A stretch of 57,697 nucleotides of DNA, the filler included, from Jimgerdemannia flammicorona (Eukaryota): assembly GCA_003990765.1 (NCBI GenBank). It is 3 parts of 3 records of this genome, joined end to end, with 100 filler letters (N's around TTAATTAATTAA, not from the genome) between each part and the next. Parts side by side here need not be neighbours in the genome. Positions count along the whole stretch, not along the records: positions 38,534 to 57,697 come from RBNJ01002010.1; 2 more parts are not named here. One strand, written 5' to 3'. This document shows, in pieces, positions 1 to 57,697 of this stretch; positions within the stretch are counted from its first letter, which is position 1, and every line of letters begins with the position of its first letter. The position numbers and the translations under genes are program-made. The notes beneath the pieces are model-generated. The model saw only the letters and a list, made by a program, of their open reading frames with translations, was not told where the DNA came from and ran no database searches.

Positions 1-624
1 TCATCAAGAATGGAACTGTTAAAGGATTGATGCCAATGAAAAATGTCACATAAAAAAAATAAAAAAATAAAAAAATAAAAAAGCATGATCCCACAAAACA
101 CGTCTATAACAGTATGTTGCGCAATGCATTCGTGGTAGCAAGAAGACATCAATTTCATGCTATCCCCGATGAACATCACATCGTGCATGTTCTTCGAACA
201 TCTCTTTATACAACCCATTCGCACTGCGCGTGCGCAACTACTCCAGCACACACCCCAAGATCTCGGACAATTCCAGCTGTAGGGTCGTCTAGGTGTTAAT
301 CCGAAGAAGGGAGCATAGTGTTGAAACTGGATAACGTATGGGATTTTGTGGACGGGTTGTTGAAAGGTATTGATTAAGTTGGAAGGGGTACGAATCGACG
401 ATAATTGTTGTTGCCTGTCAATTCGAAGCCGAAGCCGCGGTGTATGGGGAAATAATAAATCGGCCAAATAACTCTCTCAATAAGGACGCGATCATAAGTA
501 TAAACGCACGACCATGGCTCTTTATTTTACCGCCTCACAATAAGCCAGAAAAGAGGACAATTGGGCTGGAAAGCGGCTAAACTGTATCATATCACCAGTG
601 CATAGGGCGTCAGCAGGACGTGAG

Positions 625-1149
625 TTATGGAATGGTTCGGTTTGCAATAAATGACTTAATAGTAAGGTATGTCCCACTCTGGTCAAGATAAATCGGCTCG
701 TTATTCGTCGTACCAGAGAAATGATATATTACCCCATCGTCTCCAACAAATTTGAGCCGGTCGCCGGCATCATCTGTCCAGAATGCTTGATATCGATTGG
801 TTTCATCGCAAGCATTGAGGATAAGACGAAGACCACCTACAATGGGGCATTGTCGGGGAGTCTGTATTGAGAATATACTTGAAGGCATTTGTCCGGCACA
901 ATGCCATCATAGACAAGAAGACCATAATCCGCGACGGTGTGGTAGTAAAACCCGGCTGGATCAGTCAAGATAACGGCGGTTTGAAAGCCCTGAGTGGTAT
1001 GTCCGGCGTTGTCGCAGGCGATATTTTGGTTATTGAGATTGAGTATCATGTGATTCCCGGTACGAAACGTTCTCTTTTCGAGGGGCATGGAATCGACCGA
1101 TTTCGGAGGGAAGGCGAGGAGGGCGAGGAGCGATGGCGGGAGTCTTCAT
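625..1149 (-). pseudogene. Frameshifted secreted protein with ricin-B/beta-trefoil-like motif
   Basis: Joining three frames gives MKTPAI/LLALLAFPPKSVDSMPLEKR (signal peptide plus Kex2-type KR), then ...DKCLQVYSQYRLPDNAP/IVGGLRLILNACDETNRYQAFW, matching the ricin-B C-L...C...Q-x-W/F pattern. Frameshifts near 1131 and in a C-run (minus strand) near 845. Confidence 0.5.
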
Positions 1150-1205
1150 GACCAGGTTCGGGACTTCGGGAGTTGGTTGGTTTTGGGAGTTTGATTGGTT
1201 GTTTG

Positions 1206-2400
1206 TTTCTGGCTAGGTAGTAGTGGAACTTGTCTACTGCCCAGACTACTGCTAAGCATTCAAGCTTGTATGACTTGTAGTTCTGTTCTGCTCCATGGGT
1301 ACCTTGGCTTGCATAGGAGATGACATATTCATGTCCATCTTTCTTCTGAGCTAGTACAGCTCCAAGTCCTATAGCACTTGCATCTATCTGGAGGATGAAC
1401 TCTAGGTTCCAATCTGGTCTTCTGAGGATGGGTGCTTGGGTCAATCTGGTCTTGAGTTCATTGAAGGTTTCTTGATATTCCTTGGTCTATTCAAACTTGG
1501 TCTCTTTCTTCAGTAGCTTGTAGATAGGTGCTGCAATATTGGAGTATCCTTTGATGAATCTTCTATAGTAGGAGGCCAGTCTAAGGAAGACATGGACTTC
1601 TGTAATTGTTCTAGATCTTTTGTAGGCTACAACAGTCTCAATCTTCATGGAGTCTATGTAAATTCCAGTCTGGTTGATGATATGTCCTAGATAGGCAATT
1701 TCTTGAGCTGCAAACTTATACTTTTTGGACTTGATATAGAGGCTATGCTCCTTGAGCTTCTTGAGAGCTAGTTGTATGTGGTTGACATATTCCTGTGCAG
1801 TGTTGCTGAAAATGATCACATCATCAATATAGACAAAGAGCTATTTTCCAATCTCATTGCTGAAGACTCTGTTTATAATTCACTGAAAACTTACTGAGGC
1901 ATTGCACATTCCAAATAGTATTTATAGATAAACATAGGTGGCATCAGATGTGATGAAGGCTGATTTCTTACTAATATCTTGAGTGAGACCAATCTGATGA
2001 AAACCTGAGAATAGATCCAAGGTAGTGTAGTATTTGGCTTCACTTTCAAGAGTGGTAAGGATTTCTTAAATATTTGATAAGGGCTGCCTATCCTTCTTAG
2101 TAATTGCATTGAGCTTTCTGTAATCAATATAGAGTCTTGGGATAAACTTTCCAGACTTGCTTTCTTTCTTTAGAGTGAGAACAATGAGTGAAGTCCAGGA
2201 GCTAATAGCTTGCTTAATAATACTGGCTTCTTTCATTTCCTTAAGTTCTGCTTATAGCCATTCTCTATAAGCAGGTGGTATAGATCTGGCTTTCTGATAG
2301 ATGGGCTTAGTATCACTAGTATCAACTTTGTAATAGTACTTGAGTTCTTGTTGTAGATATTTCTGAAGTCTGTAGTAAGTACTCCTTCATTCTGATACAG
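1206..2400 (-). pseudogene. pol: Gypsy reverse transcriptase and RNase H (disrupted)
   Basis: YIDDVIIFS (YxDD), YLGHII, FLRLASYYRRFIKGYS, LQIDASAIGLGAVLAQ, ELECLAVVWA-like motifs. Confidence 0.92.
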
Positions 2401-2499
2401 AATCTTGAGAAGTTATTCTTCTAGGAGAAAGTTTTCTCTAATAGTATATGTGTACTTATTCTGGTCCTTATCTGTCTTGTGCTCGAGTTCAGTAATCTT

Positions 2500-2820
2500 G
2501 GTGACAGCATAGGCTCTTTTTCCAGTAGATCCAAAGCCTTGTTCTTCTCTCTTGGTCTTGATGAGTTTGATGACTTCAGTGAGGGCTTCTTGACTTCATG
2601 GATCAGCATCTGGCCAATTCTGTCATGCTTCTTGACTTTGAATGGAGTGATAGAATTGTGATTTCTAACTATAAGAAAGATCTCACCAGTATAATCAGAG
2701 TCAATAACTTCTTCTTCAACTGAGATTTTGCTCTTAGCCAGACTGCTCCTGGTTTTGATAATTCTGGTATAGTTTTCTGGCAACTTGACTTCAGGATAAA
2801 ACTTCTTGACCTTGAGAGTG
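2500..2820 (-). pseudogene. dut: dUTPase domain within Gypsy pol (motif 1 apparently deleted)
   Basis: RSSLAK (motif 2, RSG), EVIDSDYTGEI (motif 3, GxIDxDYxGEI) and KHDRIGQ (motif 4, GDRIAQ) in ORF 2421..2783. Confidence 0.85.
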
Positions 2821-3373
2821 ATGTCTAGTTCTTGTTCCTCCTCATAATCACTATCAGCTTGAAGCTCTGGGGGCTGGTCATCTTCTTTGGCTTTCCTTTT
2901 TGCTTCAGTAGCTTCTTACTCATATCTTTGTTAATAGATTTTTCTGACTTTACTGATGTAGAACCAGTAGTTATTCAGATATTTAGAGTAGTACATTCTA
3001 GCACCATGAGGGTATCTTCTTTGAGGGGCATAGCCATCAATGATCTTATTATACCATTACTCATCTGTGAGCTTAGGTGTCTTGTTTTTATTCTTATATA
3101 CCAAGTATATGAAGACTTCTGTATCCTCTTTATCTCCTTTCTCCATGTTTGATAGTACTTCTTTGTAGACATTGATAGAAACTTGTACCTTTCTTCCTCT
3201 ATAGTTGATCTGTATCTTCTGAGCATTGAGATTAATGATAGTCTTGGCCTTGTGAAGCCATTGGTTACCAATAAGGATATCATAATTGGTGGTGCTTGTA
3301 ACAATTATGTCTACTGAGATAGTAGCTCCTCTAATCTTGATAAAGACTTCTTAGATCTTATCTAGAGAGGTAG

Positions 3374-5424
3374 TATAAGAGGGTTACTTATTAGGATAAC
3401 TGTTATGTAGTTCTGGAAGAGTTTTCTGAAAGTTCTGAATATTCTGAAAGACTGTTTCTTTAAGTCAGATCAATTTCATATAGAGTATGTCCTCTATGCT
3501 TATTGATTTCAAGATTGGATTGATGTCTTAACTAAAGTTTTTTTTCAGACTAGTTCTGGATATTCAGGATTTTCTATATTTCAGGAAGTTCAAGAAACTA
3601 AGACCAGCTTAGCATATCACTGCAGACAATACTCAATTATAAATTTCATGATATAGAACCTAATGGAGTGTAGATTTACTTAAGAGTAGTTTGTGGGTTA
3701 TTAAATAGGATTATTTACTATTCATGATATTACTATACTAGGAGTAGTTATGTAAAGGAATACTGTGGAGAAGTGTTTAGAAGTTGTTCTTGTCTATTTG
3801 AGTCTGAGATTCTGAGGTCTGAGGGAGGGGGTATTTATACTAATAGAAGGCTATCTAGACTAGACTAAATATAGATGTAGTACTTAGTGCCTTACTGAGT
3901 CAAAATATAGTTATATAGTATAAGTGTGAACTGATATATCAAGAGATCATCTAACTGCTGAGTCAGTTTACAGTTATATTGTACAAAGCTAATCTAACTA
4001 TACTAATGACTATTAGGCTATCTATAGATTTAGATACTATCTAAGTAGTCATTGATGATATCACTATTGATAATATCATCTCTGATGAAGTAGTTATCTA
4101 GAAAGAGTAGTTCTTAGATTACTTCTTCTTATTCACTCAGATAATAATATATTGAAACTTCATCACTATCTCATAGAATAGTATCATCTATCTCATATAC
4201 TAAGTATAGAGTTAGTAGATGAAGGAGGAGTATATTGACTTTACTTTTATTGAATTCACTATCTGTATATCTTTTATAAGTTATAGTACTATGAGTTGTA
4301 GAGTTATAGTATACTGGTAGTTGTTATTCATATTACTCATACTTAGATAGTAGAGTTGTCAGTTTGATTTCAAGAGTTGTTTGGAGATATAGATTGTATT
4401 CTCTAGTCTCTTCATTATAGTTGAAGTAATCAGAAATAAACATAGATTGATACTCATACCAGTGGTCATTGTTCCAATAGGTCTCATAGGTGGTTATAAA
4501 CTGTTGTAAGTTTATTGGCAAGATTGGTGGAGTGATTAGAGTTAGTAGGAATCCTTAGCTTGAGGTCATATCAGTATCAAAGGAGTTGTTATCTTCTGCT
4601 TCATTATCATCAAACTAGATTATATTATAGATATCCTTCATAGTATATCCAACTTAGGGCATTTTCAGGATGTGGTCATTGGGATGTAGGAAGGTTCTGT
4701 CTATAGTTTGAACATACTCAATGTACTTGTAGTTGAGGTCTTGTATCATATCATTGATTTGGCCATAGGACAGGGTTACAACCATTTCTGTAGTAGTAAC
4801 TCAGAGATAGAGAATAAAGGTACTATACTTATAGAAGAGTTCTTGGTGTTTGCAGATAATGAGTTTCTGGTGTTGAGACATCTGAGTAATATCTGTGTTA
4901 TAGTGGTATTTGACTATATCTTTCAGGAGGCAGTTGATCTGATAGTAGCTTGAGATTTGTCCAATTTAATGGGTCTTGCTAAGTATATTCAGGGCATTTG
5001 ATTGGACTTATATAAAGTAGAAAGGTGCTAGGCTATGGATGTTTATGAGGGGTAGAGGGAGTGTAGCTCAGTTGACAATAGCATTCTAAATGTCAGTACA
5101 GATGCAGTTGTAGATCTCAGTGGTCATATTTGTGTATATATTCAAGAGTTGGAGTTATTTGTTTGATTTATTGTAGTTCTCTATTTTGATATATCTGAGT
5201 ACTCAGTATATATATATTTGGTCATGATTGGTAAGATTCTGTTTATATAAATCTTATATTCTATGACTTTAAGTTGACTCAGCTTTATATTCTGTGACTT
5301 TGAGTTGACTTAGCTTTATATTCTGTGACTTCAGTTTGACTCAGCTTTATGATCTTATAGATGATTTTCTGATTTGTTCAGAGGTGATATGTGATTTTAG
5401 TAACTTAGAAGTTATATGCTTACA
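3374..5424 (-). mobile_element. Solo LTR, family C (about 2.05 kb)
   Basis: Element termini TGTAAG...CTTA(T)A. 5-bp TSD ggtag/agtag. TATAAATACCC at about 3830-3840. Its 3' part matches 19490-20232. About 33-bp tandem repeats at about 5255-5350. Confidence 0.85.
4333..5127 (-). pseudogene. LTR-encoded accessory ORF, family C (distant homolog of 39607-40443)
   Basis: One frame interrupted by stops: MTTEIYNCICTDI*NAI...PLINIHSLAPFYFI...YYQINCLL...KHQELFYKYSTFILYL*VTT...LSYGQINDM, followed by an acidic patch. Confidence 0.6.
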
Positions 5425-5999
5425 AGTAGCTTATATACTATCTGCTATAATATAGACCATTCTGGTGGACTCTTCAATATCCTAGCCCAGGTGGTCAATT
5501 GTCTTCTTGCTCATAAGATATTCTCTAGTACTAGTATCAATGATGACATCAAAGATATAATCTTCAATCTGATATTAAGTATAGGCTGAGGTCTTGCACT
5601 GATCTTCAGATTCTTTGCCTGAGTCTTCTTGTTCATCTTCTTGTATATTGTGAACTTCTATGATCTTGTACTCTTGGTTCTTGATAGTGATTATAAGTCC
5701 TATTCTCAACTGCTGTCTAGAGACAGAGACTTCTGCTAGTTATCCAAAAGTAGTATTGATCTTCTGTTCCTTAAGATCCTTATAGATATCATACTAGTAA
5801 ATCTTGGTCTTGTATATCTTCTGTTCTTTCTTGCTTTTGCTTTCTCCTGAGACTGGAGTGGTGTCTTCAATAATTTGGCAAATATCTTTATTTAACTCTA
5901 TATCTTGATCAATCTCCTCAGATTGGGTCTTACTTTGAATAGTGATAGCTGAGGTCTTCTTTGATCTTCCAACTAGCTTGCTATTACTCTTCTTATCAT

Positions 6000-7013
6000 A
6001 GAACTTGGACTGGGTTCTGGTAGGTTCAGTAATAGGGTAGAATTCAGACTTTTTATAGTATTCTTCATCATCAGTATCACCAATCTCCTCAATGACTACT
6101 GTATTGGTTTACTCTCTGGTTCTGGTAGTATTACTTAGTTGAGCTCTGTACCTTGTTTGGTCATACAACTCTTTGCATAGTGGTCTTCTTCTCTATATTT
6201 GAAGCATGTGATAGTATATTCCTCTGTAGTAGTTATAAACTTCTGTACTGGTCTTCTGTTAGTACTTCATACTTCCTTAATAATATCACCAAGATGTATA
6301 GGCATCTTGTCAAACTACTGAGTGAGTTCCTCTACTGGGTCAGCTTTGGCCTTATGGGGAATAGATGGGAATAGTTGTCTGTTGATAGCTATGGTGAGTA
6401 TAATACTGGTTGGCTTTAATGGCTCCATCTTGATGCCAGTTATTTTTTCTATTGAGTGTTTAGCAGAGTGTCTAGCAGTCTAATATCTCTGTGCAAAGAC
6501 TACTTTCTGATCAAGAGTTAGAGCAGCTGGGGTAGATTGGATTACTAGGGCAATTTCAGAATTGACTTCTTTGAAAAAGGTTAAATCAGCTATTTGTTCC
6601 TTGAGGGCATCATTATAGCTAGCCAAGACAATCTGGTGGCTAATTTAGGTATAAAATGAGTTGAAATCTTCACTGAGTCTCTGGTAGATAGTATTGAGAG
6701 AGCTTGCTTAATCTCTTTAATATAGTATATAGTTCTGAGGAAGTTCTTCATGTTTGGCTATACTAGCATCAATAATGGTGACTGCATTGAACTTGTCTCT
6801 AGCAGATCTTCTGAGGCTGACTGATAGAAGAGCCAATTGTGTATCTATGGTAAAGACTCATATAGCAGCAAATTGTTCAAAGTTTTCAATAAAGATCAGA
6901 ATTGACTCTTTAGTAATAAATCTATAAAATGTGAAGGAACACATTTCTATCTTATCTTGAATTCTTATAGGGGTGACTTTGTAGTCAGAGTAGTTATTGT
7001 AGTGATTGCTCAT
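6000..7013 (-). pseudogene. gag: Gypsy gag (family A) with degenerate CCHC knuckle
   Basis: Homologous to ORF 38486..39025. ITCFKYREEDHYAKSC knuckle relic at about 6165-6215. Confidence 0.8.
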
Positions 7014-7069
7014 TTTTTAGCTTAAAAGTGAGGGATTCATCTTAAATCACCAGTCAATAGGTACTAAGT

Positions 7070-8593
7070 TGTTATGTAGTGGGTGTTGAGTTCTTCAAAT
7101 ATATCAGATTCTCTTCAAGGTATATCTCTTAGACTAACTATAAGTTTGTTATAAGTAAGTTCTTATTGGAGTGTCTTCTCAAGATCTTATAGTCCTCAAA
7201 CTTCTTATCTTTAAACTATCTTGTTATCTCTTAGATTGCTTATATAGAATTGAGTATAAGTAAACTGAGAGAACTAACTTTATTTCAAAGAAAATGAGAG
7301 GGATATTTATATAAAATATAATTCAATGATTGCTAAGATATAAAGCTAAATATTAATTCCAATAACTAAATAAAATACTAGAATACAGAAAACTTTAGTT
7401 GTAAGTACAAATTTGAGTATTTGTATAAATGGTTATATAAGTTCAGAATGTTGATAGATTTCAGTGATATAAGAAAAGGATGCCAGAAGATTCAGATATT
7501 ATAAAGAACTTAGAGCAGAATATTCAGAACTCTGAGTACTTCATCTTCATCACTATTATCAAGATTAGAGATCAGGAACAGGATGTTGTCAAAAGAGATG
7601 AGGTTGGTGAATATTTTGTCTATTTTGCATATGTTGCATATTAGCAGGATGACATTATTACTAATGATGTCATCATGGGTGATATCATCATGTTTAGCAG
7701 CAAGAGTAAGAAGATCTGAGGCTCTCCAATATATGAGGTTCTCTTCAACAAAATAAGGGACAAATGTGGGGTCTTGGGAAGGTCAACCCTAGATACTGGG
7801 GCTTTGAAATACTGAGATCAATCTCTGTAGGATAGAATTTCAGAACTCTTCTACCTCATCACTATTGAGAGTGATAATAGATTGGACTTCTATAGTGACT
7901 ATGGCTTCCAGTACATTGATATAGCAGGCTGACAATTCCTTGAAGTCTGAGACTCTAGTATACTCCAAGTTAGATATGGACTATAGTATATGTCTAAAGA
8001 TCTGATAAATCTTCTTAGTTGTTCTTATTTTATATGCATCTATGGAGGTGGCCTCTTGTATCTCTTGGGAACTGATCTGAGGGAATTTCCAGCAAAGGAG
8101 GTTTTCTATTTCATACTCTTGCTATATTCAGAGATATTTAGTAGTGATAGTGATCCTTGTTTCCATTTCACAGTAATAGAGAATAAAGTGATAAGGGTCA
8201 CCAGTATCCAGGTTGAGGCTAGGAGTCCTTCTTGTATAAGTCCTCATAGCTCTTCTGATATCTTGGAATATTCTTTCTTAGACTTAGAATCCTTGGTGAT
8301 TCCTAGACCTTGAGGTTTGGCAGGCAGCAGACATTTTGTTTATAGTGAGTCTTTGAGCTATTTTGGAGTTTTGTGAGTCTTGTTTGAGTTGCTACTACTG
8401 TAGTTCCTTAGTCCTTCTTTTATATTCCTTGATATGTCTATCTTATGATTATAATGACTTATGGTTAATCATCATTGCTCATCTTGTAGCCTGGGTGAGT
8501 TATGCTGTATGATCTTCTTGTGCTCTAATCTGGTGACTTGTAAGGAAAGACTGTCTCCTGTAATGATGTCACCATTCTGAGGTCATCATTATA
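7070..8593 (-). repeat. 5' LTR of family A copy 1 (about 1.52 kb)
   Basis: Colinear with 39146-40684 and 53119-54693. TG...TA (CA mutated). PBS-like sequence just inside at about 7050-7067. Confidence 0.9.
7510..8334 (-). pseudogene. LTR-encoded accessory ORF, family A copy 1 (disrupted)
   Basis: Aligns by eye codon-for-codon with 39607-40443 (ATG at 8334, stop at 7510), with extra stops and a deletion. Confidence 0.75.
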
Positions 8594-9330
8594 ATATATT
8601 TAGATATATATATATAATATATATATTATCAATAATACTAATTAGTATAAGTTTAAGCCAAAAGCTGACAAGTATATATTTCTTAGATATATATTCTGAC
8701 AAGATATATTAATATTAGAATCTATATAAATATTATATAATAATCTTATATAATATGTAGTTCAATGAAAATTAGGAACTCTATATAGATATATCTATTA
8801 AAATCTTTTCTTCAACCTCTACTTTATTATCTATATTTTAGCAAGTATAACATCTGACACCAATCTCTCCAATAAAGCAAAATTATTTTCAACTATTATA
8901 CATATCTGAGCCAGAGTTATCTGAGCTAAGAATAATGAAGATTAAGAATAATAAGACTGATAATGAAGAATCTATTAAGAGTAAGGAAAAGTCAAAATAT
9001 AAGTCTAGGAATGAGACTCATTTCAATTTAGAAAATTATTGGAATATATCAGTAAGCTCCAGATAGTAATACAAGGACTATATTATCTATGCTAAGATAT
9101 ATGAATATATATTTATTACAACCTCTGGTGAGCCAAATATGTATATAAGATGAAGTGATAACTTTTTCTGATAATAAGAGATAAAAGCAAGCCATGGATA
9201 AAGAGTATAATTTGTTCATTGAGAATGGCACATGGGATCTAGTACCCCTTTTGACCAATCAACAAACCATAGGATCACATTGGGTCTATAAAATCAAGTA
9301 CAAAAGTGATGAAAGCATAGAACAGTATAT
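8594..9330 (+). mobile_element. Ty1/Copia fragment (integrase C-terminus and RT N-terminus)
   Basis: KFKPKADKYIFLRY (KLxPKAxKCIFLGY) and KQAMDKEYNLFIENGTWDLVP...IGSHWVYKIKYKSDESIEQY are classic Copia motifs. Confidence 0.85.
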
Positions 9331-9549
9331 ATAGTACAATATGACCAACCTATATATCTTGGTAATTTTTATAAATTTTTAAAGAAATAGAGAAAAGATA
9401 TAAACAATCTGGAATCATAGAATAATTCTTTAATTGAATTACTACAATTCGATGGATTTAGAATTTTTATTATGTTGAACCAAAATTTGGTGCATCCCAT
9501 ACTTCTTAAAAAGGAAATCACTATAAACTAAATGAAACAGACAATTGTG

Positions 9550-9790
9550 ATGAACGATTGATTGAGACGAACGATTGAGACAAACGATTAAGACGAACGA
9601 ACGATTGAGACGGACGATTGAGAGACAAACGATTGAGACAAACGATTGAGACAAACGGTTGAGACGAACGATTGAGAAAATGATTGACGGACGATGTAGA
9701 CGCGATGGATGATTGAGGCGAGCGGACAACGGACGATTGAGCAGGCGGACGGCGGACGATTGAGTAGGCGGACGACGTACGATTGAGGCA
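9550..9790. repeat. Tandem array of ACGATTGAG-core units (about 13-17 bp)
   Basis: More than 10 imperfect copies of (a/g)acgattgagac(a/g). Followed by a duplicated tcacgaaaatcgcgct at about 9832-9869. Confidence 0.85.
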
Positions 9791-10162
9791 GACAGTCGAA
9801 ATAGTGCAATCTGACAATGTTATCTAATTCATCACGAAAATCGCGCTACAAATTCACGAAAATCGCGCTCTATAACCCGCATCACGTGACATTTTGCGCC
9901 AAATTTCGGACCTACAATGTTCGGTTGTGGTTCATTTGAGCGGTGACCAACTGAAGTGCATTTGTGCTAATATCCAAGTTTACCATTGAGAAAATAAATC
10001 AGGTTTGCGCGCATGTGTTTATATGCAATCGTCTAATTTACTTTACAGGTGATATATTTACGCGTCTAAACTATCTGTAGTATTAAGAATAATCATGTGG
10101 GAATAGCAGATTCAAAAGGGCTATTGTCTTTCATTTATTCGCAAAATTTTTCCCACTTCCGC

Positions 10163-11106
10163 TTACAGAATGGCGGCGAAGACGCTGACGAGAACGGCCA
10201 TGGCGGCGACAAAAATGGAGGCGGTGAGTGACCCAGCAGCGCTTGATGAAGGGGTAGCAGCCGAAGGCGACGAGGCATTGGAATTGGCGTTGGAACTGGC
10301 ATTGGAATTCCCGTTGGAGCTCACATTAACGACAGCGTTTAAACCGGTGTTGGGAGAGTTGGTAAAGAATGGTGGGACTGACGAATGAGAGGCTGAGGGA
10401 GCGGGATTTTTTGATGTGGTGTTAGCGGTTGTTGTGTTAGCGGAGCCAGCAACAGAGTACACAGGCTTCGTCGCCGAGTAATCGCCGGGGACGAGACGCC
10501 AGCATCCTGCCGATGAGCTGTTGTAATGGGAAATATCGGTGAATATTCGAATACGGATGGTTTCTGTTAATAATAGTAATAATAATAAACTCGTTAAAAA
10601 AAATAGAATAGTTACCGGCCAACAGGGCAATCGTCACCATTGCAGCAGCGAATACAGAAATCGCTTGTAGAGGGTTCGACGAGATTCACAAAGCTGGTGT
10701 AGCCATGGCATAAAGCGCCGGCAGGGGCCTTCATGTCGTACTGACCGCCTTGATCTTTGGAACTCAAGTTGTATTTGGAAATGTCTAGCAGGCCTGTAAC
10801 CTGTACGTATTTTGCGGTCTTTACCAAGTGCGCTGCGGTAATAAACCCATCGGGAAAGATTTTTGCATTTTGGCTGTTGGCCATTGACTGCGTGCAGAAG
10901 GGGACAGCGTTGATTTCGCTAAGAGAGATATCACCACCAGGAGCGGGCGGCAAGAAGAAGCAGAAATTGTTGATGTCTTCGATGGCGGCAGTACCACCGA
11001 TGGCAGTAGTAGATGTTGTGGTCTTCTTCGCAGCTTTTGCTACTGGTTTGGCGCTGGCAACGATAGCGAGGGCTAGGATGGCGGAAAATGTGAAGATGGA
11101 GCGCAT
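10163..11106 (-). CDS. Secreted Cys-rich, Ser/Thr-rich, putative GPI-anchored cell-surface glycoprotein (MP88/macrophage-activating-glycoprotein-like), 281 aa, 2 exons (11106-10616 and 10517-10163)
   Basis: Signal peptide MRSIFTFSAILALAIVASA. Conserved FCFFLPP...YVQVTG...GGQYD...FVNLVEP...FCIRCC. A 98-nt GTAAC...CAG intron (10615-10518) restores frame to RSSAGCWRLVPGDY. S/T/N-rich stalk and hydrophobic C-terminus. Confidence 0.9.
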
Positions 11107-13459
11107 GATGTGATTTTTGTTGAGACCGTTTCCGGTATGTGTTGTTAAGTGAGTGAGTGTATGTGAGCACGGTCTTGAGAGGTAGTCGTAGCGAAAGAAA
11201 TAAGAAAGCAGATATAGGTTTTTTTGTTGGGAAACGATGCGGCTTGATATAAGGACAGCACAGCGGGATCAAAATTGTAATTGACCAATCTGAATTTGAC
11301 CATTTTGGGTTCTTGTCCGACATTGGTCACGGCTCGATCTGACCGAGTTCGCCCCGCGGGGATATTTTTAGCTTTGTCGGAGTAGTATGATACATACACT
11401 CAGCGTCTTTCGACGTGGCACACTTACTATTGATACTATGGTTACCCTCTACCAACGTTTGCCAATGTTACAGCTACAGATATCGATCCATTTCATAAAC
11501 CCAATAAATTATCTGGTAAAGAATATTTTCCCTAGACATAAGTCATTGAGTGGTATCTCCATCAGAAGGCGACGATCTAGTGATGTGCAGGTCGTCAAGT
11601 GTCGATGAAGCCACATGGGAACAGCACAGCTGAAGCACGTTTTCGATTACAAAAGGGTAAGGGACTGACTTTTCAACTCCTGACTGTCCTTCAAATCTAG
11701 TTCGGGTACATGATACCTATACGATGTTTGGCTCTGCCTGTCCCCAGATAGATAATTAGTGTTGATTTGCTCGACTAAATATATCCAGCTTTTCCGCATC
11801 AACCATTAACCGTGATGGTGCGTGAACCACGTCCCCATACGGCAACATTTCACGCATATGCACGGACCCGCAACGCTCACAGTTAGGCGTCCTATGAAAT
11901 CAGCGTTTGGTATTTGGGACCGGAAAAATTTTTAAACGGATCCTGCTGACGTGATGACCAAAATTTCATATCAGGCTAACCAGGTTTCATGTGCAAAGAT
12001 TAGTTTGCTCATATAGGACACTGGTACCGGCCCCATTATCATTAATATAATTCTGTGGGTCATACGCACAAGACCCCGCGCTCGGTATCTGATACTTTGT
12101 ACCTTTCTGGCAGCACAATTTGACAAATGCAGCGATATAAATGATTTTGATGGTTCTTCAACAAACCATCTCCATTATGTCATAAATAATGTCCTCCGTT
12201 TCGCTCTAGATACTATTAGTGCGGATTTGCAATTTTGGCAGATCGTAAATGTGTAGTGAACAAAACGTCCGCGATGCAATACCTAGGCCCGTTACGAATT
12301 TAGGACGTCTCAAATTTCAACTGCCCCCGTTTGCCATGTGGTAGGTTCGGTAGTTGCCACAGGTAACACCTATTCCAGGCTTTTTCCCAAACGAGCTCTG
12401 GTCCGAAGGTCCCCGGTTTTGAAACTCAGATCGACCAGGTGCCCGGTGCGCCATAATAACTCATCGGCAAACTCGATTTGGACTCCGCGAGCTATGCTAG
12501 TTTTTCGGGAAATCCCCGCTCCAACAAGACGTCGGCAAAAACCAAATCCACGACAGTCCTGTAGATGACGCTGCAACGCACTCCAACCACACCACTCACT
12601 GGCCGCTACGTCCCCGCCGATTTATTTTTGCCGGAGCAGACACCTACACGTGTGGGCCGCCCACAACTGGTCGCTCTCTCGACAACGTGATGTCGAACAC
12701 GACTGCGTTGACGAATTTTATTATGCAAGCACACGCATGGGTTGCATCTCCTTTACCATTGGTCTACCTTCTCGGCATCAAGCGCTATCCGCATTATATT
12801 TGACCAAAATTTTTCACCGTCAGGGAACGTGTCCAAGTTCGCTCGGCGCGATTGATATGTATAGTTACTACGATAACCTATACGGCTGGAAGCACGAACG
12901 AGAGGAATGCAGACAAAAATTCTGATTGGATTCTCTGAACACCGGTAGCACATGCACAGTACACAGTGATGCATACAAATAAAACCTGCGTGAGAAAAGC
13001 AGGCTGTATAGTTAAGCTTTATAGTAACAAGACGTTCGGAACAATCGGGAGTAAGGCCGTTTATTACCAACACAAAGCGGCGCCCTGGGGATCCTCCACA
13101 GCCTCCGCCGAATCCGCCGAGTTCCTTGTAGAAGGTCGCGAAGGGAAAAAACGAAGGGAATTCAAATGTTATAGAGAGCAAGGTTATCCGATGCAAAGAA
13201 TTCGCTCGTCGAATCCCCAATTAATTTTGGTAGAATCTGTCACCGCTTCAGTCTAAGTGGATCTGTTGAGACTAAATTATAGCAAGTGAGCTGTGCGTTC
13301 GCTCAAGTCTGGGTGGCGTTGAAAGCGACAGTTCTACGTTGGAAAATTGGACAAGGTGCAAATTTCAAACATCTTGCCTTCAATAAATATAATATATATT
13401 ATATTATCAACATTGTCAATACCATCTCCAGAATCGACAACGCTCGTCCATATATTAAA

Positions 13460-14000
13460 ATACTGCTCTTTCTTATGGACACCGGCCAGATTGTCCATCG
13501 TTATTATAGCTGTCTCCGGGTACTGGGTCCCAACACCCTCCCTTGAATTGACAGCGCTCGTTGGTACAGCTGCTTCGCCATGTCGCACTTGCCCTGGCTT
13601 TCATAGAGAAAGGCCAGATTGTTCAGCGTCGTTGCTATACTCGGGTTTTCTGGCCCTAACGCCTTCTCCGTGATTGCCAGTGACCGTCGGTACAGCCACT
13701 CCGCCTCGCCGTACTTGCCCTACCCTAACATAGTCAATGCTGTTTCCGGGTGCTCGGGCCCCAACATCTTCTACTGAATTGGCGCTCGTTGGTACATCTG
13801 CTCCGCCTCGTTGTACTTGCCCTAAGACAAGCCAAATTGTTCGGAGTTGTTGCTATCTCGGTTCTCCGGTCTCAACACCTTGCCTACATCCGTTGGTACA
13901 ACCGCTTCGCCTCGCCGTACTTTCCCTGCCTTCTGCCAGATTTCCTATAGTTGCTGCTGTTTGCGGGTGCTCGGGTCCAAACGTTTTTCCCGAATTTGAA
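13460..14000 (-). pseudogene. Kinesin-light-chain-type 42-aa TPR repeat array (NLR sensor-like), disrupted
   Basis: *GKYGEAEWLYRRSLAITEKALGPENPSIATTLNNLAFLYESQGKCDMAKQLYQRALSIQGRVLGP at about 13700-13525. Further QGKY..EA..LYQR repeats in other frames. Confidence 0.8.
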
Positions 14001-14088
14001 TATGACTAGGGTCTGCAAAAGAAAGGGCAGTATTATTCTGTAAAGTCGAGCGCCGCCGATTCTAATATTATAGATATACAATATCTAT

Positions 14089-14821
14089 TGTAACTGCCGG
14101 CTCAATGGAAGCAAATTACAAGGTGGGGCAGTTGTGCAAGTTGGCTTGAGCCCCCAGTTACTTTGTCAAAAAGTAACAAAATGTTCAATAGTTCATCTTT
14201 GATGGGTCTTAGAATTATCACAAATAGACAGAGTTCTATCCTTAGAACTTGGTGGCAATCTTCAGACTTAATCTGCTAAGTGGACCAAATGTAGAATGAC
14301 TCAAAATGGACTTGACTTGCTTTTAGCAAGAGGACTGAAGTGAAATCAGGAAGTAGCTCACAATCTCTTTAACAGTGACTTTAGAGCAGACATTTCTTCT
14401 AAGTATTACAATTCTTTTCATAAATTGAGTGACTTTTGACAGATATATCTCTTGAAGTATAATAAGCAGACTTGTTTTTTACTTTTAACTTGAATTTTAG
14501 AATAAGGTTTTTTCACTCAAATCTCTGGGATATTTTATACAAGTGTAGTTGCTATCTGGTTGCTATTTGAATAATTATAGAATATATAATAAGACTAATT
14601 TAGAAAAAGTTTGAATACTTATTTTCTTAGAGAATGAGTATTTCTTTAAAGAATAGATGTTTTCTCAGGAGATGAGTGTTCTGTCAGAGAACAGTGAGGC
14701 CTGATTTGGTATATTTAGTTATTTATACAAATTGGTAGTATATGTAGATAACTATATAGAGTAACTATGCTAAGTATTATTTATATATTATCTAGCTATA
14801 CCATAGTATTTGCTCATCACA
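14089..14821 (-). repeat. 3' LTR of the D-like element (about 730 bp)
   Basis: TG...CA termini. Both ends match the LTR D ends. PPT-side sequence tttagtgagagctga|tgtgatga matches 50422-50444. Confidence 0.82.
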
Positions 14822-15401
14822 TCAGCTCTCACTAAAGGATAGTTTGTCTCAAACTATCTTTTAGTCATTATTCCAAAATCTATAGATATCTTCTATATCT
14901 ACATATATACTATTATCTTCTTTTATATCAGAGTCACTCTATTTTAAAGGGTTTTTTTTTCTTTTTCAGAAAATAGAACTTCAACATAATTAATGATACT
15001 TTGGTTGATAGTTAGGTTTATTCTTTATATATTATTTAGAGATAATTGAGCCTATATCAGTACTATGATATTTTATTTATAAATTATATATATAGAGTCT
15101 GTCTGTAACAGTAGTATATTTTCATAAAAAGTTGATAACATTCTAGATATAGATCTGTTCTGGGGCCAGGAGGTTTTATAACTATTTATTAATTATATAA
15201 TAAGCCTATAGTTAGTAAATCTGCAGTAATCATTATACTAAGTAAGGTTTTTCTAGTATATTTAGATCTGTTATATGTAGGTAACTTCTATCAATTTTAT
15301 AAAACTGAGATAGTAGAATAAGTAAAGCTTAAAAAAAAGCTAAAGATAAGAATCTGAAGATATTAGTCAATTTTTTAAATCATTATATAGATAGTAGATA
15401 T

Positions 15402-15735
15402 TAGTGCTCTCAAATAAATTAAATCAATTTGAATTGAATCAAATTGAGATTCAATTTAATTTAAAATTAAGAGTAAAACTTTGAAATATATATAATAGTC
15501 AAACTAAAATATATCCAAATTTAATGATCTTTATTATATTAGATTCTTCTAGATAAGGTATATAAAATAAGCTAAATTTTTCAAATTTGATCATATTTTT
15601 ACCAAGTTATTGAATTTCAAAAATTAAGATTTGAATTGAAACTTAAATCAAATTAGACCTCAATTTGATTTAAATATTTTAAATTAAATTAAATTGGAGT
15701 CAAATTCAATTCAATTCAATTTGTTCTGAGTACTA
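15402..15735. mobile_element. hAT MITE (334 bp, mutated)
   Basis: TIRs TAGTGCTC...GAGTACTA. Perfect 8-bp TSD GTAGATAT. AATTG/AATTC-type subterminal repeats. Confidence 0.85.
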
Positions 15736-18700
15736 GTAGATATATCTTAAGATATGTAATTGATATATATATACTAAGGTTCTCAAGATATATCTATTTA
15801 TACTTCTTATATAGATATTCATTTTTTTAATATTATATATATACATATAAGATAAGGTCCTTCTTATTTAGATTCCAACTTAGTGACAAAATTGATTTCA
15901 ATTATACTTCTCTAAATGAGAATCTGATCTTCAAGCTTAATTTTCTAATTTTTCTACTTTTTCTTCTACTTTTCTTAGACCTTGATTATCTGAGCTTAGA
16001 TTTGATTTTATAATTATTTTGTCTTATTAAGAAGCTCTTTAAGGTTCTTATGATCAGCAGTTCTGGTCTTCTTAATAAATATTATCTCAAATAGTCTTTA
16101 TTTAGTAGAGATAATAGAGATATTCTAAATTTTCCCTAAGATCTCAGATAAGTAGAAATCTCAGTTAATAAGATTAACTCAGATAAGTTCTTTCTTAATG
16201 GTTTTATTCATCCATTCTGCCATATTATTAATTTGTAAATAATATGATATAGTTCTTTTTAGATGATCTTGTAAATTTATATATAAGTTATAACCAACTT
16301 ATTGATAAATTCTATTCTATAGTCTGAGATAAGTTCTTCTAGAGATTTATATCTGAGAGTGAGATTATGAAGAAGGTTTATAATAGTTGAGACATCAGAA
16401 ATTTCTATTGAAAAAGCCTCAGACCATTTAGTCAAATATTTTATAAATACTAAAAGATATTTATTTCTTCTTAATATATATATATAACTGACAGGAGTTT
16501 AATAATATTTACTTTCTATCTTTAAAAGTATAAATAAGTAGTATAATCAGTTGTAGTAGTGCTTGGTAGTTCTTCTTTTCTAAATACTTCTGATAGATAT
16601 TATATCTTCTAAGGATATTTCTGACTTAAGTTCTAAGATAAAACTAATATTAATATAGTTTCTATAACTTATCTTCTATACTTATCTATTCTTGATAGAC
16701 TTTCTGATATTTTTATCAAATGAGGTCTTCTTACTTCTCAGTAGTTATAGAACTTTCTTTAAAATATAGTTCTGAAATATATCCTTCTTTTGATTTATTA
16801 AATTATATAGAAATATATATTAATATTATTATAAGTCTTCTCTACTTTATAGATAATAGTGATTTTATAATCTTACATAATCAGGATCTAGTAGGTAAGA
16901 ATTTCAGTAGAGTTCTTATAGTGGAATAACTATTTGAGAGTAGTTTATCAGTTATTAGAGAAAATTTTTTTTTAATAAGATAATACTTGAATAAGATAAC
17001 TACTTATATAACTATAAGATATTCTAATTTAGTACTATTATAATTAACTTACTACTTATTAGTAGCTTGACTTATATAGACTATTATATAGTATTACTAA
17101 TTAAGTCTTTCTTAGGCTAAAACTGCTCTAATATTATCTTTGAAGATATATATATATGTATAAGATAAATGGCTTTTGTAGGTTAAGTTATATAAAAACT
17201 GATACTATAGTTATATAATACTTAAGTTTCTTAAAGATTGGCTTTTGTAGTTTCTTTTATTTATATAATTTTTTTTTTTTTAAGTAGAGTTTGGATTGAA
17301 GCAGAGGTTTTGATAAAGTTTCTGATAAATTTTCAATAATAAAACACTAGTATTAAAAATAATAGTACTTTATTTAAAGTTTTAAGTATAGGTTAGTTAT
17401 TAATCTTTTCTATTTTCTTTGAGTATATATGAGTTTTTTTTTTAGATATTACAAATCTAAAGAATTTAAGTTTCTATTTTCCAAAGTAGCATTTCTTAAT
17501 ATTGAGCCTCAGGTAATTCTTTCTAGTAAGTTGAAAAAATTCTTTTAAATATTATAAGTATTTCTTATAATTTACTAAATATATATTGGAATTATCTATA
17601 TAAACAATTAGATAGTAGTAGATCAGTAGAGTATAAACTAAGTTTATCATTCTTTAGAAGATTAGAGATATATTACAGAGTTTAAAAAGTATTTAAAGAT
17701 ACTTAAACAGTTTTTTCAAAGTAAGAAAAGCTATTTTCTAAATATCTTTTAGATCTATAGATATCTCATAGAATTATGTAAAAAGATCTATATTGCTGAA
17801 GTATCTTATATCTTATAATTAGTCTAAAAGGTCATTAATTCAGAACAGAGAATAGGTATTCTTCTTGGTTACTGAGTTGAATTTCCTATTATCTATATAG
17901 AGTCTCTATTCTCCTTTCTTAGATATAATAAGTATAAAGCTAACCAAGAGCTAGTTAGTATATAGTTAGATATGTAACTCTATTGTCTAAGAGTTTCTAA
18001 ATATATTCTTCTCAAATATTTTTAAGTAGTAGGATATTTTATATAACTTCTGTTAGATAAGTATTATATTTTCTATATTTATACTATAGTGATATATATA
18101 ACAGATTATATAGTAGGTTACCATAGTCTATAGTAAAGATATCCTAATATTTATAAAGAAGTTTTACTAATTAATATTACTGTTATAGTATTAGTTCTTC
18201 TCTAATATTGGTAGAAGATTTTACTTTCTCCTAAGTCACAGAGAGATCTTTTCTTTCTTCTGTAATATTCTGCTATTTTCTGATAGATTTAACTCATAGA
18301 CTTCTCTATATATTTAAATGAGATAGAGTACTAAATATTCTATAATAGTTCTTTTTGATAAGATAATATTATCTTAACTTTAGTTGATAGCTCAGAAATA
18401 TACTAAATTTATCTTATTAGAGAATATATACTCTGTTCAGCAGATCTTCATTTGGTTCAAAGAAAAGATTTCTAGGTTCTAGTAGTATATTGATTTTGAA
18501 GATATATAGTCTGTTTTTCTGATTTCAAGATGAGGTTCTTATAGAGTTTGATTAGTTAGCAATATATTTACTGAGGTATATTATTTTTAAAGTAGTTAAT
18601 CTGAAGAAGGTATACTTCTCTCTTGTCTGAACTTTCAAATCCTTTAGTCTATCTTTTATCTTAGATCAGTTCAAAGACTTCTTATAATAAGAGTGTTTTA

Positions 18701-18897
18701 AATTCTAAAAAGACTGCTTAAGTGATTTTTTCTCCTTTATAAATTTAGATCTATTTAGAGTTACCTTTTTTTCTGAATAATCTTGATTTCTTCAGTATAT
18801 CTAGAGTCTATAGTTCCTCTTTCTATAGTTATCTCTTAATTTATAAGTTCAGGTCTTAAGATCAGCTAGATGAATATTTCTTCTAGTAATTATATAG

Positions 18898-19167
18898 TGT
18901 AATGTAGCGGACGCTTACTCTTGAAAGTACGTCGGATTTCTGTATCTTGAAAACTTGACTGTTCTGACTCTCGCAGAGTCTTCTTGAAGTTGCAGGGGAG
19001 GGTGGGTGAGTTCGAAGTGTATCTGCCCACAGGCTTACTAGTTCTTTTGCTATCTCTTTGCTTTTGAACTATTTCGATCTGAGGTTTATTCACTCGAAGA
19101 TACTGGGTTATTTATACAAGTTTGCTAGCTATGAGAGGGTGGCTAAGTAATAAATGAGTCATTTGGA
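18898..19167 (-). repeat. Terminal part of a younger LTR (CpG-retaining), cut by the assembly gap
   Basis: Begins TGTAAT at an abrupt compositional boundary. TATAAATAACCC on the minus strand at about 19105-19116, as in the other LTRs. Confidence 0.55.
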
Positions 19168-19267
19168 NNNNNNNNNNNNNNNNNNNNNNNNNNNNNNNNN
19201 NNNNNNNNNNNTTAATTAATTAANNNNNNNNNNNNNNNNNNNNNNNNNNNNNNNNNNNNNNNNNNNN
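19168..19267. other. Assembly gap with TTAATTAATTAA linker
   Basis: N-run flanking a six-frame-stop spacer; identical structure at 38434-38533. Confidence 0.97.
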
Positions 19268-19274
19268 AAAAAAA

Positions 19275-19395
19275 GAGGTTCGAATTCCCAGCTGCGACAT
19301 TGAGAGCCCTTGCCCTAGACAAGAATGGCCAGTCCTCGCAAATGCGCCAGCAGATTAAAAAAAAAGAGAACTAAGATCTGTTATCCTTGTACAAC
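19275..19395 (+). repeat. Short dispersed repeat with Pol III B-box-like motif and A-tail (SINE or LINE 3' end candidate), copy 1
   Basis: GAGGTTCGAATTCCC...GCCCTTGCCCTAGACAAGAATGGCCAGTCCTCGCAAATGCGCC...A9. Homologs at 33852-33973 and 34840-34932. Confidence 0.6.
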
Positions 19396-19399
19396 CACT

Positions 19400-20232
19400 G
19401 CCACCAAGAACAGTCTTAATCTGCAAGAGATAGAAGTGATGACACCTTGGAAACGATGATATCAGAAGTCAGAAAACTGCACAGACTTTGTCAGCGATGA
19501 TGTCATCAATAGTGATATCATCAAAGACTAACCTGACAGCACCTAAACCTATAAATAGCTTAGCAGTCATAGTATAGTTAGATTAGCCTTATATGATGTG
19601 ACTGTGAACTGACTCAGCAGTCAGACGATCTCTTGACATGTCAGATCACTCTTGTACTATATGACTGCATTCCGACTCAGCAAGGCACTTAGTGCTATAT
19701 CCATATTTAGCATAGTTCAGATAGCCCCTCACTAGTATAAATACCCCCTCCCCCAGACCTCAGAATCTCAGACTTGAACACTCGAACAATCTGAACACAA
19801 CTCCTGAGCACTTCTCCACAATATTCCTTCACACTACTACTTCTAGTATAGCAATATCATGAATAGCGAATAAACCTATTTAATAACCCATAAACCACTC
19901 TTAAGTAAATCCACTCCCCGTTAGGTCCCACTCCTAACTCTGTCATGAAATTTCCTAATTGGGTATTGTCTGCAGCGATTCGCCAATTCAACTAAGCTGG
20001 TCTTAGTTTCTTGAACTTCCTGAAATATGGAAAATCCTGAACATCCAGAACTAGTCCAGAAAAGGACTTTGGTTGAGACGTCAATCCGATCTTGAAATCA
20101 ATAAGCATAGAGGACGTACTCCATATGAAATTGATCTTGACCTTGAGGAAATGGTCTTCCAGAATATCCAGAACTTCCAGAAAATCCTTCCAGAACTACG
20201 TAATGGTTACCCTAAAAAGCAACCCTCTTACA
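19400..20232 (+). repeat. Partial LTR, family C copy 2
   Basis: Reverse complement of about 3374-4085. TATAAATACCCC at 19736. Ends AACCCTCTTACA at 20232, abutting LINE sequence. Confidence 0.85.
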
Positions 20233-23200
20233 GAGTGGGCCCAGGGATGCAAGAGGCAGAGGGAGCTGTTGGTGAGTATGACAGGAGGGGTGACGAAGAA
20301 GGCAGTTGGAGCTGAGGAGTCTGGAGGTATCAAGGCCAGTGTCTGGGCTGGCAAAGGAGGAGAGGAGATAGAGGCGAGTGAGGCAGGGGCTGGGAAGATC
20401 CTGAACAAGGACCCATTTGCTGATGGTACCTTTGAAGTTTGGGAGCTGGAGATGGATGCCACTCCCCCCCCTCTTATCAGGAGGGGCCCGGCTAGGAAGA
20501 GAGGAATGACAGAGGATATACTGATGCAGGGAACCCAGCGAGTGCACTTTGGGGTCTCTGATATGACAAAAGGGGGGCCAGGTGGTGGTGGTTGATGAGG
20601 ATGAGTTGGTGGATGTCTCTGAGGAGGAGTGGGATGAGGCTGTCAGTATAGGTGCTGACACCACGATGTTGGATACAGGGTAGCTGGGAACTCCAGGAGG
20701 GAAGGAGGTGGGGAACTTGTTGTAGATAAGCAAGGTGATGGATAATCTCACAGCAGAGGCATTGGGAGAGGTAGACCTGCAGATAATGTCTGAGGAGCAT
20801 TGGGTGTGGATTCTGTATGGTGACAGAGTAGTGGAAGTACTGAAGGGGGAGATTCTTGTGATCTTCCTAGAGGAGGAGGGATATGAGGTTGATGAGACAA
20901 GGAAGGTAGAGCTGGTGGTGGTCACTGGTGAGCAGGTGGCCTACTGTTGGGCAGAGCATCATGGTTTGCAGCTCTGGCAGGAGGTCTGTCTGGAGTATCA
21001 TGAGGACTTTGAGGAGAGGGAAGATGGGGCTATGGTGGAACTTCTGGGAGAGTTGGAGGCAAGGAAGGCAGGTGAAAGAGAGCTAGCTGCTGAACATGAC
21101 TTGGACTTGGGGCAGAAGGAGCTGAATGTGGACTTGTAGAGAATGGGATCACTACATAACATTTTTTTTTTCTATGAACAGTACAACTAATATTTTCTCT
21201 CTGAATATGAATGGATTGAGAGGAGCAGGGTAGCATAAGAACATTTTTACTTGGCTCAAGGGATTGGAGGCTGATCTCTTTTTACTATAGGATGTACAAT
21301 GTGAGGATGAGGATGATCGGGTGGAATGGACTAGGGAATGGGGGGGGGGCTACTGCTTGGTTTGGAAAAGTGGCGATTCTGGTGAGGAAGGATAGAGGTG
21401 ATTTGGAGGGAATCAGAAGCTGGGGGGATCGATTGGTTTGGAGAGATTGGCATCAGCCAGGATGGGAGTCAGTGAGAGTTGGCTCTTGCTACTGTCTAGC
21501 AGTGAGGGGCAAGAGGATTGCATAGATTAAGGAGCTGCTGGAGGAGGGTATACTCTTGGAGGAAGGGGTCGATGTTCTTGGGGGGGACTTTAATATGGTT
21601 CGGGATCAGCTTCTTGACAGAACTGATAGAGGGAGGAATGCAGGGGGGAGAAGTGGAGGTCTAGATATTTGGGAGGAGGTGGAGAACTTGAGCTCCTTAG
21701 GGGATATGGGCAGAACATGGTGGGGCAATACCAGGGTCTACATACATTGGGTGAATGGCCTGGGCACTAGGATTGACTGGATTTTGATGGCTAAGTGTTG
21801 GGGTTTTGATGTTTGGAAGACATTGGAGGTAGAGTGGTGCCCATGGTCAGATCACTGGGGACTTTTGGGGCAGGGGTAGTTTGGGGGGAGTGGAGATGGA
21901 CCCAGACATTGGTGCCTTAACTCCTCCCTGCTAGCTGAGAAGGGGTTGTGGGACTCTTGGGTGGAGGATATTCAGGCTAAGATCTGTACCTAGAGGTATG
22001 AGGGTTGGTCTGTAGGGGTCTGTTGGATGAGATTGAAAGAGGCTGCAAGGGCCTATTAGAGAGAAGCTGGTAGAGATGTGGGGAGATAGAAGAGAAAGCA
22101 CACAAGGTATGCTTCCAGTAGGCTGAGGAGATTGCAAATAGATTGGGCAGATTTGCTTACTTTGGATGGGGTTGAGGATTGGAGGATAGAGTGGGCAAAA
22201 TTGGAGATAGTGGAACTGCAACAGGTGTTGAGAGAGGAGGAGGAGGCTCATATGAGAGGTATAGCTGCTAGGCTATGGTGGCAGAGACTTGAGGAGGATG
22301 AGCAGCCTACTAGGTACTTATCAAGACTCCTCAAAGCTTGGAGAGTATGACATCAGTGGGATGGAGTCCTAGATGCTGATGGGAATATGGTGCATGGAAC
22401 ACAACAAATCTTAGAGGTTCTGAAGACGAGATGGCAGGGTTTGTGGAGTGAGGAAGAAGGGAGTGCTGATGAGGTGGTGATTGTGGACACACTAGAGGAG
22501 TGGGGGCCACCACAAGTAGATGGACTGGGTAACTTGATCTTACTGGTGCAAGGAGAGGAGATCCAGAGTATCCTTGCAGCAACTAAACTTGGAACAGCAC
22601 CAGGGGAGGATGGATTATCATGGGACTTCTGAAAGAAGATGGTGAAGGTCTCTGAAGTGTTGGGTGAGATGGCTGCTCTCTGTGACCATGTTCTTCAGAG
22701 TGGCGAGTGGGTGGGAGAGCAGGACCTTGGGCTAGTGGCCTTATTGTACAAAGACAAGAGGAGGAGGGAAGACTGGAAGAACTGGCAACTGATCATGCTT
22801 CTGGATATGGATAGGAAGCTGGTGACTAAGGTGATTGTTGTGAGGCTGTAGAAAGTTGCCCAACAGGTGCTAGGGGAGGAGCAGCAGGGCTTTGTTGGAG
22901 GCAGACTTATAAGAGATGGGACTGCATGGGTGCATGGGGTCATTGAAGAGGCCCGGGCTTGTGGACTGGATGGAAGATTGGTCTTTTTGGACCAGGAGAA
23001 GGCCTATGACTGTGTATGGCGAGTTTGGCTGGACAAGGTTTTGGATCATATTGATGTTCCCCCAAGATTTCAGGCTTCTATATTGAACCTGCTGGAGAGC
23101 AATCAGGTGGCGCTGATGTATAATAGTCACTGTGGTCTGGCATTTTCCTTAGGGAGAGGAGTGTCTCAGGGGGACCCCCTGTCCCCTATCCTCTATGCCC

Positions 23201-24888
23201 TTTTATTGGAGCCACTGATGGATAGGATTTGCTGGAAGGTAGCAGGGCTCTCTATATATGGTATAGTGTAGAAGATGGGGGCCTTTGCTGATAACATGGT
23301 GGTTGGACTTGGGTCTGTGACAGATGTCGAGACACTTAGAGAGACAGTGGAATGGTATGAGACTCATTCTGGGGCAAAGCTCAACTGGCATAAGTGTGAG
23401 ACAATGGTGCTTGGGAATAGGCTAGTGGGTGGAGACATCATTGGAACAATTGTCCCTACTGGCGAGGTGGTGCGGTATCTGGGTATCTTCCTTTCTGTAT
23501 ATGGTTCTGTCTTGCTACAAGTGTGGTGAGAGCACAGGGTGACCATCTGGGGGGAGGCTCTTTGAGGTTGGAGAGGCCACCATATTTCTCTGGCAGGGCA
23601 AGTAACAATTCTGAATATATACTAGTTCTCCAAGCTGTAGTACATGGCCTATCACCTAGACTTCCCAGCTTGAGTGGTGAAGAGGCTGATGAAAGTGGCT
23701 AGAGATTGGATTTGGGTAGAGAGGAGGTCCCAGATTGGTTGGGATACTCTTGCAACACTGGTGGTCAGGGGAGGTCTTGGCCTTGTGGATTTCTCTAAGA
23801 GGTTGCACTGCTTGCAAGCCTGGTGGTTGAAGAGGGCTGCTGAACTGCAGGGAGGGGGTTGGGTGCCTCTGTTACAGAAGGTGTGGAAGATGAGAACCTC
23901 CCTCCAAGGGTCCTCAGGTGATCTGCTCTCTCTGGTAGGGTCAAATGGAATTTGGTGGCTGCAGTTTAAGGGCTTTTGGTGGAGAGTGGTAGATGGAGCA
24001 CACCAGATTGACCTGCACTGGTGAGGCAATGAGGGGGAGGTGATGTGAGGACCTAGTATATAGCGATGGGAGAGTCTGCTCCTGGGGGGTACTCTACTTG
24101 CTATGTTTGATATTGAGGATAGAGTAGAGTATCAGCAGGGTCTTGGCCAGAATCTTTGGCCAAGTGGCTGGCAGGCGGCAGGGATCAGCAAGGAGGGGGA
24201 CTGGGCAGGTATCTGGTCTTGGAGTGCAGAGGTGTGGAGGTGGCTTCCTCCCAAGTTCTGAATGGTATGGTGGAGAATGCTGCAGAGAAATATCATGTTG
24301 AATTTCTGCACTAGGCATCTGGTGGATGGTGGCCGTTTCGATTGTGAGGAGTGCTACAATGTTGGGCAAGCTGAGGGATGCTAGAACATTGGTTAGGAGA
24401 GTGTGAGATTTTGGGGGAATTTTGGATAGAAATAGAGAATAGACTGGATGTGGGGTGTAGGCCAGCAGGGGAGGGGGGCTGCTGAGAGGACTTGAGATCT
24501 TAGCTTATGGGTGGGGTGGGTGATAGCTGGCTCACTGTAGGGTAGGTATTAGTAGTGTGGGTGGGACTGGCAGGACATTGGCTTTCTGTATTTGAGGAGG
24601 GGCAGTATTTGGGACTGCAAGAGAAGGTATCAAGGTGGGAGGAGCTGTTGGGAGATCTGCTGATGGGATGGTGGGTGGGTTGGGGTCCTCAGAGGGGGTG
24701 ATGGTGCAGTTTGGTGGTAAGGATCTGTGAGCAGAGTGGTGGGAGAGTGGAGATTGTATTTGACAAAGTGGTCTTTCATTGGGAAGGGGTAGGGGGGGGG
24801 AGCCCCCCTAGGGGGATTGGATAGAGGGTGGGATCACTGTATTTATATGGGATAGATGGGCATAATAAAGGAAGGAAGTCCAAGTGAC

Positions 24889-24920
<32 letters not shown>
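20233..24920 (+). mobile_element. Degenerate non-LTR retrotransposon, L1/Tx1-like (partial ORF1; ORF2 APE-RT; poly-A tail)
   Basis: APE motifs SLNMNGLR, GGDFN, RIDWI, SDHW. RT motifs APGEDG, DQEKAYD, RGVSQGDPLSPILY, AFADNM. AATAAA at about 24864 and poly-A at 24892-24920. Confidence 0.92.
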
Positions 24921-24922
<2 letters not shown>

Positions 24923-25233
24923 TACACCTATGATATAATTGATACTTTGTTTGATATATACATGATACTGTTTCATCTACCCCCATAAACTATATAGCCA
25001 GAAATTCAAAATGCTTAATAGTTTAACTTTGAACATGTATTAATATAAAAGACAAGTACTCTGATAAAATCAAAAAGAACACAGAGATAAATAAATCAAT
25101 ATCTAAGCTGTAGTGGGTATATTTATCTAATTGCCTAACTATTTCTATACTAACAACCCTGTTTAATTAAAAATATTTAGTCATACTCTTTGATAGAATT
25201 TTGAAATCAGCTTATTCATTAGATTGTGTGCAC

Positions 25234-25827
25234 TAGTGCTCCGAACGAGTCAATCCGGATGGATTCGAATTGGATTCGAATCGGATTCGAATCGGATTCG
25301 AATCAACCATTGTTTTGATTTCCAAATTAGATAATTAAATGTTTACATCAATAACTTGATGAATAATCATCCAAATTTTATGATCTTGGTGTCATTTGAA
25401 AGCCCTTAATAAGGCCTTTCTAATGATACCAAGAATATTAAAATCGGATTACATGTTGCCGAGATATTAAGGAAAACGTTACATTTGACGAAATTTCCAA
25501 AATCAGCAAATCAAAGAATTTCCAAAATCGGTGATTCAGACGGTTTCCTTCATAACTCAGCAACGCATGATCCGATTTCAATGTTCTTGGTATCATTAGA
25601 TAGGCCTTATTAAGGGCTTTCAAATGACACCAAGATCATCAAATTTAGATGATTATTCATCAAGTTATTGATGTAAACATTTAATTGTCTAATTTGGAAA
25701 TCAAAACAATGGTTGATTCGAATCCAATTCGAATCCGATTCGAATCCAATTCGAATCCATCCGGATGGGATTCAATCCGAATCAATCCGAATCCAATCTG
25801 GATTAAATTGACTCGTTAGGAGCACTA
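25234..25827. mobile_element. hAT foldback MITE (594 bp)
   Basis: TIRs TAGTGCTCCGAACGAGTCAAT...ATTGACTCGTTAGGAGCACTA. Perfect 8-bp TSD GTGTGCAC. Long inverted arms with (GGATTCGAATC)n subterminal repeats. Confidence 0.93.
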
Positions 25828-26089
25828 GTGTGCACAGACCAGCCATTCACAACCATTGAGAGTGATCAATTACATAGTATCTTTGGCCTCCTCAAGTATG
25901 ATTTATATTTACCAAGTACCAATACTATTCATAAAGATGTCCTGGAGGCCTATAGGAAGAAGCATGATAATCTCCACCAGATACTTTAGATAAATAAATA
26001 AATAAGAGTAGTATCATAACCTTTGCAAGCTGAATTATATATATATATTTATAAAGAGCTTACCAATTTAATCTCACATTCAATAAGCA

Positions 26090-27670
26090 GAATTCAGTAG
26101 GAAAAATTTCATTTACAATTAATACATAGATATCTCCCAATATAATTTCATTTCTGAGCATTACCAGTCATTAGATTGATCTCAATTAGCAGCTTAAATC
26201 TCTCACCCTTGACTTCATCAAACTTGCTGGCTCTCATTCTAGAGACAACATCACAGATACTTTTATTAGTTATATCTGAGAGCTTGAGATTATAACTAAG
26301 ATAAAAAAGAGATCAGTATTTTGAGAGAGATTTTAAAACAAAATAGATTTTATTAGTTATTTATTTTTATATAAATTTGCTGACTGAATATTTCAAGTAC
26401 AGATTTTGACCACTATAATAGATAATACTACAAACAACTCAACATTTTTCCAAGTTTTAGTAGTCAGCCTCAAATAGAAAAATATAGCCTTTGGTACAGA
26501 AAGCTGCTGTGTATAATACCAGGCCCACATACTGATCAGGACTATCTTGTGCATATAGACAAAATATCTGAGAGAGAAGGGGCCCTGAGTATAGTTTCCA
26601 AGCTATACAAACTGATTGTATCAGTCTGATCATCTCTACAATAATAAGATAAATTTGCTGTATAGTATAGGGTAATTAGTTTAGTTCTAAAAGAGCTGAT
26701 ATTAGATATCTGTATATATTGGAACTCAATATTTGCAATGATCCAGTATATGCTGGAGTTTGCTATAGTATGTATTCTTTTTTTCACTTAGCTGAAGCAA
26801 CTTGTTTTGGATAATTAAAGATTTTTTTTTTTTTTTTTTTTAAAAAACAAAATAAAAAAAGCCAAGAGATTCAATGGTTGCTGCTGACAAAGAAATGCAG
26901 GGTAAGGCTATAGGTAAAAGTAAGTGGGATGTACTTAGGAATGTTATCAGAGTTTTAAAAGTAAGTAGTGATTGCTCTAGCCTTATACTTATTTTGTCTG
27001 CCTCTATATAATATAATATCTCACTGCATATAACTGTCAGTATTTTGATGATTGTATGAAGGATATAGTCAAACAAACCACTTCAACAATAAGCTCTACA
27101 ATACTGATACATATACAATCTTTTGATTAACTGGCTAAAGGATAAGCTTAAGGACAAGTTGGAGAGTTGTAGTGATTTATGGTTAAGTCTGGATCAGAGA
27201 GATACCATAAAGGTTGCTCTAAGTAAGCTCAGAAAATACTACTCCAAAACAGATACCACTATATACTCAATTAGTACAGATATATCAGCATATAGCTATT
27301 GCCTCTTCTAAAATAAAGAGAAATTCCTGCAAAAACTCACTCTCTTTCTCTGAACAGTGCTGGACCCATACTTAAAGCTACAATATCATAAAGATCAGAA
27401 CTGGAAGCAGTACTACATTGGGAGAACCAAGCAGGCCATAATTAAAATGTACTAGAGAAACTATGTACTATTGCAAGGTTCTGGCTGAAGTCTGGATAAA
27501 TATACTGAGAGATCCCTCCTGTCCCACATTTACTTCAGCAGAAAGAGAAAGAGAGAGTCATTAGTAAAAGAGCTACCATCAATAGATGAATTCAGCACAC
27601 ATCTTTCACTGATAACATTTAGGTGATAAAAGACTCAGACAACACTTTTTGCAATGGTAACTATTGATAT
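26090..27670 (+). pseudogene. hAT-family transposase relic with introns
   Basis: ISPN..FLSITSH*ID..LDFIKLAGSHSRDNI, TIIDNTTNN (DNAxNN), ILDICIYWNS (LDxxTRWNS), KLRKYYSKTD..YSIST/VLDPYLKL. Confidence 0.8.
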
Positions 27671-27689
27671 AGATAGTAATAAATATACT

Positions 27690-30600
27690 AGTGAGTGTAC
27701 CAGTCAGGGGGGCAGCAGCACCTTCAACTGGAAGTATGTAGAAAGGAGGGGAGATGGTTTGGAGATGCCAGAGCCATCTTTGGCTAGCTGTGGCATAGGT
27801 GGTAGAGGGAGGGGTGGATTGAGGCAACAAGAAGGGGAGAGAATGATCTTTGCTGATAAAGTCAAGATAGAGAGAATGACATTGGGTCTGGATAGTTGAT
27901 TGAGACTGGGGAAGGCATTGGTGGCTTTGATTAGTGGTCAGGAAGGGGCCCCCAAGAGAGGATCAGATAGTAGGGAGAGGGGGAGAGTAGGGGCTGGAGA
28001 TGTAACTACTAATAGAGCTGTGACTAAGGATCTGGAAAAAAATCCAGATGTGATAGTGGTTGGCAGATCAGGATAGAGGAAGGGCACAAGGCCTGGGGAT
28101 CTAGCAGATAGCATGATAGGCATGGTGTCGGCACTATTACTCAAAAAGTTAAGGTCAGAATTCACTATCACATTATGCTTCTGAGACTTGGTGGTGACTG
28201 TGAGGATGATTCTGGGGCTGATTGCACAAGAGGTGAAGGGGGTGGCTTCAGTGAAGTTCTTGAAGGGGAAAGAAGGAGTTGAGATTGGATTTGAGGAAGA
28301 GGTATCGATATTGGAGGCTATGGAGAAGAGGGTAATGGTGGGTAGAGTAGTGTTCCTATGACTAGATATATATGCCGAGACCCCCAAGTGGTGTAGTTGA
28401 CAGTATTGGATCTGCCTATAGTATCAAGAGAGAGGGCTAGGGAGCTGATTGTGGAGGCAGTCAAGGAGTATGGGGAGATCATAGATATTGGGTTCAGAGT
28501 CTGGGAGGGAACTGAACTCAGGATAGGAGACATTGATATCAGGGTGAGGCTGACTGATAGGGAGAATATAGGGAAGGTAAGAGATTGGCCAGCAACTCTT
28601 AAGTGGGGCCTGGTTGAATATAAGGTCTTGTAGGTGAAAAGGATACCTAAGGAGGAAGAGGACTTGTTGGAGGCTCTCAAGAATCTTGCTAGAGTAGTGG
28701 AGAGGAGATGACTGGCTTGGAAGAAGTATGAAGCCAAGATGGTGGTGGAGATTGTAGATGGTAAGAGAATTAGGATGGACAAGGGGGCCTGGAAGAAGGC
28801 TCAGGGGAGGTAAATCCAGAAGGAGCTGTTGGAGAAATTAAGAGAGGGGTGAGGGAGGTAGTGGAGTAAGTATGGGTAGTGCTGGACTGTGAGAGAGCAC
28901 CTGGGCTAGAGAGTACAGATCAGCACAGGGTGTAGCATAAGATGGATTGAGCAAGGAGGGCCAGGGCAGTGTGGTGGAGGATGCTGAAATAGGAGAGGAA
29001 GTTCACCCTCAATACAGTATCCCAGATAGCACAGGTAGTGAGGAGGAACTCCTGGATATGCTAGAAGAGGAGTGGGATGAGTCAGAGAGGAGGAGCACTT
29101 TGGTGGACCTGGTGGTGGGGGTCGTGAGAGTTGCCCAGAGTGTTGCTGAGGTGGTAGATGAGGAGAAATAGCTGTAGAAGACTCTGGAGGGAGTGGCAGC
29201 CGAGAAGCTAGGGAGAGAGGACTTCTGGGTACTAAGTGATAGGCATTGAGAGGAAATTCTTTGAGGGGAGAAGGTGCTGAGAAAGATTAGGAATGAGATC
29301 CTGGCAGTACTCTTGGAGTTGAAGGAATATCAAGTTGATGATCAGCAGGAGGAGACCCTTAGAGGGATTACAAATGACCAAGCAGTATACTTGTAGAGTT
29401 TGAGGAAGAGGTTGGAGAAGTGGAGAGTAGTATGCACAGATTATTGGGCAAAAATGGAGGTTGTGGATAGGGTAGAGTGTCAGGAGATCTTGGAGGCACT
29501 AGATGCTCAGGCTATAGTGGTGAATGAGTTGGAGGCAGAGCAGCATATAGATCTGGCTAAAGATGGAATGAGTATAGAATACTAGATGGGGATCTTACTA
29601 TCAAACATTATTCAATATGAACACTATAACTAGAATTATCTCTTTAAACATCAATGGGTTGAGGGGAGTGGTATAGTGTAAGAATATCTTTGGCTGGCTA
29701 AAGGGGCTAGATGCAGATCTCTTCTTATTACAGGATATATGGTATGAGGTAGATATAAACTTACAGAACTGGACTAGAGAATGGAGTGGGGCTGCTGTGT
29801 GGACTGAGTGAGTGAACATTCTGGTTAGAAAGAGGATGGGGGACATTGGGGATATTGGACATTGGGGGAGTAGGTTGGTATAGGAAGTATGGAAAAGGTC
29901 TGGGTGGAATTCTTTGACTGTTGGGTCATATTACTATCTGGCTGAGAGGGGGGAATGTATAGATTAGATCAGAGACCTGAGTAAGACTGGTGTTATGGGT
30001 GAGGCAGGGATTGATTGCTTGGGGGGTGATTTTAACATAGTATAAAATAATGAGTTAGACAGGACTGATGATGGGAGAAGAGTGAGAGGCAAAAGTGGCA
30101 GGTTAGATAATTAGATGGAGATTGAGAGATTGAGCTCCTTGGTTGACTCAAGGTGACAGTTTTGGGTGGATCACTGAATTTATACCCATTGAGTGATAGA
30201 GCTAGGCTCCCAGATTGACTGGGTGTTGATGGCAGAGTACTGGGGAGTCGATGTCTAAGATATACTGGAGGTGGTTTGGTGCCCATGATCAGATCACTGG
30301 GGTCTGATAGAGAGGAAGAGATTTGGGGGAAGTGGGGATAGATCAGGACATTGGTGGCTGAATTCCTCTTTACTGGAGGATGGTTTCTTATAGACAGACT
30401 GAAAGGTGGAAGTTATTGCAAAGATTGAGAGATGGTAGGAGCAGGGATTGGTGATTGGGGATCACTGGCAGCAGCTGAAATCTAGTACTCAGAGGTACTA
30501 GAGGGAGGCAGGGAAAGGAAGGAGTACTCAGTAGTGGCGGTGGGTGCAATGGGCTTCACAGAGATTGACAGTACTTCTGGAGAGATAGACAAGGTTGCTG

Positions 30601-32035
30601 GAGGATTGGGAGGCAGCCAATTGGTGAATTCTGTAGATACAAAAGGAAGTTGAGTTAAATAAAGTGCTACAAATGAAGAAAGAGGTTCAGTTGAAGGGGA
30701 TGGTGGTGAGGTTGTGGTAGCAGGAGTTGGAGGAGGGAGAGAGGCCCACTAGATTTCTTTCATAATTGCTTCAGACTTGGAGGACTAGACAGCAGTGGGA
30801 GGGGATTTTAGATGAGGATGGGGAGATGATAGTAGGAACTCCTAAGATTATGAGATTGCTGAGAACTTGCTGGGGGAAATTATGGAGTAAGAAAGAAGAG
30901 AGTGAGGATGCCCTGAACATTGAACAGCAGTTGGAGGATTGGCATCTGGACTCAGCTCTGAGCCTGGGGATACTGGGAGATCCAGTACAGGGAGAGGAAG
31001 TATGTAAGGTCTTGGCTTCAATGAGCAAGGGGATAGCTCCAGGAGAGGATGGACTTCTCTGAGATTTTTGGAAGATAGTGGGGGTGGAGGTGGTATTGGA
31101 GGAAATGATGGCAATGAGTGATGAGGTTCTTCAATCTAGATCTTAGATTGGGGGCCAGCACCTAGGGCTGGTCTCTTTGCTCTATAAAGATAAGGAGAGA
31201 AGAGAAGATTGGAAGAACTGGTGACTGATCATGCTACTTGACATGGACTGCAAGTTAGTGATAAAGATCTTAGTGACTAGACTGCAGGGGATTACTCAGG
31301 TACTAGAAGTGGAGCAGAGGGGATTTGTTGATGGTCAGTTGATCTGAGATGGAACTGCCTTGGTCTATGGGGTGATTGAAGGAGCTTGGGCAGCTGGGGT
31401 GAATGGCTGGTTAGTGTTTCTGGATCAGGAGAAGGCTTATAACAGGGTGAGGAGGGTCTGGCTGGAGGAAGTGCTGAAATGGGTTGAAGTCCCCCCAGGA
31501 TTCAGGAGGGCATTAATCAGTCTATTAGAAAACAGTCAAGCAGCATTGGTAGTAAATGGGTACTGGGGTATAACTTTCCCACTTGGTCATAGGGTGCCAC
31601 AAGGAGATCCTTTGTCATCCATCTTATATGCCCTTTCCTTGGAGCCCCTAGTGGATAGAATCAGGCATTAAATTGGGGGTTTGGATATTTTGGGAATTAA
31701 TTGAAAAGTGGGGGCTTTTGTGGATAATATAGTAGTTGGACTGAGTTCATTGGAGGATGTGGAGGAATTAAGGAGGTCTGTAGAATGGTATGAGAGAGGC
31801 TCAGGTACTAAACTCAACTGATACAAATGTGAGACTCTGGTGCTAGATGGTAGAATAGTTAGCAGCAACATGATTGGAATGGTGATATCAGCAGAAGAAC
31901 CAGTCTATTACTTAGAGATCTACTTTTTAGTATATAGGTCTCTCCTATCCTATATATAGTGGGAACAGCAGCTCTTAGTATGGGGAAATATGCTCCTGAG
32001 ATAGGGTGGTCAGTATATATCCTTGGCAGGAAGGG
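27690..32035 (+). mobile_element. Second L1/Tx1-like LINE (ORF1 and ORF2 up to post-RT), interrupted by LTR B
   Basis: SLNINGLR, GGDFN, SDHWG, WWLNSSLL, IAPGEDG, DQEKAYN, VPQGDPLS. Paralogous to 20233-24920. 5' boundary approximate. Confidence 0.9.
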
Positions 32036-33850
32036 TGTAATAACTCTCACTTCTACACCTCTCTTATCCTTTGAATAATTAGGGAAGTAAGACTATTACT
32101 TAGAGACTTAGTATATAATATGTACCAAGAAGCCTTCAGTTTGAGGAAGCACTTGCTTATAAGTAATTGTAGTGGCAGTATCTTCTATTTCAAAGATCTT
32201 TCTCTGGTTTGCCCTATCTTTCAAGGGTCTTGTTCTTTGCTGTGCACAGACTGAATTCACCTTAGAATTCAGGTTCAATGGATTTACTTAAGTCTTTGGA
32301 GATTTATATACTAGTCTCAGTTCTGGCAGAAGTTAGCTAGGCTTCTGGAGTTTAGTTAGAAACACTAGAGTCACTTAGGTGTCATTACTAAGACTCAGGG
32401 GAATGTGTGTGTAAAGGAGAACTTGATTTCTTGTATCAAGGACTAAACTAAAACTGCTTTATTTCAGATGGAAACTGGGGGGTATTTATACAAGTTGGTC
32501 TGCAATTTCTGACTAAGTATGAGTGACTAATTTGGTAACTATAATGAGGTTTGTGATCATGACCTTTATCAGGTGGTTTTTGGCAAAAACAACTTTGTGA
32601 TCAGGACCTCAATTACTAGACAATAATCAGCTGTTGTGGTAACAGTTACTGTGACACCGATTGTTGGAGATAAGCTGGATATCATTTTTTTACATTGTTC
32701 ACATCATTTGTCATTTATAATATCATATGTCATACTTTATTTATATGATGACGTCATTGCTCACTGAGTCATGTGATCACTTGTTGCACCTCATTCTATT
32801 ATATCCTTCTCTCCTTAGAAATCAACATCCTCATTAATTTGGAAATTGAGAACTAGGGGAGAGAAAGGTAGAGAATCTTCCTCAGGGTTGTTGCCATCTT
32901 CTTCAGTAGCAGGGGGGGTGGTTGCTGATGGCTCACTGTCCAGGATAGAGAAGTCAATAAGGTCTGCAAATAGTTCTTGTATTGGGATAGGCACTGGTGT
33001 AGGGGTTCTCCATCTGATATAGTTGAGACCATCCAAGTAGGGTTCTTGATCCTTATGCCTGGGAATATCCATTCAGATAGGTGGTCCTTCAAAGAGGTCA
33101 GAGAGGCCTTGGAGCCATTGGTCTGGGTTGTCATTCAGGAGGGAGCTCCAGTAGGGTTCACAGTCAGTAGACTTGAGAGTGATCTAGAAGTTGGCTTCTT
33201 GGATTACTGTGATCTCTAGCTCGTCAACCTCAGGAAAAGAGAGATTCTGGAAATCCTTCAGTTGGACATAGTTGAGATTGGGGATTGCAAAGGATGTATG
33301 GTATATGATTTGATGAACCTTCTTGGTAAGTCTTTGCTCATATCTGTCCAGGCGGGTCCAGTCTGAGACTTGATCAGTGGGTAGGTCCTTTGCTCATTGG
33401 AGGAGTTGGTGGCCAATTTCATATTCATACTAGATCTTTAGGTAGCTGGTAGCAAGGTAGGCCCTTTCAATAACTTCATAGTAGTTGAGGACATAATGTC
33501 CTAGATCCTGGCTGGAGAGATTAAGGGCCTCATAGCAGCAGTTTCTTCCTTAGATAGCAACCTAGATGTGTCCAAAAAGATGGTCAACCTGACTTGGGAG
33601 GGGCTGGCTATGGCGGGCAGTTTGGCAGTGGGTAGCAGGTATTCTTGTCTTGTCTTTTTCTTTGTAAAGAGAGGGGAATAGAAGTTGTAGGGTATTTTTG
33701 TCTTGGGTATTTATTCTTATTCATCTATCTGGTGTGACCTTCCTTTGGTCACACTTTCCAGCAAAATATGTGACCTATTGCTGTAAGTGGGGCATGTGCT
33801 GGTCACATGAGAAAAATCCTGATTTTGAAGATATTATCACTTGTAGTCAT
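32036..33850 (-). repeat. Long LTR, family B (about 1.8 kb)
   Basis: Starts TGTAAT exactly where LINE ORF2 breaks. TATAAATACCCC on the minus strand at about 32478-32490. Right boundary approximate because it overlaps the short dispersed repeat. Confidence 0.7.
32815..33642 (-). pseudogene. LTR-encoded accessory ORF, family B (276 codons, start ATG mutated to ATA, several internal stops)
   Basis: Single frame: ...LNLSSQDLGHYVLNYYE...KI*YEYEIGHQLL...KKVHQIIYHTSFAIPNLNYVQLKDFQNLS...NYIRWRTP...ELFADLIDFS...PLVLNFQI. Confidence 0.8.
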
Positions 33851-33851
33851 A

Positions 33852-33973
33852 GTTATACAGGGTTAACAGGTCTTGGTTCTCTTTTTTTTTTATCTGGTTA
33901 GTACATTTGTGAGGACTGGCCATCCTTGTCTAGGGTGAGGGCTCTCATTATCACAGCTGGGGGTTCAAACCTC
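33852..33973 (-). repeat. Short B-box-like dispersed repeat, copy 2
   Basis: Reverse complement aligns to 19275-19395 over its whole length, including the post-A-tract GAGAACCAAGACCTGTTAACCCTG. Confidence 0.65.
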
Positions 33974-34350
33974 TCAGAAATAGAATTTCTTGCAATCTGA
34001 GACAATTCCTAGTAACAATATCTATCACATAGATGGACTTAGACTGGTTTTGATATCGTTGGCTTTCCTAAGTTCCATATAAAGCATCTGTCATCATCCA
34101 GTGGAGATGATACAGATGGCATGAAATGGAATTGTTCAAATACATTTTGCTGTACTATGCTAGATTATTTTTCACCTAAGTGTCTTCTTATTGGTTAACT
34201 ATGATGTTCCCTTTCTCTGCAATGTTCAGTATTGTATATTTCAGATAAAATATGTAGTATTCTTTTGCCCACTATGTGCTCTAATTCTTAGAGCTACAGA
34301 TTCTTCCTTTGCTGGGGAGTGAGTGATTTCATATAGTCCTAGAGGGCTTC

Positions 34351-36738
34351 TGTAATGGTTCTAGTTTCTAAATGAGGAAGTGACTAATTCAGATAGTTCT
34401 AAGTAGCTTGAAGAGATACTTAAGAACTCAAGTGTTCTTGAAGAATTTCTGAGAGAAAATATTCTGAGACTTTATTCATGAGAACAAAGGGGATATTTAT
34501 ACAAGATCTGAAAGAAGGATCTGGAAGGATCTGAGAAATCAAAGGAAAATGCCAAGAGGAAAGTTCTTGGCAAAGAAGACAAATGATGACAAATAAAGTT
34601 CTACAAGTTTCCAGGACATTCAGTGACTAGCTAAATAAGTACTAGAGGATATTCAGCACCAAGAAAGGATTTTTAAGCATTCAGAAAGTACCAGAAGGTT
34701 GTAGAATATTGAAGAAAGACAAAGAAAAGAAATAAACTATACTAAAATGTTACATCTCCCCCTCCTTAAGAATCAATATCCTTGTTGAATTCTCAAAGTT
34801 ACACATAATAAACAATAAGACTAAAAGAAACTTCAAATTAAATATATTGACTCATTGGCAAGGATTGGCCATTCTTATATAAGGTAAGGGCCAAAGTATC
34901 ATCTTGATCGGATGAGAACTGGTTCGAACCTCATTGGTTGCAGGATTTATAGAGTTCTCCTGTATTTCTTATTTCTGATACTGTATCCCTTAGAGAGCTC
35001 TGATGCATAATGTGCCTAATCAGTACAGTAGGACATCTACTATCCAAAGAGAGAACCTCATAGGCAGTCAATGAGTTCCTTTTTGCTTGAACTCTTGGAT
35101 GAGATCTTGGGAGTTCTTGAGATTAGCGGCAGGTTCCCAGGTGGCATCATATTCAGGGTAACCCATCCACTTGACTAGGTATTCTGTGCAATGGTATTGG
35201 ACTCACTTGTCTAAGATTTTCTCAACTTCATACTCGATGTGGTCTTCAACTATGACTGGTGCTGATGGTGTCAGAATTCGGCCAGGGTATGGGGGTGACT
35301 GGTTCTAGGCCTTGAGTTGTGACACATAGAATACTGAGTATATACACATGGTTGTTGGTAAGTTGAGATGGTAAGACTAGGTAGAGACTTGCTCAGTGAT
35401 CTTGAAGGGTTCAAGGTACTTGGGCTGGAATTTGGCTGACTGGTGGTTGACTTGAGATTGAGCCTTAATGTTGTCGGCTTTGAGTAGAACCATATTACCA
35501 ATATTATATATGACATCTTGCCACTTCTTATCTGCATACTTAGCTTGATGTTGCTGAGCCTTTTGCAGGTTTGTAGTGGCAATCTTGAGAAGGGAATCCA
35601 TTTTGTCAATAAGGTTCTGGGCTGTGGGGACTTGTGTGTGACTGGATTGCTGGAATGAGACTAAGCTTGCAGAGGTCTCAGGGTTTTGACTATGAAGTAG
35701 CTGAAATGGGGAAAGACCAGTTGATGATTGATTGGCATTGTTGTAGGCGAACTCAGTGTAGGTCAGATAGTGGTCCCAATCATCTTGCTCATAAGACACA
35801 TAGTTCCTGAGCATTTGTTCAAGTGTTCTATTCATTTGCTCTGTCTGTCCATCAGTTTGAGGGTGGAAGGCAGTGGATATTGCGATTTGGGTTCCAAGGG
35901 TCTTGAAGAGTGCTTGCCAGAAGTGACTTGTGAACTTGGGGTCATGGTCGCTGATAATTACTCAGGGAAGTCCATAATGGCAGAAGACAGTCTTGAAGAA
36001 GATTCTTACAATTTCTGGGTCAGTAGCATTGGTTGTGGTTGGCTTGGCAATTGTAATCTTGGTGAGATGGTCCACAAATACAACAATAGCATCATAGCCT
36101 ATTTTGGTTTGTGGGAGTTGCACAATGAAGTCCATTGTGACTTGTTCAAACTTCTTGGTCAGAATTGACAAGGGTTGTAGAAGACTGGCAGATGCTTGAT
36201 TGCTTGACTTGTTTTTTTGGTAAAGATTGCAGCTTTGGATATACTCCTTGATTTTCTTGAGCATGTTTGGCCAGTAGTAGTCTCGTTGGATATTCTTGAT
36301 GGTCTTCTCAGTTCCAAGGTGACCAGCTAGTGGGGAGTTATGGTGTTTATGAAGAATCTTATACCGTAGTTCAGAATTGGTAGGAATATATACTTTGTCT
36401 TAATAGTACATAAGATTGTCCTTGATGGTGTACTTTTCCTTGAATTCCTTGGTATTCCTTTGTAGAACCAGAGGGTCTTGTTCATATGCCTTCTTGATTT
36501 GATTGAGGAATTCAGGTACCACGGTGACTTGTAAAATTGTGGCAAGGTCAGGTCTTCTTGAAAGTGCATCTGGTATAACTAGAGTTTTGCCAGGCTTGTA
36601 GATGATGTTTGGGGTAAAGGTCTGAAGTAATTGACTCTACTTGGCTTGTTGGCGAGAAAGGGTTGGTTGAGTGTTGATATACTAAAGGGATCTGTGATTG
36701 GTGATCACATCAAACTCAACTCCTTCTAGATAGTATCA
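34351..36738 (-). mobile_element. Chromovirus (Ty3/Gypsy) 3' half: RNase H end, integrase, chromodomain, PPT, 404-bp 3' LTR (34351-34754)
   Basis: DALSRRPD, GHLGTEKT, VTMDFIVQLP, FHPQTDGQTE, GPF-like EPFKI. Chromodomain EYEVEKILD..EYLVKWMGYPEYDATWEP at about 35090-35240. PPT AGGAGGGGGAGA next to TGTAAC. Confidence 0.92.
34840..34932 (-). repeat. Short B-box-like dispersed repeat, diverged copy 3
   Basis: GAGGTTCGAACC...GGCCCTTACCTTATATAAGAATGGCCAATCCTTGCCAATGAGTC, located in the chromovirus 3' UTR. Confidence 0.5.
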
Positions 36739-36802
36739 CTTATGCTATTGGTTTGTATGATGCGAGGTGCAGGCTATTGTTTACTACGGATTGGGTTGTA
36801 GG

Positions 36803-37056
36803 GGATAGCAATGCTGAAAATGGGTGTGACAATTGTTTGCACCGAATAGGGATAAGATGAGTGCTAGTGCTGGATATGGATGTTGTGGGTGGTAACGCTG
36901 GATTCGGACTTGCTGACAAAATGCTGAAAATGGTGGCACTGGATAGCAACGCTGGAAACAGGTGTGACAATTGTTTGCGCCGAATAGGGATAAGATGAGT
37001 GCTAGTGCTGGATATGGATGTTGTGGGTAGTAATGCTGGATTCGGACTTGTTGACA
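36803..37056. repeat. 138-bp tandem duplication
   Basis: ggatagcaa...ggattcggacttg(c/t)tgaca occurs at 36803 and again at 36941. Confidence 0.9.
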
Positions 37057-37169
37057 TGAAGGCTACACAATTCTCATGGCTGACAGGTGGTGGTTCTAGA
37101 GGAAATAGTACCCTTTGTCCACGGTGGGCAAATCTTGCTGAGTTAAGATTTCTTCTTCATCATATCTCT

Positions 37170-38080
37170 CCTCAAAAGGGGGAAGTGCTGGCCAAGAAGT
37201 GAGGGTAGAAAAGTGGCCAGTCATCTTCAACAACATTCTCCAACCCTTGAACAGCTTGAATGAGGACAGAGGACTGGTAGACTCTCTGTTGCTCCTCTTC
37301 TTCTTCTGAAGGCTTGTCAGTTTCAGTGTCAGAGGGGGTTTCTTCAGGGGCAGGGTCTTGGAGTTCTTGGGCTTCCTCCTTAAAGACAGGGACCTCTTGG
37401 GCTTCTTCTTGATTCGGTTCTCAAATGATGAGATGTGAATTGTGGCTGACAGGGTGGTGGGTGGTAGGGGTAGCTCCAACGGGTGCTTCTATAGTAATGG
37501 GTGGTCCTTCAAACATCTCCATAAGGCTCATTAGGTGACCTTGATGGTTGTCTCGGAGTGGGGTGGTGTGGAAACCTGGTTGAGTAGGTTCAGTTTGTTG
37601 ACTTCCTACAGTAACGCGGTTGCTGCCAATAGAGTTGGCTACTTCAGATTCTATCCAGTCAGTATCTTCAGTTGAAAGGCGGGAAAGACTGCCAGTCATT
37701 ACTCCTTGTAAGTGTGCTATGGCCCAGGGAATATGGTAGAAGATTTGGTGGACATGGAGGGCTCTCTTGATTAGCTGGCTAGTGGTTATCAATTCGGTAG
37801 TGAGGCCTTCTCAGTCATCTTCTTGAGTCTCATTGCGAAGGTGGTGTCCGATTTCATAGTCATGCCAGAGGGTCATTCGTTCGGTAGTGTCTTTGAGCTG
37901 TTGGGTCATTATATACTGGTAGTTGATGAAGTGTCCAAGGTCCTTGGTGTAGAAGTTCAAATGTTCGGAAGTATCTGGGTGCCAAATGGCCTTCTTGATA
38001 GCTTCAAAGATCAGGGTCTTTGGGCCAGGCAGAGGGATAGAGCGGCAGGAGGTCTGGTTGGTTCGGCGAGTGGGAGGCAT
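37170..38080 (-). pseudogene. Accessory ORF, family E (homolog of the LTR ORFs), two internal TGA stops
   Basis: MPPTRRT...LIFEAIKKAI...LNFYTKDLGHFINY...LWHDYEIGHHL...KRALHVHQIFYHIPWAIAHLQGV...LSRLS, then an E-rich tail. ORFs 37811..38170 and 37421..37792 are in the same frame. Confidence 0.8.
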
Positions 38081-38433
38081 TGTGTGGTGGGTACTTGGTT
38101 CTTTGGTACCGATCCCTGAAGCGGGATATGGTTCCTTAAATAACATAGTCTTCATTTTGGCTCGAATCATCTTGTCTTCTTTGGGATGATCACCTAATGG
38201 GTCAGGCTGTCTATTTGATTGTCATGCCATTATGTCGTCTGACCTTAGCAGTCACCGGTACTCTATTGTCAATTGTGTACATCACACTATGCATATCCCA
38301 ATTTCGGGTAATATTTCTATATTATAATACTAATAACTATATTATTTAAATTTATATATTATTATAACTAAAATAAAAATAAAAAAAAACTCTCTATTTG
38401 ATTAAAGTAGATAATATTTACTATATATATTTT

Positions 38434-38533
38434 NNNNNNNNNNNNNNNNNNNNNNNNNNNNNNNNNNNNNNNNNNNNTTAATTAATTAANNNNNNNNNNN
38501 NNNNNNNNNNNNNNNNNNNNNNNNNNNNNNNNN
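38434..38533. other. Assembly gap with TTAATTAATTAA linker
   Basis: N-run flanking a six-frame-stop spacer. Confidence 0.97.
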
Positions 38534-39089
38534 AGTCCAATATCTCTGTGCAAAGACCACTTTCTGATCAAGGGTCAGTGCAGCTGGGGTAGACCGGATT
38601 GCTAGGGCAATTTCAGGGTAAACTCCTTTGAGGAAGGTTGAATCTGCTATTTGTTCCTTGAGGCGGTCATTATAGCCAGCCAAGACAATCTGGTGGTAAA
38701 TTCGGGTATAGAATGAGTTGGGATCTTCACTAAGTCCCTGGCAGATAGTATTGAGTTGATCCTTGAGAGCTTGCTTGATCTCTTCGGTATAATATGTTGT
38801 TCTGAGAAAGGCCTTCATGTTGGCAAGTTTGGCTGCACCAGCATCAGCAATGGTGGCTGCATTGAACTTGTCTCTGGCAGGTCCTCTGAGGCTGACTGGT
38901 AGAAGGGCCAATTGGGCATCCACACCAAGGGCTCGTACGGCGGCAAATTGTTCAAAGTCTTCAATGAAGGTCAGGATTGACTCTTCAGTAGTATATCCAT
39001 AGAATGTGGGGGGGCGCATTTCCATCTTGTCTTGAATTCTTGCAGGGGTGACTCTTGTAGTCAGGGTAGTTGTTGTGGGGGTTGTTCAT
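38534..39089 (-). pseudogene. gag: Gypsy gag N-terminus, family A copy 2 (cut by the gap)
   Basis: PPTFYG...FIEDFE...LRGPAR...ICQGLSEDPNSFYTRI...FLKG retrotransposon gag motifs, directly downstream of LTR and PBS. Confidence 0.85.
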
Positions 39090-39145
39090 TTTTCAGCTTA
39101 AAAGTGAGGGATTTGTCTTGAATCACCAGCCAATGGGCATCAAGT

Positions 39146-40684
39146 TGTCACATAGTGGTCACTGAGTCCTTCAAATATGCCAGATTCTCTTCAAGGTGTA
39201 TCTCTTAGACTAACTTAAGTTATTATAAGCAAGTTCTTATTGGAGTGCCTTCCCAAGGTCTTATAGTCCTCAAACTTCTTATCTTTAACTGTCTTGTTAT
39301 CTCTTAGATTGCCTGCAAGGAAGTGTGTGTATTGTACTTGACTGAATGCACTGAATTGACTGACTTTATTTCAGAGGAAATAAGAGAGGTATTTATACAA
39401 AATATGATTCAATGATTGCTAAGATATAAAGCTAAATATAAATTCCAATAACTAAAACTACTGAGTTCCAGAGCTGGCATTATTTAGTACTACATCAAAA
39501 TACCAGTGCTGGAACAATTTCGCGTCACCTCAGAATACCGGTGCTGGCATTATCCAGTGTTACATGAGAATACCAGTGCTGACATTATCCAGTGTTACAA
39601 AGAACTTTAGAGCAGAAAGTTCAGGATCATGGGAGCTTCATCATCATCATCATCACTGAAGGAGATGAGGTCCACAAATTCGTCATGTAGGTCGCGCGTC
39701 TCACGTACTTCGTCATTTTCATGTGCCTCGATGTTGCGCGGGATGACGTCATCGATAACATCATCATGTTTGGGTGTGGCGGGAAAATCGGGAACAAGGT
39801 CTGGAGCTCTCCAATCTATGAGGTTCTCTTCCACAAAATAGGGGACAAATGTGGGGTCTTGGGGAGATCTAACTCGGATGCTTGGGCCTTAGAATACTGA
39901 GATCAATCCTTGCAAGAATTGGTCTGGGTTGTCCTGAAGGATGGGGTGCCAGAAGTCTTCTACTTCTTTACTGTTGAGGGTGATAGTGGACTGGGCTTCT
40001 GTAGCCACCCTGGCTTCTAGTGCATTGATGCAGCGAGATGACAGGTCTCTGAAATCTGAGACTCTCACATACTCCAAGTTGGGAATCGACCATGGTGCAT
40101 GCCTGAAGATCTGATGGATCTTCTTAGCTGTCCTCATTTCACGTATATCCATGGGAGTGGCATCTTGTAGCTCTTGGGTGCTGGCCTGTGGGAACTCCTG
40201 GCAGAGGAGGTTTCCTATTTCGTACTCCTGCCACATTTGGAGGCATTTGGTGGCGATGGTGATCCTTGTTTCCATTTCACAGTGGTAGAGGATGAAGTGA
40301 TAGGGGTCTGCAGTACCCAGGTGGATACTAGGAGTCCTTCTTGAGCAGGTCTCCATGGCTCTTCTGATGTCTTGAAACATCCTTTCCTTGACCGAGATAC
40401 CTTGATGATTCCTTGACCTTGAGGTTTGGCGGGCAGCAGGCATTTTGTTTGTGGTAAGTCTTTGAGCTATTTTGGGATTGGGGTTCTTATTGGTTGCTGC
40501 TACTGCAGTTCCTTGATCCTTCTTTTATATTCTTCAGAATGCTTGTGCTGTGGTCACAATGACTCACAGTTGGTCATTGTTGCTTATCTCGCATGCCATA
40601 TGATCTTCTTGTACTCTGATCTGGTGGCTTATAAAGAAAGGCTGTCTCCTATGCTGATGTCATCATTCTGGGGTCACTATTACA
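39146..40684 (-). repeat. 5' LTR of family A copy 2 (1539 bp)
   Basis: Element sense TGTAATAGTGACC...CACTATGTGACA, then ACT-TGATGCCCATTGGCTGG (decayed PBS). TATAAATACC at about 39388-39397. Confidence 0.92.
39607..40443 (-). CDS. LTR-encoded accessory protein, family A (184-aa ORF plus in-frame acidic tail; 278 aa if the single TAA at 39889 is read as CAA)
   Basis: ORFs 39889..40443 and 39607..39834 share a frame with one intervening stop. Homologs in five other LTR-type segments and two env-position sites in this window. Confidence 0.75.
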
Positions 40685-41536
40685 ATATAAAGATCACTAT
40701 AAGAAAGAGAAAATTATAGATAAGTATAGCTATATTATTAAAAAAGAATTCTCACTTAAAGAAGAACTCAAGAAGCTATTATATATATATAAATTTGAAA
40801 ATATATTTATTACTAATTTTAAAGATATTAAGAAAAATATACTATAATATTATTATAATATTAATATAAAAGACACTAAGCTAATATATTAGAAAATAAG
40901 ACTAATTTTACCAGTATAATATATATATAAATAACTTAGATAAGAGATTAAGTAAATAAAAAAAAACTAGTATTATTAAGAAGTTATTAGTTCTTTATTC
41001 TTACTAATTATACTAGTCTCAAAAAAAGAAAATAAATCAAGAGAATTTACTTTAAAACTTTGTACTAACTATAAAAGACTTAACAAAGTTATTAAGAAAA
41101 ACTATACTCTATATAAAATATTGACTATTTTGTCTCTCATCATTAGTGAGAATAATATATTATTAAAGTCAACTACTATACATATACTTCTATTTCATAT
41201 AGACTAGAAATAATTATTTTAAGGATATTTGATTTAATTTCTTATTATATTTCCTACTCTCTATTTTGAACTATTAGTATAGCTTACTGAATATCTTCCA
41301 TCATCTCTAATAGTATCAAAACAGCAGTCTCTACTATTTTTTATTAAAGAACTATAATTGTCTTAAGTTCAAGAGAATATATATAATAAATTGGTTAAAT
41401 ATAGTAGTACTCATAATCTTAAGTAATAGTATAAGTCAAGTATAGCTTATATCTATAGGTTCTTAGCTATTTATATTTTCTATAGACACTATATATAATT
41501 TTACCCTACTATATAGTAGAATTTCTATATTGATAT
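40685..41536. mobile_element. AT-rich, heavily mutated TE relic (includes a plus-strand Gypsy RT fragment); the target continues at 51755-53118
   Basis: LVLKKENKSREFTLKLCTNYKRLN-like at about 41010-41100, i.e. decayed KKxxxSGxFxPRLCIDYRKLN. The rest is not identifiable. Confidence 0.5.
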
Positions 41537-42870
41537 TGTGACAAACCAAGACATATCCAAATTATATCTTAGCCAGATAATATGAATACACAGTATAGTA
41601 ACCAGCAACCATTACTATGGAAACTATATAAATAGCCAAACTATCAGATAAGATATATCTATATAGGACCTGTATACCTGTATCAGATCTACACACTTGT
41701 ACTGGACCTGCATAACTTACCATAAGTAGCAAATCTATAGTTAGCCACATAGCAACCAGATAGCAACCAACTTGTATAAATTACCCCAGAGACAAGAGTG
41801 AATAAACCTCAGTCTGAAATTGAAGCAAAAGACAAGTCTGCCTACTATACTTCAAGAGGAACTCTATAGCTACTGCTAAGAGATTGTGAGCTTATTTCCC
41901 TACTCCAGTCTACTTTCTAATACAAAGTTTGAAGATTTTGCTGCTAAGTTCGAGTGAAGAGCTTTGCTGTCTTTGGAATTATTGATACACTTATCAGACT
42001 AAGCCTGAAGAACCTGCCACTTAAGGAATAAGCCACACTATTGGTATACTTGCCAGACTAAGCCTGAAGAATCTGAGTTTGCTACCAAGTTCAAGGAGAA
42101 CTTCACTGCCATTTCTAAGATATTTGTTGCATTTCCAGAGAGCCTGTCTTTTTTGCCACAAGCCAGTCTCTTGATATAACTTTGTAGTAATCTGTTCATA
42201 TAAATGAAGCTAGTCTAGATATAACTTGCTAAGAATCCAAGTTAATTCCCAGTTGAAGCTGCTGATTCAGGAAGAATCTATACCATCATATTTCCAGAAG
42301 AGCTCAATTTAGAAAGAGTCCATGCCATCTGAGTAGTATTCCTAGTTGAAGCCACCATTTACAAGAAGTCTACCAATTCAGGAAGAATCTACAATATCTG
42401 AGTTATTCATTGTTCTCAGTGAGCCTGATTTGGAGAATCTGCTGCCAGTACAATTCTCAGTAAGAAGATCATTGCACTATATAAAGATTGATATACTAAG
42501 ACTATTACTCAGAAATTGCATACTTTTAGAGATCGCTATCACCTAAGAAGAAAAACTACTAAATTGTCAGACTATCATATATAAGAAAGATCATTGTACT
42601 ATATATGAAATTCTACCAATTCCCAGATTGACCCAAGAAGGAAACCCATTCACACAAATCATCACTATACCCAGAGAACCATTCTAATTAGGAAATTGAT
42701 ATATAAATTGCTTACAGATATCAAGCTTTAACTATTATACTACTAAATACCAAGGACCTCAGGAATCTTAGAACATTTTGTTACTTTTTGACAAAGTAAC
42801 TGGGAGCTCAAGTCAAACTACATCAACCTCCAACCTTGTAATTTGCCTCTATTGAGCTGGACATATTACA
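41537..42870 (+). repeat. 5' LTR, family D (1334 bp)
   Basis: TG...CA; direct repeat of 50437-51750. Confidence 0.95.
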
Positions 42871-42872
42871 TT

Positions 42873-42889
42873 TGGGGGCTCAACTGAGA
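42873..42889 (+). promoter_or_regulatory. Primer-binding site, probably tRNA-Pro
   Basis: TGGGGGCTCAACTGAGA resembles the tRNA-Pro PBS TGGGGGCTCGTCCGGGA after CpG-type decay. Confidence 0.7.
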
Positions 42890-43428
42890 AGATTTTAAAA
42901 TTGATATGACTTTTCAGCTCATAAGAACTCATAGTCAAACTAGATATATTTGATATAACACCAATCTCTGCCACTATAGGAGAACCAGTTATTACTAGTA
43001 TCTGGACAGAAAGAGAAGTAATCACCTCAAGACTTGCCAATTATCCAGCATCAGAAGGATCCCAACCAGAACTAGAAGGCAGCACAGCCCAAAATCCCCA
43101 ATCAGATCAACTAGACAATATAGGTGGCTCTGTTGGAGATTTTGAAGAACTTGCACAAGAACTAGAAGATCTTATTATACAAGCCTAAAATCTTACAGTC
43201 AGACACTCCATACTAGTCCCATCAATCTCACCAATAGAACCTTTATCACAACTTCTTGTAGAGTTAGAAGTAGCTCCTATAAGAATACCTAAGCTTATTC
43301 CACTTTGTCCAAGATCCAGAACACCATCCTCAAGATACCCAAGCACCCCCATTTCTAGTAATAGTTCAGAAAGTGAATCAGAATCAGAATCTGGACCAGA
43401 ACCAGAATCAAAAGAAAGTGATGACAAA

Positions 43429-44700
43429 ATGGCCACCTCATTGCCAATATTTGCAAGATATCCAGAGGAAGACCCCAGAGAATTCCTTGATGGAATCAAA
43501 GGAATTGCAGCCCTGAAAAATCTCCCAGATAAAAGAAAAATTGCTATCTATAAGGCCCAGCTCAGAGAACCAGCCAGAGGAATTTTCCACTAGACAGCAG
43601 ATAACCCAGATTCAGAACTGGCAAGACAGATACAAGCAGTAATGTCTTATAAGCTAGAATACATGGCCATGGTCTACTGGCTCATTGAAAAGTATGCAGG
43701 AAATGAAACCCACCATAAGGCTCAAGAATCTATTGTAGAGATGAAGATGAATCTTAGAGAATCACCCAGAGCCTTTTTTACAAGAATCTAGAAGAGAATA
43801 CATACTGCCGGATTCAATGCCACCAACTAGGACATCATAGGTCCAATGACCTTCATGAATGAAATTCCCCTGAACATTGCTCAGTATGTTCGCACTCTAG
43901 ATATCAGAAGGTCTGAAGAGCAAGTAGATGTAGCCCAAGAATTCTTTGATATTAGACAAGAAACTACCTGGAGTGATCATAATAAGAAAGAAGATAAAGA
44001 AGACATCCTGGTCAAAGCCCTATAAGGACTCCTTCAAGGATAAGAAAGATCTAAAGAAAGAAGGCCAGCAAAAGAAGGAAAGAAGAACAGAAGTAAAATC
44101 TAAGACCTCAGCTCCAAGTTGGACCAATTGGTTGGATAGATTGAAAAACTCACCATATGTAAAAATCAGAGCTACCAAGACAACAGAGGATACCCACCAT
44201 AGAGGAGCCAAGGTTATCCACCAAGAGATAACAGGAACTACCAGTAAGAAGAAAGAAGATACCCTGTCCAAGACAGAGCCCAAGTCCAATGCTTTTACTG
44301 TGGATAATTCAGATACTATGCCACTGAATGTGACAACAAAAGAAGTGACCAAAGGGACCCAGAACCATCAAACCAAAGAAGTGACACTCAGTATAAGAAG
44401 ACAGAAGCCCACCCTATTGAAGACTTTGAGGAGACAAGTAATAGTGAAGACTATAGTAATCTAAACTTGTACCCTACCAAGGTCACCAGCCAGAAAACAG
44501 TCTACCCAGCAGAGAAAAGGAAGAGATCTGTAGAAAGACCATCCAGGAACATCAGCAGAAGAATCATCCAAGAAGAAGACAAAGAACATGAGAAGGAACA
44601 AGTAGAAACACCTCCTCGGACTCCTTCACCTTTTGTCCCTAAGACAAATGAGCTGCTATCAGAAGATGAAGAAATGGAATAAGAAGAACAGGAATCTGCC
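43429..44700 (+). pseudogene. gag: gag, family D
   Basis: MATSLPIFARYPEEDPREFL...QLREPAR; CCHC knuckle relic QCFYCG*FRYYATEC at about 44287-44331. Confidence 0.8.
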
Positions 44701-44929
44701 ACTCCAAAGCCCAAGAAGAAGTATACCCTAAAGACCATGCCCAGAGACATCTACAATAAAGCCTGGCAGAAGATTCAGGAAGTAAAAATAGAGATTCCCC
44801 TTCTGCAGTTCCTGCAACTGACACCCAGAGTCTGAAACAAATTGCTGAGAACCACCAGGTCTAGCACTGGCCAAGTTCTAATCCCACAGCAAGAACCAGT
44901 TTCCATCTCTGTCCAAGCAGCTGAGAAAT

Positions 44930-45300
44930 ATGTCAGTACTTACCTATATAGAGATATTAGAGGACAAAAGGCAAAGATCCTCATAGATACAGGAGCAGCT
45001 GTCTGTGTCATTGCTAAATGGTTTCTGGATACTCTCCAATGGCCTGTTGATGGACCATCCAACCTTAGCATCATAGTAGCAGATGGAGCCCAAACCCAAC
45101 CCCTTGGAGAAGTATGAAATATCACCATCTCTCTTGGATACATTTAGTTCTCTATTTTGAAAGCTATTGTCACCAAAGCTGTCACCTATAACATGATTCT
45201 TGGCACCAACTGGATGAAAGAAATGAATGCAGTTATTGATATTAGTCAACAAGTACTCAAGTTTGACTACTGAGACAAGAAGTACAGAGTTAAGGTAACC
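44930..45300 (+). pseudogene. Aspartic protease, family D
   Basis: KILIDTGAAVCVI...VADG...PLGEV...YNMILGTNWM. Confidence 0.9.
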
Positions 45301-46599
45301 AGCTATGAGCAATCAAAGAAAAAGAAGAAGATCACTATTCAAGAAGAATATGTCAGTAGTGAAGAGTTTACCACTAAGGAGAAAGAAGAATCTGAAGATG
45401 AAAATGATTGCAGACTCAATCCCCAAATTAATCTGATAAATGATAGACCAGAAGACAATGTGTGGGCCAAGAACACTATCTCTATCACTATTGGAACTAT
45501 TGCAAGAGAAATCAAAGAATGCTCTATCTGTCTCAAGAGATACAAGTGTCCTAAGCATTCCTCCAAGATCATGGAAACAAGGAAATCATCTGGTACAGCC
45601 TGTCCAGAGTGCAGAAGGAAGAAGAAGAAATGCAGATATGTTTCAGAAATACCTGCAACTGAAGCTGCAGAAGTATAAGCAATTTGGAGTCAAGAATCAT
45701 CCAAGGAAGAAAAAACTTCTGACCAAGAAGTTCCTGAACAAGAGGTACCTGAAGAAGAAGAGGTCCCTGAACTCATTCTCTGAGATAACTCTTGCTGGAC
45801 ACCACCTAAAGACAATGACCCTTGGAATACAGAAGAAAGATCTAGTATAATCACCATTATCCCTAAGAAAGAAACTCACTAAGAAAAGGCTTTTTGGCTA
45901 GGAAGATATCTACACCAAATGGTCTTCTACTCTCCCTGAGACTACTGCTACCAGTGCCATTTACTAGACCAACAGGAGAGATAGAGACCCCAGAGACCAG
46001 AACTCCCAAATACAATTGCACAATCAACTATCTTCCAAGAAATTACCACCAAGTTACAAAGCTGATTTAGGGGACAAGACCTCTTCACCTGGACAGAAGT
46101 ATATCCCTTGTCTACTCTTCCACCCACTTATGACCAAGATGGATACTGATTCCCAAAACAACAAGAGATCAACAACTGAGAATATCATTTTTGAGCAATG
46201 GGATATTGTAATCATAGAAGATACTCTGACTGCCAAGACTGTAGACATCAGAAGATTCACCTCAGTCATGATGTTGTAATCCATACTTTGAAGAGAGGAG
46301 ACAACAGAGGCCAGATCCAAAAGAGCTGAGCCAAGAAGCCAGGAAGGAGAATTCTCAAGATCTATGATTTGGGAGAAGATATCCTAGCTCTCATCAGACA
46401 TGCAACCTGCCAAGAATGGGCAGAAGATGCCACAAACTTCATAGAAGCCCTAGACCCTATAGGAAGAAGAGGAATCAACTATTTCTGAGACCCCTCCACT
46501 GGAGCCAGATGGCCACACCTCAACCTCAGAGCTTAGAGACTCTCTGCTAGTGGGGCTTCAGTCTTAGGAAAGCCTGAACTTAGTAAGAATATTGCCCAG

Positions 46600-47000
46600 T
46601 ACATCCTACTGCATCCCAAGGCCAAACCTCTGACCAAAGCCCACTCAGAAGATATAGGGTATGATCTTCACAGTCTGGAGGATGAATCTATCAAATCTGG
46701 AAAAATCTTCATAATCAGAACTGGATTAGCCATGCAGCCACCTCAAGGAGCTTACATCCAACTAACCTCAAGATCTGGACTTGCCAGACAAGGAATAACT
46801 ATAGAAGGTGGAACCATTGACCCAGAATATACAGGCAAAATCAAGGTTATCCTACACAACAGCAGTGCAGAATAGCACTGAATCATTAGAGGACAGAAGA
46901 TTGCCCAAGTAGTCTTCATGAAGGTCAGGACCCTGTAATTACAGAAAGTATCTGAACTGACTAAAGGAATAAGACAAGTCAAAGAATTTGAAAGTTCAGA
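46600..47000 (+). pseudogene. dut: dUTPase domain, family D
   Basis: EDIGYDL (motif 1), SRSGLA (2), GGTIDPEYTGKI (3), GQKIAQ (4), RQVKEFESS as decayed RGxxGFGSS (5). Confidence 0.9.
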
Positions 47001-47539
47001 TAAGAAGGAAGTATATCTTCTTCAAGTTAATTACCTCAAAAGGAATATTCCCCAGCAAGCATATTAGCAACCAGTCAGACTATATAAGAATCTTATCCTG
47101 GAGCCTGGAGAACAAACTACTTTCGAAATCTTTGTACCACCTGACCTCAGAAATCTTTTCTTTGAACCCAAGGAAGATATCCCACACCTGGATATAGAAG
47201 GACACACTTTTCCTGACAAGATGAACCCAGTATACTTCTGAGCAACCAACCAAAGTTGGGAGACTATCATCTTGTCAAAAGGAACTATCATAGGACATCT
47301 GGTGCCTTTTCTCAACTGAACTCATAGGGAAGTTTATGAACTAAACCTATTGGGAAATGGCCAAAGATCTCAGAAGAAAGGAAAGACCCCTCTGCAACCC
47401 AGGAGACAGTAAAGCCTTCCACTAACATTGGAGAAGAATTGATACCCCAACAATAGCAACAACTAGTAGAACTTCTCAACAAATATCAAGATATCTTTAC
47501 TACCAATTATGGCAACCTGCTATACAATCCATCATATCA

Positions 47540-49880
47540 CCACAACATAAATACAGGAAATACAACACTCATTCAGCAGAAACCCTATAGAATACCCCAT
47601 TACTTGAAAACATTTGAAAAGAAGCACATTCAAGAACTCTTAGACAATGGAGTCATCTGACCCTCTACCAGCCCCTGGGCCAGCCCTATACTTATCATAC
47701 TAAAGAAAAGAGGATGTAGACTCTGTGTGGATTACAGAAAACTCAATTCAGTCACCAAAAAGGATACCTATCCTTTGCTCAGAATTGATGACCTTTTGGA
47801 TCAGTTATAAGATACCAGATACTTCAGCAGTATGAATCTCTTCACAGGATTCCATGAGATCCCCATGGACCCCAAAGACATTCAAAAGACAGCCTTTCTT
47901 GCTCTAGAAAAACTGTTCAAATATCTCTGAATGCTGTTTGGACTTTACAATGTACCCCCCACCTTCCAGAGGATGATGAATTCAGTCTATGCCCCCTTGA
48001 TCTACCACTGTCTAATTGTATATATGGATGATTCCAATATCTATTCAGCAAACTTTGAAGAACACCTGCACCACCTAGAGAAATTCTTCAAACTCACCTA
48101 TAAGAATTACTTGAGATTGAATGCAAAGAAATGCTACTTTGGGAAACAGAAACTTGAATTTCTTAGATTCATAGTTTTGAAAGAAGGAATCCATACAGAC
48201 CCAAAGAAAATCAAGAAGATCAACAATTGGCCAGTACCCAAGACCCTGAAGGAAATACTATCATTCCTGATGCTAGTATCCTACTACAGAAGGTTTATCA
48301 AGGACTTTGCCCAAATTGCTACCTCAATCTAAATCCTTCTCAAGAAAGAAGTACCATTCAAATAGACAGAATCACAAGAAAAAACCTTCAAAGAACTCAA
48401 AAACTATATGACTACAGTATTAATCCTTATGCACCCCAATCTACAGAAGCCATTCATCTTATATATAGATGTTTCTAAAGATGACTTCAGAGCAGTTCTA
48501 GCCCAAGAAGGACCTGATCAACAGTACCATATAATAGCTTATGCAAGCAGAGCTATCAATCAGCAGCAGATGAACTATGGTAGCACCAAACTGGAATGTC
48601 TTGCAGTCATATAGACAATCACCCTGTTCAAGCATTATCTTATTAGAAAAAGGTTCACTCTGATCACAGACTATACAGCTCTCAAATAGCTATTCAACTA
48701 TAAGGAACTTACTGGAATCCTAGCCCACTGGATTCTTATCCTTCAGGATTACAAAATCACCATTATCCACAAAGTAGGGAAAGCTCACAACAATGTTGAT
48801 ATACTTTCCCACCAGCCCTAATGAATCAGAAGAAGGGTGTCCCAAGGAACTACACCCTAAAGGAAGCTCCTCAGACCATCAAGGTGCAAAAAGATCTTAT
48901 CTGAGAAGAACATCAGAAAGCCCATCAAGGACAGGCAAATATAGAAGAGAAGCTACAAACAATATACCAACATTGGTCCAACATCAGAACATAAGTCTGA
49001 GACATACTCAAGAAATGTGACATCTGCCAGAAGTACCAAGGAAAGAAGAACTATCAAGCACCATTGCAATCAATTGTACTATCAGATAACATCCTTCAGA
49101 AATGGAGAATAGATGTAATTGGACCTCTACCAGTTACACTAAGAAGAAACAAATATTCTTATATTTGTAGAACATCTGACCAAGTGGCCTGAAGCTTTTC
49201 TAATAGAAATTACAGATGCTCTAACCATTGTAGGCCTTCTCCATAAGCTCACACTCAGATATAGACCCTCAGAAGAACTCATCTCTGACTGAGACACAGA
49301 ATTCATCAACAATATAATCACAAGTTATGTCCGAATTCACAAGATCCACATCAAATGAACCACATCATATTACTCTCAGACCAATGGCATGACAGAGAGA
49401 ATGAACTAGACCATCAAAAAAGGACTTGTCTAAGTTGATCCTACCAATTGAGACCTCTGCTTACCCAAGATCCTATGGGAAATTCAGAATACTCCTGCTG
49501 CCTCTACTAAGCAAAAGCCATTCAAAATGATATTTACTAAGAAAACCAGAACTGCTGACCATGAGAATCTTGGAGACCTCCTCAAGAAGGCAGAACAGTT
49601 ATGTAATCAAGCCCAAGGTCAGATTATCAAAGCCTAAGAAAGACAAAAGAAGTACTATAACCAAAAACAGAAGGATTAGAAGATCAAGATTGGAGATCAA
49701 GTACTAGTTTGGAGAAGCATGATTGAAATGAATTTTGCCACCAAACTGGAACCCAAATAAGAAGGACCTTATCTTGTACACAGTATCAGAGGAACTAGTA
49801 TTTATTTAAGAAGCATGGATGGATGAACCCTCAGAACACCAGTACACATCAATCACCTCAAAATATACCTTTCCCCACAT
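47540..49880 (+). pseudogene. pol: RT, RNase H and integrase, family D (disrupted)
   Basis: [62 protein letters not shown]. Confidence 0.92.
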
Positions 49881-49881
49881 C

Positions 49882-50397
49882 ATGAACCAGAGAATTGACA
49901 ACTGCCTTCAAACTCTTATCCTCAGCTCATTTCAATCACTGCCAGTTCCCCTATCCCAATTTCGAGAAGTTAATGGAAACACTTTCCAGAAGATCCAGAT
50001 TCATCAAGAGAATCTTGTACTGACCAGATGATTGCTACAGATCCACCAACTCTAGACCCATTATGCAATCAGAGAACAATTGCAGAACCTCTCAGTCCCA
50101 GAATAAATATATATCAGAAATACCACAGAACTATTAAGGAGAGATACTACTGCTGCAGACAGGTTGTACATCCTTTATAAGCAAAACCCTACAGCACTGA
50201 TACAAGTACAATTCTCCTGATATAATACACAAGGAATGAACTTAGCCATCTACCTGAGCATCATCAATGCTGTTGAAGTTCTATTTCCAGAAGAAGAAGA
50301 AGAACCCTTGGAATGGAGCAACCATAGTACAGATGATGAAGATGATGGAATAAGTATTGATGCAGAAGATGCTTACCCACATTGAGATGATGACTAA
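49882..50397 (+). pseudogene. Accessory ORF at the env position, family D (homolog of the LTR ORFs)
   Basis: MNQRIDNCLQTLI...QL*THYAIREQL...TAADRLYILL*AKPY...NELSHL, then an acidic tail EEEEEPLEW...DDEDDG ending about 40 bp before the 3' LTR. Confidence 0.6.
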
Positions 50398-50436
50398 AGA
50401 ACAGTCTGAGGACATATCATCTTTAGTAAGGGCTGA

Positions 50437-51750
50437 TGTGATGAACTAAGATATACCCGAATTATACCTTAGCCAGATGACATGAATATATAGCATAGTA
50501 ACCAGCAACCATTGCTGTGGAAACTGTATAAATAGTCAGACTATTAGATAAGGTATATCTGTGCAGAACCTATACACCTGTGCCAGATCTGCATACTTGT
50601 GCTGGACCTGCACAACTTGCTATAAGTAGCAAATCTATAGTTAGCCACATAGCAACCAGATAGAACCAACTTATATAAATTACCCCAGAGACAATAGTGA
50701 ATAAATCTTAGTCCGAAATTGAAGCAAAAGATAAGTCTGCCTACCATACTTCAAGAGGAACTCTATAGCTACTGCTAGGAGATTGTGAGCTTATTTCCCT
50801 ACTCCAGTCTACTTTCTGATACAAAGCTTGAAGATTTCACCACTAAGTTCAAGTAAAGAACTTTGCCACCTTTGGAATTATTGGTATACTTGCTAGACTA
50901 AGTCTGAAGAACCCACTGCTTAAGGAATAAGCTACATTATTGGTATACTTACCAGACTAAGCCTGAAGAATCCAAGTTTGCTACTAAGTTCAAGAAGAAC
51001 TTTACTGCCATTTCCAAGATATTTGTCACATTCCCAGAGAGTTCACCTTTCTTGCCACAAGTTAGTCTCTTGATGCAACTTCACAGTAATTCATTTGCAC
51101 AAATGAAGCCAGTCTAGATATAACTTACCAAAAATCTGAGTTAATTCCTAGTTGAAGCTGCCAATTCAGAAAGAATCTACACCATTGTATTTCCAGAAGA
51201 GCCTGATTCAGAAAGAGTCTGCATCATCTGAGTAGTATTCCCAGTTAAAGCCACCATTCATAAGAGGTCTGCTGATTCAGGAAGAATCCATAATATCTGA
51301 GTTATTCATTGTTCTCAGTGAGCCTGATTTGAAGAATCTGTCACTAGTACAATTCTCAGTAAGGAGATTGTCATGCTATATAAAGATTGATACACCAAGA
51401 CTGTTACCTAGAAATTGCATACTTTTAGAGATTGCCATCATTTAAGAAGAAAAACCACTAAATTGCCAGGCTATCATGCTATATACAAAATTCTACCAAT
51501 TTCCAGATTGACCCAAGAAAGAAACCCATTCACACAAATCATCACTATACCCAGAGAACCATTCTAATTAGGAAATTGACATATAAATCACTTGCAGATA
51601 TCTAGCTTTGATTATTATACTACTAAATACCAAGGACTTCAGGAATCTTAGAACATTTTGTTGCTTTTTGACAAAGTAACTAGGGGCTCAAGTCAAACTA
51701 CATCAATCCCCAACCTTGTAATTTGCCTCCATTGAGCTGGATATGTTATA
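50437..51750 (+). repeat. 3' LTR, family D (1314 bp)
   Basis: Direct repeat of 41537-42870; terminal CA mutated to TA. Confidence 0.95.
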
Positions 51751-53118
51751 ATATATATCACATCTTATATATATCATTGTTATTATTATATGCTATAATA
51801 AATATATCTATCACCTAGATCAATACTCTATAGATAGTTATAGAATAAATTCAATCTAATATCTATAGTAGTATTTAGTATTACAGATCTATTAGTATAC
51901 TTAGACCAGCTAAAGAGGAAGTTGACAGCTGTCTTATTACTTCTGATGATATTTCAGAAGTAGTATTATACTATTTATATTATAGCTATTGAGCTAATAC
52001 TAATTCTTAGAATGTTAAATACTATTTAAAAGAACTCTTTAGTTATAGAATACTTGCTCTTATATCTAGTATATTAGAGGAAACAAGTGAGTGTCTATTT
52101 ATCAATCTTGATATACTATCACTAGAAGGAAAAGAGTGGATAAAATATATATATATATGTAAATGAGTATTTAATAATACTATATATATCTTGGGATAGA
52201 AAAGTTTAGCTTGGATCTTTACTCATATCTTTTAGATAAACTTATACAAATAAGTACAAGATATCTCTAAGAGGTTTTAAATACAAATCTTATAAAGATA
52301 AGTAGAGTGATAATTTGGAATATGGTTTTATATAAAGTATATGAGTTTTTATTATACTATCTTTGAGAGCTACTTCTACTCTAGTAACTTTATATATTCT
52401 TTTTAATATATCTAGCTCAGTAGTAGATGTGATATCTTACAGAACTTTTATATATAATATAATATAATCTTGAGATACATAGTAGAGTATATAAAAAAAG
52501 AAGAATATATATATATATATACTTATAGGACCTAGTGAATAGTATTATATCTATTACTAAAGTTAGGCCAAGTGAGATACTATTACTAATATAGTCTATA
52601 AGAGATTGTAATATATCTGTTCTCTTAACTAAAGAAAGTCATATCACTACTATCTCTGAGTACTTTATATAGATAAATACTCATGCTTCTATAGATTACT
52701 ATTTATAGACTTAATGTCTATTGAGTTTATAATATTATATAGTTGAAAAAAATATATATATACTTATATATCTTTTACTTAAAATTTGTAATAATATATT
52801 CTTCTTTATACTAGTCACTATTGTAGATAATATATATCAGAATAAATCAAAATAATATATATAAAGTAAAAGTAACTTATAGCTCTATGAAGATAACTTT
52901 CTATAGACTAGATAAATATCTTTGACTCTTATCTCTTATAAGTTATATATATATATAGAAGAATATATAATTAAAGTAGTTAGTAGCTAGCAAACTATAC
53001 TCTATTATATAGTATAAGAAGTAGTAGTTTATAAGCAATACTATCTTATATATAATATTGCAGATCTATTTGATTACCATTAAGATCACTATCTGTAGAT
53101 CTGGAATTTATTATATAT

Positions 53119-56100
53119 TGTCATATAGTGGTCACTGAGTTCTTTAAATATATCAGATTCTCTTCAAGATGTATCTCTTAGACTAACTTAAGTTTGTTAT
53201 AAGTAAGTTCTTATTGGAGTATCTTTCTAAGATCTTATAGTCCTCAAACTTCTTATCTTTAAACTATCTTGTTATCTCTTTAGATTGCTTGCAAGGAAGT
53301 ATGTGTAAGTGAACTTGACTGACTTTATTTCAGAAGAAATAAGAAGGGTATTTATATAAAATATAATTCAATGATTGCTAAGATATAAAGCTTAATATAT
53401 ATAAATTCCAATAACTAATAAAATGCTAGAACACAGAAAACTATCAAGTTTCAGGGTTAGTACAGATGGTTGCACAGGTTCAGGATACTGGTATAATTTT
53501 AGTGATATAGGAAAATGGTACTGGAATAATTCTGAGTCACAAGGTCAGAATACTGGTAGAGGAACAGCTATTATATAGGAAAAAAATATTAATATAATTC
53601 AGTATAACTAAGGAACTTAGAGCAGAATGTTCAGGACCATGGGGGCTTCATTCTTATCATCACTATCCTCAAAAGAGATGAGGTCTATGAACATTTTGGT
53701 CTCATTGCATAGGTCACATATTTTGCATGCTTCACACATATTGTGTGGGATGACATCATCACTGATGATGTCATCATGTTCAGCAGTAGCAGGAATAAGA
53801 AGGTCTGGGGCTCTCCAGTTTATGAGGTTCTCTTCTGCAAAATAAGAAACAAATGTGAGGTCTTGGGGAGATCTAACCTGGATGCTTGGACCTTAGAATA
53901 CTGAGATCAATCCTTATAGGAATTGATCTAAGTTGTCCTGGAGGATGGGATGTTAGAAGTCTTCTACTTCATCACTATTGAAGATGATGGTGGACTGGAC
54001 TTCTGCAGTCACTCTGGCTTCTAGTATATTGATATGGTGGACTAACAGATCTCTGAAATCTGAGACTCTAACATACTCCAAGTTGGGGATTGACCATGAT
54101 ATATGTCTGAAGATCTGATGAATCTTCTTAGTTGTCCTTACTTCTTATATATCTATGAGAGTAGTATCTTATAACTCTTGGAGGCTGGCCTGTGGGAACT
54201 CCTGGCAGAGAAGGTTTTCTATTTCATACTCCTATCACATTTGGAGGCATTCAGTAGCAATGGTGATCCTTGTTTCCATTTCATAACAGTAGAGGATAAA
54301 GTGATAAGGATCTGCAGTATCCAGGTTGAGGCTAGGAGTCCTTCTTGTATGGGTCCTTATAGCTCTTCTGATGTCTTAGAATATCCTTTCTTCAACTGAG
54401 GTACCTTGGTGATTCCTTAATCTTGAGGTTTGGTGAGCAGCAGGCATTTCATTTGTAGTAAGTCTTTGAGCTATTTTTGGATTGGTGGGTCTTGTTGAGT
54501 TTCTGTTACTGCAGTTCCTTAATTCTTCTTTTATATTTCTCAAGATGCCTAAACTGTAGTTATAATAACTCATAGTTAGTTATCATTAGTCTGGGTGAGT
54601 TAAGCTATATAATCTTCTTGTGCTCCAAACTGGTGACTTACAAGAAAAGGCTGTCTCCTGTGCTGATGTCATCATTCTGAGATTACTGTTACATCTCTTC
54701 CTGAATAAGGATCTTCTTGAACATCCTTATTCATTAGTCTAGTTCTGAAAAATTTGCTAATCCTATAACCTCTGGCAAGAGGTTGAAAAGTGGTATTTAT
54801 GGGCTGATATCTTTCTTATATATTTTGGTATAATGGTGAAGGGTTACTCCCTTCATATAGAGCAAGGACCTGATTCTGATCTTGATCAATCAGTTGATAT
54901 TTCAAACTTCTCTGGCTTTGAAAGTCTCATAGATAAGTAGTTACTAGTACTGTATCTCTTAGAAAATGGTCCAGACAGATAGTCTACTAGTCATAGGATA
55001 TGCTGTTACAATTCATAGAATAGAACCTTGTGGGTGGTCATCACATTTTGCTTTTCTTGTATAGGTTCATGGTACTTCTTGAGTCTGTTCTTATGTACTA
55101 TAGTAGACAGTATGGTCTCTGAGATTTTTTTAAGCCAGAAGGTAGTTTCCTTGATATCTTACATATAGAAGAGTCCTTCCCATTTGGGCTCCAGTTTTCA
55201 TGACCATGAGGCTTCTACTATATTTTGATACAGTAGGACCTTTTTTCTGATTTGGATGGATTCTAGGGTCTTGTGATTCTTTTCTACATTCTTTCTCATC
55301 AGTGCTTGTGACTTGATGATATAATCTTCAGCCTTCTTCCTGATTTGGTGTAGTCTCTGGATTTCTGAGTCAATCCATCTCCAAGTTAGGTCTAGATTTG
55401 TGGCTGAGGTTCCATTAGAATATTCTTCTCTGAAGAGTAGTTCTCTTGGAGTAAAGTATATACTCTGTGACTGTATATCTTATAGGATAGAGAGAGCAGT
55501 TGAGAGATAATTATCCCAATTCTCATATGTGTCTGAGATCTTTGCCAGGATGTTTTTGAGGGTCTTGTTGGTTTTCTCTATCTGTCTATTTTCTTGAGAG
55601 TGGTATGTAGTAGTCTTGATGTGCTGAATCTTATATTTCTGATATATTATCTTGTGGAATCCATTGACAAATTCTGTGCCACAGTCTGTTGTGATTTGCT
55701 TTGATGTCTTATAGCAGTAGATGATTTCTTAGTGCAGGAAATCAGCTATAGAGAGGGCATTGGCTTCTTATAATGCTCCTGCTTCTATCTATTTGATAAA
55801 GAGGTCTACAATAACTATAATATAGTGGTTTTCTGATAGTGTTACTGGTAGTAGTCCAATGATATCTATTGTGATGTAATGGAAGGGGATAGGCTCAATT
55901 CTTGATGACCCAGATACCTGGTCTTGCTGATCTTATTTCTGTTTTTGATACTTGTCACACTCTTTGACAAATTTGCACAGGTCTTCTTCCATCTTGGGCC
56001 ACTATATAGTTCTTTTTGTCTTATCATATATATTGGTTCTTCCTAGGTATCCTTGTTCAAGTACTTCCTTCATTACTTGATACTTCTTATGTTTGAGTAT

Positions 56101-57684
56101 TACAAGCTTTTCTCCTTTTCTGAGTGTGGTGTTGTCTAGTTCAAACTGTTTCCAAGTCCAGTTGATGATGGTGATTGTCCAGGGTTCAAGGTAGTTGGGC
56201 ATCTTTCACTGCCCAAGATAGCTGATTAATCCATAGTATAACTCCTTATTTATATTGAATAGTCTTGATGGGGGTATTTCAGGATATCCTTGAGAGTGTA
56301 TCAGCATTAGTGTTGGTTCTCCCTGAGTAGTGCTTGACAGTACAGTCATACTCTTATAGTCTGTAGATCTATCTAATATATATTCCTTTGGGGTTCAGAG
56401 TATGGAACAGCTAGACAAGAGCAAAATGGTCTGTTTGAATAATGAAGTATTTTCTGACTAAATAGTAGTAGAACTTGTCTACTGCCCAAACTACTGCTAA
56501 GCATTTAAGCTTGCATAACTCATAGTTCTGTTCTGCTCCATAGGTACCTTGGCTTGCATAGGAGATGACATATTCATATCTATCTTTCTTCTGAGCTAGG
56601 ACTGCTTCAAGTTCTATAGCACTTACATCCATCTACAAGATGAACTCTAGGTTCCAATCTGGTCTCCTGAGGATAGGTACTTGGGTCAACCTGGTCTTAA
56701 GTTCATTGAAGGTTTTTTGGCATTTCTTGGTTCATTCAAATTTGGTTTCCTTCTTCAGTAGCTTATAGATAGGTGCTGTAATATTAGAGTATTCTTTGAT
56801 GAATCTTCTGTAATAGGAGGCCAGTCCAAGGAAGGCATGGACTTCTGTGGTTGTTCTGAGTCTTGAGTAGGCTGCAACAGCCTCAATCTTCATGGGGTCT
56901 GTGTAGATTCCAGTCTGGTTGATGAGGTGTCCTAGGTAGATGATTTCCTGAGCTATAAACTTATACTTCTTGGACTTGATATAGAGGTCATACTCTTTGA
57001 GCTTCTTGAAGGCTAGCTATATATGGTTGATATATTCCTATACAGTGTTGCTGAAGATAATCACATCATCAATATAGACAAAGAGCCATTTTTCAATCTT
57101 GTTACTGAAGACTCTGTTTATCATTCACTAAAAACTTACTTGGGCATTGCATATTCCAAATAGCATTTGCAGGTAGATATAGGTGGCATCAGGTGTGATG
57201 AAGGCTGATTTCTCACTAGAATCTTGAGTGAGACCAATCTGATAGAAGCCTGAGAACAGATCCAAGGTGGTGTAGTATTTGGCTTCACCTTCAAGAGTGG
57301 TAAGGATTTCTTGAATATTTGGCAAGGGCTGCCTATCCTTCTTGGTGATTGTATTGAGCTTCCTGTAGTCAATATAAAGTCTTAGTACAAACTCTCCAGA
57401 CTTGCTTTCTTTCTTCAGGGTAAGGACAATAGGTGAAGCCCAGGGACTGATAGCTTGCTTGATGATTCTGGCTTCTTTTATTTTCTTGAGTTCTGCTTAC
57501 AGCCATTCTCTGTAGACAGGTGATATAGGTCTGGCTTTCTGGTAGATGGGCTTAGTATCACTAGTATCAACTTTATGATAGTACTTGAGTTCTTGATTAT
57601 GGATATCCCTGAAGTCTGTAGCAAGTACTCCTTCATTCTGGTGCAGGATCTTGAGAAGTTATTCTTCCAGAGGAAAGTTTTCTC
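53119..57684 (-). mobile_element. Ty3/Gypsy family A copy 3: RT, RNase H, integrase, PPT, 3' LTR (53119-54693)
   Basis: RT/RH paralogous to 1206-2440. Integrase motifs FHYITIDIIGLLP, TDCGTEF, EGLFY. PPT AGGAAGAGA next to TGTAAC at 54693. Confidence 0.93.
53617..54447 (-). pseudogene. LTR-encoded accessory ORF, family A copy 3 (disrupted)
   Basis: MPAAHQTSRLRNHQGTSVEERIF*...; colinear with 39607-40443. Confidence 0.78.
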
Positions 57685-57697
57685 TTTTTTTTTTTTT

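Follow-up and report, generated by a model that had tools for sequence, protein, structure and literature searches.

Can an LTR, customarily treated as non-coding and masked before gene calling, hold a gene of its own? The question is raised by a 57,697-nt stretch of the Jimgerdemannia flammicorona assembly GCA_003990765.1 (which we refer to as the window; its positions 38,534-57,697 come from RBNJ01002010.1), where a preliminary description had placed a conserved gene at 39607..40443, inside the LTRs of several Gypsy families. A minus-strand frame of 278 codons was indeed found there, broken by an in-frame TAA (39889-39891) that the description did not mention, and the evidence set out below makes a real, selected, LTR-borne gene very likely.

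Ends and carriers of LTR A

Blastn self-comparison of the window recovered the three described copies of LTR A, all on the minus strand, at 39145-40684 (A1), 53118-54693 (A2) and 7069-8598 (A3), and the homology among them begins and ends at identical bases. LTR A1 (39146..40684 from its ends, flanks and junction contigs, 1.54 kb) begins TGTAAT and finishes GTGACAA, followed by the leader and a minus-strand gag (38534..39085) which is interrupted by an assembly gap (38434-38533). In three public sequencing runs, contigs have breaks at 39145 and at 40684, the latter flanked in two of these runs by the pol-end/polypurine sequence found at A2. Leader and gag come next to A3 as they do to A1, with 81-86% DNA identity between the A1-element gag and positions 6477-7069, both copies being 5′ LTRs, whilst A2 is a 3′ LTR, preceded by reverse transcriptase (RT), RNase H, integrase (55600-56088) and the polypurine tract AGGAAGAGA. 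The repeat is present both before leader and gag and after pol and polypurine tract; its LTR status rests on the comparison of three different elements, because no one element in the window shows both LTRs.

Domains of the A3 element (RVP_2, dUTPase, RVT_1, RT_RNaseH_2) and of the A2 element (RVT_1, RNase H, Integrase_H2C2, rve) follow an order (gag first, then protease, RT, RNase H and integrase) that fits Ty3/Gypsy (Metaviridae). The best named relatives of the pol proteins, which are fungal, reach only 48% identity.

The frame lies wholly inside the repeat

The A1 frame (39607..40443, minus strand) runs from an ATG at 40443, in the conserved start context CAAA-ATG-CCT, through 278 codons to a terminal TAA (39607-39609), and scores 453 bits against the family profile. 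Its only in-frame TAA (39889..39891) is codon 185, a Gln in intact relatives. Copy A2 (53620..54447, minus strand) has 276 codons with 8 stops, and copy A3 (7513..8334, minus strand) 274 codons with 8 stops and one 8-codon deletion; in tblastn within the window the A1 translation matched them at 72% identity (E 3e-127) and 59% identity (E 5e-98), respectively.

An LTR promoter TATA box, TGTATAAATACC, lies at 39388..39399 on the minus strand of A1, downstream of the frame as the description had it, recurs exactly in LTR B (32481-32492) and is also present in the 1345-nt metagenome contig L001; with up to 2 mismatches allowed, it has 18 matches vs 7.2 expected. The candidate poly(A) signal AATAAA (39365..39370, minus strand) is ~20 nt downstream of this box, B shares the GAAATAAAG arrangement, and L001 has GAATAAAC ~24 nt after its TATA. 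The sense-strand frame (40443-39607) thus falls entirely within the interval from the LTR start (40684) to the TATA box, starting ~240 nt past the former and ending ~210 nt upstream of the latter, and the LTR boundaries of family A do not exclude it. From TATA box and AATAAA, rather than from a mapped start site, we infer that the frame is situated in U3. As the frame sits within the LTR, reverse transcription would copy it into both LTRs, in line with its presence at 5′ and 3′ positions in family A, and a solo LTR would retain it.

Homologous frames in diverged families

Two further copies were found on the minus strand of the window. Putative LTR B (32000..33865, ends approximate) is a single copy ~1.2 kb downstream of an integrase and chromodomain (35080-36378), with H2C2, rve, SH3_Tf2-1 and Chromo domains in its element; its frame (32818..33642) has 275 codons, 6 stops and a start codon that is now ATA, and matches the A1 translation at 35% identity over 242 aa (tblastn, E 1e-36). 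Frame E (37175..38080, 302 codons, 2 stops) matches it at 28% identity over 209 aa (E 2e-17). Segment E is AT-rich non-element DNA from ~225 nt upstream of the frame, and ends downstream at ~36730, abutting a pol fragment, before any TATA, R or U5; its LTR status is putative. At the DNA level no match of A to B or E was found in the window (blastn, E<=1e-10), so the description was right that proteins align where DNA does not, and the tail motifs it had listed for A and B are there in the family alignment (WRxP, F-x-DLI-x-F and P-x-x-LNF).

The carriers are themselves strongly diverged. Integrases of A and B are just 25% identical, a chromodomain was detected in the B element (Chromo PF00385, E 1.9e-15) and none in the decayed A2 element, yet the frame occupies a like position in both, beginning roughly 215-240 nt into the LTR. 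We conclude that at least two, and probably three, Ty3/Gypsy families carry a homologous sense gene of ~270-340 codons.

The same had been claimed for a family C, which we rejected as a carrier: the A translation gave no tblastn match to it at E<=10 and the family profile only an i-E of 2.8 (5109-4750), so the proposed alignment holds for A, B and E and fails for C. LTRs of a neighbouring plus-strand Gypsy (41537-42868, 50437-51748) have no such frame, with 22-36 stops in every frame. As a separate observation, a loose colinear resemblance is all that C shows, besides a AGTATAAATACC box at 3830-3841.

A coding sequence once under selection

In-frame dN/dS (Nei-Gojobori) was 0.17 for L001-A1, 0.24-0.36 among the A copies and 0.19 for A1-B, where, as for A-E, the codon alignment was derived from the protein alignment, which favours positions 1 and 2, and dS is saturated. 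The same nucleotide alignments read in two shifted frames gave 0.64-1.56. Differences fell by codon position in the order 3 > 1 > 2 in all ten pairs (10/10; chi-square p 6e-3 to 7e-7), and the GC1/2/3 periodicity and third-position C preference of the frame are like those of gag and integrase and absent from the LTR flanks. A single reading frame can be followed through the full length of each of the five copies, with no frameshift needed. By these substitution patterns the frame is a coding sequence that was formerly under purifying selection, as had been proposed, its dN/dS being well away from 1.

All five window copies (A1, A2, A3, B and E) carry stops, 1 to 8 each, and are now dead. The stops arose nearly all by C>T or G>A transitions, and at 20 of the 25 sites intact relatives show Q, W or R, from which a single transition leads to the stop. 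Classical RIP was considered as the cause of this decay and rejected, the C>T changes having no CpA preference; given this and a CpG o/e of 0.0-0.3 window-wide, we call the decay transition-dominated only.

Intact relatives in metagenomes

Each subfamily has intact relatives, 200-342 aa long, and every one of them comes from a short metagenome contig; among them are two of type A (271 and 323 aa), two of type B (342 and 259 aa) and one of type E (200 aa). The searches gave 6 matches among 355 candidates and 10 among 1,835,955,588 protein representatives, all from JGI/IMG or ENA metagenome assemblies, with none from NCBI or UniRef among the 1.84 billion representatives. Ten relatives in such a number point to a narrow, possibly short-lived family, and the masking of LTRs before gene calling would explain why none of those found is from an annotated genome. 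A scan of metagenomes for loci returned one, L001, and a scan of viral contigs returned none. L001, to which our view of the DNA context of the metagenome relatives is confined, holds in order TATAAAAG, an intact 323-codon frame, TGTATAAATACC and AATAAA. No fused or longer form was found, which is weak evidence.

An acidic protein with a predicted helical core

A first structure model, of one relative at full length, was unusable (pLDDT 47.4), and an AlphaFold2 model of the core was all-helical (pLDDT 77.3, pTM 0.70). The helical core plus acidic tail of the description holds: in the predicted layout, a core of ~170 residues is joined by a short Pro-rich linker to an acidic tail that is disordered. 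The tail (charge -16 to -29, Asp+Glu 18-26%) carries the conserved short hydrophobic motifs F-x-D-L-I-x-F and P-x-x-L-N-F, and the core, too, has a negative net charge (-6 to -12), a point against its binding DNA directly.

Searches for a known domain returned no family for 26/26 members in Pfam below E 0.02, no match to a Retrotrans_gag, pol or env domain among them, 0 matches at E<=10 in a PDB sequence profile search, and 0 at E<=0.001 with Foldseek against PDB and BFVD. Against A1 gag, hhalign of the family alignment gave a probability of 0.09% over 15 columns. By its sequence the product is outside every known family, and the description's view that it matches no described LTR-encoded, pol, env or gag domain holds for these searches. 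VIA-align found 0 of 48,161 chains at Z>=5; eight among the 50 matches listed were ParB, SopB, VirB, KorB or Spo0J domains, the best ParB-type match being weak (Z 4.1, rmsd 7.2, 87 aligned). The ESM Atlas gave leads only (best feature score 0.83, TM<=0.33).

Promoter-like signals and a proposed mechanism

On the minus strand at 40522..40529, 86 nt upstream of the A1 ATG and with no intervening ATG, a TATA-like box TATAAAAG is a candidate promoter of the frame. GAATATAAAAG occurs at -86 to -90 in the three A copies and at -65 in L001; these upstream boxes may be chance occurrences, because they are short, AT-rich and different between families, and whether the frame has a promoter of its own inside the LTR is to our mind an evenly balanced question. 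Between the stop of the frame and the LTR TATA box lie 3.8 copies of a 35-nt tandem unit (39468..39599, minus strand), which may be enhancer repeats. With the AATAAA downstream, the upstream box suggests that each LTR may be a self-contained gene.

In the mechanism that we propose, the LTR would act as a self-contained unit, with the TATA-like box 65-90 nt upstream of the CAAA-ATG-CCT start, no ATG between them, and a message of ~1.1 kb ended by the LTR's own AATAAA; as this message would start and end within the LTR, long-range splicing would be unnecessary. The protein would most likely work via protein-protein contacts in the nucleus. Herpesvirus activators of the VP16 type have a structured core, which need not bind DNA, and a C-terminal acidic tail with bulky hydrophobics. 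The protein here likewise has a core and then an acidic tail with hydrophobic motifs, a works-like analogy only, as it differs in having no homology or fold match to them. By this analogy, the adaptor would promote LTR expression or counter silencing.

We regard the overall reading (an LTR-borne selected gene, an LTR transcription unit and an adaptor protein) as likely. An activator or anti-silencing role for the product is a more tentative proposal, and one that we lean against. The fullest version, in which the LTR is a gene cassette (promoter, 270-340-codon gene of new fold, enhancer repeats, element promoter and poly(A) signal), so that every LTR, solo ones too, could express a trans-acting factor which would boost LTR transcription or blunt host silencing, is possible and stops short of being probable.

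Alternative readings

The strongest competitor, which we hold to be unlikely, accepts the LTR-borne gene as real and makes its product a replication cofactor acting on the element's own particles or cDNA (an assembly chaperone, a nuclear import factor or an integration-site adaptor), translated from a subgenomic RNA of the 3′ LTR region in the style of retroviral accessory genes. Coding and LTR evidence are identical under both readings, an acidic disordered tail with short hydrophobic motifs suits any adaptor, and the A and B proteins, at 35% identity vs 25% for the integrases, are conserved as expected of a needed part. However, the product has no similarity to Gag (hhalign 0.1%) or to pol or env domains and no physical link to particles, and solo LTRs would retain a gene that is useless without the element.

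Far less probable is passive carriage in an ancestral LTR, either of a host gene fragment acquired by transduction or of a foreign element nested there, with no benefit to the retrotransposon. Passages of PMC7264820 treat host-sequence capture by LTR elements as known, the lack of a known domain would suit a captured sequence, and four distant relatives of unknown context could be host genes. Captured ORFs, though, occur in one or a few copies according to the same passages (PMC7264820), whereas this gene is at the same LTR place (~215-240 nt in) across families with 25% identical integrases, has a dN/dS of 0.17-0.36, matches gag and pol in codon usage, and yielded no NCBI or UniRef relative among the 1.84 billion representatives; that no longer or fused form was found weighs little.

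That there is no gene at all, the similarity being conserved U3 regulatory DNA or chance open frames, would sit well with LTRs being normally non-coding and with stops in every window copy, but is scarcely credible against protein matches of E 1e-36 and 2e-17 where no DNA-level match exists between families, shifted-frame dN/dS of 0.64-1.56 vs 0.17-0.36 in frame, intact ORFs of 200-342 aa elsewhere, and neighbouring plus-strand Gypsy LTRs with 22-36 stops in every frame.

Comparison with known systems

The reading that we prefer, a selected gene expressed from within the LTR, has its closest parallels in retroviruses. MMTV sag is a superantigen ORF in U3 of a betaretrovirus LTR, like the frame here a complete sense ORF in U3, present therefore in both LTRs of the DNA form and 3′-terminally in the genomic RNA, and likewise requiring a message other than genomic RNA. 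It differs in its carrier, an infectious retrovirus vs an intracellular Ty3/Gypsy element, and in its product, which is a membrane glycoprotein, whereas here a helical, acidic protein of soluble appearance is predicted. Lentiviral nef and foamy-virus bel/bet are 3′-end accessory genes running into U3, and foamy viruses have an internal promoter in use. They resemble the present case in sharing U3 sequence at the 3′ end, and the foamy internal promoter parallels the one that we infer; they differ in starting in the internal region and only overlapping the LTR, whereas here the LTR contains the whole gene and begins 240 nt before it. Searches of Pfam (26 members), of PDB sequences and with Foldseek (PDB, BFVD) revealed no homology to Sag, Nef or Bel.

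Among retrotransposons, the passages of PMC7264820 on plant LTR retrotransposon aORFs cover env-like ORFs, Ogre ORF1 and the antisense ORFs of Grande, RIRE2 and Retand, all of which are internal, lying either before gag or in the stretch from pol to the 3′ LTR. These are likewise conserved, family-wide extra genes of unknown function (PMC7264820), and differ in location, the frame here being inside the LTR and outside the plant-type positions; a search of the available part of that source for "within/in/inside the LTR" gave 0 occurrences. The additional gene brtn of Boty/BcGypsy1 in Botrytis cinerea, given as antisense in an excerpt of PMC8365987, belongs to a fungal Ty3/Gypsy family and likewise has no known function; compared by description only (PMC8365987), it differs from the sense, LTR-internal frame here. 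In the limited collection of full texts searched, as far as their available portions go, no LTR-internal gene of such a type was described for LTR retrotransposons.

A selected LTR-internal gene would turn a solo LTR from a relic into a possible gene, would give retrotransposons outside the retroviruses an accessory layer like nef or sag, and would offer a concrete candidate for the influence of an element on its own transcription or on host silencing. If the LTR were the full cassette set out above, it would give LTR retrotransposons other than retroviruses their first accessory gene lying wholly within the LTR, with a gene dosage that rises with element copy number and survives LTR-LTR recombination.

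Read depth and repeat variants

Four public runs were compared with 38534-40900. In one of them, guessed to be RNA, depth was hundreds to thousands over LTR A1 and 0 over gag; this run looks like DNA, because at both LTR ends its contigs continue into flanks that are unrelated. Copy-number variants of the 35-nt unit were seen in one public sequencing run.

LTR A and the frame within it

The 57.7-kb window consists of nested, decayed retroelements, for the most part on the minus strand, and we find that the LTR of divergent Ty3/Gypsy elements houses a formerly selected gene encoding a new protein family; the evidence comes from the window itself, a single metagenome locus and public collections of proteins. 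GC content switches along the window between element-sized blocks at 21-30% and others at 45-50%. The linkers at 19168-19267 and 38434-38533 (N-run/TTAATTAATTAA/N-run) are assembly joins, the second of which interrupts the A1 element within gag; A1 and segment E therefore need not be genomic neighbours.

Comparison of the window with itself (blastn) recovered a ~1.54-kb repeat in three minus-strand copies sharing 74-81% identity: A1 (39145-40684), A2 (53118-54693) and A3 (7069-8598). In element sense, the same leader and gag follow 3' of both A1 and A3 (6477-7069 matches 38534-39145), and 5' of A2 lie RT (56927-57385), RNase H, integrase (55600-56088) and the purine run AGGAAGAGA, with unrelated AT-rich DNA beyond A2. 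Homology among all three copies starts at TGTAA(T/C)AGT and stops at ...GTGACAA, contigs from three public runs break at 39145 and 40684, and in runs X1 and X3 the pol-end/polypurine sequence known from A2 adjoins 40684. Given where the homology and flanks of the copies end and where the contigs break, A is a true LTR, its ends having been compared across three different elements, none with both ends in the window. Fragments of LTR A are also present in soil metagenome runs. In the small public run X9, guessed to be RNA, depth across 38534-40745 ranged from hundreds to 15,000 on LTR A and was 0 on gag; since its contigs run past both LTR ends into unrelated flanks, X9 is probably low-coverage DNA in which the high-copy LTR alone was assembled. 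In the A3 element a dUTPase domain (PF00692, E 4e-10; 2562-2789, minus strand) separates protease (3204-3359) from RT (1676-2164), so the family carrying the LTR gene also has an accessory enzyme domain within its pol.

The A1 frame extends on the minus strand from an ATG at 40443 to a TAA at 39607-39609. The preliminary description had read it as coding, and the 278 codons it implied are there, interrupted once by an in-frame TAA (39889-39891, codon 185; Gln in intact relatives) that it had missed. The frame begins 241 nt inside the LTR start and lies wholly within LTR A, so the LTR ends do not exclude it. Downstream on the same strand follow 3.8 copies of a 35-nt repeat (39468-39599), the box TGTATAAATACC (39388-39399) and AATAAA (39365-39370), and this order of motifs suggests that the frame sits in U3.

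Divergent families carry the same gene

With the A translation as tblastn query, all matches in the window were single-frame and without frameshift: A2 (72% identity, E 3e-127), A3 (59%, E 5e-98), B (33675-32953; 35% over 242 aa, E 1e-36) and E (38092-37469; 28% over 209 aa, E 2e-17). By blastn, neither A and B nor A and E shared DNA similarity in the window at E<=1e-10, and the three therefore align as proteins and not as DNA, as had been claimed. A family profile run against the six-frame translation found A1 and these four copies (327-453 bits) and otherwise nothing notable.

B lies ~1.2 kb downstream of an integrase/SH3/chromodomain region (35080-36378), shares the module TGTATAAATACC...GAAATAAAG with A1 (in B at 32481-32492), and has, ~215-226 nt before its start codon, a purine-rich run and TGT... 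start; a single copy in the window, B very probably represents a 3' LTR. Segment E is bordered by AT-rich non-element DNA from ~225 nt upstream and ends downstream at ~36730, where it adjoins a pol fragment, and because its downstream part is cut off there it is a putative LTR only. A 138-nt tandem repeat (36803-37056, minus strand, 1.8 copies, 93% match) 3' of the E frame occupies the place of the 35-nt repeats in LTR A. The frame proposed for the solo LTR C (3374-5424, minus strand) found no support, as the A translation has no tblastn match there at E<=10 and the profile match in the six-frame translation reaches merely i-E 2.8. C contains AGTATAAATACC at 3830-3841 and, located between gag and protease of the A3 element, looks like a related LTR nested within it. 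A partial inverted copy of C (81% identity) lies at 19485-20230 on the plus strand, beside an assembly gap.

The A and B elements are strongly diverged: their integrases (55600-56088 vs 35080-36378) share only 25% identity (E 4e-11), a value depressed by the decay of A2. Set against the 35% identity of the LTR proteins, this would mean either that the LTR gene is more tightly constrained than integrase or that it moved between families. Among named relatives, proteins of Paraglomus occultum and Calcarisporiella thermophila come closest to the B-element integrase (48% identity), and one of a green alga reaches 46%; an early-diverging soil fungus would be a plausible host.

Past selection and later decay

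In-frame dN/dS (Nei-Gojobori) was 0.24, 0.27 and 0.36 among the A copies, 0.17 between A1 and L001, a metagenome contig with an intact frame, and 0.19 between A1 and B. Shifting these nucleotide alignments into either of the other two frames raised the ratio to 0.64-1.56, well apart from the in-frame range of 0.17-0.36, which bears out the purifying selection first suggested. Difference rates by codon position followed 3 > 1 > 2 in all ten pairs (p 6e-3 to 7e-7); the cross-family pairs rest on protein alignments, a procedure biased towards such an order, and the within-A pairs are free of that objection. Base composition of the frame (GC1/GC2/GC3 0.55/0.38/0.55, C being the favoured third-position base) is like that of gag (0.56/0.41/0.45) and integrase (0.51/0.33/0.49), and by the same measure codon periodicity is absent from the LTR flanks.

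All five copies can be followed in one frame from a conserved MP start to a conserved ...LN(F/I)LL end, despite several indels in the tail. Stops number 1, 8, 8, 6 and 2 in A1, A2, A3, B and E, and 20 of the 25 fall, one transition distant, at sites with Q, W or R in intact relatives, so the copies were open at insertion and decayed later; all LTR-gene copies in the window are now dead. Transitions make up 135 of the 158 A1-A2 differences, C>T changes do not favour CpA and CpG o/e is 0.0-0.3 throughout the window, a pattern that fits methylated-CpG deamination better than classical RIP, a name we therefore do not apply.

Relatives and predicted structure

A word-indexed search returned 6 proteins out of 355 candidates, and an exhaustive profile search of 1,835,955,588 representatives returned 10 at E<=1e-3, 5 of them at E<=1e-30. 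Each subfamily has intact or contig-limited members: A-type P0004 (271 aa), P0003 (247 aa) and P0019 (323 aa), B-type P0010 (342 aa), P0027 (259 aa) and P0009 (214 aa), E-type P0012 (200 aa), and the more distant P0014 to P0017. Each of the 22 cluster members listed derives from a JGI/IMG or ENA assembly, where the contigs measure 540-4848 nt; none is of NCBI or UniRef origin, and their sole name is 'hypothetical protein'. The one locus with DNA, L001 (1345 nt), equals A1 in architecture: GAATATAAAAG, 57 nt, an intact 323-codon frame, ~180 nt, CTGTATAAATACC and AATAAA. Longer or fused forms of the protein were not found, which is weak evidence, and the viral contigs searched for the gene gave nothing.

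Neither the A protein nor any of 26 aligned members matches a Pfam family (best E 0.024, noise), PDB sequences give no match at E<=10, and the element's own Gag is unrelated (hhalign probability 0.09%), so that no known domain accounts for the protein. The top feature score in Atlas was 0.83. A full-length model was poor (pLDDT 47); a core model (P0009, 26-row alignment) reached pLDDT 77.3 and pTM 0.70, with ~90 across residues 70-160, and is predicted to be all-helical. Together with a tail charge of -16 to -29 this agrees with the helical core and acidic tail of the preliminary description; the tail is 18-26% Asp+Glu and 8-14% Pro, and the core carries -6 to -12. Foldseek matched the core model to nothing in PDB or BFVD at E<=0.001, and a Foldseek-free structure search gave Z>=5 in none of 48,161 chains (best Z 4.1). 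DNA-binding domains of ParB, SopB, VirB, KorB or Spo0J fill 8 of the 50 best rows listed, a lead only at a maximum Z of 4.1. Conserved linear motifs are EYEIG, HQIFRH-P-W-IPNL-YV, DNPDQ(F/W)LQGL...F(Q/E)GP, YF-EEN-I-WR-P, F-x-DLI-x-F and P-x-x-LNF; F-x-D-L-I-x-F, with the acidic residues after it, presumably resembles SUMO-interaction or Atg8-interaction motifs.

Possible expression and function

A TATA-like box precedes the start in every copy (TATAAAAG at -86 to -90 in A1, A2 and A3 and at -65 in L001; AATAAATACC in B; TATTTAAGG in E), with no ATG between it and the conserved CAAA-ATG-CCT start. As the LTR AATAAA lies ~240 nt beyond the stop, each LTR could be a self-contained transcription unit of ~1.1 kb for which splicing would not be required. 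Fungal introns are short, and were the host a fungus, long-range splicing over a 6-kb element would be atypical.

The product looks like an adaptor, with a folded acidic core, a disordered acidic tail and short hydrophobic motifs. We rank first, tentatively, action in the nucleus, either activating the LTR or countering silencing; a replication cofactor comes second and seems rather unlikely, and passive cargo is a distant third.

In MMTV the whole sag ORF is in U3, as the frame probably is in LTR A, and nef and the foamy-virus bel genes merely overlap U3; the LTR gene is a new version of this theme of an accessory gene in U3. The additional ORFs of plant LTR retrotransposons are internal in every case in the excerpted text of a review, which does not use the wording 'within/in/inside the LTR', whereas the LTR A gene is inside the LTR (PMC7264820). 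The fungal example brtn of Boty/BcGypsy1 is described as antisense, whereas the LTR A gene is in sense (PMC8365987). Podospora crapaud, as excerpted, has variable LTR 5' halves and only gag and pol as ORFs (PMC10787394). The full-text literature searched yielded no LTR retrotransposon with a gene located within its LTR.

Other elements in the window

The 1.33-kb LTRs of a plus-strand Gypsy element (41537-51748; LTRs 86% identical, CpG o/e 0.03) contain no coherent frame, with 22-36 stops per frame. Its interior recurs at 14814-18872 as an older, inverted copy (~70% identity). Sustained, very strong GC skew of 0.3-0.5 at ~50% GC marks 20000-25000 and 28000-32000, a region belonging to another retroelement family, with RT at 22852-23268 (plus strand) and a second, diverged copy at 66% identity.
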